Of a stretch of DNA of 64,000 nucleotides, positions 1 to 64,000 are shown one piece after another; the stretch's first letter is position 1, and the number at the start of each line of letters is the position of its first letter. The DNA is taken from sequence record OQ718158.1; one strand, written 5' to 3'. The notes under the pieces were generated by a model. That model was given only the letters and a program-made list of their open reading frames with translations. It did no database searches and was not told where the DNA came from. Made by a program: the position numbers and the translations under genes. Source of the DNA: Escherichia phage vB_Ec-M-J.

Positions 1-52
1 AGTACCGATAGTGATGTTGATTGGATTGGTGTAAATTTACTGGAGTTGGAGA

Positions 53-337
53 ATGAAAAACAACTTAAAGGAAATACAAGTATTTTATAAATTCTTATAC
101 TTGTCATATGTAAAAGATGAGTACTATGAAAGTGTGTATTATTTTTTATGGCAACATTACCGTACTATAGTAAGAGATTTATATATAGGAAAATCTATCA
201 TATCCAATGGTGAAAAATGTATATGTACTGATGTTGTTAGTTTTAATGGTTCTTTAACACTGTGTTTCAGATGCGATAATAATAGTGGGTCATTTTCATT
301 AAACGTATATCAGTTAGAAGGAATAAATTTTGAATAA
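53..337 (+). CDS. hypothetical protein
   Basis: ORF from track; GGAG upstream of ATG. A frame-1 ORF running off the window start (1..90) overlaps, so the start is uncertain. Confidence 0.4.
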   Translation: MKNNLKEIQVFYKFLYLSYVKDEYYESVYYFLWQHYRTIVRDLYIGKSIISNGEKCICTDVVSFNGSLTLCFRCDNNSGSFSLNVYQLEGINFE

Positions 338-530
338 ATGTCCATATTGCAACAGTACTCAATTAGCTCGTTTCCGTTTAGATTCAGACTGGGCCACTGG
401 TGCTGGTGATTTCTTTCCCATCAATGATGATTCGGAATACACTGAAGAACAGCACAAAGATTTTGATAAATCATGGCGACCTGACATTGAGTGCATTTAT
501 TGCCTTAATTGTGAGCGTATCCATGACTAA
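330..530 (+). CDS. small zinc-ribbon protein (CPYC...CIYCLNC)
   Basis: Two CxxC pairs; TTG start with AAGGA RBS 8 nt upstream. Confidence 0.35.
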   Translation: MNKCPYCNSTQLARFRLDSDWATGAGDFFPINDDSEYTEEQHKDFDKSWRPDIECIYCLNCERIHD

Positions 531-786
531 AGCTGAACTGATCGTGCAAACACTGCGTTTATTGAGGGATTTAGATATCCCACGCATGGATGTGAAACTT
601 GAAGATATCTACATTGAATCTCTTAGTGAAGATTACACCGATACCGTAATGATGCTGAATGACGTGCTTTATCGTATAGATAGCATCAGTCGTCTTGGAA
701 GTACTTTAAAAGTGAATATGGAAAGAGTTGATAAACTTTACGTACATATATATAGTCTACCCATTTCAATATTAAACTATAGATGA
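523..786 (+). CDS. hypothetical protein
   Basis: Internal ATG at 523 of track ORF 400..786 (MTKAEL...), overlapping the previous stop; the longer N-terminus would overlap the upstream gene. Confidence 0.4.
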   Translation: MTKAELIVQTLRLLRDLDIPRMDVKLEDIYIESLSEDYTDTVMMLNDVLYRIDSISRLGSTLKVNMERVDKLYVHIYSLPISILNYR

Positions 787-1073
787 ATATTATATTGATA
801 CAAAAAACATATGCGTTATTGATGAAAGAATATACTAATACTTATGATGAAAAGTGCAGTGCAAATCATAATATGTATAAATTCATCACTCAAGAGTACA
901 GGGATTATATATATGCTGCGTTAGTTGGTAGATATTTCAGTACTAAAAAACGTAAAGAACTCAAAGTTGTAGATATTACTTTTTTCTACAACGGGCATAT
1001 AACAATTCATGGTGTGGAACATAATTCACAAATATATCGTAACTACTCATCCAATGAGGTAACATTTTTATGA
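783..1073 (+). CDS. hypothetical protein
   Basis: Track ORF, + strand, tiles with neighbours. Confidence 0.45.
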   Translation: MNIILIQKTYALLMKEYTNTYDEKCSANHNMYKFITQEYRDYIYAALVGRYFSTKKRKELKVVDITFFYNGHITIHGVEHNSQIYRNYSSNEVTFL

Positions 1074-1243
1074 GAGCATTATTTTTTATCTGGAGTCTTT
1101 TTTCACTAGCAGTACTGACAGTAAGTGGGATTTGTTTCCTTTCGACAATGAATGTCTGGTACATTAATTTACTATTCCCATTCGTAGGTGTAGGTTTAGG
1201 ATTTACTTTACATAGTGTTTGTAAGGATTTTAATGGCAAATAA
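1070..1243 (+). CDS. small hydrophobic membrane protein (57 aa)
   Basis: Own translation: MRALFFIWSLFSLAVLTVSGICFLSTMNVWYINLLFPFVGVGLGFTLHSVCKDFNGK; ATGA overlap with upstream stop; below the 60-aa track cutoff. Confidence 0.3.
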   Translation: MRALFFIWSLFSLAVLTVSGICFLSTMNVWYINLLFPFVGVGLGFTLHSVCKDFNGK

Positions 1244-1517
1244 ATCGAATGAAGTACTTGTTGCTGAAACAATGAAGATGGTTTATGCCATAACAACTAG
1301 TAATGATTTGTCTTACCCAATTAAGTCCAAGTTGAGGGATATAACTCTTCAGGTTATACAGCAGTACTACAAATCTAAACACAAAAGTATTATTAATGTT
1401 TATCGTGACTATGAAAGGATTCGCATTTTGTTCTGGAACAAGAATCGAGTTCGTTCGGAATGTGATATAGAAAACTTTAAATTTGAGAATCTTTATTGTT
1501 ACAAAGCGGGACAATAG
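1236..1517 (+). CDS. hypothetical protein
   Basis: ATG at 1236 (MANKS...) with AAGGA RBS; inside track ORF 1215..1517. Confidence 0.45.
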   Translation, partial: ANKSNEVLVAETMKMVYAITTSNDLSYPIKSKLRDITLQVIQQYYKSKHKSIINVYRDYERIRILFWNKNRVRSECDIENFKFENLYCYKAGQ

Positions 1518-1535
1518 CTCAAGTAGTGATATAAT
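1508..1535 (+). promoter_or_regulatory. sigma70-like promoter, extended -10 (GGGACA-N16-TGaTATAAT)
   Basis: -35-like GGGACA 1508-1513, TG 1527-1528, TATAAT 1530-1535; same architecture recurs at 26524 and 48040. Confidence 0.55.
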
Positions 1536-1575
1536 ATTGGGTATGGAACAATAACTAACACAAGGAGTGTGTAAA

Positions 1576-2499
1576 GTGCCAAGTAAAAAGCCAGATTCTG
1601 AAGTATTCAGACTGGTTGATGAAAAATTGAGTTCAATTGGTTCATCGGTAAAAATGGATAGAACAACATACACAACCATATCAAACAAATCAACTTTTTT
1701 CTGTGATGAATGTGGGTTTAGTAAAAATATCATAGTTAGGAATGTGTACAAAAATGGAATATTTTGTCATTGTCCCACATTTAAAACTTTATATAATAAA
1801 TTGGGTGAAATTAATTCAAAATTAAAATTAGATATTTCCACATTCACAACTACAAAAAACAAATCTAGATTTTATTGTGACGATTGTGCGTTTGAAAGAT
1901 ATATGACGGTGCATGATGTTAAGTCTAGAGGTGCATATTGTAAATGTCATTCATTATATTGTATGCCGTTAGATATCGACGAAGCATATAACACTATTAT
2001 GAATAAAATAAAAGATTACTCAAATACAATACATATGGATAAATCTACATACCGTGGTACACAATATAAGGTTAGATTTTATTGTACAGAGTGTAATTTT
2101 GACAAATATATTAATTATAGTAGAGTTAAATGTGGAACTCTTAACTGCAATTGTATCAGACCAATCCCAGAAGAAAGTAAATTATATATTTTAGGAATAT
2201 ATGAACAAAATATTTTAATAAAATATAAAGTTGGTATTTCTACAAAGATTGATAAATCAAGACTAATTAGTATTAGGTCAAAAACTAATTTTATAGTAGA
2301 GGAATTATATTATTTTACTGGAAATACCGAAGTTATTAAAAGTGTAGAATATAATATTTTAAATCTGCTTAAAAATAGTAGTAAATTGTCAAAGGATTAT
2401 TTTGGCGATGGGTATACTGAAACATTTGATTTACAAGATATAAATCTTGTTATTGATTATGTATGTAAATGTTTACTCGAAAATAAATTAAAAATATGA
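1576..2499 (+). CDS. GIY-YIG-like nuclease domain protein with three tandem Cys-rich zinc-ribbon repeats (possible homing endonuclease)
   Basis: Three repeats of F[FY]C[DT][DE]C.F...C.C; C-terminal GIY...YKVGIS with downstream R/E/N; GTG start at 1576 with AAGGAG RBS. Confidence 0.5.
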   Translation: MPSKKPDSEVFRLVDEKLSSIGSSVKMDRTTYTTISNKSTFFCDECGFSKNIIVRNVYKNGIFCHCPTFKTLYNKLGEINSKLKLDISTFTTTKNKSRFYCDDCAFERYMTVHDVKSRGAYCKCHSLYCMPLDIDEAYNTIMNKIKDYSNTIHMDKSTYRGTQYKVRFYCTECNFDKYINYSRVKCGTLNCNCIRPIPEESKLYILGIYEQNILIKYKVGISTKIDKSRLISIRSKTNFIVEELYYFTGNTEVIKSVEYNILNLLKNSSKLSKDYFGDGYTETFDLQDINLVIDYVCKCLLENKLKI

Positions 2500-2524
2500 A
2501 AATCATAAACACAAGGAATGTGAA

Positions 2525-3253
2525 ATGATAGATAATATAAAATTTGCAACAGAAATGGCGAATCAACTCAATATAGCAAATTTTCAAATGTTAACATCTG
2601 TTATGGCTGAACATGCTGCTGCATATTCATCTAGTGGTATACAATGTGGACAAGCTAACATGTTAGCTGATGTTTATAGTGAAGTTCAAAGCAAACAATA
2701 TAGCGTGAAGACATACAAGGATAAGTTCGTAAGTCTTTATATGAATGAAGATATTTCAGAAGACCGCAAATTCACCGATTTTATTATTGAACGCCGTATT
2801 AGTGGGGTTTCAGACCCAAATGCAGAAAGTGATATTGTATTCGATGAGGTATTAAAAGATATATACGAAAATGAATTGAAAAGTAAGAATCATTACAATG
2901 TACGTGAAACTAACACAGTGCTAGTTGGATATGATGAAGACGAACAATATTTCTATTTTCGTATAACAGAAGTTCCATTTGAATATAAAAAACCAACCAC
3001 TACATCTGTAAAAGAATTCACTGAGAAGAGTAAAAACTTCAAGAAACACGAAGGAAACCGTTGTAGTATTAATGGTTATGATGAAAATGGTGTTCATGTT
3101 TATGAATGGGTTTCACCTAATTGCCAGACATACACCCGTTGCTTGAAGAAACGTTATAATTTAGAAGACAATGAATCCTTCTACTTTAAAGTTAAGAAAC
3201 AAGGTTATACTCGCCCTGAAGATTCAGAATTGATGGGTATGGTATATTTCTAA
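2525..3253 (+). CDS. hypothetical protein
   Basis: Track ORF; AAGGAA RBS; leader shares the aacacaaggaRtgtg motif with the 1576 gene. Confidence 0.6.
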   Translation: MIDNIKFATEMANQLNIANFQMLTSVMAEHAAAYSSSGIQCGQANMLADVYSEVQSKQYSVKTYKDKFVSLYMNEDISEDRKFTDFIIERRISGVSDPNAESDIVFDEVLKDIYENELKSKNHYNVRETNTVLVGYDEDEQYFYFRITEVPFEYKKPTTTSVKEFTEKSKNFKKHEGNRCSINGYDENGVHVYEWVSPNCQTYTRCLKKRYNLEDNESFYFKVKKQGYTRPEDSELMGMVYF

Positions 3254-3262
3254 GGAACTGTT

Positions 3263-3544
3263 ATGGATTTTTACCTACACACATGGTCATACGAACAATA
3301 CATTACATTATATCTTGAGATTATTAATACTGATCCCAGATATGGTTGTGATTTCGCTGATATTATAAAAGAGTATGCAGATGAGTTTGAGTTTGTATAT
3401 CTTGGTTCTGAACTATTTGTAAAGAGTGTAGGTAAAACCGGACGCATCACTGAAATTGATTATGATACTGTTAGTGTGAATTTCTATGTTGATTTTCCTT
3501 GTGATGGCGTTGATGGTGTATATTGTCTATATGAAATAATTTAA
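3263..3544 (+). CDS. hypothetical protein
   Basis: Track ORF followed by an intrinsic terminator. Confidence 0.55.
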   Translation: MDFYLHTWSYEQYITLYLEIINTDPRYGCDFADIIKEYADEFEFVYLGSELFVKSVGKTGRITEIDYDTVSVNFYVDFPCDGVDGVYCLYEII

Positions 3545-3551
3545 ATTTTAA

Positions 3552-3577
3552 GGCCAGCGTTTGCTGGTCTTTTTTCG
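3552..3577 (+). terminator. rho-independent terminator
   Basis: Hairpin CCAGC-GTTT-GCTGG followed by a T-run (3571-3576). Confidence 0.6.
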
Positions 3578-3588
3578 CAGGTACAAAG

Positions 3589-3891
3589 ATGCTCAGTATA
3601 GATTTAATTAACAGTACTATAAAGTTGTTGGCTGATGTAGTAAAAGAATCCAATGGAACTTTATACCCATCAATGTATAAAATCTTTGAACGATACATCA
3701 AGGATTGTAATATATCCTTATATGGACTGGCAGTTGATATAGACGACCACTATGAAATTAATACTTCATATAAAACTGGAATGTTAATTGGTATTAATAT
3801 AAAGATGGGATATTTTCCTTATTACTGTATAGGATTACCAGATAGTACTATGGTAGATTATCCAGCCAGTATTATTAAACTAAGAGGATAA
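3589..3891 (+). CDS. hypothetical protein
   Basis: Track ORF. Confidence 0.5.
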   Translation: MLSIDLINSTIKLLADVVKESNGTLYPSMYKIFERYIKDCNISLYGLAVDIDDHYEINTSYKTGMLIGINIKMGYFPYYCIGLPDSTMVDYPASIIKLRG

Positions 3892-3898
3892 AACTAAA

Positions 3899-4477
3899 AT
3901 GAATGTATTAGAATTATGTACTAAGCTGATTACTATGCGTAATGAGTGGTACGATTGGTTTTATAATGGTACTGATATGGATTTTTCAAAATATCCATTT
4001 ATGGAATCAGGATGTGATGCAAGATACCGCTGGTTGAGCAAAAGTGGTTCTGGTTTATTCATTCGAATTGATGATAGTGGTCAAGGAATTATAAAAGATT
4101 TAATTCGAGTTGAAGAACTCGTCCATGACAATTGGTGTGATAATGATCCATACCTTGGAAATATGATTTATGTAAGTAAAAATGATTGCATATTCGTTAT
4201 CCAGCGTCATGGTGATTCTATGTTTTATGTAGCAGACAACAGTACACCTGACGGTGCAGCAGCCAATGGACTTATGCCTAAGATTGATATATTGAAATTT
4301 GGATTACCTGAGCACTTCCAGATTAGTACTTTATACGATATTCCACCACTTGAGTTCTTTGAAGAATTTAAATTGTACTTCAATGATCTTCAAAAATTGA
4401 GTACTGATCGACGCATGGAAATAACTGTTAAGTACATGGACGGAACGAAATTAACCGATACGGGGATAGAATTTTGA
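3899..4477 (+). CDS. hypothetical protein
   Basis: Track ORF; AGAGGA RBS. Confidence 0.6.
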   Translation: MNVLELCTKLITMRNEWYDWFYNGTDMDFSKYPFMESGCDARYRWLSKSGSGLFIRIDDSGQGIIKDLIRVEELVHDNWCDNDPYLGNMIYVSKNDCIFVIQRHGDSMFYVADNSTPDGAAANGLMPKIDILKFGLPEHFQISTLYDIPPLEFFEEFKLYFNDLQKLSTDRRMEITVKYMDGTKLTDTGIEF

Positions 4478-5163
4478 TTAAAGATTTAGATAGAATTTTA
4501 TATGTACTGAGAGGTGTAATTACATTACAACCACAGGTTAATCGTATGGAGAGAGCCTTTGAATTAAAATCAAGAGAAACTCCATATTCACATATATCAA
4601 ATGTAGTTGGATCATTCAGTACTGAAGACTCGCCTTATGATATTTGTGTATGTGAAGTACAGCCAAGTTCGGATCTTGGATTTGCTATTTTTGATAAAAA
4701 TCAAAATCTCATTAGTATGTTTCAGTGCAATAATCCTTTTTGGAAAACATGCCTGTATCCAGAGTGGGCTATGCTTGATCCAACAAAGAGTTCCATTAAA
4801 GTATATGACTCTAAAAATGATGAAGTCGTTATTGATTTGGATGAGTCAATGTCAGAGGAAGAACACTTTCAGCTAATGATGATGCGTGCTATGCCTGAGT
4901 ACAATGCAATGATTAACACTGTGCAATACATTAAGGATACCATGCCATCGTTGCGTACACATGAGTTTTGTCATCCGGTATTGTATGAACATTTGGATTT
5001 AGATTTCAGTACTATTAAATTTAAAGATAATGTTATTAATTACATTCAAGAGAATGTTAAATTTGATTTTATTAGTACAATGACAAATAATCCAAATACT
5101 AATTTCAGGCATCAGTACAATGAATCTTTGTCTGGTGGTCGTGATACAACTTGGTGGAAATAA
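4474..5163 (+). CDS. hypothetical protein
   Basis: Track ORF; ATGA overlap with upstream gene. Confidence 0.55.
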   Translation: MIKDLDRILYVLRGVITLQPQVNRMERAFELKSRETPYSHISNVVGSFSTEDSPYDICVCEVQPSSDLGFAIFDKNQNLISMFQCNNPFWKTCLYPEWAMLDPTKSSIKVYDSKNDEVVIDLDESMSEEEHFQLMMMRAMPEYNAMINTVQYIKDTMPSLRTHEFCHPVLYEHLDLDFSTIKFKDNVINYIQENVKFDFISTMTNNPNTNFRHQYNESLSGGRDTTWWK

Positions 5164-5164
5164 T

Positions 5165-5428
5165 ATGAATATCCAAGATAGATTGCAATTGTTGCACACA
5201 CTTGAAGAAGCTGCTTTTGAACTTGTTAATAAAATTGCACAAGAACTCCCAAAAGGAACCAAAGTTCGTGTTCGTGAAATGGATTATTTAACGGGAAAAA
5301 TTGATGAAAAAGTTCTAACAGTGATCAAAGTAACATACTATGAATCAGAGTTATCAATTCAATGTAATTCAGATAATGGTTACGTTTCCTACTATGGTAC
5401 AGATGTAGATATAGAGGTAATAAAATGA
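5165..5428 (+). CDS. hypothetical protein
   Basis: ATG at 5165 directly after the upstream stop; inside track ORF 5120..5428. Confidence 0.5.
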   Translation: MNIQDRLQLLHTLEEAAFELVNKIAQELPKGTKVRVREMDYLTGKIDEKVLTVIKVTYYESELSIQCNSDNGYVSYYGTDVDIEVIK

Positions 5429-6567
5429 CCCTTTTACAAATATATGAAGATTTAATGCACTTATGTAATACCCGTGATGCTTTCTTTTATGTGGATCATA
5501 AAAGTCCTGCTGGTGGAACATATCGTGTATTCAGTTATCGTCTAGCATCATATACCGATTTCATGCAACCCAATGCATTAGAAACCCGTGGTTCTATGTG
5601 GGAAATTGATGAAGACGGTGATATGATTCGTTGTGCTGCTCGTACTATGAAAAAGTTCTTCAATGCTTACGAAAATCCTGCTACAATGTTCCCTGCTGAT
5701 ACCTCATTCGATGACATTGCAGTAGTGATGCCTAAGTTGGATGGTTCAGTAATCAGTACTTACCGTGATAATGATGGTGTAATTCGTTGTAAATCACATA
5801 CTGCATTGTATTCAGACCATGCGATTAACAGTACTCGTCTTCTCAATGAGAACCAAAATTTGTATCAATACATTGACGAAGCAGACCGTTTGGGCTATAC
5901 TGTTAATCTGGAGTATACAAGTCCAGAGTACCGTATTGTATTACCATATCAGGTTGAACAATTATTTGTACTAAACGTTCGCAATCGTAAGAGTGGTGAA
6001 CTATTATGTGGTTCTGCATTACGTAATAAGTTCCCATGCCTTGCACAGTACAGTACTAACATGACAGGTAAAGATATTCATTACACTTTCCCTGCTCGTG
6101 CTACATTCAAAGAAAGTGTTGAAGAAGTTAAGAAAATGCTTGACATTGAAGGTTTTGTGTGCATCCTAAATAATGGTACAATGTGCAAAATCAAAACCGA
6201 CTGGTATTGTTCTTTGCATTTAACGAAAGACAGTATTATAATCGATTCCCATTTATATGAAGCTGTATTAAATGGTTCGAGTGATGATTTAAAACAGTTG
6301 TTCAGTACTGACGAATATGCTACCCAAAAGATATTAAGAATGGAACAACTAGTCTTTTCGTGCTATAATGCTTTACAAGATGAAGTTGAAAGCTTCGTCA
6401 AGGAACACAAGCACTTGGAGCGAAAGGAATTCGCTAAGAAGGTTCAGGAGTGTTTAACTAATGAACTGAATCGTCAGGGCTTGGCCTTTGCAATGTACAA
6501 CAATAAGAAAGTCGATTACAAAGAGACTCTTATTAAGTACATGAAAATTGTACTAAAGGATTTTTAG
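5425..6567 (+). CDS. rnlA: RNA ligase 1 (T4 RnlA-like)
   Basis: Recalled similarity to T4 Rnl1 along the N-terminal half (GTYRVFSY, KFFN, KLDGS lysine-adenylation motif, VKSDWY-like segment). Confidence 0.85.
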   Translation: MTLLQIYEDLMHLCNTRDAFFYVDHKSPAGGTYRVFSYRLASYTDFMQPNALETRGSMWEIDEDGDMIRCAARTMKKFFNAYENPATMFPADTSFDDIAVVMPKLDGSVISTYRDNDGVIRCKSHTALYSDHAINSTRLLNENQNLYQYIDEADRLGYTVNLEYTSPEYRIVLPYQVEQLFVLNVRNRKSGELLCGSALRNKFPCLAQYSTNMTGKDIHYTFPARATFKESVEEVKKMLDIEGFVCILNNGTMCKIKTDWYCSLHLTKDSIIIDSHLYEAVLNGSSDDLKQLFSTDEYATQKILRMEQLVFSCYNALQDEVESFVKEHKHLERKEFAKKVQECLTNELNRQGLAFAMYNNKKVDYKETLIKYMKIVLKDF

Positions 6568-6596
6568 TACTATCTAGCCTAGCACAAGGAGAAGTG

Positions 6597-6851
6597 ATGG
6601 CTAAACCTAAGTATAAAAATGACGGTTCCCTTTCTCCGACAGAATTCAGGAAAATACAAGAAGAAATCGATGAATTACAGCACAAACGCTCTAAGAAAGG
6701 TGTGAAGATTAGTAAGAAACGAATCGAGAATACTTTCGGGTGTAGTAGTACTGAATACAAGAAGAAAAGGAAACCAAAAGGTGTTAAGCCGAGAATACAT
6801 GATGTAACTCGCTATACATCGAAACGTGAAAATAAATTCGACCCACTATAA
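6597..6851 (+). CDS. hypothetical basic protein
   Basis: Lys/Arg-rich ORF; AAGGAG RBS. Confidence 0.5.
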   Translation: MAKPKYKNDGSLSPTEFRKIQEEIDELQHKRSKKGVKISKKRIENTFGCSSTEYKKKRKPKGVKPRIHDVTRYTSKRENKFDPL

Positions 6852-6860
6852 GGAGTTCAT

Positions 6861-7097
6861 ATGAAAGTTGAAGTTCAGCATAGTATTGTTCAGGATATGT
6901 CAGTAGTTAAATTTCTTTCCTTGAAAGATTATTTCAGATGTATCAAGTTCCTAGAAGAATCTCAATTACAGTGGACCCCATTAAAGTACAGTTCATCCAA
7001 TGATACTGCTAGTATTCGTTGTGATGAATCTGTACTTGTGAAAATCTCCAAGCGATTTGGGATTGGAAAATACAATGATAAACAATGCACAAAGTAA
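6861..7097 (+). CDS. hypothetical protein
   Basis: Track ORF; AAGGAG RBS. Confidence 0.5.
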   Translation: MKVEVQHSIVQDMSVVKFLSLKDYFRCIKFLEESQLQWTPLKYSSSNDTASIRCDESVLVKISKRFGIGKYNDKQCTK

Positions 7098-7386
7098 TTT
7101 GCTATATATAAAGTCAGTTGAAGCTGAAATTAAAAATTCAGTTCAAACTATCGTCGAGGAAATGATTGACAAATACAAGAGCAATCTTATTGGAAAGAAA
7201 GTCAGATGTTGGGATTACACATTCAAACACTGGTACGATTCCGAGATTGTGAAAGTTGATGTGAATACTGATAGTAATGGTCTAATTAATGGTATTGCGT
7301 ATGTTGGTGTTTTAATACGCAAGGGAACGCCACAGGAATGGCTCACCTATCATAATATAGAGCATGTTAAATTTATAGAGGATTAA
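7075..7386 (+). CDS. hypothetical protein
   Basis: In-frame ATG at 7075 of track ORF 7057..7386; start uncertain. Confidence 0.4.
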   Translation: MINNAQSNLLYIKSVEAEIKNSVQTIVEEMIDKYKSNLIGKKVRCWDYTFKHWYDSEIVKVDVNTDSNGLINGIAYVGVLIRKGTPQEWLTYHNIEHVKFIED

Positions 7387-7389
7387 AGG

Positions 7390-8322
7390 ATGCCAACTAT
7401 CACACTAACAGTTGGATTGCCTGGGTGTGGTAAAACTACATGGGCAGTGCAAGAGATTAAAAAAGCCAAATCCAAGACTATCAACATCAACCGTGATGAT
7501 ATTCGTGAATCTATGGCTGGGTCACATGATGCTTACAAATTCAACGATGCTAATGAGCAGTACGTAACTAATTTACAGTTCAGTGCAGCAAATTCAGCCG
7601 CAGAGAATGGTTGGAACATCATCATATCCGATACGAACCTTAAACAACATTTCCGTAATCTATGGAAAGTATGGGCTATAGATAATGGTTATGATTACAA
7701 AGAAAAGAATTTCTATGATGATTTTGTACCTAATGAAGACCGTGGTGCAGATGTTCATGAATTCTTTAAGATTAAAGAGTTCGTAAAACTTTGTAAGAAA
7801 TATAACCTCCAGCGTGAGCGTTCAGTACAAGATAATATCATTGACACTATGGCAGATACGTACTATTATAGTAAGGCATTACACATTGGTTACTATGGTA
7901 ATTCACGAGAAGCTGCTATTATCGTTGATATCGACGGTACTCTTGCTCATAAATGGGGACGTAACCCGTTCGATGAAAGTACTGTACTCCAGGATACACC
8001 AGACGAAGAAGTTATTTTGTCGATTATCGCAGAAGCAGTTTTTCATAAACGCAAGATTATCGTCATGAGTGGGCGTACTGAAGGGTGTCGTGCTGATACC
8101 GAACAGTGGCTTAAGAATTGGGGTGTTCCTTACGATGCGTTGTTTATGCGAGGCATCGATGATAAACGTCCTGATGATGTTGTTAAATTCGACCTGTACA
8201 TGAAAAATGTGGTTGATCATTACGATGTTAAAAAGGTTTATGATGACCGCAATCAAGTTGTTTTTATGTGGCGTAAGCTACTTGGGTTGAAAGTTTTCCA
8301 AGTGGCAGAAGGAAATTTCTAA
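7390..8322 (+). CDS. pseT: polynucleotide 5'-kinase / 3'-phosphatase (T4 PseT-like)
   Basis: N-terminal P-loop GLPGCGKTT; HAD-type phosphatase motif DIDGT; C-terminal WQVA..G.F as in T4 Pnk. Confidence 0.9.
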   Translation: MPTITLTVGLPGCGKTTWAVQEIKKAKSKTININRDDIRESMAGSHDAYKFNDANEQYVTNLQFSAANSAAENGWNIIISDTNLKQHFRNLWKVWAIDNGYDYKEKNFYDDFVPNEDRGADVHEFFKIKEFVKLCKKYNLQRERSVQDNIIDTMADTYYYSKALHIGYYGNSREAAIIVDIDGTLAHKWGRNPFDESTVLQDTPDEEVILSIIAEAVFHKRKIIVMSGRTEGCRADTEQWLKNWGVPYDALFMRGIDDKRPDDVVKFDLYMKNVVDHYDVKKVYDDRNQVVFMWRKLLGLKVFQVAEGNF

Positions 8323-8325
8323 TAC

Positions 8326-8357
8326 AAAAGGGATCATATATTGGTCCCTTTTTCTTT
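8326..8357 (+). terminator. rho-independent terminator
   Basis: AAGGGA...TCCCTT hairpin followed by TTTCTTTT. Confidence 0.5.
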
Positions 8358-8379
8358 TAAGGTACATTATAGTGAATGT

Positions 8380-8538
8380 AACAACACAGATGTTATTACG
8401 AAAAGACTACTTAGAAAATATAGAAAGATACTACAGAATGTCTTTGTATGAAAATAAACATAAAAATTATAATTTTAATAAACTACTAAATTCCAGTACT
8501 GAAGATTATCTATTTTCATCAATGTTTTATGTGAGAGG
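8380..8538 (+). CDS. small hypothetical protein (52 aa)
   Basis: Own translation of an otherwise unannotated 190-bp gap. Confidence 0.25.
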
Positions 8539-8547
8539 ATTATTGTA

Positions 8548-8808
8548 ATGGATAAATTTCACACAGATATATCACAGATAGGTAATCTTATCAATAGTCT
8601 AATTACTGATTTAGAAGAAAAGTACTTAGGACGAAATGTATACTTAGAAATGTATGAAACATATGGTGTTATTGATATGATTTATTACAGTGCATTGAAG
8701 TATGAAATACGTTTAACTGTATGTTTATATGAAAAAGGTACATTTAAAAGAAGTACTGCAATTCGTCAAGTTGGAGTTGATGACATGGAATTATACGAGG
8801 AACACTGA
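8548..8808 (+). CDS. hypothetical protein
   Basis: Track ORF; GAGAGGA RBS. Confidence 0.5.
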   Translation: MDKFHTDISQIGNLINSLITDLEEKYLGRNVYLEMYETYGVIDMIYYSALKYEIRLTVCLYEKGTFKRSTAIRQVGVDDMELYEEH

Positions 8809-9059
8809 TGTTTGAGCAGGACTTAGAGCTATTCAAAAGTTATGTCGAGTACTTAGTTACATTAGAAAAAGAGCTAACGACAAAGTACAAAGGTATTCGT
8901 GTTCTGTGCTGGTATGATGATTCGGATTATAAACGTGAACTCACCATTGACCGAATCTATTTCATCGACGGTGTATTGAATGTGCATGGTGTAAATGATT
9001 TTGGACATTCATATACTTATTCGAATAATGCTAAATTCAAGAGGATTGACAATGAATGA
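8808..9059 (+). CDS. hypothetical protein
   Basis: Track ORF. Confidence 0.5.
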   Translation: MFEQDLELFKSYVEYLVTLEKELTTKYKGIRVLCWYDDSDYKRELTIDRIYFIDGVLNVHGVNDFGHSYTYSNNAKFKRIDNE

Positions 9060-9354
9060 GTACTATCAAAATTTATTCAATTACATAAAACTAATAGATG
9101 ATCTTGCTTTCGATTTTCTTAGTACTGATAAAGTTGGTGAGCCTTTATATTATGATTGTATTGGAACACTTTGTTCAGATGAAAAGAATATATTAGAAAA
9201 TAAATTACCGTCATCACAGTGCTTAATCAATGGTTCCAAAGCAGTAATAACTGATGTTAATTTTTATAAATCTCTTAATACTATTTGTTATGTATTCAAT
9301 AACACTGTGTTTAAACATGTAACAAGTAATATTAAATCTGTGAGGTTCTTATGA
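9052..9354 (+). CDS. hypothetical protein
   Basis: ATG at 9052 (MNEYYQ) within track ORF 8995..9354. Confidence 0.5.
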   Translation: MNEYYQNLFNYIKLIDDLAFDFLSTDKVGEPLYYDCIGTLCSDEKNILENKLPSSQCLINGSKAVITDVNFYKSLNTICYVFNNTVFKHVTSNIKSVRFL

Positions 9355-9647
9355 ATTTAAAACTTTTGTTAGAACAGGTACATTTATTGTATAGCTGTGC
9401 TGATGGTTCTGATAAGGAGTATAGTGAAGTTTATTTAGAACTGTTTAGAACGGAAATACACATAATTAGAAGATACTTAATTGATAATAAAACTGAAGTA
9501 AAAGTTAGATACCATAATGGTACTTTAAAGAATGGTATAATTATTGGATTGATAGTTACACGAATGTCTAGTAATATTAAAGTTGCAGTTAGATTAATGA
9601 CTGATGATGGTGTCTACACCATAGAAGTAAGTGAGATTATATATTAA
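9351..9647 (+). CDS. hypothetical protein
   Basis: Track ORF; ATGA overlap. Confidence 0.5.
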   Translation: MNLKLLLEQVHLLYSCADGSDKEYSEVYLELFRTEIHIIRRYLIDNKTEVKVRYHNGTLKNGIIIGLIVTRMSSNIKVAVRLMTDDGVYTIEVSEIIY

Positions 9648-9953
9648 ATGGATATACAAACATTCAATAAACTAAAGTACTATGACAATGGTTTTGCTAT
9701 TATCATTGATGAACTAGATGGAATACCATATGAGTATCATAATGATGTAATGAAGATAGTAAAAAGTATTTGTAATGATTTAAAAACTATTTTCGAAAAT
9801 GAATATGTATACGACTTAGGTACAAACAATAAGAAACTATACATAAAGAAATTCTGTGGAACGCATTGTGGTCTGATGGTTGATTTAGGTTTAAGTGCTG
9901 ACAACAATTTCGAAGCATGTAGTTTATATCTGGATGAAATGCGAATCTCATGA
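9648..9953 (+). CDS. hypothetical protein
   Basis: Track ORF. Confidence 0.5.
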   Translation: MDIQTFNKLKYYDNGFAIIIDELDGIPYEYHNDVMKIVKSICNDLKTIFENEYVYDLGTNNKKLYIKKFCGTHCGLMVDLGLSADNNFEACSLYLDEMRIS

Positions 9954-9979
9954 GACATATCTTGATTCGGTGATATAAT
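9952..9979 (+). promoter_or_regulatory. sigma70-like promoter, extended -10
   Basis: GAGACA 9952-9957, 16-bp spacer, TGaTATAAT with TATAAT at 9974-9979. Confidence 0.5.
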
Positions 9980-10010
9980 TTCATTACAACACTGACATGG
10001 AGTGGTTGTT

Positions 10011-10340
10011 GTGAATAACGATTTTTTAAAAATGTGGGAAAAAACAATAGTAATTCTATCTAGTTCATTAATGCACATTTTCAGTACTGATAATTCTTAT
10101 AGTTCACATACATTTGATTTAATATGTAATAACTATGTAAATGGTATATCAGATGAAATATGTCCATTCATTGCGTATTCACCGGATGGTATTGAAGAAT
10201 TTAATATATGCAACATCAGTTGTGGTTTTGGTGATTGGCTTGTGTTAAATGATCGAGGTGGAATCTGTTTATACATCGAAGATATTGGTAAATTTATATA
10301 CAAAGGAGTAGAATATGTTAACAATCGCAGCAGTTATTAG
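10011..10340 (+). CDS. hypothetical protein
   Basis: Track ORF 10002..10340; GTG at 10011 has better spacing to GGAG. Confidence 0.4.
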   Translation: MNNDFLKMWEKTIVILSSSLMHIFSTDNSYSSHTFDLICNNYVNGISDEICPFIAYSPDGIEEFNICNISCGFGDWLVLNDRGGICLYIEDIGKFIYKGVEYVNNRSSY

Positions 10341-10911
10341 TGTACTTGGTGTAGTTATTGCAGGTATGCTTGCATACAATTACAATCGTAGTGTTATCGG
10401 CTATGTACTACTTAGTCTAGTACTAACCCCAGTACTCACCATCGTTACTTTATTAGTGCTAGGTGAACGTAATATCAACTTCATGATTAATGATAAACGT
10501 GATCAGGTTACACCAGAACCTGAAAAAGTTATTCCTGAAGAACAAGAAGAACTTAAAGTTGAAGTTCAAATGCAAGTGAATGTTCACAATGCACTTGATG
10601 AAACTGATCCAAAAGTTAATGTTACTGTTGTTCCTGTCGTCAATGAAGTAAAGCCTAAAGCAGCACCGAAAAGTACTAAAGCACCAAAGAGCACCAAGAC
10701 TACAAAGAAAGCTCGCTATACTAAAGGGAAGAATAAAAACAAAGTCCAAGATGAACCACAACAAGGTACACACGACCATACTTCCCATATTATTACAGCA
10801 GCCACCACCGCAGCAATCGTAACGCCATATATCTCTTCTGCTGATACTGGTTCATATGATAGCTCTAGCTGTGATTCAAGCTCTAGTTCAAGTTCCGGTA
10901 GCTGTGATTAA
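10315..10911 (+). CDS. membrane protein with Lys-rich linker and Ser/Cys-rich C-terminal tail
   Basis: Two N-terminal hydrophobic helices; C-terminus SSSCDSSSSSSSGSCD; AAAGGAG RBS. Confidence 0.6.
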   Translation: MLTIAAVISVLGVVIAGMLAYNYNRSVIGYVLLSLVLTPVLTIVTLLVLGERNINFMINDKRDQVTPEPEKVIPEEQEELKVEVQMQVNVHNALDETDPKVNVTVVPVVNEVKPKAAPKSTKAPKSTKTTKKARYTKGKNKNKVQDEPQQGTHDHTSHIITAATTAAIVTPYISSADTGSYDSSSCDSSSSSSSGSCD

Positions 10912-10913
10912 CA

Positions 10914-11246
10914 ATGAAACATCTTGCACAATATAATCAGTACTTGATTGCGTTGCATCAAATGAAAGATGATTTCTATAAAAGTGCAGAAACAGAACTC
11001 GTCGGTAAGATAGTAAAATTTACTGACGAGTACATCAACCGATATGCGGAAATGGACGATGATCCAGAGTATGAATCATACTACCAGTACATAAATCCCA
11101 ATACAAGAATGAGAATTATTGAAATTATGAAATACGGTATACGTTTAATTGCACAAGTAGAATACATCAATCACGATGCAATTGATGCCGCTGCCTTTGG
11201 TGATGAAATAAGTTTAGAATATCTTATTCAAGTTGATGAGGAATAA
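10914..11246 (+). CDS. hypothetical protein
   Basis: Track ORF. Confidence 0.5.
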   Translation: MKHLAQYNQYLIALHQMKDDFYKSAETELVGKIVKFTDEYINRYAEMDDDPEYESYYQYINPNTRMRIIEIMKYGIRLIAQVEYINHDAIDAAAFGDEISLEYLIQVDEE

Positions 11247-11248
11247 TA

Positions 11249-11464
11249 ATGACTACATTTTTTGCAATATATGGATTTGTTGCGTTTTGCTCATTTATAT
11301 GTAACTTTCTAGTACTGAATTGGAAATGTTTCAAAGATGAAATCATAACTGCAATGAGTCTACAATCAGCAGCACTAATGGCTATAATTTGGCCTGTAAC
11401 TATGGTGTATCTTTTTATCTCAATAACAAAAGATATCATATCCCACTTCAAGAGAAAGAAATAA
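11249..11464 (+). CDS. small membrane protein
   Basis: Hydrophobic ORF; GAGGA RBS. Confidence 0.45.
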   Translation: MTTFFAIYGFVAFCSFICNFLVLNWKCFKDEIITAMSLQSAALMAIIWPVTMVYLFISITKDIISHFKRKK

Positions 11465-11718
11465 TGTTCAACACCGACTATTCACATTTGCGATATCTTA
11501 TGTCTTTGGCTGATGATTTTATTAATGATTTGAAGCCGAAGTATATTGGACAAGAAGTACGTTTGATAAACTCAAGGGGTTATGGGAAGTACATTATCGC
11601 TGATATGTATATTAGCGGTGGTGAATGGCGTTTCAAAGTTAATACGTATCTTAAAGATGGTTCTTTTGCAGGTACACAAGTTACAAAACACACTAACATT
11701 ATATGGTTGGAACAATAA
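11464..11718 (+). CDS. hypothetical protein
   Basis: ATG at 11464 (MFNTDY) within track ORF 11389..11718. Confidence 0.5.
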   Translation: MFNTDYSHLRYLMSLADDFINDLKPKYIGQEVRLINSRGYGKYIIADMYISGGEWRFKVNTYLKDGSFAGTQVTKHTNIIWLEQ

Positions 11719-12461
11719 TGAAACATTTTTTGGAAGTTACAGTACCGGATGATAAAGATTTATATATCGTTGGTGATTTACACGGCAATGGAAAACTGTG
11801 GGATGCTACCAAGAAAGAATTTGGTATCACCAATAATGACTATGTTTTTTGTGTAGGTGATGTTATTGACCGTGGTGACCAGAATTCCAAACTACTATTT
11901 GAATTCCTTTTCGGTGAAAACCGTTTTATGATTGCTGGGAACCACGAGATCATGTGTGTTGATTCTGAAACTCACCGTGACTGGCATCACTGTTGGGTAC
12001 AAAATGGTGGAGATAAGTTCATTGATGAAGTTGGTGAGACAGGTATACAGTTCTTCCGTCAGTACTTAAAGGATCTCCCTATGATTATCCAAATCAATCA
12101 CCGAGGATTGAAGATTGGACTGGTTCATGCTGGTGTTCCTTTGGAATATACCACATGGGAACGTTTCGTTAGTGGGACAAAATCACTTAGTGCTGATATA
12201 ATTGAGAAGTGCTTGTGGGACCGTGATACATTCGACTACTGCAAGAAAAATAACACATATTACGTCCCTAGACTTGATGGCATCCATTGCGTCTTTAGTG
12301 GTCATACCGCAGTATCCGACCCACTCATCTACGGTAATCGTATCTGGATTGATAGTCAGTTTTTAACTGGTGATTTGACTCTTGCAACTCCCCAAAGTGG
12401 CGGGATGAGATACTTACGTAAAGAAAAAGATGAGTATTCATTTAACCGCTTCAAAAGGTAA
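11718..12461 (+). CDS. serine/threonine protein phosphatase (calcineurin-like metallophosphoesterase)
   Basis: Motifs GDLHG, GDVIDRGD, GNHE in canonical order. Confidence 0.75.
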   Translation: MKHFLEVTVPDDKDLYIVGDLHGNGKLWDATKKEFGITNNDYVFCVGDVIDRGDQNSKLLFEFLFGENRFMIAGNHEIMCVDSETHRDWHHCWVQNGGDKFIDEVGETGIQFFRQYLKDLPMIIQINHRGLKIGLVHAGVPLEYTTWERFVSGTKSLSADIIEKCLWDRDTFDYCKKNNTYYVPRLDGIHCVFSGHTAVSDPLIYGNRIWIDSQFLTGDLTLATPQSGGMRYLRKEKDEYSFNRFKR

Positions 12462-12465
12462 TAAT

Positions 12466-12735
12466 ATGCATGATGATATTAAAAAATCATTGTATGATTT
12501 ATATATTATGAAAAAAACCATCAATTCTATACTTGCCGACCAGATCAAACAGGTACGTAACTTCCTATCAAAAAAACTTATTGGTGCAGAGGTTAAATTC
12601 TATTACAAAAAAAATGTCGTGGTTGATGGTGTTATTAGAAGAGTAGTTACAATTTCAGACCAAACAATATATGTTGAAGTTGAATATGATGGTAAATTAT
12701 CACAATTAAGTACTGAAGATTTAACATTTTTATAA
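12466..12735 (+). CDS. hypothetical protein
   Basis: ATG at 12466 within track ORF 12430..12735. Confidence 0.5.
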   Translation: MHDDIKKSLYDLYIMKKTINSILADQIKQVRNFLSKKLIGAEVKFYYKKNVVVDGVIRRVVTISDQTIYVEVEYDGKLSQLSTEDLTFL

Positions 12736-12745
12736 GGAAATAGAA

Positions 12746-12973
12746 ATGAAAGTAATTCAAGTTATGGTAGAAAAATACCAAACCGAAGATGGTCGTATTT
12801 TTGATTCAGCAAAACAAGCTGAACACCATGAACGTATTATTTCTGGAGCACGTAAAGTGTGCCCTACATGTAATGGTACACAACAAGTTCCATCTGAAGA
12901 CTATCGCAGTTATTATGCTTGTCCACATTGTGATGGTAAAGGGTTTGTAGAAAAACAAGAGGTATGGAAATGA
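12746..12973 (+). CDS. small zinc-ribbon protein
   Basis: CPTC...CPHC; AAGGAA RBS. Confidence 0.5.
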   Translation: MKVIQVMVEKYQTEDGRIFDSAKQAEHHERIISGARKVCPTCNGTQQVPSEDYRSYYACPHCDGKGFVEKQEVWK

Positions 12974-13383
12974 AATTATATTGCTTAACAAACATGTACT
13001 GTCAAGGTGTCCAAGCTGGCATTCAAGCATTTCATGCTGGTGTTAAACTAATTAAAGAATATGAAGGTACTGCTTTCAGTACTATTATTGATGAATGGTA
13101 TTATGACCACGAAACTATTGTAGTACTAAATGCTGGTGGTCATGATAAGTTAAATTCTTATTATGATGACCTTTGTAAGCAGGGGAAAGTTCCATTCGCT
13201 AAATTCAATGAAGCCGGATTAAATGATGCAACTACATGTGTAGCAGTACTATGTACATCTGAAATGGTTGAAGACATGTCTGTTATGCGTATGAATCTTC
13301 CTGCTGGGGATCAACTAATGCAAGTAAAATATGGTGCATTGTTTAACACATTAAAAGCAATTAGCACAATGAGGACTGTTTGA
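12964..13383 (+). CDS. hypothetical protein
   Basis: Track ORF. Confidence 0.5.
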   Translation: MEMKLYCLTNMYCQGVQAGIQAFHAGVKLIKEYEGTAFSTIIDEWYYDHETIVVLNAGGHDKLNSYYDDLCKQGKVPFAKFNEAGLNDATTCVAVLCTSEMVEDMSVMRMNLPAGDQLMQVKYGALFNTLKAISTMRTV

Positions 13384-14582
13384 TGGATTTTCCAGAGAAG
13401 TTATTTGTGGCTCGTTCATATGTAAATCATAACCAAGTTACTGGTTACATTATAGATGCCACAAAATCACACACAAAAGCGTTTGAGACTAAAAAAGAAA
13501 AGGCCGAGTACTGGGCTAAGAAAAACAATCTACCGTCACTATGGATTGATAATGTGCCTACAATTGGATTTTCTGTGGTACATAAGCTCACTGTTCATGC
13601 TCGTGAAACATACTTCACCATTCGTCACCCTGAAGGTTTCGAGTTCTTGGTGAGTGCTAAAAACATGAACGACCTTATCATCAACAATGATATTGTTAAG
13701 GGTGTATTTGTTGAACCTATGTTCTTCAATAATAGTTTAGAACTAATTAACGGTAAAACTAAAACCTTTGCTAAATTGGTTGAGAAGGAGAATAAGAAAG
13801 AACAACAAAAAGAAGTTGTTTCTAAATTGAAAGTGGGTGATGGTTTTAGACACAATAAAGAAGATTACTATTATTGTGGTAAAGTAAATGCTATTTGTAT
13901 CAAGAAAACTAAAGAGTTTTCATTTTCTGATAAGAGTTCCAAGTATCACTTAGTATATAATACTACTCGTGGGACATATGCTCTTAATGCTCGTCTTGAA
14001 ACTTATGCGTTAGAACCAAGTGCTGCACTGAATGTAAAAACTACAGTTCAAGATGAAATTGTTAAAGCTAATGCATTTTGGCAAAATATCCAACGAAATC
14101 GCAGTAACCCATTATGTGAAAGCAATATTCCAGTACTGATAAGTGATAAGTCGTTTAAAGCACAAGATTTGAAAGTAAAGTACGAAGAAATCAATCCTGA
14201 TGATATAATGAGTAATGGACGATTCAATGAGAACGTACCGTTCATGTGTAAAGTTGATGAACAGGCATATCGTGTTTTCTTTGGTGTAAAGAACAATACA
14301 ACCAGAAGTTATTATGGTCGTAATGGTGATTATATTCTTCAATACACTGATGTATTTGAACGATACAGTGCGTATCCAGTTGAAATTGATGCTAATGGTA
14401 TTATGACAATGGATGTGGATTTAAACGAACATGTATCATTTGGTACATGGAACGGATACCGTTCTCCTTTCTTCCCACCGACTGAAAATAAAACATCATC
14501 AACTCGTTACTACCAAGAAAAACCTTGTCACGTCCAGCTATCACTAAGTAATAAACTTTATATTGGAAAGTATTATCTATAA
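13380..14582 (+). CDS. hypothetical protein (400 aa)
   Basis: Long ORF with no motif I recognise. Confidence 0.6.
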   Translation: MMDFPEKLFVARSYVNHNQVTGYIIDATKSHTKAFETKKEKAEYWAKKNNLPSLWIDNVPTIGFSVVHKLTVHARETYFTIRHPEGFEFLVSAKNMNDLIINNDIVKGVFVEPMFFNNSLELINGKTKTFAKLVEKENKKEQQKEVVSKLKVGDGFRHNKEDYYYCGKVNAICIKKTKEFSFSDKSSKYHLVYNTTRGTYALNARLETYALEPSAALNVKTTVQDEIVKANAFWQNIQRNRSNPLCESNIPVLISDKSFKAQDLKVKYEEINPDDIMSNGRFNENVPFMCKVDEQAYRVFFGVKNNTTRSYYGRNGDYILQYTDVFERYSAYPVEIDANGIMTMDVDLNEHVSFGTWNGYRSPFFPPTENKTSSTRYYQEKPCHVQLSLSNKLYIGKYYL

Positions 14583-14593
14583 GGGAATATACA

Positions 14594-16012
14594 ATGAGCA
14601 TTTTAGCAATTCTTGAAAGCATTAAAAATACTAGCAGTACTCTGGGTAAAAAAGCTATTCTTGAACAAAACAAAGATAATCAAACATTACAAAAAGTACT
14701 GAAATATACACTAGACCCTTCAATTGTAAGTGGGTATAAAAAGCTACCACAAGCTGATGATGTATACCAACATATGACATTAGAAGAAGCAATTGATAAG
14801 CTAGAATGCATTTACAAACGTGGTGTGACCGGAAATGCTGGGCGTGACTTCATTGCTTCAGTACTGGGTTCAGTATCAGAAGATGACCAAGAAGTTCTTC
14901 GTAAAATGCTCACGAAGAACCTTGATTGTGGTATCCAAGAAAAGAACTGCAATGATGTGTTCGGGAAAGGTTTTATCAAAGACGAACCATACATGCGTTG
15001 TTCTTTGATTGACAAAAAGACTGCAAAGAACATTAACTTCAAAGATTATGGTTATGCTATATCAGAAGTGAAAATGGATGGTCAGTACTTGAACCACGTT
15101 GTCATTAATGGTTCATTAACTTCTACATCCCGTAATGGTAAACTATACGACTTCCTGGGTTGTCGTGATGGTGAAATGGCAGGTCTTGCTCACATCATCC
15201 AAAGTAAAGATGAACGTTTTAGTAGTGGTGTAGTCTTTATGGGTGAAGGTGTAGTACTGGACAATGATGGAGAAACCATTCTCCCACGCACTACTGGTAA
15301 CGGTATTATCCAGAAAGCTGGTAAAGATAGCATCAGTCAGAATGAAGCAATGCGTACTGTATTTGTTCTATGGGATGTTGTTCCATATGATGCATTTTGT
15401 GAAGGTGTATGGAATGTAAAACGTAAAGAACGTCGCGAGATCTTAGTAGATGCAATTAACGAACTCGGTAGTGATTTTGTTCGTATGGTTGGATTCCGTA
15501 AAGTTCTAAACATCAAAGAAGCATTTGAGTACAATAGTGAACTAATGAACGAAGGTGAAGAGGGTTCAGTACTGAAATGTGAAGATGGTATCTGGAAATC
15601 TCACACTTCTCCTAAGCAATTGAAAATGAAACTTAAAATGCAATTGGACTTGCGTATTGTTGGTTTCAATGAAGGTGAAGGTAAGCGTAAAGGTAGTCTT
15701 GGTTCTTTACAACTGGAAAGTGCTTGTGGTACATTGAAAGTTAATGTAGGTACTGGAATTAAAGAGAAAGACGCAGAATGGACGTTTAAAACCATTTGGG
15801 AAAGAATGCAAGAACTCATTGGTCAAGTAGTGACAGTAGAGTGCAATGATATTGTGTTCGATAAGCGAACTGGCGAGCCATCACTATTTTTACCAGTGTT
15901 TATTGAATTTAGATTTGACAAAAACACCTGTGACGACTATACTCGTATCTTAGAAATTCGTGATAGTGCTGTTGAGGTGTTCTCTAATAGTATTCTTGAA
16001 TCACTCGGTTAA
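14594..16012 (+). CDS. ATP-dependent DNA ligase (T4 gp30-like)
   Basis: N-terminus resembles T4 DNA ligase (ILEQNKDN); adenylation motif KMDGQ; AAGGGAA RBS. Confidence 0.9.
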   Translation: MSILAILESIKNTSSTLGKKAILEQNKDNQTLQKVLKYTLDPSIVSGYKKLPQADDVYQHMTLEEAIDKLECIYKRGVTGNAGRDFIASVLGSVSEDDQEVLRKMLTKNLDCGIQEKNCNDVFGKGFIKDEPYMRCSLIDKKTAKNINFKDYGYAISEVKMDGQYLNHVVINGSLTSTSRNGKLYDFLGCRDGEMAGLAHIIQSKDERFSSGVVFMGEGVVLDNDGETILPRTTGNGIIQKAGKDSISQNEAMRTVFVLWDVVPYDAFCEGVWNVKRKERREILVDAINELGSDFVRMVGFRKVLNIKEAFEYNSELMNEGEEGSVLKCEDGIWKSHTSPKQLKMKLKMQLDLRIVGFNEGEGKRKGSLGSLQLESACGTLKVNVGTGIKEKDAEWTFKTIWERMQELIGQVVTVECNDIVFDKRTGEPSLFLPVFIEFRFDKNTCDDYTRILEIRDSAVEVFSNSILESLG

Positions 16013-16031
16013 TCATTTATAGGAGGTAATT

Positions 16032-16823
16032 ATGAAATTTGTTGTAACGTCAGACGTACACGGTGGCACTGATTACCTCCATAGTGGTGATTACAGTGAT
16101 ACAGTTCTGATTATTGCAGGGGACTTTGATGAAGCTAAACGCAGTCGTTATCGTACTGGTATCGAATCCCTGTGCAAGCAGTTCAAGAATGTAGTACTGG
16201 TTCCTGGTAATCATGAGTACTACGGTTCAAACATTCACAAGACTAATAAAGTACTGTCCGATATGCAAGATGAGATTCCAAATTTCATCTTTTTGCAAAA
16301 CAAATTTGTATGGCTGGATGGTGTACTGCTGGTTGGTAGTACACTGTGGACTGACTTTGATAAAGGCAATGCACTGGTTAAGTTTGATGCTCAACAAAAG
16401 ATGAATGATTATAAACACATTCGTCATGGAACAACATCAGAACCGTGGAAACGTAAGCTCAAACCTGATGATGTTGAGTTCATGCATTATCAGGATAAAC
16501 AATTTATCAAAAATTCAGTTAACACAGTTCGTCTAATGAATGATAATGATTTCAAGGTTGTGGTGGTAACACATCATGCACCAAGTTATCAGAGTGTATC
16601 TCCGAGATACAAGAATGACTCACTGAATGGATGTTATTGTTCTGATATGGACCAGTATATCGAAGATTTGGGTGCTGATGTTTGGATTCATGGTCACGTT
16701 CATAGTAGCTTTGACTACATCATTGGGAAAACTCGTATCATTTGTAACCCAAGAGGTTATGAATCTTACAGTGGTGCATGTGAGAACTTCGATTACGATC
16801 CTAAATTTGTATTTGAAATCTAA
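16032..16823 (+). CDS. calcineurin-like metallophosphoesterase
   Basis: Motifs SDVHGG, AGDFDE, GNHEYY, HHAP, GHVH. Confidence 0.75.
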   Translation: MKFVVTSDVHGGTDYLHSGDYSDTVLIIAGDFDEAKRSRYRTGIESLCKQFKNVVLVPGNHEYYGSNIHKTNKVLSDMQDEIPNFIFLQNKFVWLDGVLLVGSTLWTDFDKGNALVKFDAQQKMNDYKHIRHGTTSEPWKRKLKPDDVEFMHYQDKQFIKNSVNTVRLMNDNDFKVVVVTHHAPSYQSVSPRYKNDSLNGCYCSDMDQYIEDLGADVWIHGHVHSSFDYIIGKTRIICNPRGYESYSGACENFDYDPKFVFEI

Positions 16824-16832
16824 GGTAATGTT

Positions 16833-17228
16833 ATGATACATACACTTCACATTGATGATAAAATGCTTGTTATATTGGGTAGTTGTTATATGTTTCAACG
16901 ATTGGGTATGCGTATGCTATACTCTTGTGACAAAACCCAATACTACAATCCTGATGGTACTGGTACTGTGATGAAAGATAGGCATCACTTCACCAGTGAT
17001 GTAAAACAAGCAGACGATTTAGATTCATTTGCGGGAAAGGTGTATGTTCTAATTAATGATGATAGACGTGGTGGTGTGTTACCATTCAGTACTTTATCAA
17101 TTAATACGTTCTTTAAATACGAACAATTTTCAAATTCACTAAGAATGATTGAGATTGATTTTGATGACATCCCAGTTGGTATACGATATGAATTTCTTCA
17201 TGCTCTTGCATCAATAGGGGTGTACTGA
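16833..17228 (+). CDS. hypothetical protein
   Basis: Track ORF. Confidence 0.5.
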   Translation: MIHTLHIDDKMLVILGSCYMFQRLGMRMLYSCDKTQYYNPDGTGTVMKDRHHFTSDVKQADDLDSFAGKVYVLINDDRRGGVLPFSTLSINTFFKYEQFSNSLRMIEIDFDDIPVGIRYEFLHALASIGVY

Positions 17229-17611
17229 TGGAAAATATCGTTGTGTATGTAATTGAGTACAATGATGAAATAAAGTACGTAATTAATGGTTATAAACATT
17301 ACTCCAGTGCAGCCAGAAAGCTGGAAATATATTCAAAAGAAGCAAGAAACTACTGCTTAGATGATGATTCAGTTGAGGTTTGGATTGATGGAAATGCAGA
17401 GTACTTTGATGCTAACTTCTATGAAGATCTTGACAAATCAAATGAATTATACATTTATGTAGAAAATGAACGTTATTACACAAATTCTTTGTTTGACATT
17501 ACCGACTCTACGGTGTATGATAATGCTATGGTTAAGTTGTTAAAGATTGACCACGATATGTTTAATAAACATACAATTTGCGGTTTACTCGATTTTTTAA
17601 GAAACTTGTAG
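17228..17611 (+). CDS. hypothetical protein
   Basis: Track ORF. Confidence 0.5.
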   Translation: MENIVVYVIEYNDEIKYVINGYKHYSSAARKLEIYSKEARNYCLDDDSVEVWIDGNAEYFDANFYEDLDKSNELYIYVENERYYTNSLFDITDSTVYDNAMVKLLKIDHDMFNKHTICGLLDFLRNL

Positions 17612-17636
17612 ACAAATACGAACACTGTGATATAAT
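17609..17636 (+). promoter_or_regulatory. sigma70-like promoter, extended -10
   Basis: TAGACA 17609-17614, 16-bp spacer, TGtGATATAAT with TATAAT at 17631-17636. Confidence 0.5.
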
Positions 17637-17670
17637 ACTCACATCAATGAAACAATAGAGGAAAATAACA

Positions 17671-18366
17671 ATGGTTGAACAATTCAATTTTGGTGGTTAT
17701 GCTGGTGGTGAAGTTCGCAACATTTCTATTCCTTATGTAGTTGAAAAAGTTAATGGTGCAGAACGTACTTATGATCTAGCATCTCGTATGATGCAAGACC
17801 GTATCATTTTCCTTGATACTGACTTCAATGACCAAATGGCACATATCATCAAGCAACAATTGGTGTGGTTGGATTCTCAGGGTTCTGAACCAATTACCTT
17901 CTACATTAGTTCTCCTGGTGGTTCAGTACACGCAGGTTTGGGTATCGCTGACATTGCTAAGTCTTGTGTATCTCCTATCCGTACAGTAGTAATGGGTTAT
18001 GCAGCATCAATGGGTTGCTATACACAATCAGTAGTTGGGACTAAAGGTTTCCGTCTAGGTGGTAAGCGTTCTTACTTCATGTGTCATCAAGTAAGTTCCG
18101 GTACTCAGGGTCTGATTACCGATCAGAAGATTTCTTTGAAACACTCTGACGCATTGAACACACTATTGACGAAAGAAATTGCTGAAGCAGTTGGTGTATC
18201 ACACGAACAACTACTGAAAGATGCTGACCGTGACCTGTGGTTGAACGCTGAAGAAGCACTCGAATACGGTGAACATGGTTTCATTGATGGTATCATCCTT
18301 GGTCCACGCAACGAAGAAGGTAAGTATCTCGTCAAACGTCGCGGTGGCGTGGAAGAGTGGGTCTAA
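17671..18366 (+). CDS. ClpP-family serine peptidase
   Basis: ClpP-like SSPGGSVHAG, catalytic-Ser context AASMG, His context CHQ; GAGGAAAA RBS. Confidence 0.8.
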   Translation: MVEQFNFGGYAGGEVRNISIPYVVEKVNGAERTYDLASRMMQDRIIFLDTDFNDQMAHIIKQQLVWLDSQGSEPITFYISSPGGSVHAGLGIADIAKSCVSPIRTVVMGYAASMGCYTQSVVGTKGFRLGGKRSYFMCHQVSSGTQGLITDQKISLKHSDALNTLLTKEIAEAVGVSHEQLLKDADRDLWLNAEEALEYGEHGFIDGIILGPRNEEGKYLVKRRGGVEEWV

Positions 18367-18380
18367 TTTGAATTTCATTT

Positions 18381-18408
18381 GATGCCTCATTTGGGGCATC
18401 TTATTTCT
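18381..18408 (+). terminator. rho-independent terminator
   Basis: GATGCC...GGCATC hairpin followed by TTATTTCT. Confidence 0.5.
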
Positions 18409-18417
18409 GGAGATTAT

Positions 18418-18708
18418 ATGAAAGTTCTTGTACGTAATAATACTGAAGTCAATGATGTGTTGGATGATTCAGAGTTTATTAATGTCGCATTAGATCAGAT
18501 TAGTGCAGTAGCTCTTGAATTGAAAGGTGTTGACGAGGCAGAACGAGTACTCAATGGTTTTTCTATTGTTCTCGAACTAATGCAAGAAGTTCTTATTAAA
18601 AAGAACATTAATCCAATTAACGCAGTTCAACACGCAGAAGCTATGCGTCAAGAACATGGCACATTCTCAGATAAAAAATTCATCAGTACTGACGAGGGGA
18701 AAGAATAA
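18418..18708 (+). CDS. hypothetical protein
   Basis: ATG at 18418 with GGAG RBS; the longer track ORF would include the terminator hairpin. Confidence 0.5.
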   Translation: MKVLVRNNTEVNDVLDDSEFINVALDQISAVALELKGVDEAERVLNGFSIVLELMQEVLIKKNINPINAVQHAEAMRQEHGTFSDKKFISTDEGKE

Positions 18709-18709
18709 T

Positions 18710-19156
18710 ATGTCTAATGCACAATACAAAGAAGGTTCTGCCGCGTTTAAAAACAAAGTAGTTTTTAACAATGAACAGCTAAAATCACAGCACCCACTAT
18801 TCCGTCAAGGTTATCGTGCTGCACAAGCTGAAGCTATGAAGAAAAACAACGTAACATTCCCAACAACTCTGTATGATATTCCTAAACGTCCATCAGTGTT
18901 TAAAGCAGAATGGACTGACATTATGGCAGCAACTAAACGTCCTCGTTTTGCTAAACTTCACACTGATGAAGGTCGCTGGATGTTGATGGGTATTATGAAA
19001 GCAGTTGAGAAACAGGCACATACCATCGTTCGTTACAAAGACGTTGTAGCTATGGTTGATAAAGCATTTGATCTTATTCTCCAGTACGGTTATGATGAAG
19101 GTGTACTAACTGTATCTGATTGTGAGCAGTACCAGTACACTCCATTCCAGAAATAA
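18710..19156 (+). CDS. hypothetical protein
   Basis: ATG at 18710 with GAGGGGA RBS; within track ORF 18656..19156. Confidence 0.55.
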   Translation: MSNAQYKEGSAAFKNKVVFNNEQLKSQHPLFRQGYRAAQAEAMKKNNVTFPTTLYDIPKRPSVFKAEWTDIMAATKRPRFAKLHTDEGRWMLMGIMKAVEKQAHTIVRYKDVVAMVDKAFDLILQYGYDEGVLTVSDCEQYQYTPFQK

Positions 19157-19163
19157 TTACTTA

Positions 19164-19192
19164 GGGAATCTTTCATGATTCCCATTTTATTT
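19164..19192 (+). terminator. rho-independent terminator
   Basis: GGGAATC-TTTCAT-GATTCCC hairpin followed by ATTTTATTT. Confidence 0.65.
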
Positions 19193-19284
19193 GCTGCATA
19201 TCAAAAATTATTGATCAAAAATTGATCCATACGAGGTAAATACCCAAGGTGTAATTGTTAATAGGGTAGGTGGATATGCAGCAA
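19191..19284. repeat. 12-bp perfect inverted repeat flanking a ~70-bp AT-rich loop
   Basis: TTGCTGCATATC (19191-19202) and its reverse complement GATATGCAGCAA (19273-19284); the loop contains ATTGATC twice. Confidence 0.6.
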
Positions 19285-19428
19285 TATAAATTATCTGAAG
19301 ATCAAAGTGATTTATTTTTCAATCACATGTTTTTAATTGATGAATTTGCCGAAAGTTAAAATTCAGAGGCAATAGCTATAGTTAAAAAGTGGTATTCTTG
19401 CTATAACAAGAACAAAAAATGGTATTGG

Positions 19429-19794
19429 TTGAATAGAAATTTAAAATCATTTCTAGGAACAATAACTAGTACTGATAGTATTGAACTAATATATAGTTCC
19501 ATTGGCTATAGTTACTTAACCAAGCATAATAATACGTCAATAGAGTCTGGCTTTAAAATCAAGCGTCTAATGAAATTGACGGGATTGAGTGCAGAAACTA
19601 TACAAAACGATACAGAAAAGTTATGGAAGATTATAGAATTCATGAATAAAAATATGTCATTTATATATAGAAACTATGATATATTCACTGATGTACGACA
19701 ATTTTATAAGAGTCCATATTCACTTAATGAGAAATATTTCCGACACATGGAATTATGCTCAACTATGGTTGATGAATGGAATTTAGAGGATTAA
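19429..19794 (+). CDS. hypothetical protein
   Basis: Track ORF. Confidence 0.45.
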   Translation: MNRNLKSFLGTITSTDSIELIYSSIGYSYLTKHNNTSIESGFKIKRLMKLTGLSAETIQNDTEKLWKIIEFMNKNMSFIYRNYDIFTDVRQFYKSPYSLNEKYFRHMELCSTMVDEWNLED

Positions 19795-19795
19795 T

Positions 19796-20323
19796 ATGAA
19801 ATACACTGCTCTTAGCCCAACTGATACTAAAGTATGGTTGAGTAATTTGAACAAAACTATTATTTTAACCAAAAAAGTGATATCAACAGCTAATTCATTA
19901 GATGTAAATATCAAGAAGAATGTTCTTAAATATCATCACCGAAGTAAACTTAGTACTTGGTACTCCAATATTTTTTACGGCTTATATGGGATGGATGATA
20001 TTTTAATTGGTACATCATCTGGGTCATGCTTCAGTGCTGGTGGTATGTGCTTTATGGATTTGGGTTTTTCATTATCCGATGAAGAAATCGAGTTTAAACA
20101 ATTCCGTGACAAGTTACTGGGTTCGGGTGATATCAAGTTCTGTACAGAATTAATGGGAGCATGGGACGTTTATGCAGCGAAACCATTTGACATTGAAGAA
20201 TCAGATGTGCTAAACTACCTTCGTGTTCTTAAAATACATTCGAACTGTAAAACCAAATTACAATCCCTAGGAGTATATGATGAAACACTTGACGTGGTTG
20301 AAGATAGCCGAAGTCGTGGCTGA
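19796..20323 (+). CDS. hypothetical protein
   Basis: Track ORF; AGAGGA RBS. Confidence 0.5.
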   Translation: MKYTALSPTDTKVWLSNLNKTIILTKKVISTANSLDVNIKKNVLKYHHRSKLSTWYSNIFYGLYGMDDILIGTSSGSCFSAGGMCFMDLGFSLSDEEIEFKQFRDKLLGSGDIKFCTELMGAWDVYAAKPFDIEESDVLNYLRVLKIHSNCKTKLQSLGVYDETLDVVEDSRSRG

Positions 20324-20759
20324 AGAGAGTAAATGCATTTCACAGAAAGTTGGTTGTGTTATTGTTAAAAATAACCGAGTATTGAGTACTGGTTATAATG
20401 GCACTCCATCTAAACAACCTAACTGCTGTGACGCTAATGAGCACTTAGTTAATGGTGGACGTTTCCAAGACTGGGTTAGCGATGACGCAAAGCATGAACA
20501 CCATGAATGGAGTAATATCCATGAAATCCATGCTGAAATGAATGCATTGTTATACAGTTCACCTACCGAACGTCAGGGAGCAACACTTTACACAACGCTG
20601 CAACCATGCTATACTTGTTCTAAGTTGATCGCGGGAAGTGGTATTGCTCGCGTGATTTATCACAAAAGTTATCCTCGCACTCCACCAGAAGCTATTAAAG
20701 TACTGGAAGATGCTGGGATTATTGTAAATTGCATTTATGATAAGGGGTTGGGACTTTGA
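20277..20759 (+). CDS. cd: dCMP deaminase (cytidine/deoxycytidylate deaminase zinc-binding domain)
   Basis: HAEMNAL and PCYTCSKLI zinc-binding motifs. Confidence 0.8.
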   Translation: MMKHLTWLKIAEVVAEESKCISQKVGCVIVKNNRVLSTGYNGTPSKQPNCCDANEHLVNGGRFQDWVSDDAKHEHHEWSNIHEIHAEMNALLYSSPTERQGATLYTTLQPCYTCSKLIAGSGIARVIYHKSYPRTPPEAIKVLEDAGIIVNCIYDKGLGL

Positions 20760-21016
20760 CTTTCTTGATTTTAGGTATCCCATTTGCAGTTGTGATTCTT
20801 GTACTTTTAGTGATGATGGTATTAAATGATAATACTACTCCACCAGTGATGCGTAATCATGAAGTACGATTTTCAGCACAAAACAACAAGTACTACATTG
20901 TAAATTGTTTAACTTGTAAAGAGTATAAAGTAACTGGTAAATTTGGTTTTACCATTTATTATAAAGACCGTGTTGAAGCTGACATGATTTGTCAGAAACT
21001 TAATACGGTAGAATAA
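20756..21016 (+). CDS. small membrane-anchored protein
   Basis: N-terminal hydrophobic helix; track ORF. Confidence 0.45.
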   Translation: MTFLILGIPFAVVILVLLVMMVLNDNTTPPVMRNHEVRFSAQNNKYYIVNCLTCKEYKVTGKFGFTIYYKDRVEADMICQKLNTVE

Positions 21017-21050
21017 AAAAAAAAGGAGCCATAAGGCTCCTTTTTCTTTT
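21014..21050. terminator. rho-independent terminator (A-run/T-run flanked)
   Basis: AAAAAAAAA-GGAGCC-ATAA-GGCTCC-TTTTTCTTTT. Confidence 0.75.
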
Positions 21051-21137
21051 GTTAGTACACAACTTGTTTGAATTTCAGGAAAACTCTTAGATCCAACAAC
21101 GAGTTCAGTACTACCACGTTATTTGTTGACAAAAGCA

Positions 21138-21165
21138 TAGACATTATACATTAGTGTGATATAAT
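21138..21165 (+). promoter_or_regulatory. sigma70-like promoter, extended -10
   Basis: TAGACA 21138-21143, 16-bp spacer, TGtGATATAAT with TATAAT at 21160-21165. Confidence 0.5.
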
Positions 21166-21233
21166 CATTCAAAAGAAGGTAAAAAGGTGGGATGATTCTG
21201 CGAGGGAATTTGTGAAGTGATATAAAAAACAAT

Positions 21234-21260
21234 TTGACTTAAGTTAAATCTTCCTATAAT
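21234..21260 (+). promoter_or_regulatory. sigma70-like promoter
   Basis: TTGACT 21234-21239, 15-bp spacer, TATAAT 21255-21260. Confidence 0.5.
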
Positions 21261-21300
21261 ATTATTTATGTAATCAACAATCAACTAAGAGGGTTAACCA

Positions 21301-21909
21301 GTGGTACGATTATGTAAAGAAATCATCCAATCTATTATTATTATTTTCTTAATTAACTTTCCTGCAAGTGCAGGTGTTGAAAGAAAAAGTATCATTAGAT
21401 ATGATGAATCTAAACAGACAGTTCAGTTCATTTCAACTTTAACTGAAAATACTGTAAACCGTTTGATGGTTTTTAGAGAAACACACCCATTTGACACTAT
21501 CATCATTACGTCACCTGGTGGTGATTTTGATGCGGGAGTGGCACTAGGAAATTTTGTCAATGATAACAATTTAACAATTATTGTTGAAAGATATTGTAAT
21601 TCTTCTTGCACTATCGCATTCTTTAGTGCTAATATAGAAAACAGATACATGATGAAGGACTCAATTCTAGGTCTACATAATGTGTCAATCGAAAGTAAAG
21701 CACGAAATAGTGATGACACATACATATCAGTTCGCCAAATGACTATTTTTGCTGAACAGCTATCAACTAAGGTTGGTGTTCTATTTGCGTTATATGCAGC
21801 GAATGGTATTCCTCCAGAATTGTTAGTGGAGGTTAGTAAGGTTCGTGGTAATGAAGTTGTGAGACTTACACCAGATCAGTTGCTCGAATTAGGTAGTATC
21901 ATTCATTAG
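21301..21909 (+). CDS. putative secreted ClpP/SppA-fold serine peptidase-like protein
   Basis: Hydrophobic signal-like N-terminus (IIIIFLINFPASA); ClpP-like ITSPGGDFDAG motif; GTG start with AGAGGG RBS. Confidence 0.5.
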   Translation: MVRLCKEIIQSIIIIFLINFPASAGVERKSIIRYDESKQTVQFISTLTENTVNRLMVFRETHPFDTIIITSPGGDFDAGVALGNFVNDNNLTIIVERYCNSSCTIAFFSANIENRYMMKDSILGLHNVSIESKARNSDDTYISVRQMTIFAEQLSTKVGVLFALYAANGIPPELLVEVSKVRGNEVVRLTPDQLLELGSIIH

Positions 21910-22001
21910 TATTAGATACAAAATAATAATATTATAATAAGAGGATGATAAAGTGGTACATCCTTTGTTATAAGTTCACATACACTAGGAGTGTATAAAC
22001 T

Positions 22002-22262
22002 ATGACAAATTTACAAAACTTAACATCTCTTGTTTTTTATGCAACAACTATTGTATATTGCATTACATTAGTTTTAACATGTTTCATCTATAAAGACTAC
22101 AAACGTGGTTTTATGGATTCCAGTACACACAAATTTGCATCCAAGTTAGAAGCAGGAATTTACTATGTTCTATCAATTTCTTATGGAGCATGTTTACTTA
22201 CACTAGGGTTGCTGATATACTGGTTGTATACGGCACTTTTTGCACAAGGAGTTATTTCATGA
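22002..22262 (+). CDS. small membrane protein
   Basis: Two hydrophobic helices; AGGAG RBS. Confidence 0.45.
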   Translation: MTNLQNLTSLVFYATTIVYCITLVLTCFIYKDYKRGFMDSSTHKFASKLEAGIYYVLSISYGACLLTLGLLIYWLYTALFAQGVIS

Positions 22263-22852
22263 CTTGTATTATCGCTCACACAAATGGCACATCTTCCTTC
22301 ATCGCTGGTGATAAATTAGGAAGCAATGGTTTCACTAAAGCAGTTCAAACTGAGCCTAAAGTGTTTGAGAAAGAGTTCATTAAACTCAATGAGGATGGTC
22401 TTTCTCGCACTAAAGAAGTAATGGCGTTGGGGTATACTACCTCGTTCCGCATGGGACAGTTGTTGAATTACAACCTAACTCTACCAGAACAAGTTGCAGG
22501 GGAAACCTTTTCACAGTATCTAGTACTGAAAGTTATTCCTATCATTCGTCAAATGTTTAAAGATGAATGGGGTGCTCGTGATGCATCACAAGATGTTGGT
22601 GGTGGTCAGTTCATTATTCTTCATAATCATACGATTTATGAAGTTCAAGAAGACTTTTCAGTACTGCAACCTAAAACACAAATTACTGCTGTCGGAAGTG
22701 GGACTTATCATGCAATTGCATCCATGTCAGCGTATATTGAAGTTCAAGAAGAAACCAATGTTCAGTTACATGAACGTGTTGAGTCTATTTTCAAAATTGT
22801 TAGTGATAATGTAACAAGTGTTAGTCCAGAGTTTGATATTTTGAAATACTGA
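22259..22852 (+). CDS. HslV-like Ntn-hydrolase (proteasome beta-subunit-like) peptidase
   Basis: After Met, N-terminal Thr (TCIIA..NG...IAGD) as in HslV; C-terminal AVGSGTYHA resembles HslV GSGG; AAGGAG RBS 7 nt upstream of ATG 22259. Confidence 0.55.
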   Translation: MTCIIAHTNGTSSFIAGDKLGSNGFTKAVQTEPKVFEKEFIKLNEDGLSRTKEVMALGYTTSFRMGQLLNYNLTLPEQVAGETFSQYLVLKVIPIIRQMFKDEWGARDASQDVGGGQFIILHNHTIYEVQEDFSVLQPKTQITAVGSGTYHAIASMSAYIEVQEETNVQLHERVESIFKIVSDNVTSVSPEFDILKY

Positions 22853-22883
22853 GAATAATAATTATAAAGAGAGAGTGTATCTG

Positions 22884-23075
22884 ATGGCATACATAATTTA
22901 CGAGTGGATTTTTTGTTTCATAGTTGTGTTTATTTGTGTGGTGTTATACAATCACACTAAATGTTTATACCGAGAATTCAGGAATGGTAATAAACATGGA
23001 CACAATAAGTGGATGTATGTCTATCATATTGCTATCATTGTATTTTTAGTATTAAACTTGATACTTTTTATATAA
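22884..23075 (+). CDS. small membrane protein
   Basis: Hydrophobic ORF; ATG at 22884 after an AG-rich RBS. Confidence 0.4.
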   Translation: MAYIIYEWIFCFIVVFICVVLYNHTKCLYREFRNGNKHGHNKWMYVYHIAIIVFLVLNLILFI

Positions 23076-23084
23076 GGAGTAAAT

Positions 23085-23837
23085 GTGATATCAGATAAAT
23101 TTATACAAAATGCTGGGAACAAAAGATTACTTATAATTTCAGGGGCAGGTCTTTCAGTTGAGAGCGGGATGGAACCATTCCGCTTTGATGATGGGTTGTG
23201 GGACAATTTCAAAATTAATGATGTTTGTAACATTGCACGACTTAGTTCTAAGTATCATGTAGTTCATTCATTTTATAATACATTGCGTGTAAAATTAGGT
23301 GAATGTCATCCTAATGAAATGCATTACTTTATTAAATCATTAGAAGATTTGTATGGTGATTGTTTTTTACACATGACTTCTAATATGGATGATCTATATA
23401 CTAGAATTGGTGGAACCGAACTCAAACTACACGGCAATTTATGTGAAGTAATTGAGAACTTTTCTATTAATACCGATGATTACAATGTCATTAATTGTGG
23501 TTATGAACCATATATTCCTAAAGCTGATGTTTTTGCAAAACCAAATGTAGTGATGATTGGTGAGTATCATCGCTACGTTGATGGGGTACGTCTCCCCATT
23601 TATGAAGAACGAAATGAAGTGTTGAAAAGTCTCACAGAAAATGATACAGTTGTAGTTATTGGAAGTAGTGATACAGTACTGGTATGGTCCAGACTAGCTG
23701 GTGCACTTCCATGCTATAGTGTAAATGTTAACATCCGAAAAAATGATAATGATTTTCTTTTTAATGAGAAGGTCATCAAACCTGCGACGAAAGCAATTCC
23801 ACAGATTGAAACTATAATTAAGGAACGAATGCGATGA
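23085..23837 (+). CDS. Sir2-family (sirtuin-like) NAD-dependent deacylase/ADP-ribosyltransferase
   Basis: GAGLSVESG..FR..GLW; TSNMD (TQNID-like); VVVIGSS; GTG start with AAGGAG RBS. Confidence 0.7.
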   Translation: MISDKFIQNAGNKRLLIISGAGLSVESGMEPFRFDDGLWDNFKINDVCNIARLSSKYHVVHSFYNTLRVKLGECHPNEMHYFIKSLEDLYGDCFLHMTSNMDDLYTRIGGTELKLHGNLCEVIENFSINTDDYNVINCGYEPYIPKADVFAKPNVVMIGEYHRYVDGVRLPIYEERNEVLKSLTENDTVVVIGSSDTVLVWSRLAGALPCYSVNVNIRKNDNDFLFNEKVIKPATKAIPQIETIIKERMR

Positions 23838-24385
23838 GTAAAGCGGAAGTACCACTGGGGCAAATGGGGAAACGTGCAAATTTTGTATTCTGTTTCTTTT
23901 ATGCAAAAGAATGTACCCCATACGCTGGTTATGAACTAAATGATATCCCAGTGGTTAACTTAGTACTCCTACAAGTGCGTTGGGATGGATTGTTGGGTGC
24001 ATGTGGTGGAACAGTTGAAAGTACTGATAAGTCATTAGAAGATGCGTTACAGCGTGAAGTTCAAGAAGAAATGAACTATATCATTGACAAAAGTCGCCTG
24101 TCTCCATTAAAATCACTTGAATTGTTTCCAGAGGGACACTCACATAGCTATAGTTATGAAATGACTTATGCTGAACTTAAAAAACTTCGTGATAATTATG
24201 CATATGGCAAACATGCTAGTGCAGAGGTGGCTGGTGTAAATTTATGTCACATCTCTCGTTATTCGAAGGGACAAAATCGAGAAGCAGGATATAATAATCT
24301 TATGACACAGAACTTCATCGGAACTGCGAAACAAGAATTAGAGTATCTTGTACAAAAAGAAAACTTACTAATCAGCTATCTATAG
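23834..24385 (+). CDS. Nudix-fold hydrolase-like protein
   Basis: Near-canonical Nudix box GGTVE..x..ALQREVQEE with one extra residue. Confidence 0.5.
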   Translation: MSKAEVPLGQMGKRANFVFCFFYAKECTPYAGYELNDIPVVNLVLLQVRWDGLLGACGGTVESTDKSLEDALQREVQEEMNYIIDKSRLSPLKSLELFPEGHSHSYSYEMTYAELKKLRDNYAYGKHASAEVAGVNLCHISRYSKGQNREAGYNNLMTQNFIGTAKQELEYLVQKENLLISYL

Positions 24386-24394
24386 GAGTTTAAA

Positions 24395-24715
24395 ATGTCG
24401 TACTCAATGTTCTTGGATGATATTCGTGATTATCAAAAATATTATCCTGACCAAGAGATGGTATTGTGTCGTGACTACGAAAGTGCATGTGAATACGTAA
24501 TCAAAAATGGAATTCCAGCATTTGTCTCATTTGACCATGACTTGGGTGACTTGAGTACAGATGAGAAAACGGGATACACTTTTGCCAAATTTCTAATTGA
24601 TTATATGTTTGAGCATAATATTAAAGAACCATTTAAATACTATGTACATAGTAGTAATCCAGTAGGGAAAGTTAATATTGAAACTTACTTAACTAATGGA
24701 TTTAATGCACTATGA
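24395..24715 (+). CDS. hypothetical protein
   Basis: Track ORF; TAGGAG RBS. Confidence 0.5.
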   Translation: MSYSMFLDDIRDYQKYYPDQEMVLCRDYESACEYVIKNGIPAFVSFDHDLGDLSTDEKTGYTFAKFLIDYMFEHNIKEPFKYYVHSSNPVGKVNIETYLTNGFNAL

Positions 24716-25014
24716 TTTCAACACATATCAAGAGTCTTATTTGCACAACACTGTTAGGTATAGGTGTTCTATGGTTCAGTTCATATCATGAGAACACTAA
24801 ACGTTACAATATTCATTACAATGCAGCGACTGTAACAGGATTAGGTCAATGTAATGAAAATAAATGCTCATTTACTTATAAAACCAGTACTGGTGAAGTT
24901 CGTAATGGGTTATCAAGAGATCCAGTATCAATTGGTCAACTAGTTTACCAGGAATGCTGGGAGGAAAAGGCTCGTGGTTCAAGATGTTATGTTGAATACG
25001 AACCGAGCATGTAA
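24712..25014 (+). CDS. membrane-anchored hypothetical protein
   Basis: N-terminal TM helix; ATGA overlap. Confidence 0.5.
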   Translation: MISTHIKSLICTTLLGIGVLWFSSYHENTKRYNIHYNAATVTGLGQCNENKCSFTYKTSTGEVRNGLSRDPVSIGQLVYQECWEEKARGSRCYVEYEPSM

Positions 25015-25075
25015 TATTCCGAGTCACTAACCATTAGTCGAGTACAAGGATGTACTCATAACTCAAGGATGTTTT

Positions 25076-26515
25076 ATGAAAAAATATACAATTGACACAA
25101 ACGTACTACTATCTGATCCAAATGCTACCATTGCTTTTGATGGAGCAGCTATCATTCTACCGTTCACAGTACTTGAAGAATTGGATTCAATTAAAAGTCG
25201 TAATGTGGATGTTTCCCGTGATGCTCGTGTTGCAATCCGTAACATTGAAGCTATCCTTTCTGATGCATCACATGAAGAAATTAGTAGTACTGGTGTTAAT
25301 ATTGCTGATGTTCATACTAATATGAGTCCTGAAAGCAAATTGTTTGTTATTACAAGCGAAGAAGCTGAAGCACTAATTCGTACTGCTGGTAACGAAGAGA
25401 AAGTTCAAACTCTTCTAAAAAGCACAGTACCAGATGATAAAATCATTTTAGTAGCATTAGCAACTGATTCAGTACTGGTTACCCGTGATATCAATATGCG
25501 TATCAAGGCTCTAAGCTACGGGGTGGAAGTTCAAGATTATCGTCATGATATCGTGATTGGTGATAGTGATTTGATTCACATTGGTCAACATCACCTTGAC
25601 CTACATTTCTGGGATGTGTATAGTAATCTGACTGATGTATCTATTCAGTCTGAACAAGTTGGTCGTCGTTTGTACCACTACATTCCAAAAAGCTTGATTG
25701 AACATATCATGCCACAAAATATTTGCATCGGTGATTACCTATATGATAATGCTGATGTTCTATTTGTGTACGAAGGTCAATCTGCAATTGAAGAAGATGA
25801 TGGTACTTTAACACCAGAAGATATTCTTGTATTCCAAGATATTGGACAATCTGTTGCTCTACGTGCTAAAGTGTGGGATATTAAGGCTAAGAATATTCAA
25901 CAAGCACTAGCAATCAACAGTATCCTAGATCCTGATGTTCATCTAACAGTACTGTTAGGTTCAGCAGGTACTGGTAAAACACTAATCACCATTGCAACTG
26001 CACTAGAGTTAGTTCTAGAGAAGAAAAAATACGACCGTATCATCTTCTCCAAAACACAAGATTCCCAATTCGAAGACATTGGTTTCTTGCCTGGTTCTGA
26101 AGCAGAGAAAGTGATTCCTTTCTGTGGTGCGGCAATCGATGCGTTGGAATTCCTACACAAAGATGATGCTAACCCACAAGGCAGTATCGAAGAAATCATG
26201 AAACGCAATGTTATCCAATTCAAAGCACTAAACTTCGTTCGTGGTCGTTCTTTCACAAATACTATCCTAGTAGTTGATGAATTCCAGAACATCACACCTG
26301 CTCAGGCAAAAACAATCTTGACTCGTGCAGGGATGAACTGTAAAGTGGTTATTATGGGCAACTTGAGCCAGATTGACTCTAAATTCATTAGTCCAGTAAA
26401 CAGCGGCCTAACTTATGTTACCGAGAAGTTCAAGAACTGGGACGGCTGTCGTGTAATCGAACTAGAAGGTGTCGTTCGTTCACCACTAGCAGAATTTGCA
26501 GAAGAAAATATGTAA
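25076..26515 (+). CDS. phoH: PhoH-like ATPase with N-terminal PIN domain
   Basis: Walker A LLGSAGTGKT, Walker B VVDEFQN; N-terminal PIN-like acidic residues. Confidence 0.85.
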   Translation: MKKYTIDTNVLLSDPNATIAFDGAAIILPFTVLEELDSIKSRNVDVSRDARVAIRNIEAILSDASHEEISSTGVNIADVHTNMSPESKLFVITSEEAEALIRTAGNEEKVQTLLKSTVPDDKIILVALATDSVLVTRDINMRIKALSYGVEVQDYRHDIVIGDSDLIHIGQHHLDLHFWDVYSNLTDVSIQSEQVGRRLYHYIPKSLIEHIMPQNICIGDYLYDNADVLFVYEGQSAIEEDDGTLTPEDILVFQDIGQSVALRAKVWDIKAKNIQQALAINSILDPDVHLTVLLGSAGTGKTLITIATALELVLEKKKYDRIIFSKTQDSQFEDIGFLPGSEAEKVIPFCGAAIDALEFLHKDDANPQGSIEEIMKRNVIQFKALNFVRGRSFTNTILVVDEFQNITPAQAKTILTRAGMNCKVVIMGNLSQIDSKFISPVNSGLTYVTEKFKNWDGCRVIELEGVVRSPLAEFAEENM

Positions 26516-26523
26516 TAATGTGT

Positions 26524-26551
26524 GGGACATTCGTCCCATACATGATATAAT
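26524..26551 (+). promoter_or_regulatory. sigma70-like promoter, extended -10
   Basis: GGGACA 26524-26529, 16-bp spacer, TGaTATAAT with TATAAT at 26546-26551. Confidence 0.55.
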
Positions 26552-26581
26552 AATATTGTTAACAACAAAGGAGAAATACTC

Positions 26582-26779
26582 ATGGCAAAGCAACCTAAGA
26601 AAAAAGAACCAGTAGCAAAAGTTAAGAAAGTTAAAGTTATTCAATCTAAAGAACAACGTAATTACGAACTACGTAAAGCAGAAACCCTATCAGGTCTTCA
26701 AGCTCTACGTAAACAAGGTGTTCTAACTCGTGCTCAATACCGTGAGATCGTAGCACAAAAAGGTTATTGGTCCATTTGA
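26582..26779 (+). CDS. small basic protein
   Basis: Lys-rich 65-aa ORF; AAAGGAG RBS. Confidence 0.5.
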   Translation: MAKQPKKKEPVAKVKKVKVIQSKEQRNYELRKAETLSGLQALRKQGVLTRAQYREIVAQKGYWSI

Positions 26780-26873
26780 GGCAATAAACTGGAGTTCATG
26801 ATAAATACTTTCATAAGAATAATAATACTTTTTATTAATTTAAAAAGAACTCCATGTGTTATTTCAGTTTTTC

Positions 26874-26903
26874 ATCCCTGTCTTTTGGCAGGGATTTTTT
26901 CTT
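26874..26903 (+). terminator. rho-independent terminator
   Basis: ATCCCTG-TCTTTTGG-CAGGGAT followed by TTTTTTCTTTC. Confidence 0.7.
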
Positions 26904-26995
26904 TCTAGATATTGACAAAAGGATTAAACCATGAGAACATGTAGTAAAGGAAGAATGACATTCCATTAGGTTAGTTTAACTTAAAGGAGAAATAT

Positions 26996-27553
26996 ATGTT
27001 TTTTGACCAAACATTTACGTTGTACCATGATTCAGGTAAAGTTGAGATTATTGATAATCTGTTAGAGTACATTGCGGAACATGACGGTATAGACCGTTTC
27101 CACAGTAAGATGAAATTCGATTTAGCTGAATTCAACAAAAAGAATCGTGAAACATTTTGGAAGAACCGTTTCTATTACGAAATGTATCCAGAAAAGTTCG
27201 TAGGTTATTATCTTTGTACTGAAAAAGGATTACTTGTATCTCCTGATTTACTTATGGGTGAATACATGATACTCTATAATGAGTACTGGGAACATAAGCG
27301 TAATGCTCGTGACACTGAATGGCGACACAAGCGTTCGTATATGTACAAACATAACCACTCCAGATACAAACGTCCTAAGACCCAACAAGAGCGTCGTATG
27401 GCTTGTGCAGTACTGAAGGATGAGGGGGAACCTGAAATACGTGGAAGACGTAAGATGCGTTCATTGCCATCGTATTGGGATGATATCAGAACAAGACACA
27501 GTACTGGCTGGAAATACAGTACAAAACGTAAACATCAATACAAAGGGAGCTAA
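26996..27553 (+). CDS. hypothetical protein (basic C-terminus)
   Basis: Track ORF; AAAGGAG RBS. Confidence 0.55.
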   Translation: MFFDQTFTLYHDSGKVEIIDNLLEYIAEHDGIDRFHSKMKFDLAEFNKKNRETFWKNRFYYEMYPEKFVGYYLCTEKGLLVSPDLLMGEYMILYNEYWEHKRNARDTEWRHKRSYMYKHNHSRYKRPKTQQERRMACAVLKDEGEPEIRGRRKMRSLPSYWDDIRTRHSTGWKYSTKRKHQYKGS

Positions 27554-27570
27554 TGCTCCCTAATTTTATA
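27545..27570 (+). terminator. possible terminator hairpin
   Basis: GGGAGC-TAAT-GCTCCC straddling the stop codon, then TAATTTTATA; weak T-run. Confidence 0.35.
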
Positions 27571-27580
27571 GGTGAACTTT

Positions 27581-27910
27581 ATGAACAAAATTGACGTTAC
27601 TGTAGTGATTGGTTATATTGAAATTGAACCGTGTGGCATTGATACCTTTATTGACACTCTTAATAAGTATCGTGCTGAATATGACGGTCACATTAGTCTT
27701 TCACCAGACAGTGGTTACGGCGGTTTTCATGGATACAATGTAATTTGGACCAGAGAAGAAACTGACGAAGAATACCATGCACGAATTGAAGCTGAATCTA
27801 AAAGACGTGAAGAAATTGAACGTCAAGAAATGAAACACTTGATGAACAAGAAATCATTAAGTACCGAAGAGAAATCTAAACTTTTAAAATACATCAAGGA
27901 TTACATGTAA
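27581..27910 (+). CDS. hypothetical protein
   Basis: ATG at 27581 within track ORF 27572..27910. Confidence 0.5.
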   Translation: MNKIDVTVVIGYIEIEPCGIDTFIDTLNKYRAEYDGHISLSPDSGYGGFHGYNVIWTREETDEEYHARIEAESKRREEIERQEMKHLMNKKSLSTEEKSKLLKYIKDYM

Positions 27911-28557
27911 TGAAAAATGTATCACAAGAAAAGATTCTGTACCTTGCAAAGTACAATGGTGGATTTAATATTACCAGTTGTGAATATCATGGTAACATGG
28001 CTAAAATGATTGACGAGCTACTAGAAGGTAAAATGCTCCGTTGGGAGACAAATGACCTTTGGTACGAATATGCGGGTCAACAATGGGAAAGTGACTACGA
28101 TAATGCAATTCATACGTATACAATTACTAAAAGTGGTGAAGTACGTTTGGCTATCATGCGTTGTGCTTACACTTACAAAAATTTCAAAGATGAAGAAAAG
28201 CATATTCGCCGAAATGAAGAGTTAGTACACCTAATGGGTGAAGCTGGCATTACAATGCATGACTTGTTCAATGAACCAAGATGGACTGGGAATCTGACCA
28301 AAGCAGAATACAAAGCATTGCGATACATCCAAGTACCAGAAATCAACAAACCAAAAGAATGTATTGATGATGGTGAACTAAGCCTCAAAAATGTATTTGA
28401 AAGTACCAGTACTGAAAGTATTGCTGATCTTTCAGTTCAGATGGCTATCAAAGCTATGGAACTATTCAAAACACAATATGAAGGACACAGTGCTGAAGAA
28501 GTAGAGCGTGAGTTCATTACGCGAGTACAAATTGCATTACATAAATCAAAAAAGTAG
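27910..28557 (+). CDS. hypothetical protein
   Basis: Track ORF. Confidence 0.55.
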   Translation: MKNVSQEKILYLAKYNGGFNITSCEYHGNMAKMIDELLEGKMLRWETNDLWYEYAGQQWESDYDNAIHTYTITKSGEVRLAIMRCAYTYKNFKDEEKHIRRNEELVHLMGEAGITMHDLFNEPRWTGNLTKAEYKALRYIQVPEINKPKECIDDGELSLKNVFESTSTESIADLSVQMAIKAMELFKTQYEGHSAEEVEREFITRVQIALHKSKK

Positions 28558-28563
28558 GTTCAT

Positions 28564-28743
28564 ATGAAAATTTTACTTGTACTAATCGCCGTTCTTATGG
28601 TATTATCTTGTTCAGTTAGTAATGGTTCATACATTTACGTATCAGTATTTGAAGAAGCACCAACGAACTGTGTATTAACTCACACTGGTATTGTGTTAGT
28701 TAATGGTAAACCATCAATCGAGTACTTATGTATAGGTGATTAA
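28564..28743 (+). CDS. small lipoprotein (59 aa)
   Basis: Own translation MKILLVLIAVLMVLSCS...; lipobox LSC; below track cutoff. Confidence 0.4.
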   Translation: MKILLVLIAVLMVLSCSVSNGSYIYVSVFEEAPTNCVLTHTGIVLVNGKPSIEYLCIGD

Positions 28744-28746
28744 ATT

Positions 28747-28980
28747 ATGAAATTTATTTCTATTGCAATTGTTTCAGCACTCATGATGTTAGTAACAGGC
28801 TGTGCATCTAAAGTTCAGGAGGCTGATGCAGAGTTCATTCGCCAGAATTTGACTAAACTTAACTACGATGGCACATTGTATGCTTGCCATGAGATGCGTC
28901 ATGGGCAAGATCTTAATCTCATGTGCAGGAAGATTGTGAATCGCAAACGTCTTAATACTGTTCCGAAGGATGCACAATGA
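28747..28980 (+). CDS. small lipoprotein
   Basis: Signal peptide with lipobox VTGC. Confidence 0.5.
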   Translation: MKFISIAIVSALMMLVTGCASKVQEADAEFIRQNLTKLNYDGTLYACHEMRHGQDLNLMCRKIVNRKRLNTVPKDAQ

Positions 28981-29147
28981 AAGAAGTAATTGGTTACAAA
29001 TGTAAAAATTGTGGCAAAGATAAGGGTAAGCATTCAGTACAAGGGATGGCTTGTCCGAATCCAGGACGTGGTAATTTCAGAGGGTTCAGTACTGAAAAGT
29101 CTTACGAACTGGATCATACCAAACCTGTAATGGGTTATAAATTATGA
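28977..29147 (+). CDS. small zinc-ribbon protein (56 aa)
   Basis: Own translation MKEVIGYKCKNCGK...MACPNPG; ATGA overlaps on both sides. Confidence 0.35.
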   Translation: MKEVIGYKCKNCGKDKGKHSVQGMACPNPGRGNFRGFSTEKSYELDHTKPVMGYKL

Positions 29148-29503
29148 GTGATTATGTGGCATTTCTTCATCGCTTTGGTGAAGCTCAAGAAAAACACATT
29201 ATCCGTATGCCAGCTTATGGTGAAGAAGACTGGTACAAAAGTACTATCAGTGTAGGTGCATTTCGTGACCGTGAAGCTGAATTCTTTCTGGGTAAGCAAC
29301 ATGAACGAGAGGTACTTTGCTCACTTTGGCGTTTAGATGAATGGGATAGTGAAAATTCAAGAACGGCTAAATCAATGATGACTATTGTTGGTATTGCGAA
29401 CTATCAGCACCCATATGATCTATTACCTACATTTGAACATGCTTCTTTGTTTGACTTTTACAAAGCAGTAGGGTATGATTATAAAAAGAAACGTTACATT
29501 TAA
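29144..29503 (+). CDS. hypothetical protein
   Basis: Track ORF. Confidence 0.5.
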   Translation: MSDYVAFLHRFGEAQEKHIIRMPAYGEEDWYKSTISVGAFRDREAEFFLGKQHEREVLCSLWRLDEWDSENSRTAKSMMTIVGIANYQHPYDLLPTFEHASLFDFYKAVGYDYKKKRYI

Positions 29504-29548
29504 TATCAGTACTGTTATAGTGGCAGTACTTTTTAATTGGAGATTACT

Positions 29549-30163
29549 ATGACTACATCTGAAAAGTACTGGTGGATTATGGGCCATCCTAAATTCATCA
29601 ACGGAGATATGGTTCCCCCAAGGATTGATATCGAACCACATGATGTGTGTCCAATCACAAACCGCATTGAATCATTTAAAGCTCTGAATACAAAGACACA
29701 ATTTTGGGTAGAATTCATCTCACCTATGTACGTTGAGCAAGATGATGAATGGGTACAAGCACATGATTATGAGTTAGATTGCGGTGGTGATACTTATGAT
29801 GAGGCAATTGATGAACTATACAAAAATGTGCTAAACACTTATGGTGATTACACCCAACAAGAAGCAGACGATACGTTTAATAAGATCCATGCAGTCATTC
29901 CTACATCATCAATTTACAATTCAGCAAAAACAGTTTGGGAAGAACGTCACGGGTGGAGTTCATCTGTAATTGATGCAGAAGCCAAAGAAACAATTCTCGA
30001 AGACATAAAAAATATAAAAAGTACAATAGAAGCCTTGCGTGAATTTATAAAGTCTTGTACAATAGAACAACAGAAAGAGGCAAAGATGCATTTGGAGAGT
30101 GAAGAATGTAAACTTTGGGTTCTAGAGAAATCATTTGAAAAGGGTATAGACTTAGACTTATGA
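29549..30163 (+). CDS. hypothetical protein
   Basis: ATG at 29549 with GGAG RBS; within track ORF 29537..30163. Confidence 0.5.
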   Translation: MTTSEKYWWIMGHPKFINGDMVPPRIDIEPHDVCPITNRIESFKALNTKTQFWVEFISPMYVEQDDEWVQAHDYELDCGGDTYDEAIDELYKNVLNTYGDYTQQEADDTFNKIHAVIPTSSIYNSAKTVWEERHGWSSSVIDAEAKETILEDIKNIKSTIEALREFIKSCTIEQQKEAKMHLESEECKLWVLEKSFEKGIDLDL

Positions 30164-30528
30164 ATCGTAAACTTGAGAAACTAATTGAAGAACTACGCCG
30201 GATGCCACCCATCGAGCAAGTGGGGAGCTACAAACGTTATCGTGTGATTGCTCGTGCACTAGATAAGAAAGGTCGTGTATTGGCAACACGTACTAATTCT
30301 TACACACATACTCACCCAGTACAGAAAGGTTTTGCAATCCGTGCTGGGCGTCCACAAGGTGAATTTCTTCATGCTGAAATCTCATGTTTGCTGGCTTCTC
30401 GTGCTGAAGTTCATACTTTGTTGATTGCACGGGTAAGTAAAGATGGTATTCCAGTCCCTGCCAAGCCTTGTGAGATTTGTACGTTGGCAATTCTGGAATA
30501 TGGGGTAAAAGAAATTATTCACACATGA
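30160..30528 (+). CDS. CDA-fold (cytidine/nucleotide deaminase-like) zinc-binding protein
   Basis: HAEISCL ... PCEICTLAI, the H[AC]E / PCxxC deaminase signature (TadA/CDA-like). Confidence 0.55.
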   Translation: MNRKLEKLIEELRRMPPIEQVGSYKRYRVIARALDKKGRVLATRTNSYTHTHPVQKGFAIRAGRPQGEFLHAEISCLLASRAEVHTLLIARVSKDGIPVPAKPCEICTLAILEYGVKEIIHT

Positions 30529-30746
30529 AGAAAATTGAACGCTACCAAAACCATACAGTTGTGACTGAAGATGATATATTTTATTATTATATTTTCAGAC
30601 CCACACACTGTTTACAAATAACGACATATGAGAATGGTAAATTCAAAGATGTCAACTTCCATATAACAGATTTAGCAAAATATTCCAGTACTGAATACTT
30701 TAGTAATTTAGTATTTGTGTACTGTATACCACATCATAACATTTAA
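30525..30746 (+). CDS. hypothetical protein
   Basis: ATG at 30525 (ATGA overlap) within track ORF 30477..30746. Confidence 0.4.
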   Translation: MKKIERYQNHTVVTEDDIFYYYIFRPTHCLQITTYENGKFKDVNFHITDLAKYSSTEYFSNLVFVYCIPHHNI

Positions 30747-30756
30747 GGAGTCAACT

Positions 30757-31116
30757 ATGGCTAAAACTATTTCTTTAAAAAATGAAAATGTAGGACAACG
30801 CAAAGATGGGTTCTTTGGATTCTCATGGACAACATTGTTCTTTGGTCCGTTCCCTGCATTGTTTCGTGGTGACTTTATTACGTTCATCGGTGCATTTGTA
30901 ATTTACTTCATCCTCAACGCAGTGTCTTTTTGGATTGTGGGTACAGTTGCAATGGTCGTGTGGGCATTTCTTTATAATAAGTACTACACTGTGAATCTCA
31001 TCAAGAATGGGTATAAATTCAATGGTACACATGAAGAAAATGCTGAAGCTGCAATGGCGTTACAAATTGATCTAAACAAAAACAATACTGTAGATAAAAA
31101 CAAAGAACCAGAATAA
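30757..31116 (+). CDS. membrane protein
   Basis: ATG at 30757 with AAGGAG RBS; two hydrophobic helices. Confidence 0.55.
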   Translation: MAKTISLKNENVGQRKDGFFGFSWTTLFFGPFPALFRGDFITFIGAFVIYFILNAVSFWIVGTVAMVVWAFLYNKYYTVNLIKNGYKFNGTHEENAEAAMALQIDLNKNNTVDKNKEPE

Positions 31117-31335
31117 ATGGATCAATATGAGATAACTTACGATTATTATGGTAAGGCTTATATGAAGTGTGGTCGTTTTATTGAACTATCGAATAGAGAA
31201 GCAATCGACCCACAAACCATTATATCCATCCATAACTCGTACTATAAAAAAATTACCATAGCTAATTTTGCAACATACGTAGATAATCCTATATTTCCGT
31301 ATATTATTCAGTTCTATTGTAGAGCTATAAAATAA
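31117..31335 (+). CDS. hypothetical protein
   Basis: Track ORF. Confidence 0.45.
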   Translation: MDQYEITYDYYGKAYMKCGRFIELSNREAIDPQTIISIHNSYYKKITIANFATYVDNPIFPYIIQFYCRAIK

Positions 31336-31346
31336 GGTAAAACGAA

Positions 31347-31757
31347 ATGTTAGCCGATGATTTTATGTCTCTAAGTATCAAGATATTTGATATATTAGGT
31401 GATGAAATAGATTTCCATCTAAATGATAAAACTATACCACACGAAGATGGTGGGTATTTTTTCGCATTTGGTAATAAGTTCAATGTTGATTTTTCAATTC
31501 CGGTTCCTGATGGAAGTGATTATGCAGCATCAACATATTTTGAATTTCAGTTCAGTGGTCATACCGAGCGTTTACTAACATATAGACGTAAAGGAAATTT
31601 CAGTAGGCCAGAGATTATATTAATGGATTTTGAAAAACGCATAGAACTTGCCAAGAATAATCCATTCATCAGTACTTATGCGTTAAACCAATTCATTGAT
31701 CTATTTGATGGATATCCAGACAGAATACGAGGGTCGTTACGTATAAATGCAGAATGA
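31347..31757 (+). CDS. hypothetical protein
   Basis: Track ORF; TAAGGT RBS. Confidence 0.5.
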   Translation: MLADDFMSLSIKIFDILGDEIDFHLNDKTIPHEDGGYFFAFGNKFNVDFSIPVPDGSDYAASTYFEFQFSGHTERLLTYRRKGNFSRPEIILMDFEKRIELAKNNPFISTYALNQFIDLFDGYPDRIRGSLRINAE

Positions 31758-31932
31758 AATCTTTAAAAAAGAATACGATGGTGAAAGTCTCTATGATATT
31801 CAGCGAGACGTACATGAAGCATTCGATTCAAGATTTAACCCATTAGCTGGACAAATCCCACAAGATGAGTTTGGTTTCCAAGAAGGCACATTTACAGTGA
31901 CTATTACATGGAGTCCAGATGAGACTAGCTAA
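31747..31932 (+). CDS. hypothetical protein
   Basis: Track ORF. Confidence 0.4.
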   Translation: MQNEIFKKEYDGESLYDIQRDVHEAFDSRFNPLAGQIPQDEFGFQEGTFTVTITWSPDETS

Positions 31933-32035
31933 ACTTGTAATCGGATGCAGTGCAATTGCTGCATATATGTTTTTTGCCGCTCCAACCAATGTAGTACTGC
32001 TAATTTGGGCAGTTTTTATATTAGCAGTACTTTAA
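31919..32035 (+). CDS. very small hydrophobic protein (38 aa)
   Basis: Own translation MRLAKLVIGCSAIAAYMFFAAPTNVVLLIWAVFILAVL, ending just before a terminator. Confidence 0.25.
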   Translation: MRLAKLVIGCSAIAAYMFFAAPTNVVLLIWAVFILAVL

Positions 32036-32058
32036 AGCACCCTAGTGGTGCTTTTTCT
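32036..32058 (+). terminator. rho-independent terminator
   Basis: AGCACC-CTAGT-GGTGCT followed by TTTTTCT. Confidence 0.65.
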
Positions 32059-32194
32059 ATTTGTACAAATATAAAGCAATGTGACCTTTCCTTGATATAG
32101 GTCAAGAGAAATACCCTGTTCTGACGCTATAATGGTGTCTGGTGATGTTAAATAACTTCACCCCCAGATGATTTCAAAATACAAGGAAAGTAAA

Positions 32195-34000
32195 ATGCAA
32201 TTAGATAAATTATATACTGACGTAACAAATTTCCTAAATCAGAGCAATACTGATCTTACAAATGAAAATGCAAACAAAGATGCGAAATGCGTCAATACAC
32301 ACAGGGATTTACTTGCTGGTATCCTATCTAAGCATTATTCACAAGATGTTATTCCAAAGGAGCTAATGCAGTGGCATAATGATGGTTATGGTCACATTCA
32401 TGATTTAGACTACTATATCAGCCCATTAACTAACTGCTGCTTGGTTAACTACCCAGATATGCTAAAAAATGGATTTACCATTGGTTGTGCAAAAATTGAA
32501 GAACCAAAGAGTTTTAGTGTAGCATGTACAGTACTGACACAAATTGTACAAGCTGTTGCTAGTTCCCAGTACGGTGGTCAATCGTTGGCTCATATCGACG
32601 TGGGTCTTGAACCTTACGTCCAAAAGTCGTGGGATAAGCTATTAGCGAAGCAAAAGGCATATAATCTCAGTACTGAATACATTGAGGAAGAATTACGAAA
32701 AGAAGTCTATGATGGGTGTCAAACCTTACTTTACCAGACAAATTCAATGATTAGTACAAATGGTCAAGCAGCATTCATTTCTCTTAGTTTGGGACTGAAT
32801 ACTTCAAAATTTGGTAAATTAATCACTGAACAGTACTTAAAAGTACATGAGAATGGTTTAGGTAAAGATAAGATTACTCCTGTGTTTCCTAAAGTAATTT
32901 TCTTTTTACAGGACGGAATCAACATGAATAGCGATGATTGCAACTATGACATGAAACAGTTGGCAATGCGTTGTGCATCGAAGAGAATCTACCCAGACTT
33001 CGTTTCTGTGCCGTTAAATCACAAAGTTACAGGAAGTGGCAGTACAGCAGTAACTCCGATGGGTTGTCGTTCATTTTTAGGAAAATGGGAAGATTCCAAT
33101 GGAAATGAGCAATATAACGGTCGTTTCAACTTAGGCGTAGTTTCTATCAATTTACCTCTAATTGCTCTTGAAAGTGCCTCAGATGGAGAGTTTTTTGATA
33201 AAATAGACGAGCATATGAATATTGCATATCGTGCTCAGATGAACCGTGTAGAGCGTTTAAAAGGCACAAAAGCGAAGCAGAATCCGATTTTGTTCATGGA
33301 AGGTGCACTTTCACGTTTAGGGGCAGAAGAAACGATTGACAAGCTATTTTATAACGGATATGCTAGTATTAGTATTGGTTACGTTGGTTTAGTTGAATGT
33401 TCAGAAATTCTGACTGGTTCTATCAGTAAGGAGTTCTGCATGTCAGTACTGAATTATATGAAAGTAAAATGCGATGAGTTCAAAAAAGAGAGTAATATAG
33501 CTTTTAGTCTATATGGAACCCCAGCAGAGTCACTTTGCTACAAATTTGCACGTTGCATCGAATCTAAATACCCTTCAGTACTAAAACGTGATTACATCAC
33601 AAATTCCTTCCACCAACCAGTATGGGTAGCAAGTTCACCATTTGATAAGTGGAGTTACGAAGAGGGTTTTGCTTACCTCAGTAATGGTGGAAACATCAGT
33701 TATGTTGAATCACCCAACCTAAGTAACAATATTCAAGCACTTGAGACTTTAGTCAATTACGCTTACACAAAGATCCCATATTTTGGTATCAACCAGCCAA
33801 TTGACCAGTGTTACGAGTGTGGGTATAAAGGTGAGTTCAGTGTAGATAAACACGGTTTTCATTGTCCAGTATGTGATAATCGCAATGAGAAGACAATCTC
33901 AGTGATTCGTCGTGTTTCTGGATATTTGGGGAACCCATCGTCTCGTGGATTCAACAAAGGCAAACAACAAGAATGTTGTGAGCGTATACAACACAAATAA
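32195..34000 (+). CDS. nrdD: anaerobic ribonucleoside-triphosphate reductase NrdD
   Basis: N-terminus resembles T4 NrdD (NENANKD, TNCCLV); C-terminal zinc site CYECG...CPVC; glycyl-radical motif RRVSGYLG; ATG 32195 with AAGGAAAG RBS. Confidence 0.9.
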   Translation: MQLDKLYTDVTNFLNQSNTDLTNENANKDAKCVNTHRDLLAGILSKHYSQDVIPKELMQWHNDGYGHIHDLDYYISPLTNCCLVNYPDMLKNGFTIGCAKIEEPKSFSVACTVLTQIVQAVASSQYGGQSLAHIDVGLEPYVQKSWDKLLAKQKAYNLSTEYIEEELRKEVYDGCQTLLYQTNSMISTNGQAAFISLSLGLNTSKFGKLITEQYLKVHENGLGKDKITPVFPKVIFFLQDGINMNSDDCNYDMKQLAMRCASKRIYPDFVSVPLNHKVTGSGSTAVTPMGCRSFLGKWEDSNGNEQYNGRFNLGVVSINLPLIALESASDGEFFDKIDEHMNIAYRAQMNRVERLKGTKAKQNPILFMEGALSRLGAEETIDKLFYNGYASISIGYVGLVECSEILTGSISKEFCMSVLNYMKVKCDEFKKESNIAFSLYGTPAESLCYKFARCIESKYPSVLKRDYITNSFHQPVWVASSPFDKWSYEEGFAYLSNGGNISYVESPNLSNNIQALETLVNYAYTKIPYFGINQPIDQCYECGYKGEFSVDKHGFHCPVCDNRNEKTISVIRRVSGYLGNPSSRGFNKGKQQECCERIQHK

Positions 34001-34008
34001 GGTACATT

Positions 34009-34335
34009 ATGGATTTAAAGCCAATTGTGGTTAACAAATATAAAGAACCGTATGATGTGTATATCGGGCGTGGGTCTAAATGGGGAAACCCATTTACCCA
34101 TATCAGTGATAAACAGACCAAAGCCGAGTTCATTGTTGCTACAAGGGAAGAATCAATCGAAAAGTTCAGAGAATACATTATTGAGCGTATTTCTAATGGA
34201 GAAGTTAAGATTGATGATTTACTTGAGTTAGCAGGGAAACGTCTTGGCTGTTTCTGTAAACCGAAATCATGTCATGGTGATGTTCTCGTTGAGATAGTGA
34301 GTGCAATATTAGATGAATTACCAGACGATAATTAA
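34009..34335 (+). CDS. DUF4326-like protein (YIGRG...WGNPF family)
   Basis: VYIGRGSKWGNPF signature recalled from the DUF4326 family; function unknown. Confidence 0.5.
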   Translation: MDLKPIVVNKYKEPYDVYIGRGSKWGNPFTHISDKQTKAEFIVATREESIEKFREYIIERISNGEVKIDDLLELAGKRLGCFCKPKSCHGDVLVEIVSAILDELPDDN

Positions 34336-34783
34336 AGACGACCTTATTAATGGGGAGGGAGTAAGATGCTCCCTTTTTGTTAGTGGGTGCAGTCATGGAT
34401 GTGACGGATGCTTCAACGAAGAGGCATGGGATTATAGAAGTGGGCAAGAGTTCAGTACTGATACAATTGATACAATTTTAGCTGAACTCAGCAAACCGTA
34501 CATTAGTGGGTTATCACTCCTTGGTGGAGATCCTCTAATGAAAAAGAACATCGAAACAATTTTAGAGCTATGTAAAATTGTAAAAGAGACTTATCCCAAT
34601 AAAACTATTTGGTGCTGGAGTGGATATACTTTAGAAGAGATTATGGATAATCATGCTAAAGACATTCTTCAGTACTTAGATGTATTAGTTGATGGTAAAT
34701 TTGTTTCAGAAGAAAAGAATTTAACATTACCATTTCGTGGTTCAAATAACCAACGTATACTTTATAAAAATAAAAATTTTTAA
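34313..34783 (+). CDS. nrdG: anaerobic ribonucleotide reductase activating protein NrdG (radical SAM)
   Basis: CxxxCxxC cluster GCSHGCDGC; recalled similarity to E. coli/T4 NrdG (RCSLFVSGC, LVDGKF, RGSNNQ). Confidence 0.85.
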   Translation: MNYQTIIKDDLINGEGVRCSLFVSGCSHGCDGCFNEEAWDYRSGQEFSTDTIDTILAELSKPYISGLSLLGGDPLMKKNIETILELCKIVKETYPNKTIWCWSGYTLEEIMDNHAKDILQYLDVLVDGKFVSEEKNLTLPFRGSNNQRILYKNKNF

Positions 34784-34818
34784 CAAAAAAGCACCCAAAT
34801 GGGTGCTTTGTCTATTTT
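34784..34818. terminator. bidirectional rho-independent terminator between convergent genes
   Basis: AAAAAA-GCACCC-AAAT-GGGTGC-TTTGTCTATTTT, between nrdG (+) and the RCC1-like gene (-). Confidence 0.7.
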
Positions 34819-35984
34819 GGTGTTTGTAACGTTACAAACGAACCAGTTAATGTATCAGAAGTTGGGTTTATACCAGTATACATAACACCATTACTTATTA
34901 CTATTGCAGTAAGGTTGTAAGACATTGAAATGAAATCATCAGAATCAGTTAGTGAATTTGGAATTAAACTAAATGTAAGTGTTGGATTTGGATTGGAACC
35001 CAAACGAGTTGTATAGTTTCCACCAGTTCCATATAAACCATCTGATTTTTTTATACCTATACCAAAATATCCTTCTGAATATACTGGATACAATTTATAA
35101 TCAGTTCCCATATCAAATGCAATCAAAGTTGGGTTTACAACGTTTCCTGATGCAGAAACACCATTACCCAAGTTACCAGCTATTCGGTTACCACATACCC
35201 ACATTTCATCAACCGATGTTGTAGTATTACGTAATACCATATATGTACCATAGTAAGAAACCATAATATCCGAAACGGTGTATGATGCTTTTGTATATTC
35301 TGTGAACGTTGTTAAGGCAGTTGTGTTACCCGTTCCAAGCTGCCCATTATTATTGATACCACATCGAAAAAGTGTATTATTATTTTTTAATATCCAAGTT
35401 CCATTATCAGCAGCTATACATATTTTTTTAACATCAGTACTAATTAATGTGAATTTAGTTACTGCTGATGTGTTTCCAGTTCCTAATGTACCATTAGCAT
35501 TTCTACCCATTCCGTAAGCTGAACCATCATTGAAATGTATAATTATATTATCCACCCAAACATGTATATCTTTTATATTATTGAGTTGTTCTTCTGTAAA
35601 TACACTAGAAAAGTAACTAGTTCTATCTACATAAACATTCGAGAATGATGACACACCCCCAAATGCATAAGTCGTGGTTGAGCATGATAAAAATTCATCA
35701 GTTTTCGTTTGTAATAATATAAATCGTCCAAAGGAACACCAAGCGTTTTTAACATTACTTCGGATAAGGGTCCAGGTAGTACGGTTAGTGCTTACATCAC
35801 CATCACCAAAAATATAATTTGAACCAGCACCACTACCACCACCACCACCAATTCCCCATAACTCACCATTATCATATAATATTATGATAGCAGAATAGTT
35901 GCTCGTTGTTGGTGTTAGTATTTTAGATATATTTGGTGTTGGAGCACGATTTCCGTACTTCACCATTCTTGCAAATGGAAGCAT
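34812..35984 (-). CDS. RCC1-repeat (beta-propeller) Gly-rich protein
   Basis: The only substantial minus-strand gene; repeated G.N.GQLG.G-type motifs (NNNGQLGTGNT, NANGTLGTGNT, AGNLGNG); second ATG (MLPFARM) chosen for AAGGAG RBS. Confidence 0.65.
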   Translation of the reverse strand: MLPFARMVKYGNRAPTPNISKILTPTTSNYSAIIILYDNGELWGIGGGGGSGAGSNYIFGDGDVSTNRTTWTLIRSNVKNAWCSFGRFILLQTKTDEFLSCSTTTYAFGGVSSFSNVYVDRTSYFSSVFTEEQLNNIKDIHVWVDNIIIHFNDGSAYGMGRNANGTLGTGNTSAVTKFTLISTDVKKICIAADNGTWILKNNNTLFRCGINNNGQLGTGNTTALTTFTEYTKASYTVSDIMVSYYGTYMVLRNTTTSVDEMWVCGNRIAGNLGNGVSASGNVVNPTLIAFDMGTDYKLYPVYSEGYFGIGIKKSDGLYGTGGNYTTRLGSNPNPTLTFSLIPNSLTDSDDFISMSYNLTAIVISNGVMYTGINPTSDTLTGSFVTLQTPK

Positions 35985-36096
35985 TTTAAGTCTCCTTATC
36001 ATTATTATATAGTATATTTATGCAACTTTCCTTTAGTTCGCTTTTAGTAACCTCTAATAAATACAGTAACTAATATCTAAATTACAAGGGATATGT

Positions 36097-38793
36097 ATGT
36101 CAAAGAAAATATATGGTGGCTTAGACGTCACTCATAATGTGACAGTTAAAGGGAAAAGAACAGTACAGGGCATCAATGAACAAGTATTTGATGCTAATGG
36201 TAATATGGAAATTGATACATATTCCAAAGAAGAATTACTTGATGTAATTAGTTTACTTCCAATCTCGCATTATGGTACACATAACTATCTACCTGCTGGG
36301 GTATCTGGTGATTTTAATGGTGCATCAGAAAACCAATCCCAACGTAGAAACAAAATACTTTTAGAAAACGATGGCACATTAGTACTATTACGTAGTGGTA
36401 CAAACGGTAGTGTTGAAGGTTTATTTTATTCTTACCTAGCGAACGCATTATCCGTTACCGATATGAGCCGTACTGTTAATACAAGCCGTCAGTATAAGCC
36501 TGGCTATTTTGGGGCAAACCGTGTTGCTATTGGTTTATACAATACCGATTCAAAAATACTGTTAGGTCGTTACAATGACACATCTACCAATACTAATGGG
36601 TTGTTTATATCAGTAACGAATGGTACATTGGATGATACTCAACATAGTGGTCTTTTTGTGAACCAAGCTGATATTTCACCTGAAGGTGGGATTGAGTATG
36701 CTATGATGGCAGAAGACGGTTCAGTTTATGTATTCAACGTCCTTAATGAAAATAACAAACTACAGATTGTTGTTGTTCGTGTTGTATTGAATATTGCAAA
36801 CGGTACTTATACTGCTACCCGAATCACGGGGTGGACAACAAAAACTTTTTACAATACTACATATACTGCTCAGAATAATATGATCATTACTGACCATGTT
36901 AACTCAACTAATATTGCTGATAAGCCCTATGTCTATGTACCACAAAATTTGGCTGGTATGGGGATTTATATGACATCTATCGATTTATATGTTGCTCAGG
37001 AGCCAGGAACGCAGAACTTCCGATTCAGAATGAATGGTGACGCATGGTTCACTATGGCAAACTACAATACCCGACCACAGCATAGTTATAGTTTCAATTT
37101 TAACATGAGTACTAAACAATGTAACTTGGATAATGGGAACGATATTGGTACATTTGCTGCACCATTTGTTGTTACAAACACAGGTTCGGCATTGGTTGCT
37201 ACTGGTAATGTTCTCAACAACGATCCGTTATATGACCATAGCGGTGCAAGAAACATTTACAGTTCATATTATTATTTGAATACAGGTGAAGTATTCTGTA
37301 CTGCATGTCCAAACTTAGCAGAACCATTACTTATGCAGAAAGCTAAATTTACTGCACAATCAATATATAGCATGATTAATGTACGTGCGAACATTTCAAC
37401 TGATTTCAGAAATGGCATAGTTCGTCCTTCATTTGGTTCAGCAGTTGGTTCTTTTATTAACGGCGTAGAATTGCTTCCAGGGAACAGTACTAAACAGTAT
37501 TCTCGTTCAACTGGTTCTGGTGCATTCCGTCCATCTTATGCAGTTCATAAAAGTACTCCTAACTTTACGTTTAATTCTTTATCACGTGGAACCATACAAG
37601 GTTATGAGCCAACAACAGAACGTGCTAATGTGACAGATAACACGAACAACAGAGTTTTTATTAGTTCCATTAGTGGTAATAATGTTACTACAAATGGTGG
37701 GATATTCATGGTAGGTCAGAGATATTCCCAATCACTATCATATGATAAAAATATGAACGGAACTGGTATCATTAGTGTTACTCAATCTGTACTTGATAAT
37801 TTCAGAAATGCTGAATACGCCAAAGTACTAAGCGACTGGAACTTATCTTCTGCTGCTTATAAAGATATGACATTGTTTGTTCCACAACAAACTGATATAC
37901 CTGCATTCGTAATGCTAAGTACAGTTACAAATACATATCAGAACTATATTAGAATTGCTGAAGTGAATGTGAATACACGTTCAGGTAATATCACTACAAT
38001 TACCTTCAAGCGTTTAGTACTAGAAAACGTTTACGGAAGTAACTTTACACCAAATGGTAATGGTAGTTTTGCATTGTCTTCTGTTGGTTTAACAATATAT
38101 GATGGTGGTTCTTTCTACTTCATAGGTGGTTCTGACCCATTATCTCACCCAACTATTGGTAATACAAACACACACCAATTCAGAGCATATGTAACAAAAG
38201 CAACTGCACAATTTGATAGTTTTATTATCAGTGGTTCACATGCAAGTTATGAGCAAGGTATTCAACCAGCAGCTTTACCTGGTATTGGTTTTGGTTATTT
38301 CCAAGCAATAGACTATGTAAACAAAATGACTTTCCAAAAATGTGGTACTACAATTGCTGATTATAATAACTGGACTGCTCAAGGTGCACCGATTAACGTA
38401 GTTTCACAAGACGTTGCTCAAGGTTTTATTGTGTACTTCACAGAAGAAACTCCAGTAATTCTTTCTGGTAAAGCATTTACATTACCGATTACTAGTATAA
38501 ACTTAACTACAGTTAAGGCTAATCCAGCAAACACATTATTTCATGTATATGTTAAAATGGAACAAGGTAATGCAAAATATGTAATAACAACTGATGTTAT
38601 TTCAGAGACTGGTACTACAGCATATAATATTTTCTGGATAGGTACTATACAAACAAACTCACTACAAATATCAAATGTTAACATACAAAAACGTTCAAGA
38701 TTGGATATTTTCGGTGCGTCACTTGAAGCTGCTGGTTCTTCATTCCCAGTTAGTTATGGTCTACCGTCACAAACAGGAACAATCAATTGGTAA
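36097..38793 (+). CDS. tail-fiber-like / putative receptor-binding protein, paralog A (898 aa)
   Basis: Asn/Thr/Ser/Gly-rich; shares N-terminal LPIS.YG and C-terminal ~130-aa module (VVSQDVAQGF...FPVS.G.P.QTGT..W) with 38806 and 39410. Confidence 0.65.
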   Translation: MSKKIYGGLDVTHNVTVKGKRTVQGINEQVFDANGNMEIDTYSKEELLDVISLLPISHYGTHNYLPAGVSGDFNGASENQSQRRNKILLENDGTLVLLRSGTNGSVEGLFYSYLANALSVTDMSRTVNTSRQYKPGYFGANRVAIGLYNTDSKILLGRYNDTSTNTNGLFISVTNGTLDDTQHSGLFVNQADISPEGGIEYAMMAEDGSVYVFNVLNENNKLQIVVVRVVLNIANGTYTATRITGWTTKTFYNTTYTAQNNMIITDHVNSTNIADKPYVYVPQNLAGMGIYMTSIDLYVAQEPGTQNFRFRMNGDAWFTMANYNTRPQHSYSFNFNMSTKQCNLDNGNDIGTFAAPFVVTNTGSALVATGNVLNNDPLYDHSGARNIYSSYYYLNTGEVFCTACPNLAEPLLMQKAKFTAQSIYSMINVRANISTDFRNGIVRPSFGSAVGSFINGVELLPGNSTKQYSRSTGSGAFRPSYAVHKSTPNFTFNSLSRGTIQGYEPTTERANVTDNTNNRVFISSISGNNVTTNGGIFMVGQRYSQSLSYDKNMNGTGIISVTQSVLDNFRNAEYAKVLSDWNLSSAAYKDMTLFVPQQTDIPAFVMLSTVTNTYQNYIRIAEVNVNTRSGNITTITFKRLVLENVYGSNFTPNGNGSFALSSVGLTIYDGGSFYFIGGSDPLSHPTIGNTNTHQFRAYVTKATAQFDSFIISGSHASYEQGIQPAALPGIGFGYFQAIDYVNKMTFQKCGTTIADYNNWTAQGAPINVVSQDVAQGFIVYFTEETPVILSGKAFTLPITSINLTTVKANPANTLFHVYVKMEQGNAKYVITTDVISETGTTAYNIFWIGTIQTNSLQISNVNIQKRSRLDIFGASLEAAGSSFPVSYGLPSQTGTINW

Positions 38794-38805
38794 AGGATTA
38801 ATCTT

Positions 38806-39393
38806 ATGGCATATATTATAAGATCCGATATCGAAGCTATGTCACAAATCGTAGTCCAGAATAAAAACACTGGACTATCTATTAGTGATATTAATGACGT
38901 ATCGTATCGAACAGACGCAAATGGGGAATGTACATTCCCCCTCTTAACAAAAGATGAAGTTGATTCTATTGTTAACGGTTTACCATTATCACAATATGGT
39001 GAACTTTATGATGTATCTAGTTTGTCAATTACATCAAGCGGTTATTCATTACGTTTTAACCGAGAGATACCTGCATTCATCGGTGGCTATCTTTATAATT
39101 ACCCTGTTGTTGCAGTGACAGCACCAACAGTGGCATCAGGAACACAAACACAATATGTATACGCTACTTTAGTACTGGGTGAGCCAATTTATAGAATCTC
39201 AACTTCACAATTACAAGAATCACAGATTATAATGTTCATCGGGACTATTACCGTTGGAACTTCTGGTATTACTGCTATCAACATTGAACGCGTATCACGA
39301 TTCAATACATACAGACCAAGTACAACACAAAAAGGTTCATCTTTCCCAGTCAGTACTGGAAATCCAACACAAACTGGTACATTAGGCTGGTAA
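38806..39393 (+). CDS. tail-fiber-family mini-paralog (195 aa; N- and C-terminal modules only)
   Basis: N-terminus LPLSQYG and C-terminus RFNTYRPSTTQKGSSFPVSTGNPTQTGTLGW match the flanking large paralogs. Confidence 0.6.
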   Translation: MAYIIRSDIEAMSQIVVQNKNTGLSISDINDVSYRTDANGECTFPLLTKDEVDSIVNGLPLSQYGELYDVSSLSITSSGYSLRFNREIPAFIGGYLYNYPVVAVTAPTVASGTQTQYVYATLVLGEPIYRISTSQLQESQIIMFIGTITVGTSGITAINIERVSRFNTYRPSTTQKGSSFPVSTGNPTQTGTLGW

Positions 39394-39409
39394 TTAAAGG
39401 AAAAAGAAT

Positions 39410-42139
39410 ATGTCATCCAAACGCATCATTGGTAGTGCTGCTATACTTGGAAATTTAGCAATTGGTGGAAAGTACGCTATGCGTACTTTTAATGGTACAG
39501 CACCAGACGCAAATACAGGTATTGTTGACTATCCAATTTATAAAAGATCAGAAGTTCAAAAAATACTTGATATGTTACCAATCTCCCGTATAGGGGAAAT
39601 GGATTATCTACCATTAAACGTTAATGGTTCATACGAAGGGGCAACGTCGCTTTCAGATGTATACCGTATGCAACCAACAATAGTCGAAGATGATGGTACT
39701 GGTGTGGTATTACGTGCTGGTACAAATGGTAGTACTGAAGGATATTACTATGCATTCATTCGTGATTTGCGTAATATTGATGCACTAACACAAAGTAGTG
39801 TTATCAGTACTACATCAAAATATCATCCTAGAATTCTTCCAAGTACTGAAAATGTTAAACAGTTTATCGGAACGAATGGTTATGAATTACTAGTTAGCCT
39901 ATCTAGTGCAAGTAATTATATTTTCACTTTAACAAATGGTACATTTAACGAAGTTGCACATATTCACGCTTCTATCGCTGCTACATCATTTGGTACAGAT
40001 AAACCATTGTATGCACATATCGTTAATGATAAAGTATTTGTGTGGTGCAAAGACACTACTATAGCAAACTATGGTTTGGCTTTAACATTATATACTGTTA
40101 ATACAAGTAGTATTAAAGATGGTACTATGAGTACTTTTGCTAAGGTTACTGGTTTTTCTGGTCAAACCTTAAGAAGTGTTAACTACACAAGTGCTAATAA
40201 TTTGAAAATTTATGAAAGATTATATTCAGTTGGAACTAGTAGTGATTCATTATTTGAATGCACTTCACCAGTTACACGAGTTGAATATTCAGATTATACA
40301 GATTATAATATACAAGCAAACGTAAGTCCAGATTTATCAAAGATTAGAATTACATTATTTCCAACTAACCGTTTAGTATCAAATCTATATATTAGTACTG
40401 TTTATGCTAGTGGTTTTAGTTTTGTTTATACTATCAACTCTAAATCATTATCAATTGATGGAAGTAGTAGAGCACCAATAGCAGCGGAATATAATGATGT
40501 TGATGGATTCACATTAACAAACCCATTTGCCATTGAGATGAACAACTTCATGGGTACACAGTTAGGTGTTCCGCAATTAGGTAACGTTGGTTCTATATGC
40601 CAAACCTATGACGGTTTAGTATTCAGTACTCGTGCTCGTTGGAGTTCTTCTGAAACCTATGGTATTCAGGTTTATAACGTAACAGGAACACCATATGATA
40701 GTTGGGTTGCCAGTACTCGCAAAGCGAACAATTCTAAATTTGTAAACGTTGCCCCAACATATGGTAGTGCAGTAGGTGAAAACCTTTTAGGAACACGTTT
40801 TATTGATAAACGTAAAGTACTGTTAGCATGTTCTGGAACATATGAAGATGAGTCATATGGTTATAACAATACAGTATTTTCTGAAATTGGCACTGATCCA
40901 ACCTTCCAGTTCAATTCAGTACAAAACAATACAACACTTAATGGTTTTGCACCACAAGCCAACCGAACTCGCCTCGGCGACAACTACAAATATACAGGTA
41001 TGATTTCATTAATTGATACTGACGGTTCAGTTAAATGTTATGGGACATCATTCATTGAAGGTGTATACAAAACAAGTGGTGGTTTGTTTAACCCAGATAC
41101 TTTAGAATTTGATGGTTCTTATACAATTGGTGATAATGTTCTGGAAACATTAAAACAAGAAATACTTGCTAATATTGGAATAGTAGGAGCATTTACTGGT
41201 AAAATTGCTTTATATTATGTACCAGATAGTTCTTTCTCAAAATCTATTGCGGTGGTTTCTGCATATAACTTAGGAAATAACCAAGGTTATGCAATATATT
41301 CTGAAGTTGATGTCACTGTTTCAGGAACCAATATTAGTTCTGCGTCTATGGTGAGTTCTAGATACGAAACACTTAATTCTGTAACAGGTATTGTAACCGA
41401 AGCCTATATGAAACGCTGTACTGGTCTAACTGTTGCTAAGTATTCTGGTTTTGGTTATATTGGTGTTGATGCAGTTCATCAGTTTTCACAACCTGGTAAT
41501 GCTCAATTCAAATTGATGATTGCTAAAACAGTGAATGGTTTGATTACATCTAACCGATTTATGTCATCCAGCTACATAGATAATGGCAATGCATTCCAGC
41601 ACGGAGTTATACCAGGTGTTGGATTTGGATACTATCATCTTCAAGATTCAGATTATCAAACTAAAGCAGTGTTTAGTCTCTTTGGGACAACATCAGCACA
41701 GATGGATGGGTTGATTGATGGTTCAGGAACTGTACAAGATAAAATCGTAGTAGTTTCACAAGATGTTGCTGAAGGTTTCACTGTGTACTTCACCCGTGAA
41801 GTTCCGGTATTCCTTGGTGGTATGTTTGATAGATTAGCGATTCAAACCATAGAATTAAGTACTATTAAAACTAACCCAGCTAACAGTACTTTTTATCTTT
41901 ACATTCAAATGAACCGTAACACAAGAAAAGCGGCATACGTTATCAGTACAACTCTTCTTGATGAGACATTGACAAACGTATATGTTGGTGATATTGTTAC
42001 TGGAAGTACGAGTATTACGTCAATTGATACTGAAAAGGTAACCCGATTCTTGACATACAGACCTAGTACGACCAAGCGTGGTTCTGCTATCCCAGCAAGT
42101 ACTGGTGTTCCTTCAAGCTCTGGTACACGTTGGCATTAA
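39410..42139 (+). CDS. tail-fiber-like / putative receptor-binding protein, paralog B (909 aa)
   Basis: Collinear similarity to 36097 (GTNGS.EG..Y, VVSQDVAEGFTVYFT, C-terminal RPSTTKRGSAIPASTGVPSSSGTRWH). Confidence 0.65.
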   Translation: MSSKRIIGSAAILGNLAIGGKYAMRTFNGTAPDANTGIVDYPIYKRSEVQKILDMLPISRIGEMDYLPLNVNGSYEGATSLSDVYRMQPTIVEDDGTGVVLRAGTNGSTEGYYYAFIRDLRNIDALTQSSVISTTSKYHPRILPSTENVKQFIGTNGYELLVSLSSASNYIFTLTNGTFNEVAHIHASIAATSFGTDKPLYAHIVNDKVFVWCKDTTIANYGLALTLYTVNTSSIKDGTMSTFAKVTGFSGQTLRSVNYTSANNLKIYERLYSVGTSSDSLFECTSPVTRVEYSDYTDYNIQANVSPDLSKIRITLFPTNRLVSNLYISTVYASGFSFVYTINSKSLSIDGSSRAPIAAEYNDVDGFTLTNPFAIEMNNFMGTQLGVPQLGNVGSICQTYDGLVFSTRARWSSSETYGIQVYNVTGTPYDSWVASTRKANNSKFVNVAPTYGSAVGENLLGTRFIDKRKVLLACSGTYEDESYGYNNTVFSEIGTDPTFQFNSVQNNTTLNGFAPQANRTRLGDNYKYTGMISLIDTDGSVKCYGTSFIEGVYKTSGGLFNPDTLEFDGSYTIGDNVLETLKQEILANIGIVGAFTGKIALYYVPDSSFSKSIAVVSAYNLGNNQGYAIYSEVDVTVSGTNISSASMVSSRYETLNSVTGIVTEAYMKRCTGLTVAKYSGFGYIGVDAVHQFSQPGNAQFKLMIAKTVNGLITSNRFMSSSYIDNGNAFQHGVIPGVGFGYYHLQDSDYQTKAVFSLFGTTSAQMDGLIDGSGTVQDKIVVVSQDVAEGFTVYFTREVPVFLGGMFDRLAIQTIELSTIKTNPANSTFYLYIQMNRNTRKAAYVISTTLLDETLTNVYVGDIVTGSTSITSIDTEKVTRFLTYRPSTTKRGSAIPASTGVPSSSGTRWH

Positions 42140-42146
42140 AAATTTT

Positions 42147-42177
42147 AAGCTCGTCTATTGACGGGCTTTTCTTTTAT
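42147..42177 (+). terminator. rho-independent terminator
   Basis: AGCTCGTC-TATT-GACGGGCT (one mismatch) followed by TTTTCTTTT. Confidence 0.6.
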
Positions 42178-42186
42178 GTGTATAAT
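42158..42186 (+). promoter_or_regulatory. sigma70-like promoter overlapping the terminator
   Basis: TTGACG 42158-42163, 17-bp spacer, TATAAT 42181-42186 preceded by TGTG. Confidence 0.45.
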
Positions 42187-42209
42187 GCTAGAAAATACAG
42201 GAGGAAATT

Positions 42210-42776
42210 ATGGTCAAATCTTTACTACCACCACCAAAGCGTCACAAAATCCAAGAAATGAAAGACCAACGTACATTAAAGATGTACAACAATTTAGTTA
42301 AGTTACTGTGTAAAAGTCCATCGCTCAAAGCAGAGTTTAAAACTGATGATGACCGCAAAGCACTAATTGAGATGAAGTATATGCTCAGTAAAATGTCCTT
42401 TTACAAATTTGTAAAAGAATACGCATCTGACCCATTTAGTCCTCGTTGGAGAACCAAACCAAGAGAGTTTTTTTTCGGTGGTTCATATACTGATATCATT
42501 CAAGATACTGTGATAGGCGTAGAGTTCGAGATTGATTATGAGCCGAATGGTGTGGAAAACTTGCTGATTGAGAAACGTTTACCAAGTGAAGAAGAAATTT
42601 ATGTTTATGCAAGAAAACTTTCAACTTACAGTTCAAGAATTACTCTAGGCAAGTTAGATTCATTTATTATTTTCTATATACGTGTTGGCGTAGACAAAAT
42701 GGTAACTAAACTCAATGAACTTTCATTACAACAAAAACAGATTAATGCATACAAAGACATTACTGATTTATACTAA
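42210..42776 (+). CDS. small paralog family member 1 (188 aa)
   Basis: Shares N-terminal motif (SPSLKAEFKTDDDRKALIEMKYMLSK) with the next two genes. Confidence 0.55.
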   Translation: MVKSLLPPPKRHKIQEMKDQRTLKMYNNLVKLLCKSPSLKAEFKTDDDRKALIEMKYMLSKMSFYKFVKEYASDPFSPRWRTKPREFFFGGSYTDIIQDTVIGVEFEIDYEPNGVENLLIEKRLPSEEEIYVYARKLSTYSSRITLGKLDSFIIFYIRVGVDKMVTKLNELSLQQKQINAYKDITDLY

Positions 42777-42788
42777 TGAGGAATGAAT

Positions 42789-43304
42789 ATGTTTTTTGGC
42801 CCAGTTGGAAAACAAAACAGTACTTTAATTTGGCATGAAATTATCTTTAAAATTATATCAAAAAGTTTCACACTTAAAGATATCATCAATACAGATCAAG
42901 ATCGTCGTGTTCTGTTAGAAGCAAAATATAAATTGAGCAAACACCCTTTGCTACCATTAATCATTGATTACGTTAATGATTATGAATCCAGTCGTTGGAA
43001 GTTTGAAGAAGGCGGTTTATTTCGTGGAAAAACATTCTACGGTGCGGAACGATATGTATTCAGTGATGCAACAAATGGCGTTAAGTTTGCTATTAGAAAC
43101 TTTAACTCCAAAGAAAATGATTATCTTGAAAGTGGAGTGAAAGTATATATCGATAACAATAGCAATGTTCTAACATATGACGAATCACTAATTATGTTAC
43201 AAATAATGCGTGGCGTTGAAGGTGTAAGACACAATCTTACTAATTTGAAAATTCAGCAAAATGATATACATAATAGACAGAAAATTAAGGGTTTATATAA
43301 ATGA
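42789..43304 (+). CDS. small paralog family member 2
   Basis: FTLKDIINTDQDRRVLLEAKYKLSK; ATG 42789 with GAGGA RBS. Confidence 0.5.
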   Translation: MFFGPVGKQNSTLIWHEIIFKIISKSFTLKDIINTDQDRRVLLEAKYKLSKHPLLPLIIDYVNDYESSRWKFEEGGLFRGKTFYGAERYVFSDATNGVKFAIRNFNSKENDYLESGVKVYIDNNSNVLTYDESLIMLQIMRGVEGVRHNLTNLKIQQNDIHNRQKIKGLYK

Positions 43305-43810
43305 TTTCATTTTTCAAAAAGAAAGAAAAAGTTGATGAAACTGGATTAGAATCGTTTCTATGGACTCTTATCATCAAAAAAAGTCCATTGATAAAAGAAT
43401 ATGCCATCAATGATACTAATAGAAAAACTATCATTGAATACAAATACGAATTAGCAAAATGTGATCCGATTGTTTACCACTTCGTAAAGTACTGTTCTGA
43501 AAATTTATCGGATATCACTATTGAACACGAGTCAGTACCAATGAGTTTTCCTTATGGAGATTGGGTATATACTTATGATATTTTTGATGGGTCTAACGGA
43601 TTCAGTTTTTATTTCACATCAAATAAAGCATATGTTCGAATCAAAACAGATATAGGTTGGGTATTGCATAGCACAAATAAAGAAGATTATAATTTATTAG
43701 CTGATGTATACAGAAGTGTTAAGAACTCAAAGGATATTGATGAAAGAATTAAAAAGCAAAATCGTATTTCTTTATCAATAGAAACATACAAGTCAAAGTA
43801 TGGTGGTTAA
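43301..43810 (+). CDS. small paralog family member 3
   Basis: SPLIKEYAINDTNRKTIIEYKYELAK; ATGA overlap. Confidence 0.5.
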   Translation: MISFFKKKEKVDETGLESFLWTLIIKKSPLIKEYAINDTNRKTIIEYKYELAKCDPIVYHFVKYCSENLSDITIEHESVPMSFPYGDWVYTYDIFDGSNGFSFYFTSNKAYVRIKTDIGWVLHSTNKEDYNLLADVYRSVKNSKDIDERIKKQNRISLSIETYKSKYGG

Positions 43811-43812
43811 CT

Positions 43813-44214
43813 ATGACTACAGTTGATGATATCTACAGTACTATACGAAATATGAGTACAGATAGAAAAGTGTTTGGTGACAAAGAAAAGTCAAAATGTT
43901 ATGGCATCGATTCTTTTGATATTATTTCATACGAATATAATAACAACGGGACCAGTTCACTAAACATTGTGTGTCCACGAGATCCAGAAAATAATTTCAT
44001 GTACGTTGAAATTAACAATGATGGTATGTTCTTTACTAAAGTATATAAAGGTGGGAAAGAATACGAACCCATCGAAGTAATGAATGAAGAGAAATTCTTC
44101 CAAGAAGATACCATCATCAATCTTGGATTTAGTTACAATGACTATCAAGTACTGGATCATGATTTTAAACGATACTATAATGGTTTTCTAAAGGAGTTAA
44201 CGATTTACTTATGA
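43813..44214 (+). CDS. hypothetical protein
   Basis: Track ORF. Confidence 0.5.
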   Translation: MTTVDDIYSTIRNMSTDRKVFGDKEKSKCYGIDSFDIISYEYNNNGTSSLNIVCPRDPENNFMYVEINNDGMFFTKVYKGGKEYEPIEVMNEEKFFQEDTIINLGFSYNDYQVLDHDFKRYYNGFLKELTIYL

Positions 44215-45449
44215 AAAACAATTTTCTAGAACAAACTATTGTGAAACACTTAGCTGGTTCACAGGCGTATGGCACAAGCACACCAGAAAGTGATACCGAT
44301 TATCGTGGTATCTTCCTTGCAAACAAAGAATTTATCCTAACTCCTTTTTTTAATGTTAAGGAAGTTTCAGATCCTTCTGAAGAAGATACTAAATTTTATG
44401 AAGTCAATCAGTACTTAAGTCTGTATACTGAAGCTAACCCAAACATTCTTGAATCACTATGGGTTAAACCTGAACACATCGTAGAAAGTACTGAAATCTA
44501 TGACTATCTACGCTCATTCAATCAGCAATTATTGAGTTCAAAGATTGCACACTCATACAGTGGATATGCATACAATCAGGTTAAGCGTATGTCTAATCAC
44601 CACGGCTGGCTCGATAAGGAACGAATTGCTGAACGTAAACTAAATGAAATTTTAGAAGAACATCCAGTTGACGAAGTACTTTCATGGATGTATGATACAT
44701 TCCCGCAGTATTTGGTAGACCGTTTGAATAAATCCAATCTTCACCCATTCAATGCTACAAAAATTGATTTTGAAAAATACATGCGTGATACTTCATTACA
44801 ATTAGTTTCAACACAAGCATTGAAACAATATCATTTTGTACGTTTAGTACATAATTATAGTACTGATAAAGTATTAGATCGTGATTTCAATTTATTGAAT
44901 TACAATTCAGGGTATGAACTAATCCATTACGGTGAAAACATCTTTGGGGTAATTATCAACCCGAATGAAAGTACAGTGAATGCTGATGGTTCACTACGTT
45001 ACTTCAACAAAGAACGTACTACAGAAGAATTGAAAGTTCGTCCTGAACTCATTGTAAAATTCAATGAAAAGGAATACAAAGAAAATAGTGAGAACCGTAA
45101 GAGTTATCACAAATGGAAGCAGAATCGTAATGCCAAACGTGCTATTCTTGAATCACACCACGGTTATGACTGCAAACATGCTATGCATACAATCAGGCTG
45201 CTGAATACAGCACAGGAAGCACTTGAAACTGGTATCATCCAAGTTCACCGACCGGATGCTGCTATGTTGATGGACATTCGTAACGGGAAGTGGTTGTATC
45301 AAGAAGTTATGGATTATTTCAACGAAAAGGTTGACTACATCCGAAATGTGGCGTATCATAAGACCCATCTACCGAAGCGACCAAACATAAAGTTGGCTAC
45401 GAAGGTACTATTAGATATCCGTGAAATGCAATGGTACAGTAAAAAATAA
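44211..45449 (+). CDS. Pol-beta-superfamily nucleotidyltransferase (RlaP-like)
   Basis: N-terminal hGS-x9-D-x-D motif (AGSQAYGTSTPESDTDYRG) recalled as typical of RlaP-type predicted nucleotidyltransferases. Confidence 0.55.
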   Translation: MKNNFLEQTIVKHLAGSQAYGTSTPESDTDYRGIFLANKEFILTPFFNVKEVSDPSEEDTKFYEVNQYLSLYTEANPNILESLWVKPEHIVESTEIYDYLRSFNQQLLSSKIAHSYSGYAYNQVKRMSNHHGWLDKERIAERKLNEILEEHPVDEVLSWMYDTFPQYLVDRLNKSNLHPFNATKIDFEKYMRDTSLQLVSTQALKQYHFVRLVHNYSTDKVLDRDFNLLNYNSGYELIHYGENIFGVIINPNESTVNADGSLRYFNKERTTEELKVRPELIVKFNEKEYKENSENRKSYHKWKQNRNAKRAILESHHGYDCKHAMHTIRLLNTAQEALETGIIQVHRPDAAMLMDIRNGKWLYQEVMDYFNEKVDYIRNVAYHKTHLPKRPNIKLATKVLLDIREMQWYSKK

Positions 45450-45459
45450 GAGGATTGTT

Positions 45460-45876
45460 ATGCTAAACGAACAAATCAAAGACGCACTACGTGTACTGAA
45501 TCGCGAAGTTAACCGCATCCAGAAAAGTACTGATCGTTATAAACTAATGCATGAACTTAGACTTTCGTTGGAAGCTATCAATAATGGCGAATGGTATCTT
45601 GAACCAGAATATCGCACACGTGAACTAACTGACGTTGAAAAAGCAATTGTCAAATTCATTACAAGTCGCGACAAAAATGCATCCGAAAAAGATGTATCAA
45701 TGAACTTCCATCTTACTAAATGTGAAGTCGTGGAAAAATTTAAATTCGATTGGCTTGACTGGATTGAAATGATCATGGAACTTGAAGAAGAATTCAAAGT
45801 TGAAGTTGATTTGGAATACGAGAATGAAAACACTAAACTGTATAAACTCGTAGATCATATTCAAAAAATGTTGTAA
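45460..45876 (+). CDS. ACP-like (acyl-carrier-protein fold) protein lacking the phosphopantetheine-attachment serine
   Basis: C-terminal FDWLDWIEMIMELEEEFKVEVD resembles ACP helix II ([17 protein letters not shown]) with Ser replaced by Trp; ATG 45460 with AGAGGA RBS. Confidence 0.5.
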   Translation: MLNEQIKDALRVLNREVNRIQKSTDRYKLMHELRLSLEAINNGEWYLEPEYRTRELTDVEKAIVKFITSRDKNASEKDVSMNFHLTKCEVVEKFKFDWLDWIEMIMELEEEFKVEVDLEYENENTKLYKLVDHIQKML

Positions 45877-45929
45877 ACATATAATATAGTACACTCTAAA
45901 TAATATTACCAACTATAGGAGATGTTATT

Positions 45930-46304
45930 ATGAGTGTACTAGAAATTATTGTTTCAAAAGTTTTAATACCATATTGGAAACCAATTTTGGTAGTAGGAGT
46001 AATGGCAGGTTGTGTTTACGGTGGATGGTCAGCAAATACTTATTATACTGGTTATAAAGAAAGTATTGACCAAAAAATAGAAAAGAAAGTTGATTCTGCA
46101 CTCGCTAAGATGCAGCAAGAAAATGCAAAAAACTATATAGAAACCAAAAAGATAATGCAAGATAATGCTAAAGTTATCGAGACACAAGTGCCTATTATAG
46201 TAGAAAGAGAAGTTTACAAAAATGTATGTCTAGATGAAGATGGCGTTAAACTTCTGAATGAACTTAAACAGAATTCCCTTGCAGCGAGGAATAAATTCAA
46301 ATGA
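45930..46304 (+). CDS. i-spanin-like (Rz-type) inner-membrane protein
   Basis: N-terminal TM helix then charged coiled-coil-like region; ATGA-coupled to a downstream lipoprotein gene. Confidence 0.55.
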   Translation: MSVLEIIVSKVLIPYWKPILVVGVMAGCVYGGWSANTYYTGYKESIDQKIEKKVDSALAKMQQENAKNYIETKKIMQDNAKVIETQVPIIVEREVYKNVCLDEDGVKLLNELKQNSLAARNKFK

Positions 46305-46615
46305 AATACGCTTTAGTATTTGCAATTTCTTTTCTATTAATTAGTGGTTGTGCTGAAGAAATTAAGTATCAACCTAAACCAATTGTAGAACAAGAAATCT
46401 TACTTGAACGTTGTGACGAAAATACACCACTACCAAGTAAAATCATGGTCGATAAAAACGGGTTCAGAGGATATGATGGTGCTGAAATTCTTGCAGTACT
46501 CGTAAAATGGGATGCAATGTACAATGACTGTGCACTAAAACATGATGCATTAATTAAAACTATTCGTGATTTACAAAATCAAGATGTTAAGGTTAAAATT
46601 AAATCCGAGGATTAA
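46301..46615 (+). CDS. o-spanin-like (Rz1-type) lipoprotein
   Basis: Signal peptide with lipobox LISGC immediately downstream of the i-spanin-like gene. Confidence 0.55.
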   Translation: MKYALVFAISFLLISGCAEEIKYQPKPIVEQEILLERCDENTPLPSKIMVDKNGFRGYDGAEILAVLVKWDAMYNDCALKHDALIKTIRDLQNQDVKVKIKSED

Positions 46616-46617
46616 AA

Positions 46618-47229
46618 ATGTCAAAATATCAGGTCTACTATGTTGCCAAACTATCACTTCTTGATGAGTTAAATCAAAGAAGTACACAGATGAAACGCTA
46701 TACATATAACGGTGTTACTTTCCGATACTTCCCACAAAAAGTACTTACATTCGTTAAGAATTGTAAATGCGTTGCGTGTGGTATTGAAGCTACTGAAGTT
46801 CGCATTGAGCGTTCACATAGCACTGATCCGGTATATGGTAAACCTCACTTAAATGTCTATGCAGTTTGTGGTCTATATGAAGTACTGATGACAGTAGATC
46901 ATAACCAACTAGCATCTAAGGGTGGACCTGATTTAGAGTCAAATTACAACACAATGTGTTCACGTTGTAACAGTCTTCGTTCTAATAAAACTGAATCAGT
47001 AGGTGAATTCCTGGAAAAAGTTAAGGGTAGAAATCTACTGGAAGAGCATATGAATGATTTTTTCAATAAAGATAAGAAGAAATCTAAAACTCCTACTCCA
47101 GAAGAATTGGAAGAACGCCGTTTACGTACAGAACTATGGGAAACCGACCATATATGGCATGTTCGTGATTTTGGACGACATATGAAAGCTCTAAAAAAAG
47201 AACAAAAGAAATTGAATAATCACAATTAA
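46618..47229 (+). CDS. HNH endonuclease (possible free-standing homing endonuclease)
   Basis: HNH signature VDHNQLASKGG...N..CSRCNSLRSNK plus CKCVACG zinc motif. Confidence 0.6.
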   Translation: MSKYQVYYVAKLSLLDELNQRSTQMKRYTYNGVTFRYFPQKVLTFVKNCKCVACGIEATEVRIERSHSTDPVYGKPHLNVYAVCGLYEVLMTVDHNQLASKGGPDLESNYNTMCSRCNSLRSNKTESVGEFLEKVKGRNLLEEHMNDFFNKDKKKSKTPTPEELEERRLRTELWETDHIWHVRDFGRHMKALKKEQKKLNNHN

Positions 47230-47239
47230 TATGTTATGA

Positions 47240-47273
47240 TAGGGACTTGAGAAATCGAGTCCCTATTTTTTTG
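47240..47273 (+). terminator. rho-independent terminator
   Basis: TAGGGACT...AGTCCCTA hairpin followed by TTTTTTT. Confidence 0.75.
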
Positions 47274-47283
47274 GAGAAAATAA

Positions 47284-47640
47284 ATGAAATCTAAAATCTT
47301 TTTACCGCAGTTAATGTGGCATCTGGCAGAGTTAGATGAAGATGATGAATATACTGACTATGGTACATGGGATGACAGTACTGAATCATTCAATCCAGAT
47401 GTTAAGTACAAAATCATTAGTAATGAAAGTAAAGGGTATAGACGATGGACAGAAGAATTTGATCTAGTTTTTCTTGACATGAACACGAACAAATATTATC
47501 ATTGTACGTATGAACGAGGTTTAACAGAAGATAGACCAGCAGAACCATTCAGAAATGAAACTGATGGTGTTAAGTGCTATGAAGTTTCTGTTACCAGAGA
47601 AGAAATTATCACTTATCGAACTTTGTGGAAATATTTGTAA
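47284..47640 (+). CDS. hypothetical protein
   Basis: Track ORF. Confidence 0.5.
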   Translation: MKSKIFLPQLMWHLAELDEDDEYTDYGTWDDSTESFNPDVKYKIISNESKGYRRWTEEFDLVFLDMNTNKYYHCTYERGLTEDRPAEPFRNETDGVKCYEVSVTREEIITYRTLWKYL

Positions 47641-48038
47641 TGCTAAAAGAATTAGATTTTTCAAACTTAGAAATCATCAGTGCTGTTAAAAATATCTCTG
47701 ACTTTGGAGATGAGAAGTCAGTACTGGTAACTGTTACATTCGTCAAAGAACAGGATAGCTATAGCCATTTAGATGGTATTGAAGAACTAATTCACAAGAC
47801 TAATCTACAAAACGATGGTAAACTCATTAAGCTTCAGGCTTCCTATACGCAAAAATCGTCATTTTTTGTAGACCTAAATAATGTAGTCAAGGTGGTATAC
47901 AATCACCCTGAACACAAATACAGGAACACGACAAGAAACGAGAATGATGCTATAGACTCCAATATCAAAGAGGATGTCGAATTCATCAACACAATTTTTG
48001 ACCGTTGTTCCAAGGATTTGAAAAAGGTATACATGTAA
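47625..48038 (+). CDS. hypothetical protein
   Basis: Track ORF; start uncertain. Confidence 0.45.
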   Translation: MEIFVMLKELDFSNLEIISAVKNISDFGDEKSVLVTVTFVKEQDSYSHLDGIEELIHKTNLQNDGKLIKLQASYTQKSSFFVDLNNVVKVVYNHPEHKYRNTTRNENDAIDSNIKEDVEFINTIFDRCSKDLKKVYM

Positions 48039-48039
48039 C

Positions 48040-48067
48040 GGGACATAATACATCCTAGTGATATAAT
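48040..48067 (+). promoter_or_regulatory. sigma70-like promoter, extended -10
   Basis: GGGACA 48040-48045, 16-bp spacer, TGaTATAAT with TATAAT at 48062-48067; fires into a region without a convincing ORF. Confidence 0.55.
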
Positions 48068-48073
48068 GTATAT

Positions 48074-48590
48074 TGTAAAATGACAACGGACATTGAAAAA
48101 TGGATAATGAGAACCTACTTCTCTTGAAAATGTAAAGGATAGATGAGCTTTACCGTTGTAGCGAACAGCAAAAGAAACCTGTTAGAGTACTGGCAATCAA
48201 ACAAACACGAGATAAGACCACGAATCACGGCGACACGGCTGTATAAAGAACTCCAATAAGCACACAGAGAGTTCCTAGATAGATGTATAAGGTTCGCACC
48301 TTACGAATTTGCTAAGGGAGTTCAAGGATTGTGGACGCGATTTTACAAGAAAGTTGCGTCCAAAATTTGAGAACAGGTACTACTTTGATCGAATAGAGTT
48401 TAGTACTGAGTGCTGTTGATGAAAAGACCAGCGACCGTTGCATATGACTGCGATAGAGAGAAACCGAGCAACCCGCTTTCGCTCTCTAAATTTTGGTACA
48501 GGAAAGATCCGTCCAAAATTTGAGAAATTCGCAATTCGATAATATCCGATGCCATCATCGTCAAGAGAGACTTAATTGTCTCTTTTTTAT
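48074..48590 (+). ncRNA. candidate noncoding transcript(s) of unknown class
   Basis: Promoter-to-terminator unit of ~0.5 kb, visibly GC-richer than surroundings, several hairpins, a ~28-bp imperfect direct repeat (48347-48374 and 48503-48530), no plausible ORF. Confidence 0.3.
48564..48590 (+). terminator. rho-independent terminator
   Basis: AGAGAC-TTAATT-GTCTCT followed by TTTTTT. Confidence 0.7.
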
Positions 48591-48728
48591 TACCTTCATT
48601 CCCCTGCGGGGGGATGAAATAGTCCTCAACAAATCCCGTCAAGCTTTTAAAGTACATTATCATTTTCAGAAGGAACTAGTTTACGAAGTAAACGTAGTGA
48701 CTTCTTGAGTTACGAGAGAACGAAGTGA

Positions 48729-49157
48729 ATGAGTAACACAACGAAAATATCCAATACATCTGAATTAACACAAATGTTATTCAAAGAATATTTTGAGTAT
48801 CAAATCAAAAGCGATCATGATTTGGTTCAGACATATTTGAAGAGAATCAAAGATCCATTAAGTTTAAACAAAGGAACTGAATTTTATAACAGTATTTTAG
48901 ACTTTATTAATTTAGTTCATACAAACAGACCTATTGTAGTTTTCTTCTTTGATAAATCAATTCCTGTAGAAGTTCCTGATAATGTATTTTTTGTTACAGA
49001 AACTGATTTAAGTAATCAAAGTACTGTAAGTAGATTAAGGAATTGCTTACTTATAATTTGTGATTCTTCATTATATAACAATAGAGTACTATGGAATAGA
49101 AGTAAGAGAAATGCAGTTTCAGAAATGAATCCTGAAGTTACCTTTATTATTAACTAA
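48729..49157 (+). CDS. hypothetical protein
   Basis: Track ORF. Confidence 0.5.
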   Translation: MSNTTKISNTSELTQMLFKEYFEYQIKSDHDLVQTYLKRIKDPLSLNKGTEFYNSILDFINLVHTNRPIVVFFFDKSIPVEVPDNVFFVTETDLSNQSTVSRLRNCLLIICDSSLYNNRVLWNRSKRNAVSEMNPEVTFIIN

Positions 49158-49187
49158 ATACCATAGAATAACTCTAAGGAGAGATTT

Positions 49188-49628
49188 ATGGAAAATATTA
49201 ATGATTTACGACATGTAATGGACTTTATCGGAGATACTGAAGAAGATAGTTCTTATGATGAAGTACTACTTACATTTATTGAGAATAGTTTATTTTTAAG
49301 TGCTGCTGCTCACAACTGGCATTTACAGAGCCATTTCTACACTAAGCACCTACAATTGGATGAACTATACAAAGAGTTACCTGAGTACGTTGATGCATTT
49401 GTAGAGGGTATTATGAACACTCGCGGGGCATTGCAGGTAGGTACTGGTAACAGTTATCGTTTTACCCCTATCGAGGATTGTGTACCAATTCTTGAAGAAT
49501 ATGTTAGTCAATGTAAAGCCATTCATGCTATGCTAGAAGAGGCTGAAGACTATGGTAGTACTAACACGCTAGAAGACATTATGAGTTTTTGTGAAGGAAT
49601 GCTTTACAAACTTAAAGTTTTACAATAA
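49188..49628 (+). CDS. hypothetical protein (possible Dps/ferritin-like helical bundle)
   Basis: Weak resemblance of AAHNWHLQSHFYTKHLQLDELY to Dps helix motifs; low confidence. Confidence 0.45.
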   Translation: MENINDLRHVMDFIGDTEEDSSYDEVLLTFIENSLFLSAAAHNWHLQSHFYTKHLQLDELYKELPEYVDAFVEGIMNTRGALQVGTGNSYRFTPIEDCVPILEEYVSQCKAIHAMLEEAEDYGSTNTLEDIMSFCEGMLYKLKVLQ

Positions 49629-49635
49629 AATATAT

Positions 49636-49666
49636 GGAGAGTCATTGTGACTCTCCTTTTCTTTTG
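49636..49666 (+). terminator. rho-independent terminator
   Basis: GGAGAGTCA-TTG-TGACTCTCC followed by TTTTCTTTT. Confidence 0.8.
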
Positions 49667-49674
49667 GAGAATAT

Positions 49675-50028
49675 ATGAGTGATTACCGCGTAACATCTGG
49701 ACTAATGGCACGTCTTATTGAAGCAGTTCCTGAAGATGATTATGAAGCTATTTCAGATCGTCTTTTTGACGCAGATTCTAAACTCCATATTACATATGAT
49801 GGTGCATTGATTTACAGTACTGATATTGATATGTCTAGTTATGAATTTGATATTTCTTTTGGTAACAAACTAACTACTGAAGAATTCGCTCGAAAATGTG
49901 AGCGTGAAGGGTTGTGTATTGATATTAGTTCAGTTCAGCCATATACATCACTGTGGTATGATGGTGCTGATAGTCCAATGTCTACTACATCTTTACAGGA
50001 TTTTCTAAATGCAAATCAAAAAGATTAA
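49675..50028 (+). CDS. hypothetical protein
   Basis: Track ORF. Confidence 0.5.
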   Translation: MSDYRVTSGLMARLIEAVPEDDYEAISDRLFDADSKLHITYDGALIYSTDIDMSSYEFDISFGNKLTTEEFARKCEREGLCIDISSVQPYTSLWYDGADSPMSTTSLQDFLNANQKD

Positions 50029-50401
50029 ATTCCACCAGCATTGTTCTATACATGAATGTGATGATTGTGGTATGAACATGAGTGACATTTATACAGTTTC
50101 CTGTAAAGGATTCAAATTCACTCACGGTGAACCTGCATATTGTTATGGCACAGAAGAAGGTGATATCGAAGTAGTTCTGAAAGAATTGTTCCAGTACTTG
50201 CAAAGTGCTGGTCATGATGTTACAATGCCCACATATTACGAAGATGATTATGACTCACATGTAGAAGAAAATACATATTATAATCAATTCGTTCATGGTA
50301 ATGGCTTTATCACATACCTTCATGAGAATGGTATTGAGGTAAAAACTAAGTACACTAGTGATGATTACGAAAGTGATGACTCTATGGAGATTGAAGATTG
50401 A
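50009..50401 (+). CDS. hypothetical acidic protein
   Basis: Track ORF. Confidence 0.45.
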   Translation: MQIKKIKFHQHCSIHECDDCGMNMSDIYTVSCKGFKFTHGEPAYCYGTEEGDIEVVLKELFQYLQSAGHDVTMPTYYEDDYDSHVEENTYYNQFVHGNGFITYLHENGIEVKTKYTSDDYESDDSMEIED

Positions 50402-50985
50402 AAGCAAAAGACCTAGCAGCACTGTTGATGCAGAACCCTGAAATGGAAGTGTATCATGAGCACATGCATATTGATGATATGTGTGAATCGTACTATTCAC
50501 CAGAAAATGTGTCTGGGATTGAAATCACACCAAGTGGTGTATTCATCAGTACTGAACGTATTGATTACAATTCCCAGCAAGAAATCAAAACTCCACATAA
50601 TAAACCTCGCATTGGTGCTATTGAACTTGTATTTCAACAGGATCGTCTGGTTGAGTACAACGAAGACGATGGTACTACCAGAACTGATGTTGAGAATGTT
50701 GTTTTTCCTTTTTATAACGCCTATGATGACCCAACAACAGGTGAAGACTTCTTCCGTGAGTTATCAGAGGATGGTTATGTTTATGGTGAAAATGGAACTA
50801 TTTTTGTACTGGACCCTAATTATGAGCCAGATCACAACACTTGGCAATTCTATACACCTCAAGATGTAATGGAAGTTAAAGTACTTACAGATCTTGACGA
50901 TAATTGGAACCCAGTATATACTTCAATGACATTTGAAGAAGCAAAAAACCATTTCGTTTCTAAACTAAACATTACAAAAGAATAA
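50398..50985 (+). CDS. hypothetical protein
   Basis: Track ORF. Confidence 0.5.
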   Translation: MKAKDLAALLMQNPEMEVYHEHMHIDDMCESYYSPENVSGIEITPSGVFISTERIDYNSQQEIKTPHNKPRIGAIELVFQQDRLVEYNEDDGTTRTDVENVVFPFYNAYDDPTTGEDFFRELSEDGYVYGENGTIFVLDPNYEPDHNTWQFYTPQDVMEVKVLTDLDDNWNPVYTSMTFEEAKNHFVSKLNITKE

Positions 50986-50989
50986 GGAT

Positions 50990-51280
50990 TTGAAATTTAT
51001 GAAAATTGTCGCAAGTGCATGGATGAAACTTACTGATGGTACTACTGCTTTTGAAGAGTATGGCTTTGTTGAAAGTGTAGAAGAATTAAAGCGTTTCAAA
51101 AGTGAAAATGATGATGATGTATTTGACATTGTATTCACCTATCACCATATTCCAAATGATACAGATTATGAACATTATTATTACAATCAAGATCTGTTGG
51201 AAAATCTAGTGTGCGACAATCAACATGAAATTGATGAAAACACTGCTCTACTAATGCTGAGTACCGTATCTCCGGTATAA
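50990..51280 (+). CDS. hypothetical protein
   Basis: Track ORF. Confidence 0.45.
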   Translation: MKFMKIVASAWMKLTDGTTAFEEYGFVESVEELKRFKSENDDDVFDIVFTYHHIPNDTDYEHYYYNQDLLENLVCDNQHEIDENTALLMLSTVSPV

Positions 51281-51288
51281 GGAGTTAT

Positions 51289-51768
51289 ATGTATAACCTT
51301 ACAATTATCCGCGAACCAAATGAATATGACGGTAATACAACCTATGGTGAAGTTTTGGTATTTCAAAGTACTGAACAAAGTGGTATTGAACATAAATTAA
51401 AAGATTATTTACGTGATCATTTATATCTGCACCGTACTGATGCAAATTGTAATTATGGTGATATAATGTTTATTGTAACGCACAATGGTGCGGTAATTGA
51501 ACATATGAACATGACAAATGTAATGGATTTTTATAATTACACTGATACTTCTTTTCCATTGGATAACTATTTCAGTACTGTTTTTGATGCGTTACGTAAG
51601 AACGTTGCTAAAAATGATAGATTCTGTACTAATTTTAGATTATTAGAAACAAATACAAGAAAGAATCTTTCTAAGAAGTATGATGAAGAACATAAGAAAA
51701 ATCAGGAAATTCAACGTTTACATGAGTTAATGAAGAAATATCCCAACGAGGTCAAATATGGCTCTTAG
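51289..51768 (+). CDS. hypothetical protein
   Basis: Track ORF; AAGGAG RBS. Confidence 0.5.
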   Translation: MYNLTIIREPNEYDGNTTYGEVLVFQSTEQSGIEHKLKDYLRDHLYLHRTDANCNYGDIMFIVTHNGAVIEHMNMTNVMDFYNYTDTSFPLDNYFSTVFDALRKNVAKNDRFCTNFRLLETNTRKNLSKKYDEEHKKNQEIQRLHELMKKYPNEVKYGS

Positions 51769-52096
51769 AGGACAAACTCAATATAAGTGTATTGAAGAAA
51801 TCAGAAAGAAAGATGGAACACTTTTTGACAGGAAATTAAAACAAGAATATAAAGACCTAAGAGATGTTATCCGAAATGAAAGTTTCGGTGGGAAGCGTAG
51901 GCAGAAGATTTATGAATTTCTGAAGAATGGTGTAGAAATTCAAGTCAATGGTCTTCATTGTGTACAAACCAAAAACGATCCAGATATTTTACGTCTTTTA
52001 AAAGAGGGTAAAATAGAAATGTTCAATATCCCAATTTCATCCTATGGTAATAGATTAAAATGTAAGCACACGTACTTAAGGATTAAAAATGGGTAA
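51758..52096 (+). CDS. hypothetical protein
   Basis: Track ORF. Confidence 0.45.
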   Translation: MALRGQTQYKCIEEIRKKDGTLFDRKLKQEYKDLRDVIRNESFGGKRRQKIYEFLKNGVEIQVNGLHCVQTKNDPDILRLLKEGKIEMFNIPISSYGNRLKCKHTYLRIKNG

Positions 52097-52673
52097 ATTA
52101 GTATATTACTATGGTAGTATGTCTAGTGGTAAAAGTACTCATCTTTTACAAAAAGCATATAACCATAAGAAAAATGGAATGAAGGTAATTTACTTAACCA
52201 GTGCACTTGATGATCGTTATGGAACAGGAAAGATTACTTCAAGAATTGGCATCGAAGCTGAGGCTGAAGTAATTCCAAAAAATGACATTAGTGTTCTTCT
52301 TAAAGTTAAAGAAACACTCAAAAATGACGTTGACATTAACAGTATCTATGTTGATGAATGTCAATTTTTAAACAGAGAACAAATTGACCATTTAGCTGAT
52401 ATAGCAGATAATTATGGTGTTGATGTTTCCTGTTATGGAATCCGAACAGATTTTGAATCCAATCTTTTTGAAGGTTCACAAAGACTGTTCGAAATAGCTG
52501 ATGACATACATGAACTTAAGAACGTGTGTGAGAATCAGAAGTGTGGCAAAGAAGCCACTATGAATGCCCGTATAGTTGAAAGTACTGATAAAGTCTTTAT
52601 TGGTGGTGATGAATCATACAAGAGTCTATGCAGAACTTGCTATATGGATTATATGAGGAATAAAAATGGTTGA
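52089..52673 (+). CDS. tk: thymidine kinase
   Basis: P-loop GSMSSGKST, VDECQF, GIRTDF..LFEGS, C-terminal Cys pairs, as in T4/E. coli Tdk. Confidence 0.85.
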   Translation: MGKLVYYYGSMSSGKSTHLLQKAYNHKKNGMKVIYLTSALDDRYGTGKITSRIGIEAEAEVIPKNDISVLLKVKETLKNDVDINSIYVDECQFLNREQIDHLADIADNYGVDVSCYGIRTDFESNLFEGSQRLFEIADDIHELKNVCENQKCGKEATMNARIVESTDKVFIGGDESYKSLCRTCYMDYMRNKNG

Positions 52674-52890
52674 TTCATTTATGAAACGCGTTTTGAATGA
52701 TGTACTATCTGGATTTAAAAAAGCGACTAGTCTTATTTTTAGTTCAGTAGTGATGGTTATTACCGTAATGGCATTTGCACTTGTACTGCATTTTGTACCA
52801 TTCTGGTTAGTATTCATTGTACTCATTGTTCTTCTAGGTACGCATGTTTATTATGTTTACCGTGAAGCTTTGGATGATGATAACGTTTAA
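52666..52890 (+). CDS. small membrane protein
   Basis: Two hydrophobic helices. Confidence 0.45.
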   Translation: MVDSFMKRVLNDVLSGFKKATSLIFSSVVMVITVMAFALVLHFVPFWLVFIVLIVLLGTHVYYVYREALDDDNV

Positions 52891-52898
52891 AAGTATTT

Positions 52899-52923
52899 GA
52901 CCTCACTATGTGGGGTCTTTTTA
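52899..52923 (+). terminator. rho-independent terminator
   Basis: GACCTCAC-TAT-GTGGGGTC (one G-U) followed by TTTTT. Confidence 0.65.
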
Positions 52924-52933
52924 AGGTATCTAT

Positions 52934-53377
52934 ATGCATAACGAAACTGAAGTCTTCAAACGTTTCATTGATATTTGTTTACACACGAATTTGGTATATT
53001 TGGGTCCAGGAGCAAACTTCAGAACTTTATCTTCAATTTTAGGATACACTGAACCATCATGCTTATATTGCGATGGGAACATGATCCATCTCACTGATGG
53101 TGATTTTAATGTTCAGTACATTTATCAATGTGATATGTATGTATTCAATACACCAGAATATAATATTATTATTGAAGAACGTACTAAAGATAATTACCCA
53201 ACCCAATATGTAAGTTGGGATAGAACAGATTGCGTATATGCCACTGGTCCAGTACAGAAACCTATGAACTATCCTACTATTCATTTGAATGTTATCCATG
53301 ATGAATTGAAAGATTACTGTAACAGTATTTCAGATTCGGAAACAAAATACTTTCCTATTATATTTTTTAAGGTTTGA
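52934..53377 (+). CDS. hypothetical protein
   Basis: Track ORF. Confidence 0.5.
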   Translation: MHNETEVFKRFIDICLHTNLVYLGPGANFRTLSSILGYTEPSCLYCDGNMIHLTDGDFNVQYIYQCDMYVFNTPEYNIIIEERTKDNYPTQYVSWDRTDCVYATGPVQKPMNYPTIHLNVIHDELKDYCNSISDSETKYFPIIFFKV

Positions 53378-53769
53378 TTATGAGATGGCGTAAACGACAT
53401 GTAACAAGATTTGATAAAATAATCAAAAAATATTTCTCACATAAGTTAGATCCAATCATACTTCAACTAAGAAGTAGTATGTTTGATAGACGTTTCCCAC
53501 AGTGTTTAGAATCGTACAGTCGTAAACGTTACAAGAATGAATACCTGGTATATCGTTATGATTTATCAGAATTCTTTTTGAATACTCGTGTATCTGTACC
53601 CATCAGACTGTACTCAAGGGTAAAACGCAGTAGGGTTCAAGATATCACTTATGGTTATCTTATGCTTGAGATTAATGAACTCAATGAAAAAACAGGTAGA
53701 AATTTCAGTACTTTATGTCTGGAAAACAATGATACCATAAAAAGAATTATAGAAGATTTGGGCAAGTAG
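53374..53769 (+). CDS. hypothetical basic protein
   Basis: Track ORF. Confidence 0.5.
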   Translation: MIMRWRKRHVTRFDKIIKKYFSHKLDPIILQLRSSMFDRRFPQCLESYSRKRYKNEYLVYRYDLSEFFLNTRVSVPIRLYSRVKRSRVQDITYGYLMLEINELNEKTGRNFSTLCLENNDTIKRIIEDLGK

Positions 53770-53786
53770 GATTTTTTATGCTATAA

Positions 53787-54143
53787 TTGGAGATGAGTAT
53801 GAAATACATCGACAAAGGTACAGTTGAAACACAGTACTGGAATATTCATATTGCTGGTGATATCCAAACAGCAAGAGAGTACACAAGAAAGTTTGCATTC
53901 AAGCTTGGATTTTGTGTACAATTGATTCCGTGTGAATACATCTACACGGGTGGTCTTGAAAGTGGAATGTGTGCTCGTATTATTCAGTACCCACGCTTTC
54001 CAAAAGAAGAAGTATATCTCAACCGAGATGTATTAAACTATGCTAAGGGTTTAGCTGAAGAGTTGTGTCAAAAGAGTTTTACTATTGAGCGAAACAATGA
54101 TACAATCTATTATGAAAGTGCCGACCCTTTACACAAGAAATGA
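53787..54143 (+). CDS. hypothetical protein
   Basis: Track ORF. Confidence 0.5.
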   Translation: MEMSMKYIDKGTVETQYWNIHIAGDIQTAREYTRKFAFKLGFCVQLIPCEYIYTGGLESGMCARIIQYPRFPKEEVYLNRDVLNYAKGLAEELCQKSFTIERNNDTIYYESADPLHKK

Positions 54144-54154
54144 AAGGAAAATAT

Positions 54155-54286
54155 ATGAATGGACTAAAAAAGTTTGGTAAAGATTTTCTAAAGTGCATCC
54201 GTTATACATACGATGCTAACCCTGAAATGACCGCCATTGTGGGTGTGTTTATTACACTCGTTGTATTAAGCTTTATTGTGGTGTAA
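54155..54286 (+). CDS. very small membrane protein (43 aa)
   Basis: Own translation MNGLKKFGKDFLKCIRYTYDANPEMTAIVGVFITLVVLSFIVV. Confidence 0.3.
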   Translation: MNGLKKFGKDFLKCIRYTYDANPEMTAIVGVFITLVVLSFIVV

Positions 54287-54289
54287 AAT

Positions 54290-54493
54290 ATGATTGAAAT
54301 TAATGCTGATGTTTATTGTAGTGCATCACCAAACTACTTCATTTATGCACTAAGTACATTTGGTGAAACTGAAGGTGAAACTTTTGTTTTAGTAGATAAT
54401 ACTACATGGTACAAAACAAGTAATAAAATTCCGAAAGATGTTTTAGAAACTTATGTTCGTATTGAAAATAAAAACATATATGTAAATTTATAG
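54290..54493 (+). CDS. hypothetical protein
   Basis: Track ORF. Confidence 0.45.
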   Translation: MIEINADVYCSASPNYFIYALSTFGETEGETFVLVDNTTWYKTSNKIPKDVLETYVRIENKNIYVNL

Positions 54494-54500
54494 GTAAAAT

Positions 54501-54911
54501 ATGATTGAAATGGAAGGAACTCTGGTGTATGATCCAGATCGTGGCACTATGAAAAAGAAGAAGGACTTCTGGTTAGTACTGCAACTTCCATTACAGTTGG
54601 TTCGATACTACCAGTACTTCATCAGAACTGACTTACATATTGATATTAAAGACCCACAATGGGGAGCACATGTCAGTATCGTTCGTGGTGAAGTGCCACC
54701 AAATCCAGAGTACTGGAAAAAGTACGATGGTATGAAAGTTAAGATTAAGTTCGAACCTTTCATCGAAGAAGTAAAAGACAATAAGAAACCTGGGTCATTC
54801 TTTATCATAGAGTTTGAAGATGATTTCATTGCACAAATTCGTGATGAACTTGGTTTAGCATCTAAATATTTCAAATATCACATCACCATTGGTAGAACAT
54901 ACTACGATTAA
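54501..54911 (+). CDS. putative 2H-phosphoesterase (LigT/cyclic-phosphodiesterase-like)
   Basis: Two H-x-[ST]-x motifs (AHVSIV and YHITIG) about 70 aa apart. Confidence 0.4.
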   Translation: MIEMEGTLVYDPDRGTMKKKKDFWLVLQLPLQLVRYYQYFIRTDLHIDIKDPQWGAHVSIVRGEVPPNPEYWKKYDGMKVKIKFEPFIEEVKDNKKPGSFFIIEFEDDFIAQIRDELGLASKYFKYHITIGRTYYD

Positions 54912-54934
54912 TGTGGTTATTTGGTAAATAGGTC

Positions 54935-54962
54935 TTGATATAACTAAAAAGTATGCTATACT
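54935..54962 (+). promoter_or_regulatory. sigma70-like promoter
   Basis: TTGATA 54935-54940, 16-bp spacer, TGcTATACT 54954-54962. Confidence 0.45.
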
Positions 54963-55078
54963 ACTTAAATGTTCCAAAGAACAACTGAGTACTGTAGAAA
55001 GTCCAATGAGGCTTTTGCAAATGGCCTCTTTGCCCTCTTTGTGATTGCTCATTGTTAACAACCAACAAAGGAGGCGTT

Positions 55079-56005
55079 TTGAAAAAAGCGAAAAAAGCAC
55101 TGAAAACTAAAATTGCCGTAGGCGTATTAGTTTCATCAGCCCTATTCGCTGCGATTGGATTTTATGGTTTTTCTCAAAGTGATCGTGCATCATCATTAGA
55201 CGAAAGTCAGGTGCATAATTTAAAACCACAAGTTACGCAAATTCAAAAGCAGGAACTACCACAGGTATCAGTACCAAAAGCAGTTCCAAGCAGCGAGAAA
55301 CATTATACGGTTCAACCTGGAGATAGTTATTATTCTATTGCACAGAAATTTAAACCTAAAAATGTACAGATTGAAGATTATGTCATTTTGTTGAAGAACA
55401 TCAACTTAAATGCAACTCTTCATACTTCTCAGGGTATCTTTATCCCAACAAAAGAGGATTTGAAGAACGTATTGTTACCAGATGTGACTGTACTGTTTGA
55501 TTATAAAGATCCAGAAATTGTCAATCACATCAAAGAAGCTGAAGGTTCTATTGAATTTCAGTCCAAGAACAAACGACGTTTACTTGGTGGGAAAGTTGGA
55601 GTTCCTTTCCACAATTCTAAATTTCATCCCTATAAGGACATGAAAGGTAATTATACAATTGGTTATGGGCATTATTTGGGTAAGAAAGATTCTGATGCAA
55701 TGAAGTACAGAAACGGGATTACCAAAGCACAGGCCAACAAACTTTTAATGCAAGATATGAAAAGGACTTACGAGGACTTTACACTATTGATGCAGAAGAA
55801 AGATGCAGTTAATCTGACAAAAGAACAGCAGCGTATCCTGTTTGAAATGTCATACACAATGGGCGTTGATAAGTTGGCAACATTTAACAAACTATGGAAA
55901 AGTGTTAAAATGGATAACCCTAAGAAATTCAAGAAAGAAATCATGAATTCCTTGTGGTATCGCCAAGTTACAAACAGAGCGGATTTGTTGTTAAGCTCAC
56001 TCTAA
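55079..56005 (+). CDS. T4-type lysozyme (GH24) with N-terminal signal-anchor and LysM domain
   Basis: TTG start after AAAGGAGG RBS; hydrophobic anchor; LysM-like YTVQPGDSYYSIAQKF; C-terminal YTIGYGH..ITK.QA..LL.QD as in T4 lysozyme. Confidence 0.7.
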   Translation: MKKAKKALKTKIAVGVLVSSALFAAIGFYGFSQSDRASSLDESQVHNLKPQVTQIQKQELPQVSVPKAVPSSEKHYTVQPGDSYYSIAQKFKPKNVQIEDYVILLKNINLNATLHTSQGIFIPTKEDLKNVLLPDVTVLFDYKDPEIVNHIKEAEGSIEFQSKNKRRLLGGKVGVPFHNSKFHPYKDMKGNYTIGYGHYLGKKDSDAMKYRNGITKAQANKLLMQDMKRTYEDFTLLMQKKDAVNLTKEQQRILFEMSYTMGVDKLATFNKLWKSVKMDNPKKFKKEIMNSLWYRQVTNRADLLLSSL

Positions 56006-56020
56006 AAAGGTAGGTAAATT

Positions 56021-56353
56021 ATGCTAAATCTAGTTATCCAAGGTAATGTTGATATTACTCCAGCAATCAATGACGCAATTCATGCTGAAGCAAATGCACT
56101 AACGAAGTTTAGTGATTCTTCAGTACTGCATATTGGTGTTCATGTGAAGAAAGAGCATAAGAATCAATATTTCGTAACTTTAACATCAGGCGGTAAGAGT
56201 GTTACAGCCGATGATGCAGATTTATACAAAGCAATTGGTGATTCATTTGAAAAAATGGAAACTGTCTTAGGTAAAGACAAAAGCATCAAATTGCATCGCC
56301 GTAACCACCCCGAACATCCAGTTCAAGAAGACTTGACTGAAGACGAAGAGTAA
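56021..56353 (+). CDS. hpf: ribosome hibernation promoting factor (HPF/YfiA family)
   Basis: Collinear with E. coli HPF (MLNLVIQGNVDITPAINDAI...V.VKKEH...LYKAIGDSFEKME). Confidence 0.75.
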   Translation: MLNLVIQGNVDITPAINDAIHAEANALTKFSDSSVLHIGVHVKKEHKNQYFVTLTSGGKSVTADDADLYKAIGDSFEKMETVLGKDKSIKLHRRNHPEHPVQEDLTEDEE

Positions 56354-56362
56354 GATATAATA

Positions 56363-56392
56363 AAGGGACAGAGATTATTCTGTCCCTTTTCT
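56363..56392 (+). terminator. rho-independent terminator
   Basis: GGGACAGA-GATTAT-TCTGTCCC followed by TTTTCTT. Confidence 0.8.
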
Positions 56393-56407
56393 TATGGGGT
56401 TTTAATT

Positions 56408-56824
56408 ATGAATTATGTTTGGGTAGATGTAGTAAAATCTCTCGTATCAACACATGATGTTGATTTACCAGATAGTCTGGTATTTAACAGATGGTACTAT
56501 CCAAATCCAGAGGACTGTAACGTTGGAATTGGATTTTTTATTAATGATAAATCTAATTTGTTTGGATTAATTGAAGATGAGACAAAATCCAACCTTATAT
56601 TCTCGATTGAGTTGAATGCTGATCACATAAAATACTACACCAATAAAATGGACGAAGACGATGGAGATGTTATAATCCCAGCAGAAATAGACGAAGCTTC
56701 ATTTTTTCAGTTATCATTGATTTATGATCTATCTAACATTAATTATGATAATGTGAAAGACCTTTTTATATTGTACAATAAAATGTATAATTACTTTTTA
56801 AGACCTTTTTATATTGTACAATAA
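56408..56824 (+). CDS. hypothetical protein (3' end lies inside a 43-bp tandem duplication)
   Basis: Track ORF; stop codon falls in the second repeat copy. Confidence 0.5.
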   Translation: MNYVWVDVVKSLVSTHDVDLPDSLVFNRWYYPNPEDCNVGIGFFINDKSNLFGLIEDETKSNLIFSIELNADHIKYYTNKMDEDDGDVIIPAEIDEASFFQLSLIYDLSNINYDNVKDLFILYNKMYNYFLRPFYIVQ

Positions 56825-56842
56825 AATGTATAATTACTTTTT
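56757..56842. repeat. perfect tandem duplication, 2 x 43 bp
   Basis: aagacctttttatattgtacaataaaatgtataattacttttt at 56757-56799 and again at 56800-56842. Confidence 0.9.
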
Positions 56843-56860
56843 TATAACAGAGGAATTGTA

Positions 56861-57046
56861 ATGGAATATACCATATGTGTAATTGTATGTATCATAGCCT
56901 TACTCGCAGGAGTTGGTGTGATGATTTACTGTGATGCGGAACCCAGTACTGAAGTAGGTACAACCATCACACTTAAACCTGGTGTTAAAATTAATGATAC
57001 CTATTGCTACAATCCAAACACAAACCGTTATGAGATTTGTTTATGA
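56861..57046 (+). CDS. small membrane protein
   Basis: N-terminal hydrophobic helix; AGAGGAA RBS. Confidence 0.45.
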   Translation: MEYTICVIVCIIALLAGVGVMIYCDAEPSTEVGTTITLKPGVKINDTYCYNPNTNRYEICL

Positions 57047-57450
57047 AAACATTCAACATTGTTCATATAATTGAACCGATTGCAGAACATATTAAAAACA
57101 TAAGTAAGAACGAGTCAGGTTTTTTCTTCAATTTAGACAAACTTCATCGCTATACCAATGTATCTAGTTTTAATCGTGCTAAGAGACTTTACATCCGTAT
57201 ACACAACCTATGGTACAGTGACGATACGTTGATGATAGATATCACGGTTGGTGAAGAAATAACATTAAGATATATTGACGATTTTAAATCAGATGATATT
57301 CGTGCTGGATCATTACCAATTGATGCTTCATATGAAGAATATCTGCAATACCAGTTCATTGATGACACATTTGGATTTGACTTTGAACTATATAATAGTA
57401 TAATGAACGTATACCATATATACGAAAGGAATTTGAATGGACATTCGTAA
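57037..57450 (+). CDS. hypothetical protein (paralog of 57437..57859)
   Basis: Shared C-terminal motif QFIDDTFGFDF vs MFIDDTFSIDY. Confidence 0.5.
   Translation: MFMKTFNIVHIIEPIAEHIKNISKNESGFFFNLDKLHRYTNVSSFNRAKRLYIRIHNLWYSDDTLMIDITVGEEITLRYIDDFKSDDIRAGSLPIDASYEEYLQYQFIDDTFGFDFELYNSIMNVYHIYERNLNGHS

Positions 57451-64000: not shown

Follow-up and report, generated by a model that had tools for sequence, protein, structure and literature searches.

Among the proteins by which phages exclude their relatives, T4 Spackle (Sp) and Imm, P1 Sim, and TP-J34 Ltp are each conserved throughout their phage group, irrespective of receptor. Infected or lysogenic cells produce them, and they act on a conserved step of entry, either from the periplasm or from the membrane. 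Ltp is a lipoprotein; Spackle, a helical protein, and Sim have ordinary signal peptides. The T5 protein Llp, whose mature form has 61 aa and a disulphide, binds the periplasmic face of FhuA (PMC9586334), and Rtp45, of about 6 kDa, binds the periplasmic side of LptDE (PMC12685063; PDB entry 9RPS, deposited in June 2025). The llp gene and the exclusion genes of small siphophages adjoin receptor-binding-protein genes (PMC9586334, PMC11990801), and genes of the Rtp45/Cor type, known from T1-like siphophages, lie in a tail-fibre/receptor-binding-protein locus and differ according to the receptor used (PMC11990801, PMC12685063).

Here we compare with these systems two small genes, ORF1 and ORF2, of the window, a 64-kb stretch of Escherichia phage vB_Ec-M-J DNA. 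This is the DNA of an Asteriusvirus jumbo myophage of the 121Q/PBECO4 group, with 97% identity to Turkey3 and CMSTMSU. The initial annotation had placed two adjacent small lipoprotein genes at 28564-28980, a description borne out by exact coordinates, by the lipoboxes (VLS before Cys16 and VTG before Cys19), by conservation and by purifying selection. On sequence grounds, ORF1 and ORF2 are genuine, tightly linked genes.

Predicted prolipoprotein genes and their sorting signals

ORF1 (28564..28743, + strand) encodes a putative prolipoprotein of 59 aa, the counterpart of 121Q gp485, which matches PHROG 22308 (E=7e-29) and is 100% identical in Turkey3, WPEC3/5, and CMSTMSU. ORF2 (28747..28980, + strand) encodes a second putative prolipoprotein, of 77 aa, the counterpart of 121Q gp486 and 100% identical to EcMJ_221 of vB_Ec-M-J. 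Both genes are annotated as CDS in relatives (121Q gp485/gp486, Turkey3 XMR01130/XMR01131), and the public label of these relatives is 'hypothetical protein' with two exceptions: one 'membrane protein' label in fEgEco12, and the ORF1 relatives of Klebsiella phages, which are labelled 'outer membrane lipoprotein'. A search of the literature on Asteriusvirus and RaK2-like phages for transcriptomes, receptors and studies of ORF1/ORF2 returned nothing specific. The two genes lie on the same strand with a gap of 3 nt, and the stop codon of ORF2 overlaps the start of the next gene, g56 (ATGA). As read from the sequence, a Shine-Dalgarno-like GTAGGT for ORF1 (28554..28559, + strand) overlaps the stop codon of the upstream 215-aa gene (g215), and the AGGTGA for ORF2 (28734..28739, + strand) lies within the 3′ end of ORF1.

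The ORF1 precursor consists of MKILLVLIAVLMVLS followed by CSVSNGSYIYVSVFEEAPTNCVLTHTGIVLVNGKPSIEYLCIGD, with predicted cleavage before Cys16 (mature start CSVSNG). Its signal peptide (28564..28608, + strand) is composed of MK, a 12-residue hydrophobic core and the lipobox V-L-S (MK-ILLVLIAVLM-VLS), and the last 12 residues have a mean Kyte-Doolittle hydropathy of 3.25. The ORF2 precursor consists of MKFISIAIVSALMMLVTG followed by CASKVQEADAEFIRQNLTKLNYDGTLYACHEMRHGQDLNLMCRKIVNRKRLNTVPKDAQ, with predicted cleavage before Cys19 (mature start CASKV), and its signal peptide (28747..28800, + strand) is composed of MK, the core FISIAIVSALMML and the lipobox V-T-G. Lipoprotein signals were judged by conservation among relatives and by a PROSITE PS51257-style rule (K/R near the N-terminus, an uncharged h-region, [LIVM..][..][AGS]C, and the Cys at position 15-35), which was run in six frames over the entire 64-kb window. 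Of 1872 start-stop combinations, only 8 (0.4%) passed, and the only ATG ORFs on the coding strand among them were ORF1, ORF2, and the 104-aa o-spanin gene at 46301. Because so few pass the rule, two adjacent chance lipobox matches are very unlikely, the AT-rich genome notwithstanding.

The signals are also retained among relatives. The lipobox is kept in 26 of the 27 ORF2 relatives and in all 8 ORF1 relatives first tabulated, likewise in the distant relatives found later, and all intact relatives retain the n-region, the h-region and the lipobox Cys. The signal peptides of the ORF2 family are nearly unalignable across lineages (MKFISIAIVSALMMLVTGC, MKLLYIFIISSIVFLSGC, MRKNIMKNIFITLTIFVSITLCGC, MKKIIISCLVAGATLLVGC, MKKVLAVLLSTMIVSC and others), with a dN of 0.35-0.9 between relatives, and the lipobox is retained nonetheless. 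The ORFs are very short and the window has a GC content of about 0.36, as would suit an artefact in which small or even non-coding ORFs carry hydrophobic N-termini by chance. We give this explanation a negligible probability: besides the low pass rate of the rule, the lipobox and Cys pattern is kept across divergent relatives and genera, dN/dS is well below 1, and both ORFs have Shine-Dalgarno sites and are tightly coupled. The conservation data effectively refute it.

At position +2 of the mature protein, ORF1 has Ser and ORF2 has Ala; the 34 tabulated relatives have A, S, T or V there (A, S or T in the ORF2 family), and the four proteins of family C (see below) and XaC1 have Arg or Lys. Asp at +2, the inner-membrane retention signal, occurs in none of ORF1, ORF2 and the relatives compared, and outer-membrane sorting is therefore predicted for both products. 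Weak Pfam, NCBIfam and PHROG matches mainly cover the signal-peptide stretch of lipoprotein families (DUF4223, Lpp/OprI, YgdI/YgdR, Rz-like). We are confident in the prediction that the ORF1 and ORF2 products are lipoproteins of the host outer membrane; the signals themselves define the predicted route, from export through lipidation to outer-membrane sorting, and this prediction has good support.

Mature proteins beside known exclusion lipoproteins and spanins

The mature part of ORF1 (28609..28740, + strand) has 44 aa and is acidic (pI 4.6), and that of ORF2 (28801..28977, + strand) has 59 aa and is basic (pI 9.0). Each begins with a predicted lipid-modified Cys1 and contains two further invariant Cys, Cys21 and Cys41 in ORF1 and Cys29 and Cys42 in ORF2. 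In the ORF1 family the spacing between the two is constant at 20 residues; in the ORF2 family they stand at mature positions 29/42, or 30/43 in three distant members, and in ORF2 itself they form the motif Y.CH...LMCRK. AF2 models ORF1 as a 4-strand beta sheet (pLDDT 84) and ORF2 as a helix and 3 strands (pLDDT 63), with the two Cys of ORF2 on two consecutive predicted strands. From the conserved Cys pairs, each protein should be stabilised by one periplasmic disulphide between its two further invariant Cys.

Scans of ORF1 and ORF2 against Pfam, PHROG and NCBIfam gave sub-threshold matches only, mainly on the signal peptide, and no functional family. A sequence-profile search of the PDB with both proteins returned no match; one hit to a BURP domain (E=0.17) was set aside as spurious. 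Fold comparison of the two models likewise gave no match to any known exclusion protein, and neither in sequence nor in fold did ORF1 and ORF2 resemble Llp, Cor, Rtp45, Spackle or Bor. For Cor and Rtp45 there was no PHROG or Pfam match, and none in a 2026 copy of the PDB, which we assume to include entry 9RPS; the Pfam family Lambda_Bor (Bor/Iss) had no match at E<=1; and Spackle, Imm, Sim, and Ltp were absent from the Pfam, PHROG and NCBIfam scans and from the PDB sequence search of ORF1/ORF2.

Llp and Rtp45 are the nearest physical analogues of the two predicted lipoproteins. T5 Llp and its BF23-type relatives are small prolipoproteins with an outer-membrane sorting signal, face the periplasm and have one intramolecular disulphide, features that are also predicted for the products here; mature ORF2 (59 aa) is close to Llp (61 aa) in size, and Llp, like ORF1 and ORF2, is non-essential. 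Proteins of the Rtp45/Cor type are also periplasmic outer-membrane lipoproteins, of about 5-7 kDa, from virulent phages. The differences lie in sequence and context. ORF1 and ORF2 have no homology to either type and adjoin no receptor-binding-protein gene. Unlike llp, they are found in phages of many host genera, with no known dependence on FhuA, and unlike the Rtp45/Cor genes, they have nucleotide-metabolism genes as their surroundings and evolve under purifying selection.

The o-spanins of the Rz1/PseT.3 type are likewise small outer-membrane lipoproteins of lytic phages with periplasmic cysteines. As o-spanins are the commonest phage lipoproteins, and as ORF2 has a weak match to PHROG 'Rz-like spanin' (E=0.031), it is conceivable that the two proteins take part in lysis, either as an extra o-spanin-like component or as a regulator of lysis timing acting from the outer membrane. 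However, the PHROG match is limited to residues 2-25 of ORF2, on its signal peptide, and a complete, separate spanin pair is already present at 45930-46615. Its i-spanin gene (45930..46304, + strand) encodes 124 aa with an N-terminal transmembrane segment and matches PHROG 1152 'Rz-like spanin' (E=1e-27), and its o-spanin lipoprotein gene (46301..46615, + strand), which overlaps it by ATGA, encodes 104 aa with the lipobox ISG before Cys17. The 121Q homologues of this pair, gp511 and gp512, were listed as i- and o-spanin by Kongari et al. 2018 (PMC6139136 supplement). In addition, none of the genes flanking ORF1/ORF2 has a transmembrane segment, hence there is no candidate i-spanin next to them. 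Neither product has a C-terminal transmembrane domain as in a unimolecular spanin of the T1 gp11 type, the only hydrophobic segment being the N-terminal signal, and the proline content is 1-3%, in contrast to the proline-rich o-spanins. We therefore rejected ORF1 and ORF2 as spanins and consider a lysis-associated role in general very improbable.

The region of the spanin pair also contains an acyl-carrier-protein-like gene directly upstream (45421-45876, + strand), a neighbourhood that has been remarked on for Eneladusvirus too (PMC7760394), and an HNH endonuclease gene directly downstream (46618-47229, + strand; PHROG 23285, E=7e-112). The fEgEco12 annotation wrongly labels the spanin homologues 'cell division protein FtsB' and 'lytic conversion lipoprotein'.

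The locus in RaK2-like jumbo phages

ORF1 belongs to a family, here called A, whose profile reaches RaK2_00511 (RaK2 ORF511; E=3.5e-17) and the Klebsiella 'outer membrane lipoprotein' entries. By tblastn, family A was found in phages of Klebsiella (RaK2, K64-1, and Muenster), Salmonella (Munch, 7t3, and SE_PL), Yersinia (fHe-Yen9-03/04), Erwinia (pEa_SNUABM_*), Serratia (BF), and Xanthomonas (XaC1). At the five loci inspected (RaK2, Munch, fHe-Yen9-04, XaC1, and pEa_SNUABM_47), each protein has a lipobox and two Cys, and the gene lies in the same block upstream of the dCMP deaminase gene, adjoining g215 homologues in RaK2 and Munch. ORF1 shares the lipobox, the mature motifs AP.NC and NG.P...Y.C (in full, NG[IV]P...Y.C) and the syntenic position downstream of a g215 homologue.

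Family B, to which ORF2 belongs, is found with the same synteny in Asteriusvirus, EJP2, Erwinia phage Hallingskeid, and a few metagenomic proteins. Its Cys motif has the form Y.CH...(12)...L.C[RK][KQ], which ORF2 has together with the lipobox and the syntenic position. ORF2 is present in 37 phage records; an exhaustive HMM search with it recovered only 3 true small relatives, the rest being repeat-protein noise, and scans of IMG/VR and metagenomes returned only 121Q-like copies. A third family, C, comprises fHe-Yen9-04 g120, pEa47_126, CBB_133, and GAP32_132 and is found at this same locus (L020 of fHe-Yen9-04, 2305-2704; L022 and L023, 2501-2707), both in Eneladusvirus and in Mimasvirus (CBB and GAP32); in Eneladusvirus it directly overlaps the family A gene. 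Families B and C align along their entire mature parts, both Cys and the motif L.[FL][MV]C[KR]K included, with an hhalign E of about 3e-4 and a probability of 16-43%, and family C is a probable distant homologue of family B.

Families A and B have no detectable relation to each other. Paralogy of ORF1 and ORF2 was rejected, as hhalign aligns the lipobox alone and the mature parts give an E of about 0.5. A charge-complementary heterodimer of an acidic A and a basic B protein was rejected as a requirement too, since most lineages carry one family only and family C can be acidic. Munch has family A where its relative EJP2 has family B, and the order common to the families is g215 - lipoprotein(s) - ... 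- g208 - dCMP deaminase - NrdD. As judged from these sequences, nearly every RaK2-like lineage keeps at least one small predicted outer-membrane lipoprotein at this locus, and the window has both A and B. The result is a conserved locus of predicted lipoproteins in RaK2-like jumbo phages, with families A and B/C in phages of nine host genera.

The genes around the pair code for PhoH, Sir2-like, NUDIX, dCMP deaminase and NrdD/G proteins and for small hypothetical proteins, and include no tail-fibre genes; by gene content, ORF1 and ORF2 lie in a nucleotide-metabolism/early-type block. An inferred transcription unit on the + strand (26996..29503) comprises g185, g112, g215, ORF1, ORF2, g56, and g119, which are tightly packed or overlapping, and ORF1 and ORF2 are probably co-transcribed. 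A terminator-like hairpin at 26874..26895 bounds the block upstream, a weak one lies inside it at 27544..27561, and a third, with a T-run (29508..29530, + strand), closes it. A scan for sigma-70 promoters found 40 sites, without enrichment over the 36 expected from shuffles. A promoter-like GGGACA-N16-TATAAT recurs at 24268-24295 and 26524-26551 (+ strand), upstream of small genes, and may be a phage-specific promoter type. The gene g56 (28977-29147, + strand), translationally coupled to ORF2 via ATGA, encodes a 56-aa CxxC...C zinc-ribbon-like protein (PHROG 10623), and a homologous segment sits in larger annotated ORFs in RaK2 (L018, 3386-3514) and Munch (L019, 2331-2474).

Comparison with five relatives (loci L002, L004, L005, L016, and L017) shows that the interval between g215 and ORF2 (28557-28747) is an indel hot spot. 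Depending on the genome, it contains ORF1 alone, a gene for a 323-aa WGR-domain protein with or without a 126-aa gene, ORF1 with the 126-aa gene, the WGR gene with a tyrosyl-tRNA synthetase gene and an ORF1-like gene, or nothing. The breakpoints fall inside the signal-peptide codons of ORF2, so that each cassette brings its own signal-peptide variant. ORF2 is itself mosaic, with a dS of about 1.07 relative to 121Q as against about 0.12-0.13 for the flanking ORF1 and g56. The N-terminal half of mature ORF2 exists in two allelic types, QEADAEFIRQNLTKLNYDG and DEMDAEIIRQGLTKLNHQG, which are shuffled relative to the signal-peptide types.

Natural losses were found as well. In ph0011 (L011, 1393-1500), ORF1 is decayed by an 81-nt deletion between short direct repeats and by a Cys56-to-stop change, and in the four Salmonella phages SD-* (e.g., SD-15_S21, L006, 1499-1692) a single deletion takes out ORF1 together with the signal peptide of ORF2, whose remnant begins MICGCAPKV and has no signal. 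The SD-* phages apparently do without either lipoprotein. Among about 37 Asteriusvirus records, ORF1 is present in 13 and ORF2 in all. Because of these losses and of the patchy distribution of ORF1, the two genes are, on sequence comparison, accessory and dispensable.

Where the genes are kept, they are constrained. Pairwise Nei-Gojobori dN/dS is 0.13-0.22 for ORF1 (relative to 121Q and JNE01) and 0.08-0.15 for the mature part of ORF2, similar to the range of 0.08-0.48 in flanking genes. The mature parts of ORF1 and ORF2 are thus constrained coding sequences under purifying selection.

These patterns bear on receptor-specific masking as in T5 Llp, T1 Cor, and Rtp45, in which each lipoprotein would attach, from the periplasmic side, to the outer-membrane protein that serves this phage as terminal receptor and shut its extracellular loops allosterically. 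The size, the predicted location and the predicted disulphide are the same as in Llp and Rtp45, the position of ORF1 in an indel hot spot and the mosaic nature of ORF2 are expected of host-range-linked cassettes, and the SD-* phages, which infect Salmonella, may have lost the ORF2 signal peptide because the target is specific to E. coli. Nevertheless, we regard such masking as improbable. The pair lacks both homology to these proteins and the adjoining receptor-binding-protein gene of the known cases, its mature parts are under purifying selection, and A and B/C occur in phages of nine host genera that differ in their receptors, among them capsule-dependent Klebsiella phages and EJP2, whose receptor is the LPS outer core (PMC10213699). 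For SHEFM2K, a flagellar receptor has been proposed (PMC11895373). Conservation of this breadth, over nine host genera whose phages adsorb by way of capsule, LPS and possibly flagella, fits poorly with strain-specific receptor masking.

That selection is purifying, and not diversifying, agrees equally well with roles other than exclusion. Together with the broad conservation across host genera, it fits a conserved host target, as does the position of the pair among early-type metabolic/host-takeover genes (PhoH, Sir2-like, NUDIX, dCMP deaminase, and NrdD). It could be that the lipoproteins serve an envelope takeover apart from exclusion, inhibiting or redirecting a conserved periplasmic or outer-membrane function of the host, with a peptidoglycan hydrolase, a protease, an envelope-stress sensor or an outer-membrane biogenesis machine as candidate targets. 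Such a takeover would preserve the envelope while the jumbo phage runs through its long cycle, or weaken a defence based on the envelope. We see it as a possible explanation, if a somewhat unlikely one.

Candidate function and significance

Our best guess, a tentative one drawn from analogy, is that ORF1 and ORF2 act in superinfection exclusion in the broad sense. During infection, both lipoproteins would be anchored in the outer membrane, facing the periplasm, and their binding partner would be something conserved, either in the envelope or along the route by which phages enter. This binding would render the infected cell and its debris refractory to related phages. The outcome would be superinfection exclusion or 'lytic conversion', similar to that of Llp and Rtp45 in the location and size of the proteins, with a conserved target rather than a strain-specific receptor. 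Such a target is favored because of the breadth of conservation, the purifying selection and the absence of linkage to a receptor-binding-protein gene. It could be the entry apparatus of related phages, as in exclusion of the Spackle, Sim, and Ltp kind, or an outer-membrane machine, in which case the lipoproteins could jam it in the manner of Llp and Rtp45.

The initial annotation had read the two lipoproteins as typical superinfection-exclusion or receptor-masking factors. The lipoprotein basis of that reading stands, and its narrower part, receptor masking, is rather disfavored in view of the host breadth, the purifying selection and the missing linkage to a receptor-binding-protein gene. 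Exclusion in the broad sense has evidence against it too: a periplasmic lipoprotein cannot mask LPS directly, the pair has no homology or fold match to a known exclusion protein and no receptor-binding-protein linkage, and the SD-* phages exist without both proteins.

A bolder version of the exclusion hypothesis is that families A and B/C make up a conserved 'lipoprotein slot' of the whole RaK2-like clade. They would then form a new class of lipoproteins, without homology to the known ones, that exclude phages or jam the envelope and are active across genera among jumbo phages. The conserved target would be the tail-tip, lysozyme or ejection machinery of the entering phage, or an essential outer-membrane machine such as LptDE or BAM. 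We consider this version, taken as a whole, unlikely.

From a biological perspective, the annotation of ORF1 and ORF2 can be raised from 'hypothetical protein' to predicted outer-membrane lipoprotein, with a testable hypothesis attached. Asteriusvirus and other RaK2-like jumbo phages are under development for therapy and biocontrol, and >80% of their genes are unassigned. Two families of predicted outer-membrane lipoproteins at one locus, spread over phages of nine host genera, are likely to be in direct contact with the host envelope. If they do jam a conserved outer-membrane machine, as Llp does with FhuA and Rtp45 with LptDE, they would be of use as probes or as starting points for inhibitors. 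Should they exclude related phages, a receptor-independent type would join the short list of exclusion lipoproteins, and cross-exclusion between jumbo phages would bear on the design of phage cocktails.

Follow-up and report, generated by a model that had tools for sequence, protein, structure and literature searches.

Escherichia phage vB_Ec-M-J, a jumbo coliphage, encodes a canonical dCMP deaminase, and the locus described here raises the question of whether a second, shorter gene of the same phage specifies another deaminase and on which substrate such an enzyme would act. The window, i.e. the whole stretch of DNA that was analysed, comprises 64,000 nucleotides of sequence record OQ718158.1. 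An earlier note on this stretch had proposed a second CDA-fold deaminase of 122 aa that differs from the canonical enzyme encoded at 20277, had called the arrangement of its zinc signature TadA/CDA-like and had named tRNA, free nucleotides or nucleic acid as substrates on which it may act. The locus and the gene used for comparison are as follows:

30160 to 30528 (including the stop codon), plus strand: predicted gene for a 122-aa minimal CDA-fold zinc deaminase of the PHIKZ260 / RaK2 ORF518 family (ORF list, sequence)
30160 to 30163, plus strand: ATGA overlap of the stop of the upstream ORF (29537/29549 to 30163) with the start of the deaminase gene (sequence, ORF list)
30525 to 30528, plus strand: ATGA overlap of the deaminase stop with the start of a 73-aa ORF (30525 to 30746) (sequence)
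20277 to 20759, plus strand: comparison gene for the phage's canonical dCMP deaminase, 160 aa (PF00383 78.4 bits, PHROG_174 4e-62)

The 122-aa ORF opens with ATG at 30160 and closes with TGA at 30526–30528 on the plus strand, and the overlap of its start with the upstream stop is likewise annotated in Turkey3, 121Q, JP4, RaK2 and EJP2. Translated in all six frames, the 64-kb window contains just two instances of the pattern HxE-x(15-45)-PCxxC, one in this protein and one in the canonical dCMP deaminase, and none of the shuffled sequences contains it (0/100). Homologues are present in 195 phage records, and the gene shows a dN/dS of 0.03–0.06 at dS values of 0.5–1.0, a ratio from which strong purifying selection is deduced. 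A chance ORF or motif was rejected, since the signature is absent from the 100 shuffles, homologues are many and dN/dS is low. The GC content of the gene (43%) exceeds that of the window (35%), which could be taken as a sign of recent horizontal acquisition. However, its GC3 of 0.285 equals that of the neighbouring genes, so this explanation was dismissed and the gene appears to be long resident.

For all further comparisons, we set up an operational family, the PHIKZ260 / RaK2-ORF518-like minimal phage deaminases. It includes phiKZ gp260, which is 34% identical to the 122-aa protein, and RaK2 ORF518, whose record itself remarks on the similarity to phiKZ ORF260. At E ≤ 1e-10, the profile search returned 1,154 representatives, each standing for a cluster at 50% identity. 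Their proteins are ~100–135 aa long and essentially restricted to viruses; the best 150 representatives are all single-domain proteins of 96–166 aa. A first genome scan for cellular homologues, using a pattern from alignment A1, found none, while a motif scan yielded 10 true members, each of them from a MAG contig and 0 from isolate genomes. The two MAG contigs with the longest flanks inspected (L021 and L040) carry a phage-type amidoligase/GATase cassette, and the idea of cellular homologues was rejected. The GC content of the carriers lies at 30–45% for isolated phages, with a median of 41% over 117 viral loci. Database labels of the members vary between “dCMP deaminase”, “TadA”, “cytidine deaminase” and “hypothetical”, and our literature search found no paper characterising PHIKZ260, RaK2 ORF518 or 121Q gp490. 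Judged by its sequences, the family is a distinct, virus-restricted clade of minimal CDA-superfamily enzymes and a variant in its own right of an enzyme type already known.

Residue conservation was counted in an alignment of 142 family members. The conserved elements, together with the C-terminus, map to the gene as follows:

30370 to 30378, plus strand: H71-A72-E73 (cat gct gaa), the predicted zinc-ligand His and the catalytic Glu (proton shuttle), where helix 2 begins
30466 to 30480, plus strand: P103-C104-E105-I106-C107 (cct tgt gag att tgt), the two Cys predicted to bind zinc, where helix 3 begins
30295 to 30324, plus strand: family-specific motif N46-S-Y-T-H-T-H52-P53-V-Q55, covering the last part of strand 2 and the first residues of the inserted helix 53–61
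30430 to 30432, plus strand: R91, the hallmark Arg of the family at the end of strand 3 (R in 141/142)
30511 to 30528, plus strand: C-terminus with strand 4 (E118-I-I-H121), T122 and the stop codon, without helix 4 and without strand 5 (DSSP of the model)

H71, E73, P103, C104 and C107 are invariant in all 142 aligned members, and A72 is kept in 139. The HAE and PCxxC signature read by the earlier note is found at residues 71–73 and 103–107, and its zinc ligands are positionally conserved, the point on which the note had staked its claim. Among 196 members with a recognisable motif, 188 have HAE and none has CAE. The stretch from N46 to Q55 has the consensus N-S-Y-x-K-T-H-P-x-Q and runs into the inserted helix that precedes HAE (column counts of 142: N46 140, K50 116, T51 107, H52 132, P53 130, Q55 124); when the motif was searched for as a degenerate DNA pattern, 117 of the 120 viral matches were true members. 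The 122-aa protein carries His at position 50 instead of the family Lys, and it matches every other position of the full signature, N-S-Y-x-K-T-H-P-x-Q ... [YF]-L-H-A-E ... R91 ... G96 ... A-K-P-C-x-I-C ... G-[IV]-K-x-[VI]-x-[YHF]-[TS]. A 10-residue insert between R91 and PCxxC corresponds to a gap in the canonical dCMP deaminase (hhalign). Position 102 is K/R in 72% of the members, and position 108, which is T in the 122-aa protein, varies between Q, E, M and S in the family. At position 121, where strand 4 ends, 98/142 members have Y, 16 have F and 20, among them the 122-aa protein, have H.

The AlphaFold2 model of the 122-aa protein contains a confident deaminase core (pLDDT 96.1) with helices at 3–14, 53–61, 72–80 and 105–114 and strands at 28–34, 40–45, 86–92 and 118–121. 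Its predicted order, alpha1-beta1-beta2-[inserted helix]-alpha2-beta3-alpha3-beta4, contains the three-layer alpha/beta/alpha core of the superfamily (beta1-beta2-alpha2-beta3-alpha3-beta4), with HxE opening helix 2 and PCxxC located just before the helix at 105–114. As far as sequence and model can tell, the 122-aa protein is a real second zinc deaminase of the CDA superfamily. The earlier proposal of a second CDA-fold enzyme was borne out by the invariant ligands and the modelled fold, and its distinctness from the canonical dCMP deaminase by the lack of pairwise BLASTP similarity between the two proteins (E=13), which also led us to reject a recent paralogue; a relationship between the two shows at the profile level only.

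The end of the protein right after strand 4, where the fifth strand is missing, had escaped the earlier note. Neither a parallel strand after helix 4 nor an antiparallel hairpin is present in the model, and the sheet as modelled has four strands. About half of the family terminates 15–17 residues past PCxxC in the same way, and the tails that read-through or a frameshift would add beyond the stop are unconserved, with TGA or TAA as stop codon depending on the orthologue. A truncated or mis-called C-terminus, or a strand 5 supplied by read-through or frameshift, was rejected for these reasons. The translationally coupled 73-aa ORF was likewise rejected as a conserved, sheet-completing partner: it has no PHROG or Pfam match, and the neighbours of distant family members are mutually dissimilar, with no homologue of this ORF beside them. 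In the model of a longer relative (P0126, pLDDT 95.2), strands 120–125 and 128–133 form a C-terminal antiparallel hairpin, and ~60% of the long-tail relatives have Glu at one of two positions. Strand 5 has apparently been lost or gained many times in the family, and the members of ~100 aa seem to be without helix 1 as well.

By profile comparison, the dCMP deaminases are the family's closest relatives. The family profile matched the dCD of S-TIM5 (4p9c) at 5e-11, that of S. mutans (2hvv) at 1e-8, human dCD at 7e-7 and T4 Cd (1vq2) at 4e-6. PHROG_174 (“dCMP deaminase”) matched at 1.8e-11, whereas a PDB search with the single sequence was uninformative, and hhalign aligned the family with the canonical enzyme of the same phage at 97% probability (E 3e-11). 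We then compared the protein with the synapomorphies that Iyer et al. 2011 (PMC3239186) gave for this clade. The canonical enzyme carries NGTP, HAEMNA, TLYTT, the Y-x3-Y-x-R tail and the Cys/His-rich insert. In the 122-aa protein, by contrast, NxxP at the end of strand 2 is replaced by N46-S-Y-T (family N-S-Y-x, canonical N-G-T-P), NA after HxE by HAE-I-S-C (family HAE-I-x-A with no Asn, canonical HAE-M-N-A), and TxxxT running into PCxxC by T86-L-L-I-A-R91 plus the 10-residue insert (canonical T-L-Y-T-T-L-Q-PC). Instead of the bihelical insert for a second zinc, there is the single helix 53–61 without conserved Cys; the conserved residues of this region are K50, T51, H52, P53 and Q55. The allosteric G(Y/W)N(A/G) motif (PMC12088426), G-Y-N-G in the canonical enzyme, reads R44-T45-N46-S47 (family G-x-N-S). 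The model shows neither helix 4 nor a parallel strand 5 after it, and the Y-x3-Y-x-R segment past strand 4 is missing, as is any counterpart of the second Tyr of the canonical enzyme. For the Tyr that this clade has between strand 4 and helix 4, the residue to compare is position 121, with Y in most members and H in the 122-aa protein. Among the NCBIfam models, neither ComEB (TIGR02571) nor the anti-phage dCTP deaminase model matched, versus 68.6 bits with ComEB for the canonical enzyme.

The label TadA can be examined in the same manner. The JGI names of P0021, P0029 and P0043 are “tRNA(Arg) A34 adenosine deaminase TadA”, HAEI-x-AL is like helix 2 of TadA, and the Rnl1 and Pnkp genes lie within the 64-kb window, as might suit an enzyme serving phage or host tRNA-Arg(ACG) in phages that, when RaK2-like, encode tRNAs and tRNA-repair genes (PMC3622015). 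However, the window contains no tRNA gene, and the protein has K102-P-C-E-I-C instead of the TadA motif EPCxMC. Stopping after strand 4, it is without strand 5 and without the two extra anticodon-loop-binding C-terminal helices of TadA (conserved E, F). The NCBIfam TadA model (NF008113) did not match it at E ≤ 1; the canonical dCD was matched weakly. The strand-2 Asn of TadA is present as N46 but is common to several other clades and hence not discriminating. In TadA, ~9 residues lie between this Asn and the His of HAE, versus 24 between N46 and H71. A TadA-like tRNA adenosine-34 deaminase is very unlikely and the least probable of the readings. The 122-aa protein is neither a canonical dCMP deaminase nor TadA, and most defining features of both clades are missing. 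The TadA part of the earlier label fell with the synapomorphies and the silent NCBIfam model.

The CDA part of that label held at the level of topology. The top Foldseek matches are homotetrameric CDAs and blasticidin-S deaminase, so that nucleoside-specific tetrameric enzymes lead the structure searches, and the longer relatives, with their C-terminal hairpin, best match tetrameric CDA. A CDA-type nucleoside deaminase could convert (deoxy)cytidine to (deoxy)uridine and feed thymidine kinase/thymidylate synthase salvage, and RaK2-like phages do encode a thymidine kinase (PMC3622015). Most of the residues argue otherwise: the protein has T108 after PCEIC rather than the Arg of PCxxCR and Y48 at the place of the ribose-binding Glu of N-x-E, and the CDA hairpin with a Glu ending strand 5 is absent from it; its HAE differs from CAE but is a minority variant of C[H]AE in the CDD/CDA clade. 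TIGR01354 (cyt_deam_tetra), the only NCBIfam deaminase model that matched, gave 12.6 bits versus a cut-off of 113.65, and the family profile hit CDAs at 2e-3 or worse versus 5e-11 for a dCMP deaminase. A strongly basic rim would also have no obvious use with an uncharged nucleoside, and we regard this activity as quite unlikely.

The genomic context was surveyed for 27 family groups from viral contigs and for 117 viral loci. Neighbours include a DnaB-like helicase (8 of the 27 groups), primase (7), PolA (5), NrdA (4), NrdB (3), MazG (3), FEN (3+3) and ThyX (2; 10 loci), and in RaK2-like phages the deaminase gene lies just upstream of nrdD/nrdG. Thymidylate synthase almost never adjoins family genes in the contexts examined, in contrast to the NEB study's phage deaminases. 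In phiKZ, an early TSS belongs to PHIKZ260 itself (PMC8244752), and the gene received 9 filtered TnSeq reads versus ~1,000–40,000 for most neighbours (PMC12676376, Tables S2/S3); since PHIKZ260.1 is likewise depleted, a polar effect on that gene may account for the low count.

The survey also bears on whether the small protein could be a non-catalytic or regulatory partner of the canonical dCMP deaminase, comparable to ADAT3-ADAT2 or the N- and C-domains of CDADC1, or could use a non-cytosine substrate. Both genes occur in the window, they are directly adjacent and co-oriented at several viral loci (L105, L163, L124 and L075), and a partner might fill the incomplete sheet. Within the few kb inspected, however, a canonical dCMP deaminase gene was near the minimal gene in only 8/117 viral loci, and none is annotated in the regions (not whole genomes) read for phiKZ, DES1, RP13 and Carin-5. 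No neighbour of the family genes is conserved, and the catalytic Glu, which is lost in inactive ADAT3 and the CDADC1 N-domain (PMC12088426), is retained in 142/142 members. We consider such a role very unlikely.

The proteins of the family are strongly basic. The median pI is 9.6–9.8, 12 positions are K/R in at least 60% of the members, and D35 and E73 are the only conserved acidic positions. Our best reading, held tentatively and at somewhat less than even chances, is an active, unregulated cytosine-nucleotide deaminase, with perhaps a di- or triphosphate as substrate. A basic active-site rim, putatively formed by K50/H52, K/R67, R91 and K102, would bind the phosphate(s), which makes dCTP or dCDP plausible; since Y-x3-Y-x-R is absent, phosphate binding would need another way than in the canonical enzyme. 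That a canonical dCMP deaminase recurs with the family speaks against the two enzymes simply duplicating each other on dCMP. The protein is predicted to be a catalytically competent, Zn-dependent hydrolytic deaminase and, by analogy with other small CDA-fold enzymes, may form a homo-oligomer. It would convert cytosine to uracil on a free phosphorylated (deoxy)cytidine nucleotide without dCTP/dTTP feedback and could in this way complement the regulated canonical dCMP deaminase. The pyrimidine pool might be pushed from C to U/T for an AT-rich phage (35% GC) in a GC-richer host, an argument that has no control set and uses general host GC values. We counted the invariant zinc ligands and Glu, the low dN/dS and the resident GC3 for an active enzyme. 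For the reading as a whole we counted the profile ranking, the replication and nucleotide-metabolism neighbours, the basic charge, the AT-rich carriers and, in phiKZ, the early TSS and the insertion depletion. Against it stand the dCMP deaminase clade features, which are mostly absent, the recurrence with a canonical dCMP deaminase, the scarcity of thymidylate synthase neighbours and the structure searches, which put nucleoside CDAs first. In addition, a small basic protein with an open edge at the place of beta5 and helix 4 suits nucleic-acid binding equally.

It is possible, although rather unlikely, that the family deaminates C (or A) in ssDNA or RNA, for example uracilating host DNA laid bare by infection or editing host or phage RNA as a tiny counterpart of APOBEC, SsdA or TadA. 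The uniformly high pI of ~9.8 with the 12 conserved K/R positions would fit a polynucleotide substrate, as would the core side that the missing helix 4 and strand 5 leave open in the model. Truncation after strand 4 had previously been noted in nucleic-acid toxin clades only (YwqJ, BURPS668_1122; PMC3239186), and annotated phage dCMP deaminases can act on ssDNA (bioRxiv 10.1101/2024.12.05.627091). With a canonical enzyme co-occurring, the minimal one would be unneeded for dCMP, and the family profile scored 2.5e-8 against the M. capricolum tRNA deaminase 6l2m and 4e-5 against TadA. The context of the family points the other way. Its members are stand-alone proteins in the replication, nucleotide or early-gene modules of lytic phages, where a DNA mutator would imperil the phage's own replicating DNA, and they come without secretion signal or domain, immunity gene or added nucleic-acid-binding domain, the 150 best representatives being single-domain. 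Furthermore, the insert lying after strand 2 and ahead of helix 2 sits like the cap that restricts dCMP deaminases to soluble substrates. The Pfam toxin-deaminase models are all sub-threshold: MafB19 (PF14437) gives 13 bits for the 122-aa protein versus a gathering cut-off of 27, the YwqJ model matches 0/142 members, and SCP1.201, APOBEC and SNAD do not match. PF14437 does match 83/142 members at E ≤ 0.01, but it also matches the canonical dCD at 57.6 bits. PADLOC, which covers defence systems, returned no match for the 122-aa protein, and a relationship to such systems was rejected. That the PHIKZ260-like family comprises the smallest natural nucleic-acid deaminases (100–122 aa, four-stranded, pI ~10), used by lytic phages on ssDNA or RNA, for instance on exposed host DNA, transcripts or tRNAs, is unlikely in our view; if true, polymers would gain access to the active site because helix 4 and strand 5 have gone, and the family would represent a new phage strategy as well as a very compact base-editor scaffold. 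Altogether, the data favour free cytosine nucleotides as substrate, with nucleic acid second and TadA-type tRNA editing least likely.

For the cytosine-nucleotide deaminase that we prefer, the context, the co-occurrence with the canonical enzyme and the depletion in phiKZ suggest an unrecognised, non-redundant pyrimidine-pool step in AT-rich phages, or else an activity on nucleic acid. Since one virus-restricted clade fails the defining tests of each family whose label it bears, function is not transferable from any of them. With half of its members, the 122-aa protein included, having a four-stranded sheet, the family shows how small a conserved and presumably active enzyme of the CDA fold can be. 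Should DNA or RNA prove to be the substrate of any member, a deaminase of 100–120 aa would be of interest for compact base editors and sequencing chemistries.

Among the known systems, the toxin clades resemble the family in outline. The architecture of the YwqJ type is shared, with an insert before helix 2 bearing H52 (132/142), a second one that separates strand 3 from CxxC, and a stop after strand 4, while the YwqJ motif Gx[CH]xE is absent (F69-L70-H71-A-E), and the resemblance is architectural only. For MafB19 (Iyer et al. 2011, PMC3239186), the points of comparison are an N ending strand 2, HxE and a G opening strand 4. The homotetrameric CDAs and blasticidin-S deaminase (3dmo, 4wif, 4f3w, 1wn5) are alike in size (~120–135 aa), and the CDAs have the antiparallel strand-4/strand-5 hairpin of the longer family members, whereas the 122-aa protein is without strand 5. 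They also carry the PCxxCR Arg and the N-x-E Glu, neither of which the family has, and mostly CAE where the family has HAE.

The (d)CTP deaminases PBCV-1 bi-DCD (7fh4), phage XP-12 5mdCTP deaminase and human CDADC1 (9hfq) are Zn-dependent CDA-fold enzymes, two of them viral. In CDADC1 and XP-12, a build-up of Lys/Arg near the active site serves triphosphate substrates (PMC12088426), and the likeness in charge to the minimal family is an analogy; unlike the family, these enzymes are full-length and DCTD-like, with helix 4 and strand 5, and form hexamers. mSCD-B5 and its relatives are phage “dCMP deaminases” (PF00383/PF14437) that act on modified dC nucleotides and ssDNA and were chosen for linkage to thymidylate-synthase-like genes in phages with modified cytosine (bioRxiv 10.1101/2024.12.05.627091); annotation does not, therefore, settle the substrate in this superfamily. 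Compared by description rather than sequence, the 122-aa gene differs from this group in not being thymidylate-synthase-linked. Finally, the dCMP deaminases of the DCTD/ComEB clade (4p9c, 2hvv, 1vq2) are, like the family, phage-encoded and situated in nucleotide-metabolism and replication neighbourhoods, but the family is set apart from them by its own K-T-H-P-x-Q motif, the hallmark R91, the 10-residue insert before PCxxC and a far more basic composition.

The deaminase gene encodes a 122-aa protein, hereafter the window protein, with the following reading frame, zinc-binding motifs and borders.

30160–30528, + strand: minimal deaminase ORF, ATG to TGA, 122 aa
30370–30378, + strand: HAE, residues 71–73
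30466–30480, + strand: PCEIC, residues 103–107
30160–30163, + strand: ATGA overlap of the upstream ORF stop with the deaminase start
30525–30528, + strand: ATGA overlap of the deaminase stop with the start of a 73-aa downstream ORF

Since such overlaps occur at both ends, the gene is part of a compact + strand operon. Translated in all six frames, the window matches the pattern HxE-x(15-45)-PCxxC at just two places, the window protein and the canonical 160-aa dCMP deaminase (dCD) at 20277–20759; the pattern was found in 0/100 shuffles. BLASTP detects no similarity between these two proteins (E=13), and with both zinc motifs in place the earlier note's claim of a second CDA-fold deaminase besides dCMP deaminase holds. 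Among Asteriusvirus orthologues, dN/dS is 0.03–0.06 at dS 0.5–1.0. The ORF has 43% GC against 35% for the window; its GC3 (0.285) equals that of neighbouring genes, so that the excess reflects amino-acid composition and recent transfer is ruled out as its source. The ORF is a real, conserved, expressed-type gene, and its product has the zinc deaminase core of the CDA superfamily with every catalytic residue in place.

The source of the window is a RaK2/121Q-like jumbo coliphage showing 98% identity to phage Turkey3 across 3 kb and having 35 related records. Homologues of the window protein were found in 195 phage records, carried by RaK2-like and GAP32-like jumbo phages, phiKZ-like Pseudomonas phages, Aeromonas Plateaulakevirus, Synechococcus myophages, Xanthomonas DES1, Cobetia Carin-5 and Ralstonia RP13. 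Their names vary between dCMP deaminase, cytidine deaminase, CMP/dCMP-type deaminase domain protein, TadA and hypothetical. The phiKZ orthologue is PHIKZ260, and RaK2 ORF518 is recorded as "hypothetical, similar to phiKZ ORF260"; the RaK2 paper counted gp495 as the sole dCMP deaminase (PMC3622015). The sequence is already in GenBank under generic names, and the kind of enzyme, a CDA-superfamily zinc deaminase, is known.

A family profile run against 1.84 billion representatives matched 4,643 proteins at E ≤ 1e-3, of which 1,154 reached E ≤ 1e-10; each of the best 150 matches is a single-domain protein of 96–166 aa. In the 142-sequence alignment, H71, E73, P103, C104 and C107 are without exception, and further positions are strongly conserved.

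Table. Conserved positions in the 142-sequence alignment, numbered after the window protein
N46: 140/142
K50: 116/142 (His in the window protein)
T51: 107/142
H52: 132/142
P53: 130/142
Q55: 124/142
A59: 123/142
R91: 141/142
G96: 121/142
G115: 108/142
Y/H/F121: 134/142 (Y 98, H 20, F 16)
T/S122: 129/142 (T 100, S 29)

Two collections were scanned with a degenerate DNA pattern for N-S-Y-x-K-T-H-P-x-Q. The viral contig collection gave at least 120 matches, and among the matches listed 117 are true members, mostly of 100–105 aa. In the species-representative genomes (596 Gb), only 10 of 35 matches are true members, all on MAG contigs and none in an isolate genome. The family is therefore essentially viral, and the window protein falls in a large clade that is confined to viruses and has a signature of its own. 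The commonest size is 100–105 aa (P0055, P0064, P0188 and most IMG/VR members, L057–L176). Here the profile match begins at about position 25, just ahead of strand 1, so these members appear to lack helix 1 and strand 5, which would make their core even smaller than that of the window protein.

The AlphaFold2 model of the window protein, built on the 142-sequence alignment (pLDDT 96.1, pTM 0.88), contains the following elements.

Residues 3–14: helix
Residues 28–34 and 40–45: strands
Residues 53–61: inserted helix
Residues 72–80: helix starting at HAE
Residues 86–92: strand
Residues 105–114: helix starting at PCxxC
Residues 118–121: last strand, after which the protein ends

Helix 4 and strand 5 are absent from this model, according to which the window protein is a four-stranded form of the CDA fold. 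Across the family, the tail after PCxxC is bimodal: about half of the members have 15–17 residues, as the window protein does, and about half have 25–29. In the model of the long-tail member P0126 (pLDDT 95.2), strands 120–125 and 128–133 are joined by a two-residue turn into a predicted antiparallel C-terminal hairpin. Such a hairpin defines the division of CDA, blasticidin-S deaminase (BSD), DYW and toxin deaminases, as opposed to the helix-4 division of dCMP deaminase, TadA, RibD, GuaD and APOBEC (Iyer et al. 2011, PMC3239186). Strand 5 is poorly conserved, and on a neighbour-joining tree of 161 members, noisy since it is built from proteins of ~100 residues, the tail state changes at least 30 times versus 52 with shuffled labels. 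Strand 5 therefore looks dispensable, lost or gained repeatedly. Its restoration by read-through or frameshifting is ruled out because the extension sequences are unconserved and the stop differs among orthologues (TGA in most, TAA in EJP2 and phiKZ).

The gene lies within a long + strand block, preceded in order by Rnl1 and Pnkp, DNA ligase, ClpP, the canonical dCMP deaminase, a Sir2-family gene and a PIN-PhoH fusion, and followed ~1.6 kb downstream by nrdD and nrdG.

5425–6567, + strand: Rnl1-type RNA ligase (T4; PF09511, PF20819)
7390–8322, + strand: polynucleotide kinase-phosphatase (kinase domain and PNKP HAD domain)
17671–18366, + strand: ClpP-like, strong Clp protease match (142.9 bits)
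18379–18708, + strand: 109-aa ORF
21301–21909, + strand: ClpP-like, marginal (20.6 bits vs cut-off 20.2)
22190–22852, + strand: possible third ClpP-like gene, an ATP-dependent protease subunit in the Turkey3 annotation only, without Pfam match
23085–23837, + strand: Sir2-family protein, NAD-dependent deacylase in the Turkey3 annotation
25076–26515, + strand: PIN-domain/PhoH fusion, 479 aa
32168–34000, + strand: nrdD, class III anaerobic ribonucleotide reductase (556.7 bits)

The ligase and kinase-phosphatase, ~0.8 kb apart, form the classical tRNA-repair pair countering anticodon nucleases; up to three ClpP-like genes fall inside 5 kb, and the Sir2-family and PIN-PhoH genes are located between the two deaminase genes. 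Part of the 109-aa ORF is covered by a Turkey3 CDS annotated as nucleoside triphosphate pyrophosphohydrolase (MazG-like), and the ORF has no Pfam match at E ≤ 1e-3; a real dUTP/dCTP pyrophosphatase at this position would be relevant to a dCTP-to-dUTP-to-dUMP route. In Turkey3, nrdG, the activase gene, follows nrdD by ~0.3 kb with a small ORF of ~108 aa between them. In RaK2 and phiKp_21, the minimal deaminase is much nearer nrdD than in the window because counterparts of the window genes at 30525–31746 are absent.

The immediate neighbours of the deaminase lack any functional assignment, and beside distant family members they are not conserved. Across 117 viral loci, forming 27 family groups at 60% identity, 13 groups have a replication or nucleotide-metabolism neighbour.

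Table. Neighbouring genes in the 27 family groups
DnaB-like helicase: 8/27
Toprim primase: 7/27
Family A DNA polymerase: 5/27
Metallophosphatase: 5/27
NrdA: 4/27
Amidoligase/GATase cassette: 4/27
NrdB: 3/27
MazG: 3/27
FEN/RNase H: 3+3 of 27
NAMPT: 3/27
ThyX: 2/27 (10 loci)

The cassette comprises Amidoligase_2, class II glutamine amidotransferase, ATP-grasp and gamma-glutamylcyclotransferase-type genes a few kb from the minimal deaminase (L003, from Xanthomonas phage DES1, 5032–7986; L098, 4691–7291; L021; L040). L021 and L040 are 2 of the 10 MAG contigs with true members, and their amidoligase/class II GATase/ATP-grasp cassette matches the one beside the DES1 member.

A canonical dCMP deaminase of 145–160 aa shares the locus with the minimal one at 8 of the 117 viral loci, in 2 groups, and hence other phage lineages share the two-deaminase arrangement of the window, an argument against redundancy of the two enzymes. 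At four loci the two genes are directly adjacent and co-oriented, suggesting a functional pairing.

L105: 2719–3458
L163: 8376–9115
L124: 2194–3109
L075: 758–1652

These IMG/VR phage contigs combine a PHIKZ260-like deaminase of ~102 aa with a canonical one of 145 aa; in L105 and L163 the two reading frames abut or overlap, stop codon to start codon.

Carriers of the family are AT-rich (isolated phages 30–45% GC; viral loci median 41%), and the genomes of the hosts (Pseudomonas, Xanthomonas, Ralstonia, Aeromonas, Cobetia, Klebsiella, Synechococcus) are much richer in GC, a contrast noted for carriers only. The proteins are strongly basic, with a median pI of 9.6–9.8 (8.9–10.4 in the viral set), compared with 6.2–9.0 for co-resident canonical dCMP deaminases and a median of 6.7 for small neighbouring ORFs. 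At twelve alignment positions K/R accounts for at least 60% of the residues, and these include K50, K/R67, R91 and K102 near the catalytic motifs; the only conserved acidic residues are D35 and E73. A comparable accumulation of Lys/Arg is known from the triphosphate-specific CDA-fold deaminases CDADC1 and XP-12 (PMC12088426). The main rival explanation, action on ssDNA or RNA, is favoured by the high pI, by a core left open through truncation and by earlier cases of phage "dCMP deaminases" active on ssDNA; interest in the enzyme would be much higher if it acted on nucleic acids or an unexpected nucleotide. Against action on nucleic acid, which we consider unlikely, stand the kind of gene module it occupies in lytic phages and the absence of toxin or immunity features. 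Tentatively, we favour deamination of a free cytosine (deoxy)nucleotide by the window protein, with no allosteric control and with a di- or triphosphate as a plausible substrate. This reading draws on the profile similarity to dCMP deaminases, on the insert that resembles a cap, on the location in replication and dNTP modules, on the basic active-site rim and on the AT-rich carriers. The minimal deaminase would then complement the regulated dCMP deaminase and shift pyrimidine pools towards U/T.

PHIKZ260 (phiKZ AF399011, 246758–247117; locus L011, 5001–5360) has its own primary TSS in early infection (PMC8244752). In TnSeq it received 9 filtered reads at 2 sites and 13 raw reads at 6 sites, against ~1,000–40,000 reads for most genes of the surrounding "largely non-essential" block, a signature resembling known essential genes such as chmA with 13 raw reads (PMC12676376, Tables S2/S3). 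The next gene, PHIKZ260.1, is depleted too (17 filtered reads), so the depletion of PHIKZ260 may be a polar effect. The orf184–304 region is otherwise dispensable, and these two genes rank with its most insertion-depleted ones; PMC12676376 does not comment on them. A regulatory or other-substrate role for the window protein is less likely than nucleotide deamination, and quite improbable.

Compared with proteins in the PDB, the family profile lies nearest to dCMP deaminases.

Table. Family profile against the PDB (E-values)
S-TIM5 phage dCD: 5e-11
S. mutans dCD: 1e-8
M. capricolum tRNA deaminase: 2.5e-8
Human dCD: 7e-7
T4 Cd: 4e-6
TadA: 4e-5
CDA: 2e-3

Likewise, hhalign relates the family to the canonical dCD of the window (97% probability, E 3e-11). 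Foldseek with the model of the window protein ranks tetrameric CDAs and BSD at the top. In this family, a sequence core like that of dCMP deaminases is thus joined to CDA-like topology, and the window protein is a further reduced, four-stranded version of this hybrid. In the literature searched, the clade as such appears undescribed, including its signature motif, virus restriction, hybrid position (dCD-like sequence with hairpin topology), widespread four-stranded form of ~100–122 aa and recurrent pairing with canonical dCMP deaminases.

By the published synapomorphies (Iyer et al. 2011, PMC3239186), the window protein falls outside the dCMP-deaminase, TadA and CDA clades. Most hallmarks of dCMP deaminases are absent from it: the second-zinc bihelical insert, NxxP, NA after HxE, TxxxT, helix 4 with parallel strand 5 and the allosteric motif G(Y/W)N(A/G). 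TadA-type tRNA editing is very improbable: EPCxMC and the C-terminal helices of TadA are absent. CDA-type nucleoside salvage is also improbable, if slightly less so; the topology is CDA-like, but PCxxCR and the E closing strand 5 are absent, and the TIGR01354 score is 12.6 bits versus 113.65 required. In architecture the window protein resembles the YwqJ toxin clade in three respects, with an insert carrying a His ahead of helix 2, another insert ahead of CxxC, and a chain that stops after strand 4, but the motif, Pfam model and toxin context of this clade are all missing.

What the first reader, a model, noticed from the sequence alone, without database searches (positions are those of the whole stretch)
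34812..35984. Lone antisense gene encoding an RCC1-repeat beta-propeller protein
This is the only substantial minus-strand gene, lying between a bidirectional terminator and the fiber block. The product is Gly/Asn/Thr-rich with repeated G.N..GQLG.G-like motifs typical of RCC1 propellers, which are uncommon in phages. The opposite orientation implies separate regulation, possibly a lysogenic-conversion-like or host-interaction factor.
Basis: partly seen in the sequence, partly recalled or inferred. Interest (0 to 1): 0.55.

Follow-up and report, generated by a model that had tools for sequence, protein, structure and literature searches.

The report
Extra RCC1 propeller gene, jumbo phage
The antisense gene is real and encodes a seven-bladed RCC1-type propeller, but it is an extra, displaced copy of a gene family already present in 11-14 copies in this group of giant E. 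coli phages, so it is a new member of a known (functionally unsolved) kind rather than an oddity.

Summary
Observation confirmed. Window 34812-35984 (-) is a 390-aa, 42-kDa gene under purifying selection. Its model is a confident 7-bladed RCC1-like propeller (pLDDT 89; TM 0.78 to UVR8).

The window is an Asteriusvirus (PBECO4/121Q, "Rak2-like") virulent jumbo coliphage. These phages carry tandem arrays of 11-14 RCC1-like genes. Each array gene has a hairpin terminator, a T4-like late-promoter motif (ATAAATA/TAAATAT), a Shine-Dalgarno site and a conserved N-terminal leader, M-[LI]-P-F-x-R-[MI]-x-x-Y-G-N.

The window gene has this leader and promoter motif but lies outside any array. It sits on a 1,240-bp insertion placed between the nrdG terminator hairpin and the late promoter of a virion-protein gene. 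None of the 39 related GenBank phage records holds the insert. It occupies the same site in two contigs read; its orthologue cluster has 13 members.

Family members were detected in virions of GAP32, phAPEC6 and JP4. In phage Munch the same leader also heads lectin-like, Gly-rich and "virion structural" proteins.

Best reading: a late-expressed, virion-associated ligand-binding module gained as a moron-like cassette. There is no support for lysogenic conversion or for chromosome condensation. New member of a known kind; moderate-low interest. The leader peptide is the most useful lead.

The parts
34812..35984 (-). CDS of the RCC1-like seven-bladed beta-propeller protein (390 aa, 42.1 kDa; stop codon at 34812-34814)
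   Evidence: ORF. Pfam RCC1 above cutoff and phrog_4219 at 3e-65. AF2 pLDDT 89, pTM 0.88. Foldseek match to UVR8/RPGR/RCC1/HERC2. dN/dS 0.225.
35949..35984 (-). Codons of the conserved N-terminal leader MLPFARMVKYGN
   Evidence: Leader found in 78 of 79 family members from five jumbo-phage lineages; P3 100 %, F4 96 %, Y10 90 %, N12 90 %. Low pLDDT (about 51) for residues 1-10, so it is modelled outside the propeller. Differences from the array copies here are synonymous and the peptide is kept.
35992..35997 (-). Shine-Dalgarno AAGGAG, 7 nt before the ATG at 35984
   Evidence: Sequence read. The in-frame ATG at 36002 has no such site.
36015..36021 (-). ATAAATA, a T4-like late-promoter motif, starting 37 nt upstream of the ATG
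   Evidence: Only 6 ATAAATA in the window against 38.5 +/- 6.2 expected. TAAATA lies about 36-64 nt upstream of 9 of 10 plus-strand gene starts in phAPEC6's structural region, including all operon leaders. The motif is published as the predicted late promoter of CBB/GAP32.
34788..34809 (.). Hairpin terminator shared by convergent nrdG and the RCC1 gene
   Evidence: Terminator-like on both strands. dG -14.7 kcal/mol. Conserved as the nrdG terminator in relatives without the insert.
34817..36056 (.). 1,240-bp insertion relative to all GenBank relatives; it replaces 6-12 nt of spacer between the nrdG hairpin and the next gene's promoter
   Evidence: Alignments to EC.P1 and PBECO4 stop at 34816 and resume at 36057; the intergenic region is 76 bp in those phages. 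It is the only gain in 64 kb relative to EC.P1. No DNA match in the phage collection.
35835..35849 (-). (GGT)5 tract encoding a Gly run in the first-blade loop; its length varies among orthologues
   Evidence: Window has (GGT)5, L004 and L005 have (GGT)4, and P0022 has three Gly.
36057..36063 (+). ATAAATA late-promoter motif of the divergent 898-aa gene, 40 nt before its ATG; the right edge of the insertion abuts it
   Evidence: the same motif is present in EC.P1 and PBECO4.
36097..38793 (+). Context: 898-aa virion-protein gene (orthologue of phAPEC6 gp323c)
   Evidence: phrog_3573 at 1.7e-263. gp323c detected in virions by MS.
34313..34783 (+). Context: nrdG (anaerobic ribonucleotide reductase activase), convergent with the RCC1 gene
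   Evidence: Pfam Fer4_12 at 8.7e-54 and phrog_626.

Best explanation
The gene is an ectopic member of the leader-tagged RCC1-like cassette family of Rak2-like jumbo phages.

**Shown**
- It encodes a folded seven-bladed RCC1-type propeller preceded by the family's 12-residue leader (MLPFARMVKYGN).
- It lies on a 1,240-bp insertion that places promoter, ribosome-binding site and ORF exactly between the nrdG terminator hairpin and the late promoter of the next gene.
- No related GenBank phage record has the insertion. The two orthologue-bearing contigs read have it at the same site.

**Inferred from sequence and from published data on relatives**
- It is transcribed late from its own ATAAATA promoter by the phage's gp55-like late sigma factor, divergently from the neighbouring virion gene.
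- Transcription ends at the shared hairpin.
- The protein is incorporated into or attached to the virion, as family members are in GAP32, phAPEC6 and JP4.

**Inferred mechanism**
- The leader is the common handle that docks interchangeable binding modules onto the particle. These modules are RCC1 propellers and, in relatives, ConA-like lectin and Gly-rich domains.
- The variable propeller face binds a host-surface ligand.
- Gaining this cassette would then add or alter an adsorption or host-range specificity.

In effect it is a moron-like gain of a late structural accessory gene in a virulent phage.
For: **Fold and family**
- Pfam RCC1 and phrog_4219 match. The AF2 model has pLDDT 89, with Foldseek TM 0.78 to UVR8 and 0.84 to PBECO4 RCC1.
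- 10,553 relatives at E<=1e-3 in the representative library.

**Real gene**
- dN/dS is 0.225, and dS (0.07) is similar to that of flanking genes. GC skew is reversed over the gene.

**Insertion**
- define it. No orthologue exists in 50,697 phage records; the best match is 34 % identity.
- The orthologue sits at the same site in the two contigs read, L004 and L005; its 90 %-identity cluster has 13 members, some recorded on contigs of about 357 kb from E. coli assemblies.

**Cassette family**
- In phAPEC6 and EC.P1, most array genes are hairpin + TAAATAT + SD + ATGTTACCTTTTG....
- The leader is conserved in GAP32, Eneladusvirus, Munch and XaC1.

**Late promoter**
- ATAAATA and TAAATAY are 4-6-fold depleted in the window, and one of only two minus-strand TAAATAY sites lies 36 nt before this ATG.
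- The motif precedes structural operons in phAPEC6, which encodes a late sigma factor, gp237c.
- The same motif is published for CBB and GAP32 (PMC5259590).

**Virion association of family members**
- GAP32 gp001.
- phAPEC6 gp549 and gp551, with 4-5 peptides each (PMC7247149).
- JP4_577 and JP4_581, with 1 peptide each. JP4_577's counterpart P0035 falls in the same subfamily as this gene.

**Leader on other binding-type bodies**
- Munch_534 has a ConA-like Laminin_G_3 domain.
- Munch_544 has Gly_rich_2.
- Munch_540, pEa49_00586 and GAP32_002 belong to phrog_6011, 'virion structural protein'.

**Variability**
- The family is a hot spot of difference between near-identical phages fEgEco12 and Ecwhy_1.
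Against: - No expression or proteomic data exist for this gene or this phage.
- The JP4 detections rest on single peptides.
- Only 2 of 11 phAPEC6 paralogues were seen in virions, so membership of the family does not guarantee incorporation.
- A profile of the array upstream regions does not find this gene's upstream region significantly (nhmmer E=50). The promoter call therefore rests on the short ATAAATA motif and its position.
- No ligand, no binding partner for the leader and no location on the particle is known for any member.
- Relatives without the gene are viable, and their neighbouring virion gene is 99 % identical, so the product is dispensable.
Confidence: 0.5

Rival explanations
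1. Packaged cargo. The leader would be a capsid-targeting signal, functionally like the T4 internal-protein targeting sequence. The propellers would be loaded into the head and ejected with the DNA to neutralise host defences. On this view the array is an arsenal of counter-defence effectors and this gene is one more of them.
For: - Family members are found in purified virions.
- A short, invariant N-terminal leader sits on very diverse bodies.
- The family is hypervariable between close relatives and shows birth-and-death evolution, with split or truncated copies.
- Late expression fits head assembly.
Against: - No conserved Glu or other recognisable cleavage motif follows the leader, unlike the T4 L/I-x-E site.
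- The other leader-bearing bodies are lectin-like or related to baseplate and large virion proteins, which points to the outside of the particle.
- RCC1-like domains in bacteria commonly sit in secreted or surface proteins carrying T9SS and Ig-like domains.
- A 42-kDa rigid propeller is a poor fit for passage through a tail tube. This last point is an inference.
Confidence: 0.15
2. Intracellular late protein that is not part of the virion. It could be an assembly scaffold, a protein-interaction hub or a decoy acting inside the infected cell. The virion detections of paralogues would then be carry-over.
For: - Beta-propellers are generic protein-interaction platforms (established knowledge).
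- Most paralogues (9 of 11 in phAPEC6) were not detected in virions.
- The JP4 hits are single peptides.
Against: - Three independent proteomes detect family members.
- The shared leader also occurs on 'virion structural' proteins such as GAP32_002.
Confidence: 0.13
3. 'Regulator of chromosome condensation' or DNA-condensation protein. It would organise or condense phage DNA in the head, or act as a nucleotide-exchange factor like eukaryotic RCC1, as many GenBank annotations and the phAPEC6 paper suggest.
For: - The annotation is transferred from eukaryotic RCC1.
- Virion presence would be compatible with an inner-body role.
Against: - The resemblance is to the fold only: 14-18 % identity to RCC1 and UVR8.
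- Bacteria have no Ran (established knowledge).
- The protein is mildly acidic, pI 6.1, which is unlike DNA-condensing proteins.
- 11-14 highly divergent copies, plus lectin-type paralogues sharing the leader, argue against one conserved DNA-binding job.
Confidence: 0.05
4. Lysogenic-conversion-like moron expressed independently of the lytic programme.
For: - The gene has its own promoter and terminator and is inserted between genes that are adjacent in relatives.
Against: - Asteriusviruses are virulent, with no integrase or repressor reported.
- The upstream motif belongs to the late class, and no sigma-70-type promoter was found upstream of the gene on its own strand.
Confidence: 0.02

Closest known systems
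RCC1-like 'DNA condensation / regulator of chromosome condensation' paralogues of Rak2-like jumbo phages (GAP32 gp001; phAPEC6 gp549-551 and gp001-010; 121Q_234-248; PHROG 4219)
   Same: - Same size (about 360-400 aa) and a single seven-bladed RCC1-type propeller.
- Same N-terminal leader.
- Same late-promoter, SD and short-5'UTR layout.
- 25-40 % identity.
   Different: - It lies alone, about 1.2 kb between nrdG and a virion gene, not in the tandem array.
- It borrows the nrdG hairpin instead of the array's GCCAGTAC...GTACTGGC hairpin.
- No copy closer than 40 % identity is known outside its own orthologue cluster.
Eukaryotic RCC1-like domains (RCC1, UVR8, RPGR, HERC1/2 RLDs)
   Same: - Seven-bladed propeller fold with GxxGQLG-type repeat signature.
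- TM 0.65-0.78.
   Different: - 14-21 % identity.
- No Ran, histone or UV-B context.
- Carries an extra N-terminal leader and a poly-Gly loop.
- Function cannot be transferred.
Morons (Juhala et al. 2000 sense: an autonomous promoter-gene-terminator unit inserted between genes that are adjacent in relatives)
   Same: - A precise insertion between two genes that abut in all relatives, with its own promoter and a terminator.
   Different: - The host is a virulent phage, the promoter is of the late lytic class, and the terminator is pre-existing and shared.
- The donor is a phage gene family, not a bacterial gene; the insert's G+C equals that of the phage.
T4 internal proteins (IPI-III) with their N-terminal capsid-targeting sequence in a hyperplastic locus
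   Same: - A short conserved N-terminal leader on otherwise unrelated proteins.
- A variable multi-gene locus.
- Products present in virions.
   Different: - No protease cleavage motif after the leader.
- The bodies are large propellers and lectin-like domains rather than small basic proteins.
- An internal location has not been shown.

Membership tests
RCC1-like domain superfamily (Pfam PF00415 / clan beta-propeller, RLD) | Significant match to the RCC1 repeat profile | tested here: met
   PF00415 scores 40.7 bits against a cutoff of 21.7, E 3.6e-10.
RCC1-like domain superfamily (Pfam PF00415 / clan beta-propeller, RLD) | Whole-domain RLD profile (PF25390) above its curated threshold | tested here: not met
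   59.8 bits against a cutoff of 150, although E is 3.7e-16 over residues 36-295. It is a divergent member.
RCC1-like domain superfamily (Pfam PF00415 / clan beta-propeller, RLD) | Seven-bladed propeller fold superposable on solved RLDs | tested here: met
   AF2 pLDDT 89, pTM 0.88. Foldseek E 5e-21, TM 0.76-0.78 to UVR8; also RPGR, RCC1, HERC2.
RCC1-like domain superfamily (Pfam PF00415 / clan beta-propeller, RLD) | Guanine-nucleotide-exchange or chromatin-binding activity | not testable with these tools
   Biochemical property. There is no Ran in bacteria. 14-18 % identity gives no basis for transfer.
Leader-tagged RCC1 cassette family of Rak2-like jumbo phages (PHROG 4219 and relatives) | N-terminal leader M-[LI]-P-F-x-R-[MI]-x-x-Y-G-N | tested here: met
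   MLPFARMVKYGN at residues 1-12. The leader is present in 78 of 79 members examined.
Leader-tagged RCC1 cassette family of Rak2-like jumbo phages (PHROG 4219 and relatives) | Profile match to the phage family | tested here: met
   phrog_4219 E 3.1e-65 over residues 6-384. BFVD top hit is PBECO4 RCC1, TM 0.84.
Leader-tagged RCC1 cassette family of Rak2-like jumbo phages (PHROG 4219 and relatives) | Late-type TAAATA(T/C) motif about 30-40 nt before the ATG, followed by a strong SD | tested here: met
   ATAAATAT starts 37 nt before the ATG (its TAAATAT core 36 nt) and AAGGAG ends 7 nt before it. However, a profile of the array upstream regions is not significant here.
Leader-tagged RCC1 cassette family of Rak2-like jumbo phages (PHROG 4219 and relatives) | Location in the tandem array with the array-type hairpin | tested here: not met
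   Solitary copy between nrdG and the 898-aa gene. It uses the nrdG hairpin. No paralogue is present in the 64-kb window.
Leader-tagged RCC1 cassette family of Rak2-like jumbo phages (PHROG 4219 and relatives) | Presence of the product in virions | not testable with these tools
   Shown only for other members: GAP32 gp001, phAPEC6 gp549/551, JP4_577/581.
Moron | Inserted between genes adjacent in relatives, with its own promoter and a terminator | tested here: met
   The 76-bp intergenic region in EC.P1 and PBECO4 is replaced by 1,313 bp here. A promoter motif and a hairpin are present.
Moron | Expression from a repressed prophage / benefit to a lysogen | tested here: not met
   The genus is virulent with no lysogeny genes reported, and the promoter motif is of the late lytic class.
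T4-type capsid-targeted internal proteins | Conserved N-terminal targeting peptide removed at an L/I-x-E site by the prohead protease | tested here: inconclusive
   A conserved leader is present. No conserved Glu or cleavage-like motif lies within or after it. The protease specificity of these phages is unknown.

The most novel reading that the evidence does not exclude
The 12-residue leader (M-L/I-P-F-x-R-M/I-x-x-Y-G-N) is a portable virion-incorporation signal shared by all Rak2-like jumbo phages. The arrays are then libraries of swappable cargo or adhesin modules: RCC1 propellers, ConA-like lectins and Gly-rich domains. These modules would be either displayed on the 'hairy' particle or packaged and ejected as counter-defence effectors. 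The window would capture such a module in the act of spreading to a new genomic site. If so, any protein could be loaded onto or into these phages by adding the leader.
Probability: 0.3. Interest if true: 0.65.

Novelty: new member of a known kind. Interest (0 to 1): 0.35.

Why it matters
RCC1-like genes are the largest paralogous family in Rak2-like jumbo coliphages, several of which are being developed for therapy. Their role is unknown, and the usual annotation ('chromosome condensation') is almost certainly misleading.

This locus offers a natural near-isogenic pair. Phages about 98 % identical differ by one complete cassette, so the contribution of a single propeller to adsorption, host range or defence evasion can be tested directly.

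The conserved leader, shared with lectin-like and 'virion structural' proteins, gives a concrete and testable handle on how the family is recruited to the particle.

Tried and rejected
**Searches that found nothing**
- Donor search. blastn (distant mode) of the 1,240-bp insert against 50,697 phage records gave no match. megablast against complete E. coli genomes and plasmids gave none. An IMG/VR scan with the protein found no relative. The source of the cassette remains unknown.
- No second paralogue and no other leader-bearing ORF exists in the window.
- A sigma-70 promoter scan found no hit upstream of the gene on its own strand.
- The 898-aa neighbour has no relative among solved structures.

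**Tests that failed or were blocked**
- Promoter homology. An nhmmer profile of 19 array upstream regions did not recover this gene's upstream region (E=50, rank 10). I therefore do not claim sequence homology of the promoter region, only the shared ATAAATA motif and layout.

**Uninformative literature searches**
- Searches for RCC1 in phage tail fibres mostly hit strain or locus names such as RCC1108 and rcc1083.

**Readings considered and rejected**
- Spurious ORF: rejected on fold, selection and orthologues.
- Host-derived gene: rejected because G+C is 0.34-0.35, equal to the phage, and the leader is phage-specific.
- Recent duplication of the resident array copy: rejected because the same-subfamily copy in EC.P1 is only 30 % identical.
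- Required partner of the 898-aa protein: rejected because relatives keep a 99 % identical 898-aa gene without it.
Full report

Yes.
- A 396-codon ORF occupies 34812..36002 on the minus strand.
A perfect AAGGAG lies 7 nt upstream of it.
- Homologues from related phages almost all begin with the same residues, MLPF....
- The product is 390 aa, 42.1 kDa, pI 6.1. It is rich in Thr, Gly, Asn and Ser and carries GxNxxGxLGxG-type motifs.
- GC skew is reversed over the gene (-0.19 against about +0.1), as expected for a minus-strand gene in this genome.
- Against two orthologous contigs, the gene has 18 synonymous and 14 non-synonymous differences. That gives dN/dS 0.225. Its dS (0.07) is like that of its neighbours, whose dN/dS is 0.04-0.12.
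- It is therefore a real gene under purifying selection, somewhat more relaxed than the flanking genes.
- It is the only substantial minus-strand gene. The other minus ORFs of 100 aa or more overlap longer plus-strand ORFs. In the annotation of the closest GenBank relative, the homologous 64 kb holds a single 71-aa opposite-strand call.
- The hairpin at 34788-34809 scores as a terminator on both strands.

**2. What is the protein?**

- Pfam RCC1 (PF00415) is matched above its curated cutoff. The whole-domain RLD model PF25390 matches at E 3.7e-16 but below its cutoff.
- PHROG 4219 ('regulator of chromosome condensation') matches at 3e-65.
- An exhaustive HMMER search finds 10,553 relatives at E<=1e-3, nearly all multi-repeat RCC1 proteins.
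- An AlphaFold2 model built on 32 family sequences has pLDDT 89 and pTM 0.88. It consists of about 28 strands.
- Foldseek aligns the model over its full length with UVR8 (TM 0.76-0.78, E about 1e-20), RPGR, RCC1 and the HERC1/2 RLDs, at only 14-21 % identity.
- Among predicted viral structures the best match is the PBECO4 RCC1 protein (TM 0.84).
- The RCC1-propeller call is therefore correct at the level of fold. Nothing supports transferring the eukaryotic function.

**3. What is the genome, and is RCC1 unusual there?**

- The window is about 98 % identical to Escherichia phages EC.P1, Turkey3, CMSTMSU, fEgEco12 and Ecwhy_1, and about 83 % identical to PBECO4, 121Q and phAPEC6.
- It is therefore an Asteriusvirus, one of the 'Rak2-like' virulent jumbo myoviruses of about 350 kb.
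- RCC1-like genes are a hallmark of this group:
  - phAPEC6 has eleven (PMC7247149).
  - 121Q has thirteen (PMC5259590).
  - Munch has thirteen (PMC8273493).
  - EC.P1 has 13-14.
- They form one tandem array.
- 'Uncommon in phages' therefore does not apply here.

**4. The gene is an insertion.**

- No GenBank relative covers the whole 4-kb query. In the records listed, the two matching pieces flank a gap of about 1.24 kb.
- In EC.P1 and PBECO4, nrdG is followed by a 76-bp spacer and then the 898-aa gene.
- Alignments to both stop at window 34816 and resume at 36057.
- The left edge lies just after the nrdG hairpin. The stop codon TAG is 2 nt from the stem.
- The right edge abuts the ATAAATA motif in front of the 898-aa gene.
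- About 6-12 nt of spacer were replaced by 1,240 bp carrying exactly one promoter-to-stop unit.
- Over the whole 64 kb this is the only sequence the window has in excess of EC.P1. Three other indels are EC.P1-extra.
- The insert has no DNA match in the phage collection. The best phage protein match is 34 % identity.
- In the 5.8-billion-protein collection there is one orthologue cluster, with 13 members at 96-99 % identity.
  - Cluster members are recorded on contigs of about 357 kb from E. coli isolate assemblies.
  - Two contigs that could be read (L004, L005) are collinear with the window across both junctions. This points to one insertion event shared by a sublineage.
- More distant relatives all lack the insert and keep the same spacer, so gain is more parsimonious than repeated loss.
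- G+C of the insert equals that of the phage. The nearest non-orthologues are other jumbo-phage paralogues at 30-40 % identity.
- The donor was therefore probably another phage of this group. It has not been found.

**5. The cassette architecture.**

- In phAPEC6 and EC.P1, most array genes are preceded by three elements:
  - the previous gene's hairpin (GCCAGTAC..GTACTGGC plus a T-run);
  - the sequence TTGATTAAATATAGTATAATGAATAAAGGAGG;
  - the start ATGTTACCTTTTG(C/T)NAGAATG....
- The window gene has GTTGCATAAATATACTATATAATAATGATAAGGAGACTTAAA-ATGCTTCCATTTGCAAGAATGGTGAAGTAC.
- That is the same layout and the same peptide, but with synonymous differences (CTT/TTA, CCA/CCT, GTG/GTT). The leader is thus conserved at the protein level.
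- A profile of the array upstream regions does not detect this locus significantly. I rely only on the short motif described in the next section.

**6. Timing of expression (inferred).**

- ATAAATA occurs 6 times in the window against 38.5 +/- 6.2 expected.
- TAAATAY occurs 14 times against 58.7 +/- 8.4 expected. Only two of these sites are on the minus strand, and one lies 36 nt before this gene's ATG.
- A second ATAAATA lies 40 nt before the ATG of the divergent 898-aa gene.
- In a 50-kb structural region of phAPEC6:
  - TAAATA lies about 36-64 nt upstream of 9 of the 10 plus-strand gene starts examined, including all operon leaders (tail fibre gp256, baseplate wedge gp244, gp238, gp245, gp253 and others), and upstream of the MS-detected gp250c.
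  - It does not lie upstream of the sigma-factor, Clp or thyA genes.
  - The phage encodes a 'sigma factor for late transcription', gp237c.
- The CBB paper independently derived ATAAATA as the predicted late promoter of CBB and GAP32, and likened it to T4's TATAAATA.
- The gene is therefore most likely a late gene, expressed with virion genes from a back-to-back divergent promoter pair. It is not a separately timed or lysogeny-type gene.
- These phages are reported as strictly lytic.

**7. What the family does (inferred).**

- Family members have been found in purified virions three times:
  - GAP32 gp001;
  - phAPEC6 gp549 and gp551;
  - JP4_577 and JP4_581, with single peptides.
- P0035, the counterpart of JP4_577, falls in the same subfamily as the window gene.
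- The neighbouring 898-aa and 909-aa proteins also have virion-detected orthologues.
- The leader M-[LI]-P-F-x-R-[MI]-x-x-Y-G-N is present in 78 of 79 members from Asteriusvirus, Mimasvirus, Eneladusvirus, Munch and Xanthomonas phage XaC1. The one exception is the downstream half of a split gene.
- In the model the leader is low-confidence and lies outside the propeller.
- In Munch, all 17 genes of the array carry the leader, including three that are not RCC1 proteins:
  - Munch_534 has a ConA-like lectin domain (Laminin_G_3) and matches parts of large virion and baseplate protein families.
  - Munch_544 has a Gly_rich_2 domain.
  - Munch_540 belongs to PHROG 6011, 'virion structural protein'. 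So do pEa49_00586 and GAP32_002, the neighbour of GAP32 gp001.
- The unifying feature of the locus is thus the leader, and the bodies are binding-type modules.
- Between the near-identical phages fEgEco12 and Ecwhy_1, two of the few strongly divergent proteins are RCC1-like.
- These phages have conspicuous 'hairy' appendages whose proteins are unassigned.
- Together this favours a virion-borne, exchangeable ligand-binding module docked through the leader.
- A packaged, ejected effector (T4 internal-protein analogy) is the main rival. A purely intracellular role or a DNA-condensation role is less likely.

**8. Comparison and novelty.**

- The gene is a divergent member of a family already recognised in annotations and papers.
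- What is new here:
  - its solitary position;
  - the presence/absence polymorphism among 98 %-identical phages;
  - the explicit definition of the leader and of the late-promoter cassette, which I did not find described in the papers read.
- It is a new member of a known kind.
- Interest is moderate-low for the gene itself and higher for the leader hypothesis.

Noticed in passing
window, whole; sites 21263, 26801, 36015, 36057, 63683, 63739: ATAAATA is about 6-fold depleted (6 against 38.5 expected) and TAAATAY about 4-fold depleted with strong strand bias (12 plus, 2 minus). This is the signature of an avoided late-promoter word, matching the motif published for CBB and GAP32.
   Followed up: partly
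L021 (Salmonella phage Munch 330879-349772); L016:631-1296; L014:523-1155: The MIPF/MLPF leader heads non-RCC1 proteins too: a ConA-like lectin (Munch_534), a Gly_rich_2 protein (Munch_544), and the PHROG 6011 'virion structural protein' group (Munch_540, pEa49_00586, GAP32_002). The array is defined by the leader, not by the fold.
   Followed up: partly
window 36097-38793, 38806-39393, 39410-42139: The 898-aa and 909-aa proteins are full-length paralogues (26 % identity). The 195-aa protein between them is a copy of their C-terminal about 120 residues, ending in the shared ...GSSFPVS.G.P.QTGT..W. They have no Pfam domain and no relative among solved structures; their orthologues are virion proteins.
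   Followed up: partly
window 35835-35849 (-): A (GGT)n microsatellite inside the RCC1 gene varies among orthologues (5, 4 or 3 repeats). This changes the length of a poly-Gly loop in the first blade.
   Followed up: partly
window 28558-28798; 49675; 56840-56858: EC.P1 carries extra DNA at three sites relative to the window (about 925, 636 and 511 bp). The first is about the size of EC.P1's 972-bp CDS, whose phAPEC6 counterpart gp336c is annotated as WGR-domain; that gene appears to be missing from the window phage.
   Followed up: no
L002 (phage TH47) 3410-4024 and 4351-5318: TH47 has about 0.6-kb and 1-kb insertions between nrdD, DUF4326 and nrdG that the window lacks. They could be mobile elements such as homing endonuclease genes in the nrd operon.
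   Followed up: no
L008 (EC.P1) 11535-12714; L007 (phAPEC6) 10640-11449: Arrays contain decayed copies: a split gene (59-aa leader fragment plus a 343-aa remainder) and a truncated 269-aa copy. This indicates birth-and-death turnover of the family.
   Followed up: no
window 34009-34335: A DUF4326 gene is wedged between nrdD and nrdG and overlaps the nrdG start by 23 nt. It is conserved in all relatives and was identical in three of the four comparisons (dS = 0).
   Followed up: no

Follow-up and report, generated by a model that had tools for sequence, protein, structure and literature searches.

The reading frame at 44211..45449 (plus strand) of Escherichia phage vB_Ec-M-J (sequence record OQ718158.1) encodes a protein that, judged from its sequence, is almost certainly a member of the RlaP family (PF10127) of Pol-beta nucleotidyltransferases (NTases). 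By analogy with characterized bacterial relatives, it would add one or two nucleotides to broken tRNA ends ahead of resealing by the phage RNA ligase Rnl1, a reading to which we assign a probability of about 0.6. The role proposed for it in the phage is one of counter-defence. The window, by which we mean the whole 64,000-nucleotide stretch that was analysed, carries the candidate partners of such a pathway at a distance from the gene.

Gene identity and catalytic residues

The frame runs from an ATG to a stop codon and specifies 412 amino acids, at exactly the position that a first-pass annotation of this DNA had given; the opposite strand over it holds only short ORFs of 51 and 71 aa. A GenBank protein named 'nucleotidyltransferase [Escherichia phage vB_Ec-M-J]' is 100% identical to the product. 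The window shares ~99% identity with Ecwhy_1, fEgEco12, Turkey3, EC.P1 and WPEC5, which are jumbo coliphages of the Rak2/121Q-like kind, and ~83% with PBECO4 and 121Q of the genus Asteriusvirus. The WPEC5 orthologue is labelled 'nucleotidyltransferase; RlaP superfamily', and the gene goes unmentioned in the fEgEco12 genome paper. Base composition is uniform along the window, which therefore gives no sign of recent acquisition.

The Pfam RlaP profile, whose gathering cutoff is 23 bits, scores the protein at 59.8 bits (E 4.2e-16), much more than chance would give, and aligns residues 14-131 with profile positions 25-144. The PHROGs family phrog_388, 'nucleotidyltransferase', spans it at full length (residues 3-411, E 4.8e-75), and precomputed PF10127 assignments are present in all homologs listed. 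None of the other Pfam NTase families was significant for the protein, an NCBIfam search returned nothing meaningful, and PDB sequences yielded no match to the single protein or to a profile built from 36 homologs. The likeness to RlaP that the first-pass annotation had proposed is thereby borne out, by the above-cutoff match, the PF10127 assignments of the homologs and the WPEC5 label. The HMM search that it had proposed as a check found the RlaP profile significant and those of CD-NTase and AbiEii not, and the absence of any nucleotidyltransferase profile match, which it had named as evidence against itself, is contradicted by both PF10127 and phrog_388.

Residues 15-33, AGSQAYGTSTPESDTDYRG, hold the catalytic signature G16-S17-x10-D28-x-D30, which fits the Pol-beta pattern hG[GS]-x9-13-DxD. 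The first-pass annotation had recognized this pattern correctly and had trivially miscounted its spacing as x9. G16-S17 lies at 44256-44261 and D28-x-D30 at 44292-44300, followed within the same domain by D59 (44385-44387) and E64 (44400-44402), all on the plus strand. These six residues are invariant in an alignment of 36 sequences reaching down to ~38% identity, as are N76-P77-N78. The Pol-beta signature and a third carboxylate are therefore conserved together in the homologs, and the loss of acidic residues that the annotation had thought might undo its proposal is seen in none of the 36 at D28, D30, D59 or E64. With its catalytic motifs intact, the protein is most likely competent for catalysis, as predicted from its sequence.

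Domain architecture and a clade-specific insert

Three segments make up the protein. The N-terminal Pol-beta NTase domain (aa 1-130; 44211..44600, plus strand) is delimited by the Pfam match, the invariant columns and the alignment to RlaP. It is followed by a clade-specific insert of ~170 aa (aa ~131-300; 44601..45110, plus strand), recognized from alignment gaps and missing from a 250-aa RlaP, and by the RlaP C-terminal helical (HEPN-like) domain (aa ~301-412; 45111..45446, plus strand). The last segment bears the invariant motif G318-Y-D-x-K-H-x-x-H326-x-x-R329 (45162-45197, plus strand) and is rich in basic invariant positions, with W302, K303, R306, N307, R310, D320, K322, H326, R329, R347, D349 and R357 conserved in all 36 homologs. 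[quoted passage not shown]

The Pfam model covers the N-terminal domain only, both in this protein and in all phrog_388-type homologs tested, and homology of the C-terminal domain to RlaP is predicted transitively. In Bacillus phage Thurquoise, a 250-aa NTase (Thu_138) fits the RlaP model from profile position 20 to 249. Its N-terminal half (aa 16-154 region) aligns to aa 7-137 of the vB_Ec-M-J protein with 27% identity (E 2e-11), and its C-terminal half (aa 142-240) to aa 303-403 with 33% identity (E 4e-16), while the insert is wholly absent. Since the two segments are contiguous in Thu_138 and split in the phage protein, the latter corresponds to a canonical RlaP core interrupted by ~170 residues. 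A Tequatrovirus NrdC.11-type protein is likewise collinear with it in both domains (E 2e-12 and E 2e-5). T4 NrdC.11 has been listed as an uncharacterised RlaP member (bioRxiv 10.64898/2025.12.29.696909). Like the phage RlaPs of the T4 NrdC.11 type and of jumbo phages, the protein is a full-length member of phrog_388; unlike the T4 NrdC.11 type, with which it shares only ~26-28% identity, it has an unrelated middle region.

The insert itself is composite. Its beta-rich part (aa ~205-285) is common, by alignment, to the ~350-aa homologs of rV5-like phages. Its helical part (aa ~136-200, ~65 aa) aligns only within the Rak2-like jumbo-phage clade, which is set apart from the rV5-like members by this extra sub-insert. 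Searched alone, the insert matched nothing in Pfam, and among PDB sequences it drew only a chance-level TyrRS (E 0.56). When 1.84 billion representatives were searched exhaustively with phmmer, the insert turned up in no more than 14 clusters, each time in an RlaP-type protein and at an unchanged position. This subfamily-specific insert at the domain junction is the sole undescribed detail of the protein. Its role is possibly RNA or tRNA recognition. We consider it rather doubtful that it serves as a substrate-selection module, converting a promiscuous end-tailing enzyme into one directed to specific cleaved tRNAs or to a different acceptor altogether; if it did, it could allow accurate restoring of an excised wobble nucleotide against 'repair-defying' nucleases of the RloC type.

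Structure prediction, which the first-pass annotation had also recommended, gave an AlphaFold2 model (36-sequence alignment) with a pLDDT of 91.6 and a pTM of 0.81, to which CdnE structures came up only at Foldseek E > 1. Foldseek of this model against the PDB returned nothing at E <= 1e-3. In BFVD, many phage 'nucleotidyltransferases' share the fold.

Three long homologs (682-744 aa) were considered as informative fusions and rejected as such, their extra length consisting of inteins rather than functional partners. Each carries an intein of ~330 aa that begins with Cys1, ends in GN followed by C or T, and contains a LAGLIDADG domain. The insertion point splits the invariant GYD-C/T-KHAMH motif precisely after D320 and before C321, a position consistent with this motif being functionally critical.

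Gene neighbourhood and RNA-repair genes

Four small co-directional ORFs precede the gene (42210..44214, plus strand): three paralogs (phrog_18641 / phrog_7868) and a phrog_22376 member that overlaps the start of the NTase frame by 4 nt. None of the four has a Pfam domain. The synteny of this array is kept in PBECO4, K64-1 and Munch. Downstream of the NTase gene, the tight co-directional array continues with an ACP-like ORF, the genes of an i-/o-spanin pair and that of an HNH endonuclease. Pattern scans of the plus strand place a terminator-like hairpin at 42147-42168, overlapping a sigma-70-like promoter (TTGACG-17-TATAAT, 11/12 match) at 42158-42186, and a strong terminator-like hairpin with a 13-bp stem and a T-run at 47238..47267, beyond the ACP-like, spanin and HNH genes. 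These are consensus matches only, in a region whose overall counts are not above those of shuffled sequence, and they are suggestive of a predicted transcription unit that holds the NTase gene, starting at 42147..42186 and ending at 47238..47267. The annotators of Munch placed a terminator at the position equivalent to the upstream hairpin.

Further upstream lie ORFs of 898 and 909 aa, which belong to phrog_3573 ('unknown function') and gave no Pfam match. The first-pass annotation had set the gene immediately after a tail-fiber block. It does lie downstream of these large ORFs, but not immediately so: the four small ORFs (~2 kb), the hairpin and the promoter come between. For the tail-fiber label itself, the only source is GenBank names in relatives, which are inconsistent.

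No RNA-repair domains occur in the immediate neighbours of the NTase gene, and the 64-kb window contains no tRNA genes and no Rfam families. The window further contains SIR2, Macro, Nudix and phosphoesterase genes. Elsewhere in it, three candidate genes for RNA repair were found, all on the plus strand and with all motifs intact. A T4 Rnl1-type RNA ligase (5425..6567) is identified by Pfam RNA_lig_T4_1 and T4_Rnl1_C, by the KxDG motif MPKLDGS and by its similarity to T4 Rnl1 (PDB 2c5u, E 3.2e-56); it is presumed to be the sealing partner, which needs 3′-OH and 5′-P ends. A polynucleotide kinase-phosphatase, Pnkp (7390..8322; HAD_PNKP E 1.8e-43, AAA_33), with the P-loop GLPGCGKT and a DIDGT motif, is presumed to be the end-healing partner that makes such ends. 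The third is a class-II CCA-adding / poly(A) polymerase-type tRNA nucleotidyltransferase (57995..59110) with a Pfam PolyA_pol head, RNA-binding domains and the motifs GGYVRD...DKD and RRD. Class-II CCA-adding enzymes also belong to the Pol-beta superfamily and also repair tRNA 3′ ends template-free, but they form another family: the PolyA_pol head (PF01743) present at 57995..59110 has no match in the RlaP-like protein, and the two are separate enzymes.

The repair genes lie 13-38 kb from the NTase gene, Rnl1 and Pnkp being ~37 kb upstream, in different predicted transcription units; the relationship is one of co-occurrence, not of operonic linkage. Distant RlaP homologs are likewise not adjacent to ligases. 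Together with RlaP, the three would make up a chemically coherent tRNA-repair kit, and the setting resembles that described by Iyer et al. in 2021, with Rnl1, Pnkp and a CCA enzyme in a jumbo phage. Among the NTases that restore RNA ends in jumbo phages, that study reported RlaP to be the most prevalent and to be distributed in parallel with RNA ligases (PMC7824862).

The rV5-like phage 4MG, from a sister clade with the same NTase subfamily, was examined as a check that was able to contradict the repair reading. By tblastn, the window's Rnl1 and Pnkp have no homolog in 4MG. This phage carries 21 tRNAs, a 'tRNA nucleotidyltransferase' (CCA enzyme) with 47% identity to that of the window, a Rnl2-like 'RNA ligase' with a weak match to T4 Rnl2 (E 0.002), and gp246, an 'RNA ligase 1' by annotation alone. 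As 4MG has a Rnl2-like ligase, the co-occurrence of NTase and ligase holds, the type of ligase differing.

Candidate function and competing readings

The RlaPs of Pseudomonas fluorescens and P. aeruginosa extend RNA 3′-OH ends by one or two NMPs, accept any NTP and also dATP as donor, prefer Mn2+, and are inactive on DNA and proteins (bioRxiv 10.64898/2025.12.29.696909). Given a mimic of cleaved tRNA, they favour the 3′ end at the break, and they also label rRNA-sized species, full-length tRNA and fragments (bioRxiv 10.64898/2025.12.29.696909). From these in vitro data, Carruthers, Fatma and Huang propose that RlaP refills nucleotides lost to RloC-like 'smart' ribotoxins prior to ligation, its 3′-OH product being directly suited to 5′-P ligases (bioRxiv 10.64898/2025.12.29.696909). 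The vB_Ec-M-J protein shares with the Pseudomonas enzymes the Pfam family, the catalytic motif set and the core architecture including the terminal helix, and its genome also holds an RNA ligase and end-healing enzymes. Unlike them, it falls into a different PF10127 sequence cluster and has ~170 extra residues at the domain junction, and in place of their adjacent RtcB/RtcA operon its partner would be an ATP-dependent Rnl1 ~37 kb away.

In the proposed pathway, a host anticodon nuclease would cut a tRNA, enzymes of the RloC type additionally excising a nucleotide, and the phage Pnkp would convert the break into 3′-OH and 5′-P ends. RlaP would then replace the missing nucleotide or nucleotides at the 3′-OH, with D28, D30 and a third carboxylate (E64 or D59) holding two divalent metal ions and one or two NMPs being transferred from NTPs without a template. 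Sealing of the refilled break by Rnl1 would complete the repair. The RNA 3′-end substrate, the order of the steps, the biological target and the role of the insert are what we infer for this protein; the chemistry is coherent with the published 3′-OH requirement of RlaP and with the end requirements of Rnl1. Counting against the repair role are the lack of an operon with the ligase and the insert, which could change the substrate.

Among the other activities that an enzyme of this family might have, tailing of RNA 3′ ends without any break repair deserves some weight, either as a tag that marks host or phage RNAs for decay or stabilisation or as upkeep of tRNA 3′ ends alongside the CCA enzyme. 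The broad labelling of RNA by the Pseudomonas RlaPs, with little NTP specificity, speaks for it, as does the absence of operonic linkage with the ligase. So does the position of the gene in other phages: the NTase gene of 4MG is separated from that of the CCA-adding enzyme by 2.5 kb, and a Vibrio jumbo phage has tRNA genes close to its copy. We nevertheless regard it as unlikely, given that the window already encodes a dedicated CCA-type enzyme, that characterised RlaPs prefer the 3′ end at the nick in the cleaved-tRNA mimic, and that RlaP and RNA ligases are reported to be co-distributed in jumbo phages (PMC7824862). Alternatively, RNA might not be the substrate, and the enzyme would serve DNA or nucleotide metabolism. 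WPEC5 annotation puts the gene among nrdD/nrdG, tk and dNMP kinase genes, T4 nrdC.11 sits between tk and nrdC, a T4-like homolog lies downstream of tk, and the Bacillus phage homolog adjoins RNR genes. Such regions are, however, mixed blocks of early or non-essential genes; the terminator and promoter part the NTase cassette from the genes upstream, and RlaPs did not act on DNA, all of which makes this reading very improbable.

The remaining alternatives draw on resemblance of fold. Nucleotidylation of a small molecule or a protein, for instance a metabolite or host factor, as carried out by KNTase/LinB/ANT or by the adenylyltransferases DrrA and GlnE, is improbable: the similarity is generic and at fold level (6-17% identity), the protein has no sequence-profile match to any of these enzymes, and characterised RlaPs left proteins unmodified. 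Slimmer still are the chances of a HalB-like template-independent oligo(deoxy)nucleotide synthase acting as a decoy, for instance by making oligo-dA that keeps a Hailong-type DNA-gated channel closed. Hailong HalB (PDB 9dbh), a tyrosine-primed synthase of poly-dA that has 217 aa and is partnered by the HalA channel, resembles the model at Foldseek E 0.02 with 14% identity. The two proteins have no sequence relationship at profile level, the 36-homolog profile finding no HalB among PDB sequences; a HalA-type partner is absent here. Moreover, characterised RlaPs stop after one or two additions and do not extend DNA, and nothing points to protein priming. A signalling enzyme of the CD-NTase kind, or a toxin-antitoxin NTase like AbiEii or MNT, which the first-pass annotation could not tell apart from RlaP, can be given next to no probability. 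Only the Pol-beta fold that they have in common speaks for it; the weak fold matches include MNT and HEPN structures, MNT at E >= 0.14 and CdnE at E >= 1.2. No Pfam hit to CD-NTase, AbiEii or NTP_transf_2 was obtained for the protein, the last being sub-threshold in two homologs, and the neighbours have no recognisable effector or antitoxin domain. PADLOC gave 0 hits to any defence model, and CD-NTase, AbiEii and other defence-NTase readings are therefore rejected; the protein groups neither with the CD-NTases of CBASS nor with AbiEii/MNT.

Refilling of broken tRNA ends ahead of Rnl1 is the reading that we prefer. The repair concept is already known, having been published for RlaP generally and for jumbo phages particularly. 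Near-identical phages also annotate the gene as one for a nucleotidyltransferase of the RlaP type, and the finding is therefore an ordinary one. The first-pass annotation had expected either of its alternatives to be of interest in a phage, an expectation weakened because jumbo-phage RlaP has been described since 2021. The gene is one more example of a known idea, and its practical use is as a candidate with which a phage RlaP could first be tested biochemically, the natural partners Rnl1 and Pnkp being encoded in the same genome. If the proposal is true, RlaP would constitute one step of a phage tRNA-repair pathway that heals, refills and seals, and this pathway would defeat host anticodon nucleases that remove a nucleotide to make simple religation useless.

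Genes flanking the RlaP-family nucleotidyltransferase

Three tandem small paralogous ORFs of 188, 173 and 169 aa (window 42210..43810, plus strand; phrog_18641/phrog_7868, "unknown function") occupy the stretch directly 5′ of the cassette containing the RlaP-family nucleotidyltransferase (NTase). They share a motif resembling D-x-x-R-K/R-x-L-I-E-x-K-Y-x-L-S/A-K and are kept together with the NTase in phages PBECO4, K64-1 and Munch. On the 3′ side, the first ORF (phrog_18343; 45460..45876, plus strand) is similar in its C-terminal region to acyl/D-alanyl carrier proteins (phrog_5934, E 3.6e-8), and is named ACP in the annotation of some relatives. An Rz-like i-spanin (45930..46304), an overlapping o-spanin candidate that is lipoprotein-like with an LISGC lipobox (46301..46615), and an HNH endonuclease (46618..47229) are found on the same strand, all three within the transcription unit predicted for the NTase from consensus matches.

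Two paralogs of ~900 aa (phrog_3573; 36097..38793 and 39410..42139, plus strand) enclose a 195-aa ORF (phrog_26864; 38806..39393, plus strand) that resembles their C-termini. A Pfam search returned no domain in any of the three. Names given to the ~900-aa ORFs vary among relatives between tail fiber, tail protein and structural protein, and PBECO4 carries an additional pair inserted immediately 3′ of the NTase (locus L006, 5391..8715), labeled "tail fiber protein" and "tail protein". The sole large minus-strand ORF of the window, encoding 396 aa with RCC1-like repeats (34812..36002), resides within ~1.2 kb of DNA flanked by nrdG and the first member of this pair (898 aa). This segment is missing from WPEC5, a ~99%-identical jumbo coliphage, and GC skew changes sign locally there.

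Inteins in NTase homologs

An intein of ~330 aa is present in three metagenomic NTase homologs (P0121, P0092 and P0128 in alignment A2). Within the RlaP C-terminal domain it interrupts the invariant motif GYD-C-KHAMH at the D320/C321 junction, equivalent to 45168..45173 in the window. Among these three inteins, a LAGLIDADG domain was seen in that of P0128 only.

Genes annotated in pieces

The CCA-adding-type NTase gene (57995..59110, with flanks ~57870..59630, plus strand) is labeled "hypothetical" in WPEC5. Its position between two WPEC5 "nudix hydrolase" fragments suggests that a Nudix gene has been split or interrupted around it. Two-piece annotations also occur for thymidine kinase (51289..51768 and 52089..52673) and for the nrdD large subunit. 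Two UniProt viral proteins with BFVD entries (A0A2Z5HFQ2, 432 aa; A0A2Z5HJ75, 134 aa) match separate parts of the RlaP-family NTase at 99-100% identity, which suggests that this gene is annotated as two pieces in one close relative, through a frameshift or a mis-call.

NAD+/ADP-ribose and conflict-related functions

The plus strand further encodes two calcineurin-like phosphoesterases (11703..12461 and 16032..16823), a ClpP-like protease (17671..18366), a SIR2-family protein (23085..23837) and a Macro domain (60450..60926) whose match is borderline (21.7 bits, slightly under the 22-bit cutoff). Nudix and PhoH genes are assigned per the WPEC5 annotation. Counting the borderline Macro domain and these WPEC5-annotated genes, the window is rich in NAD+/ADP-ribose and conflict-related functions.
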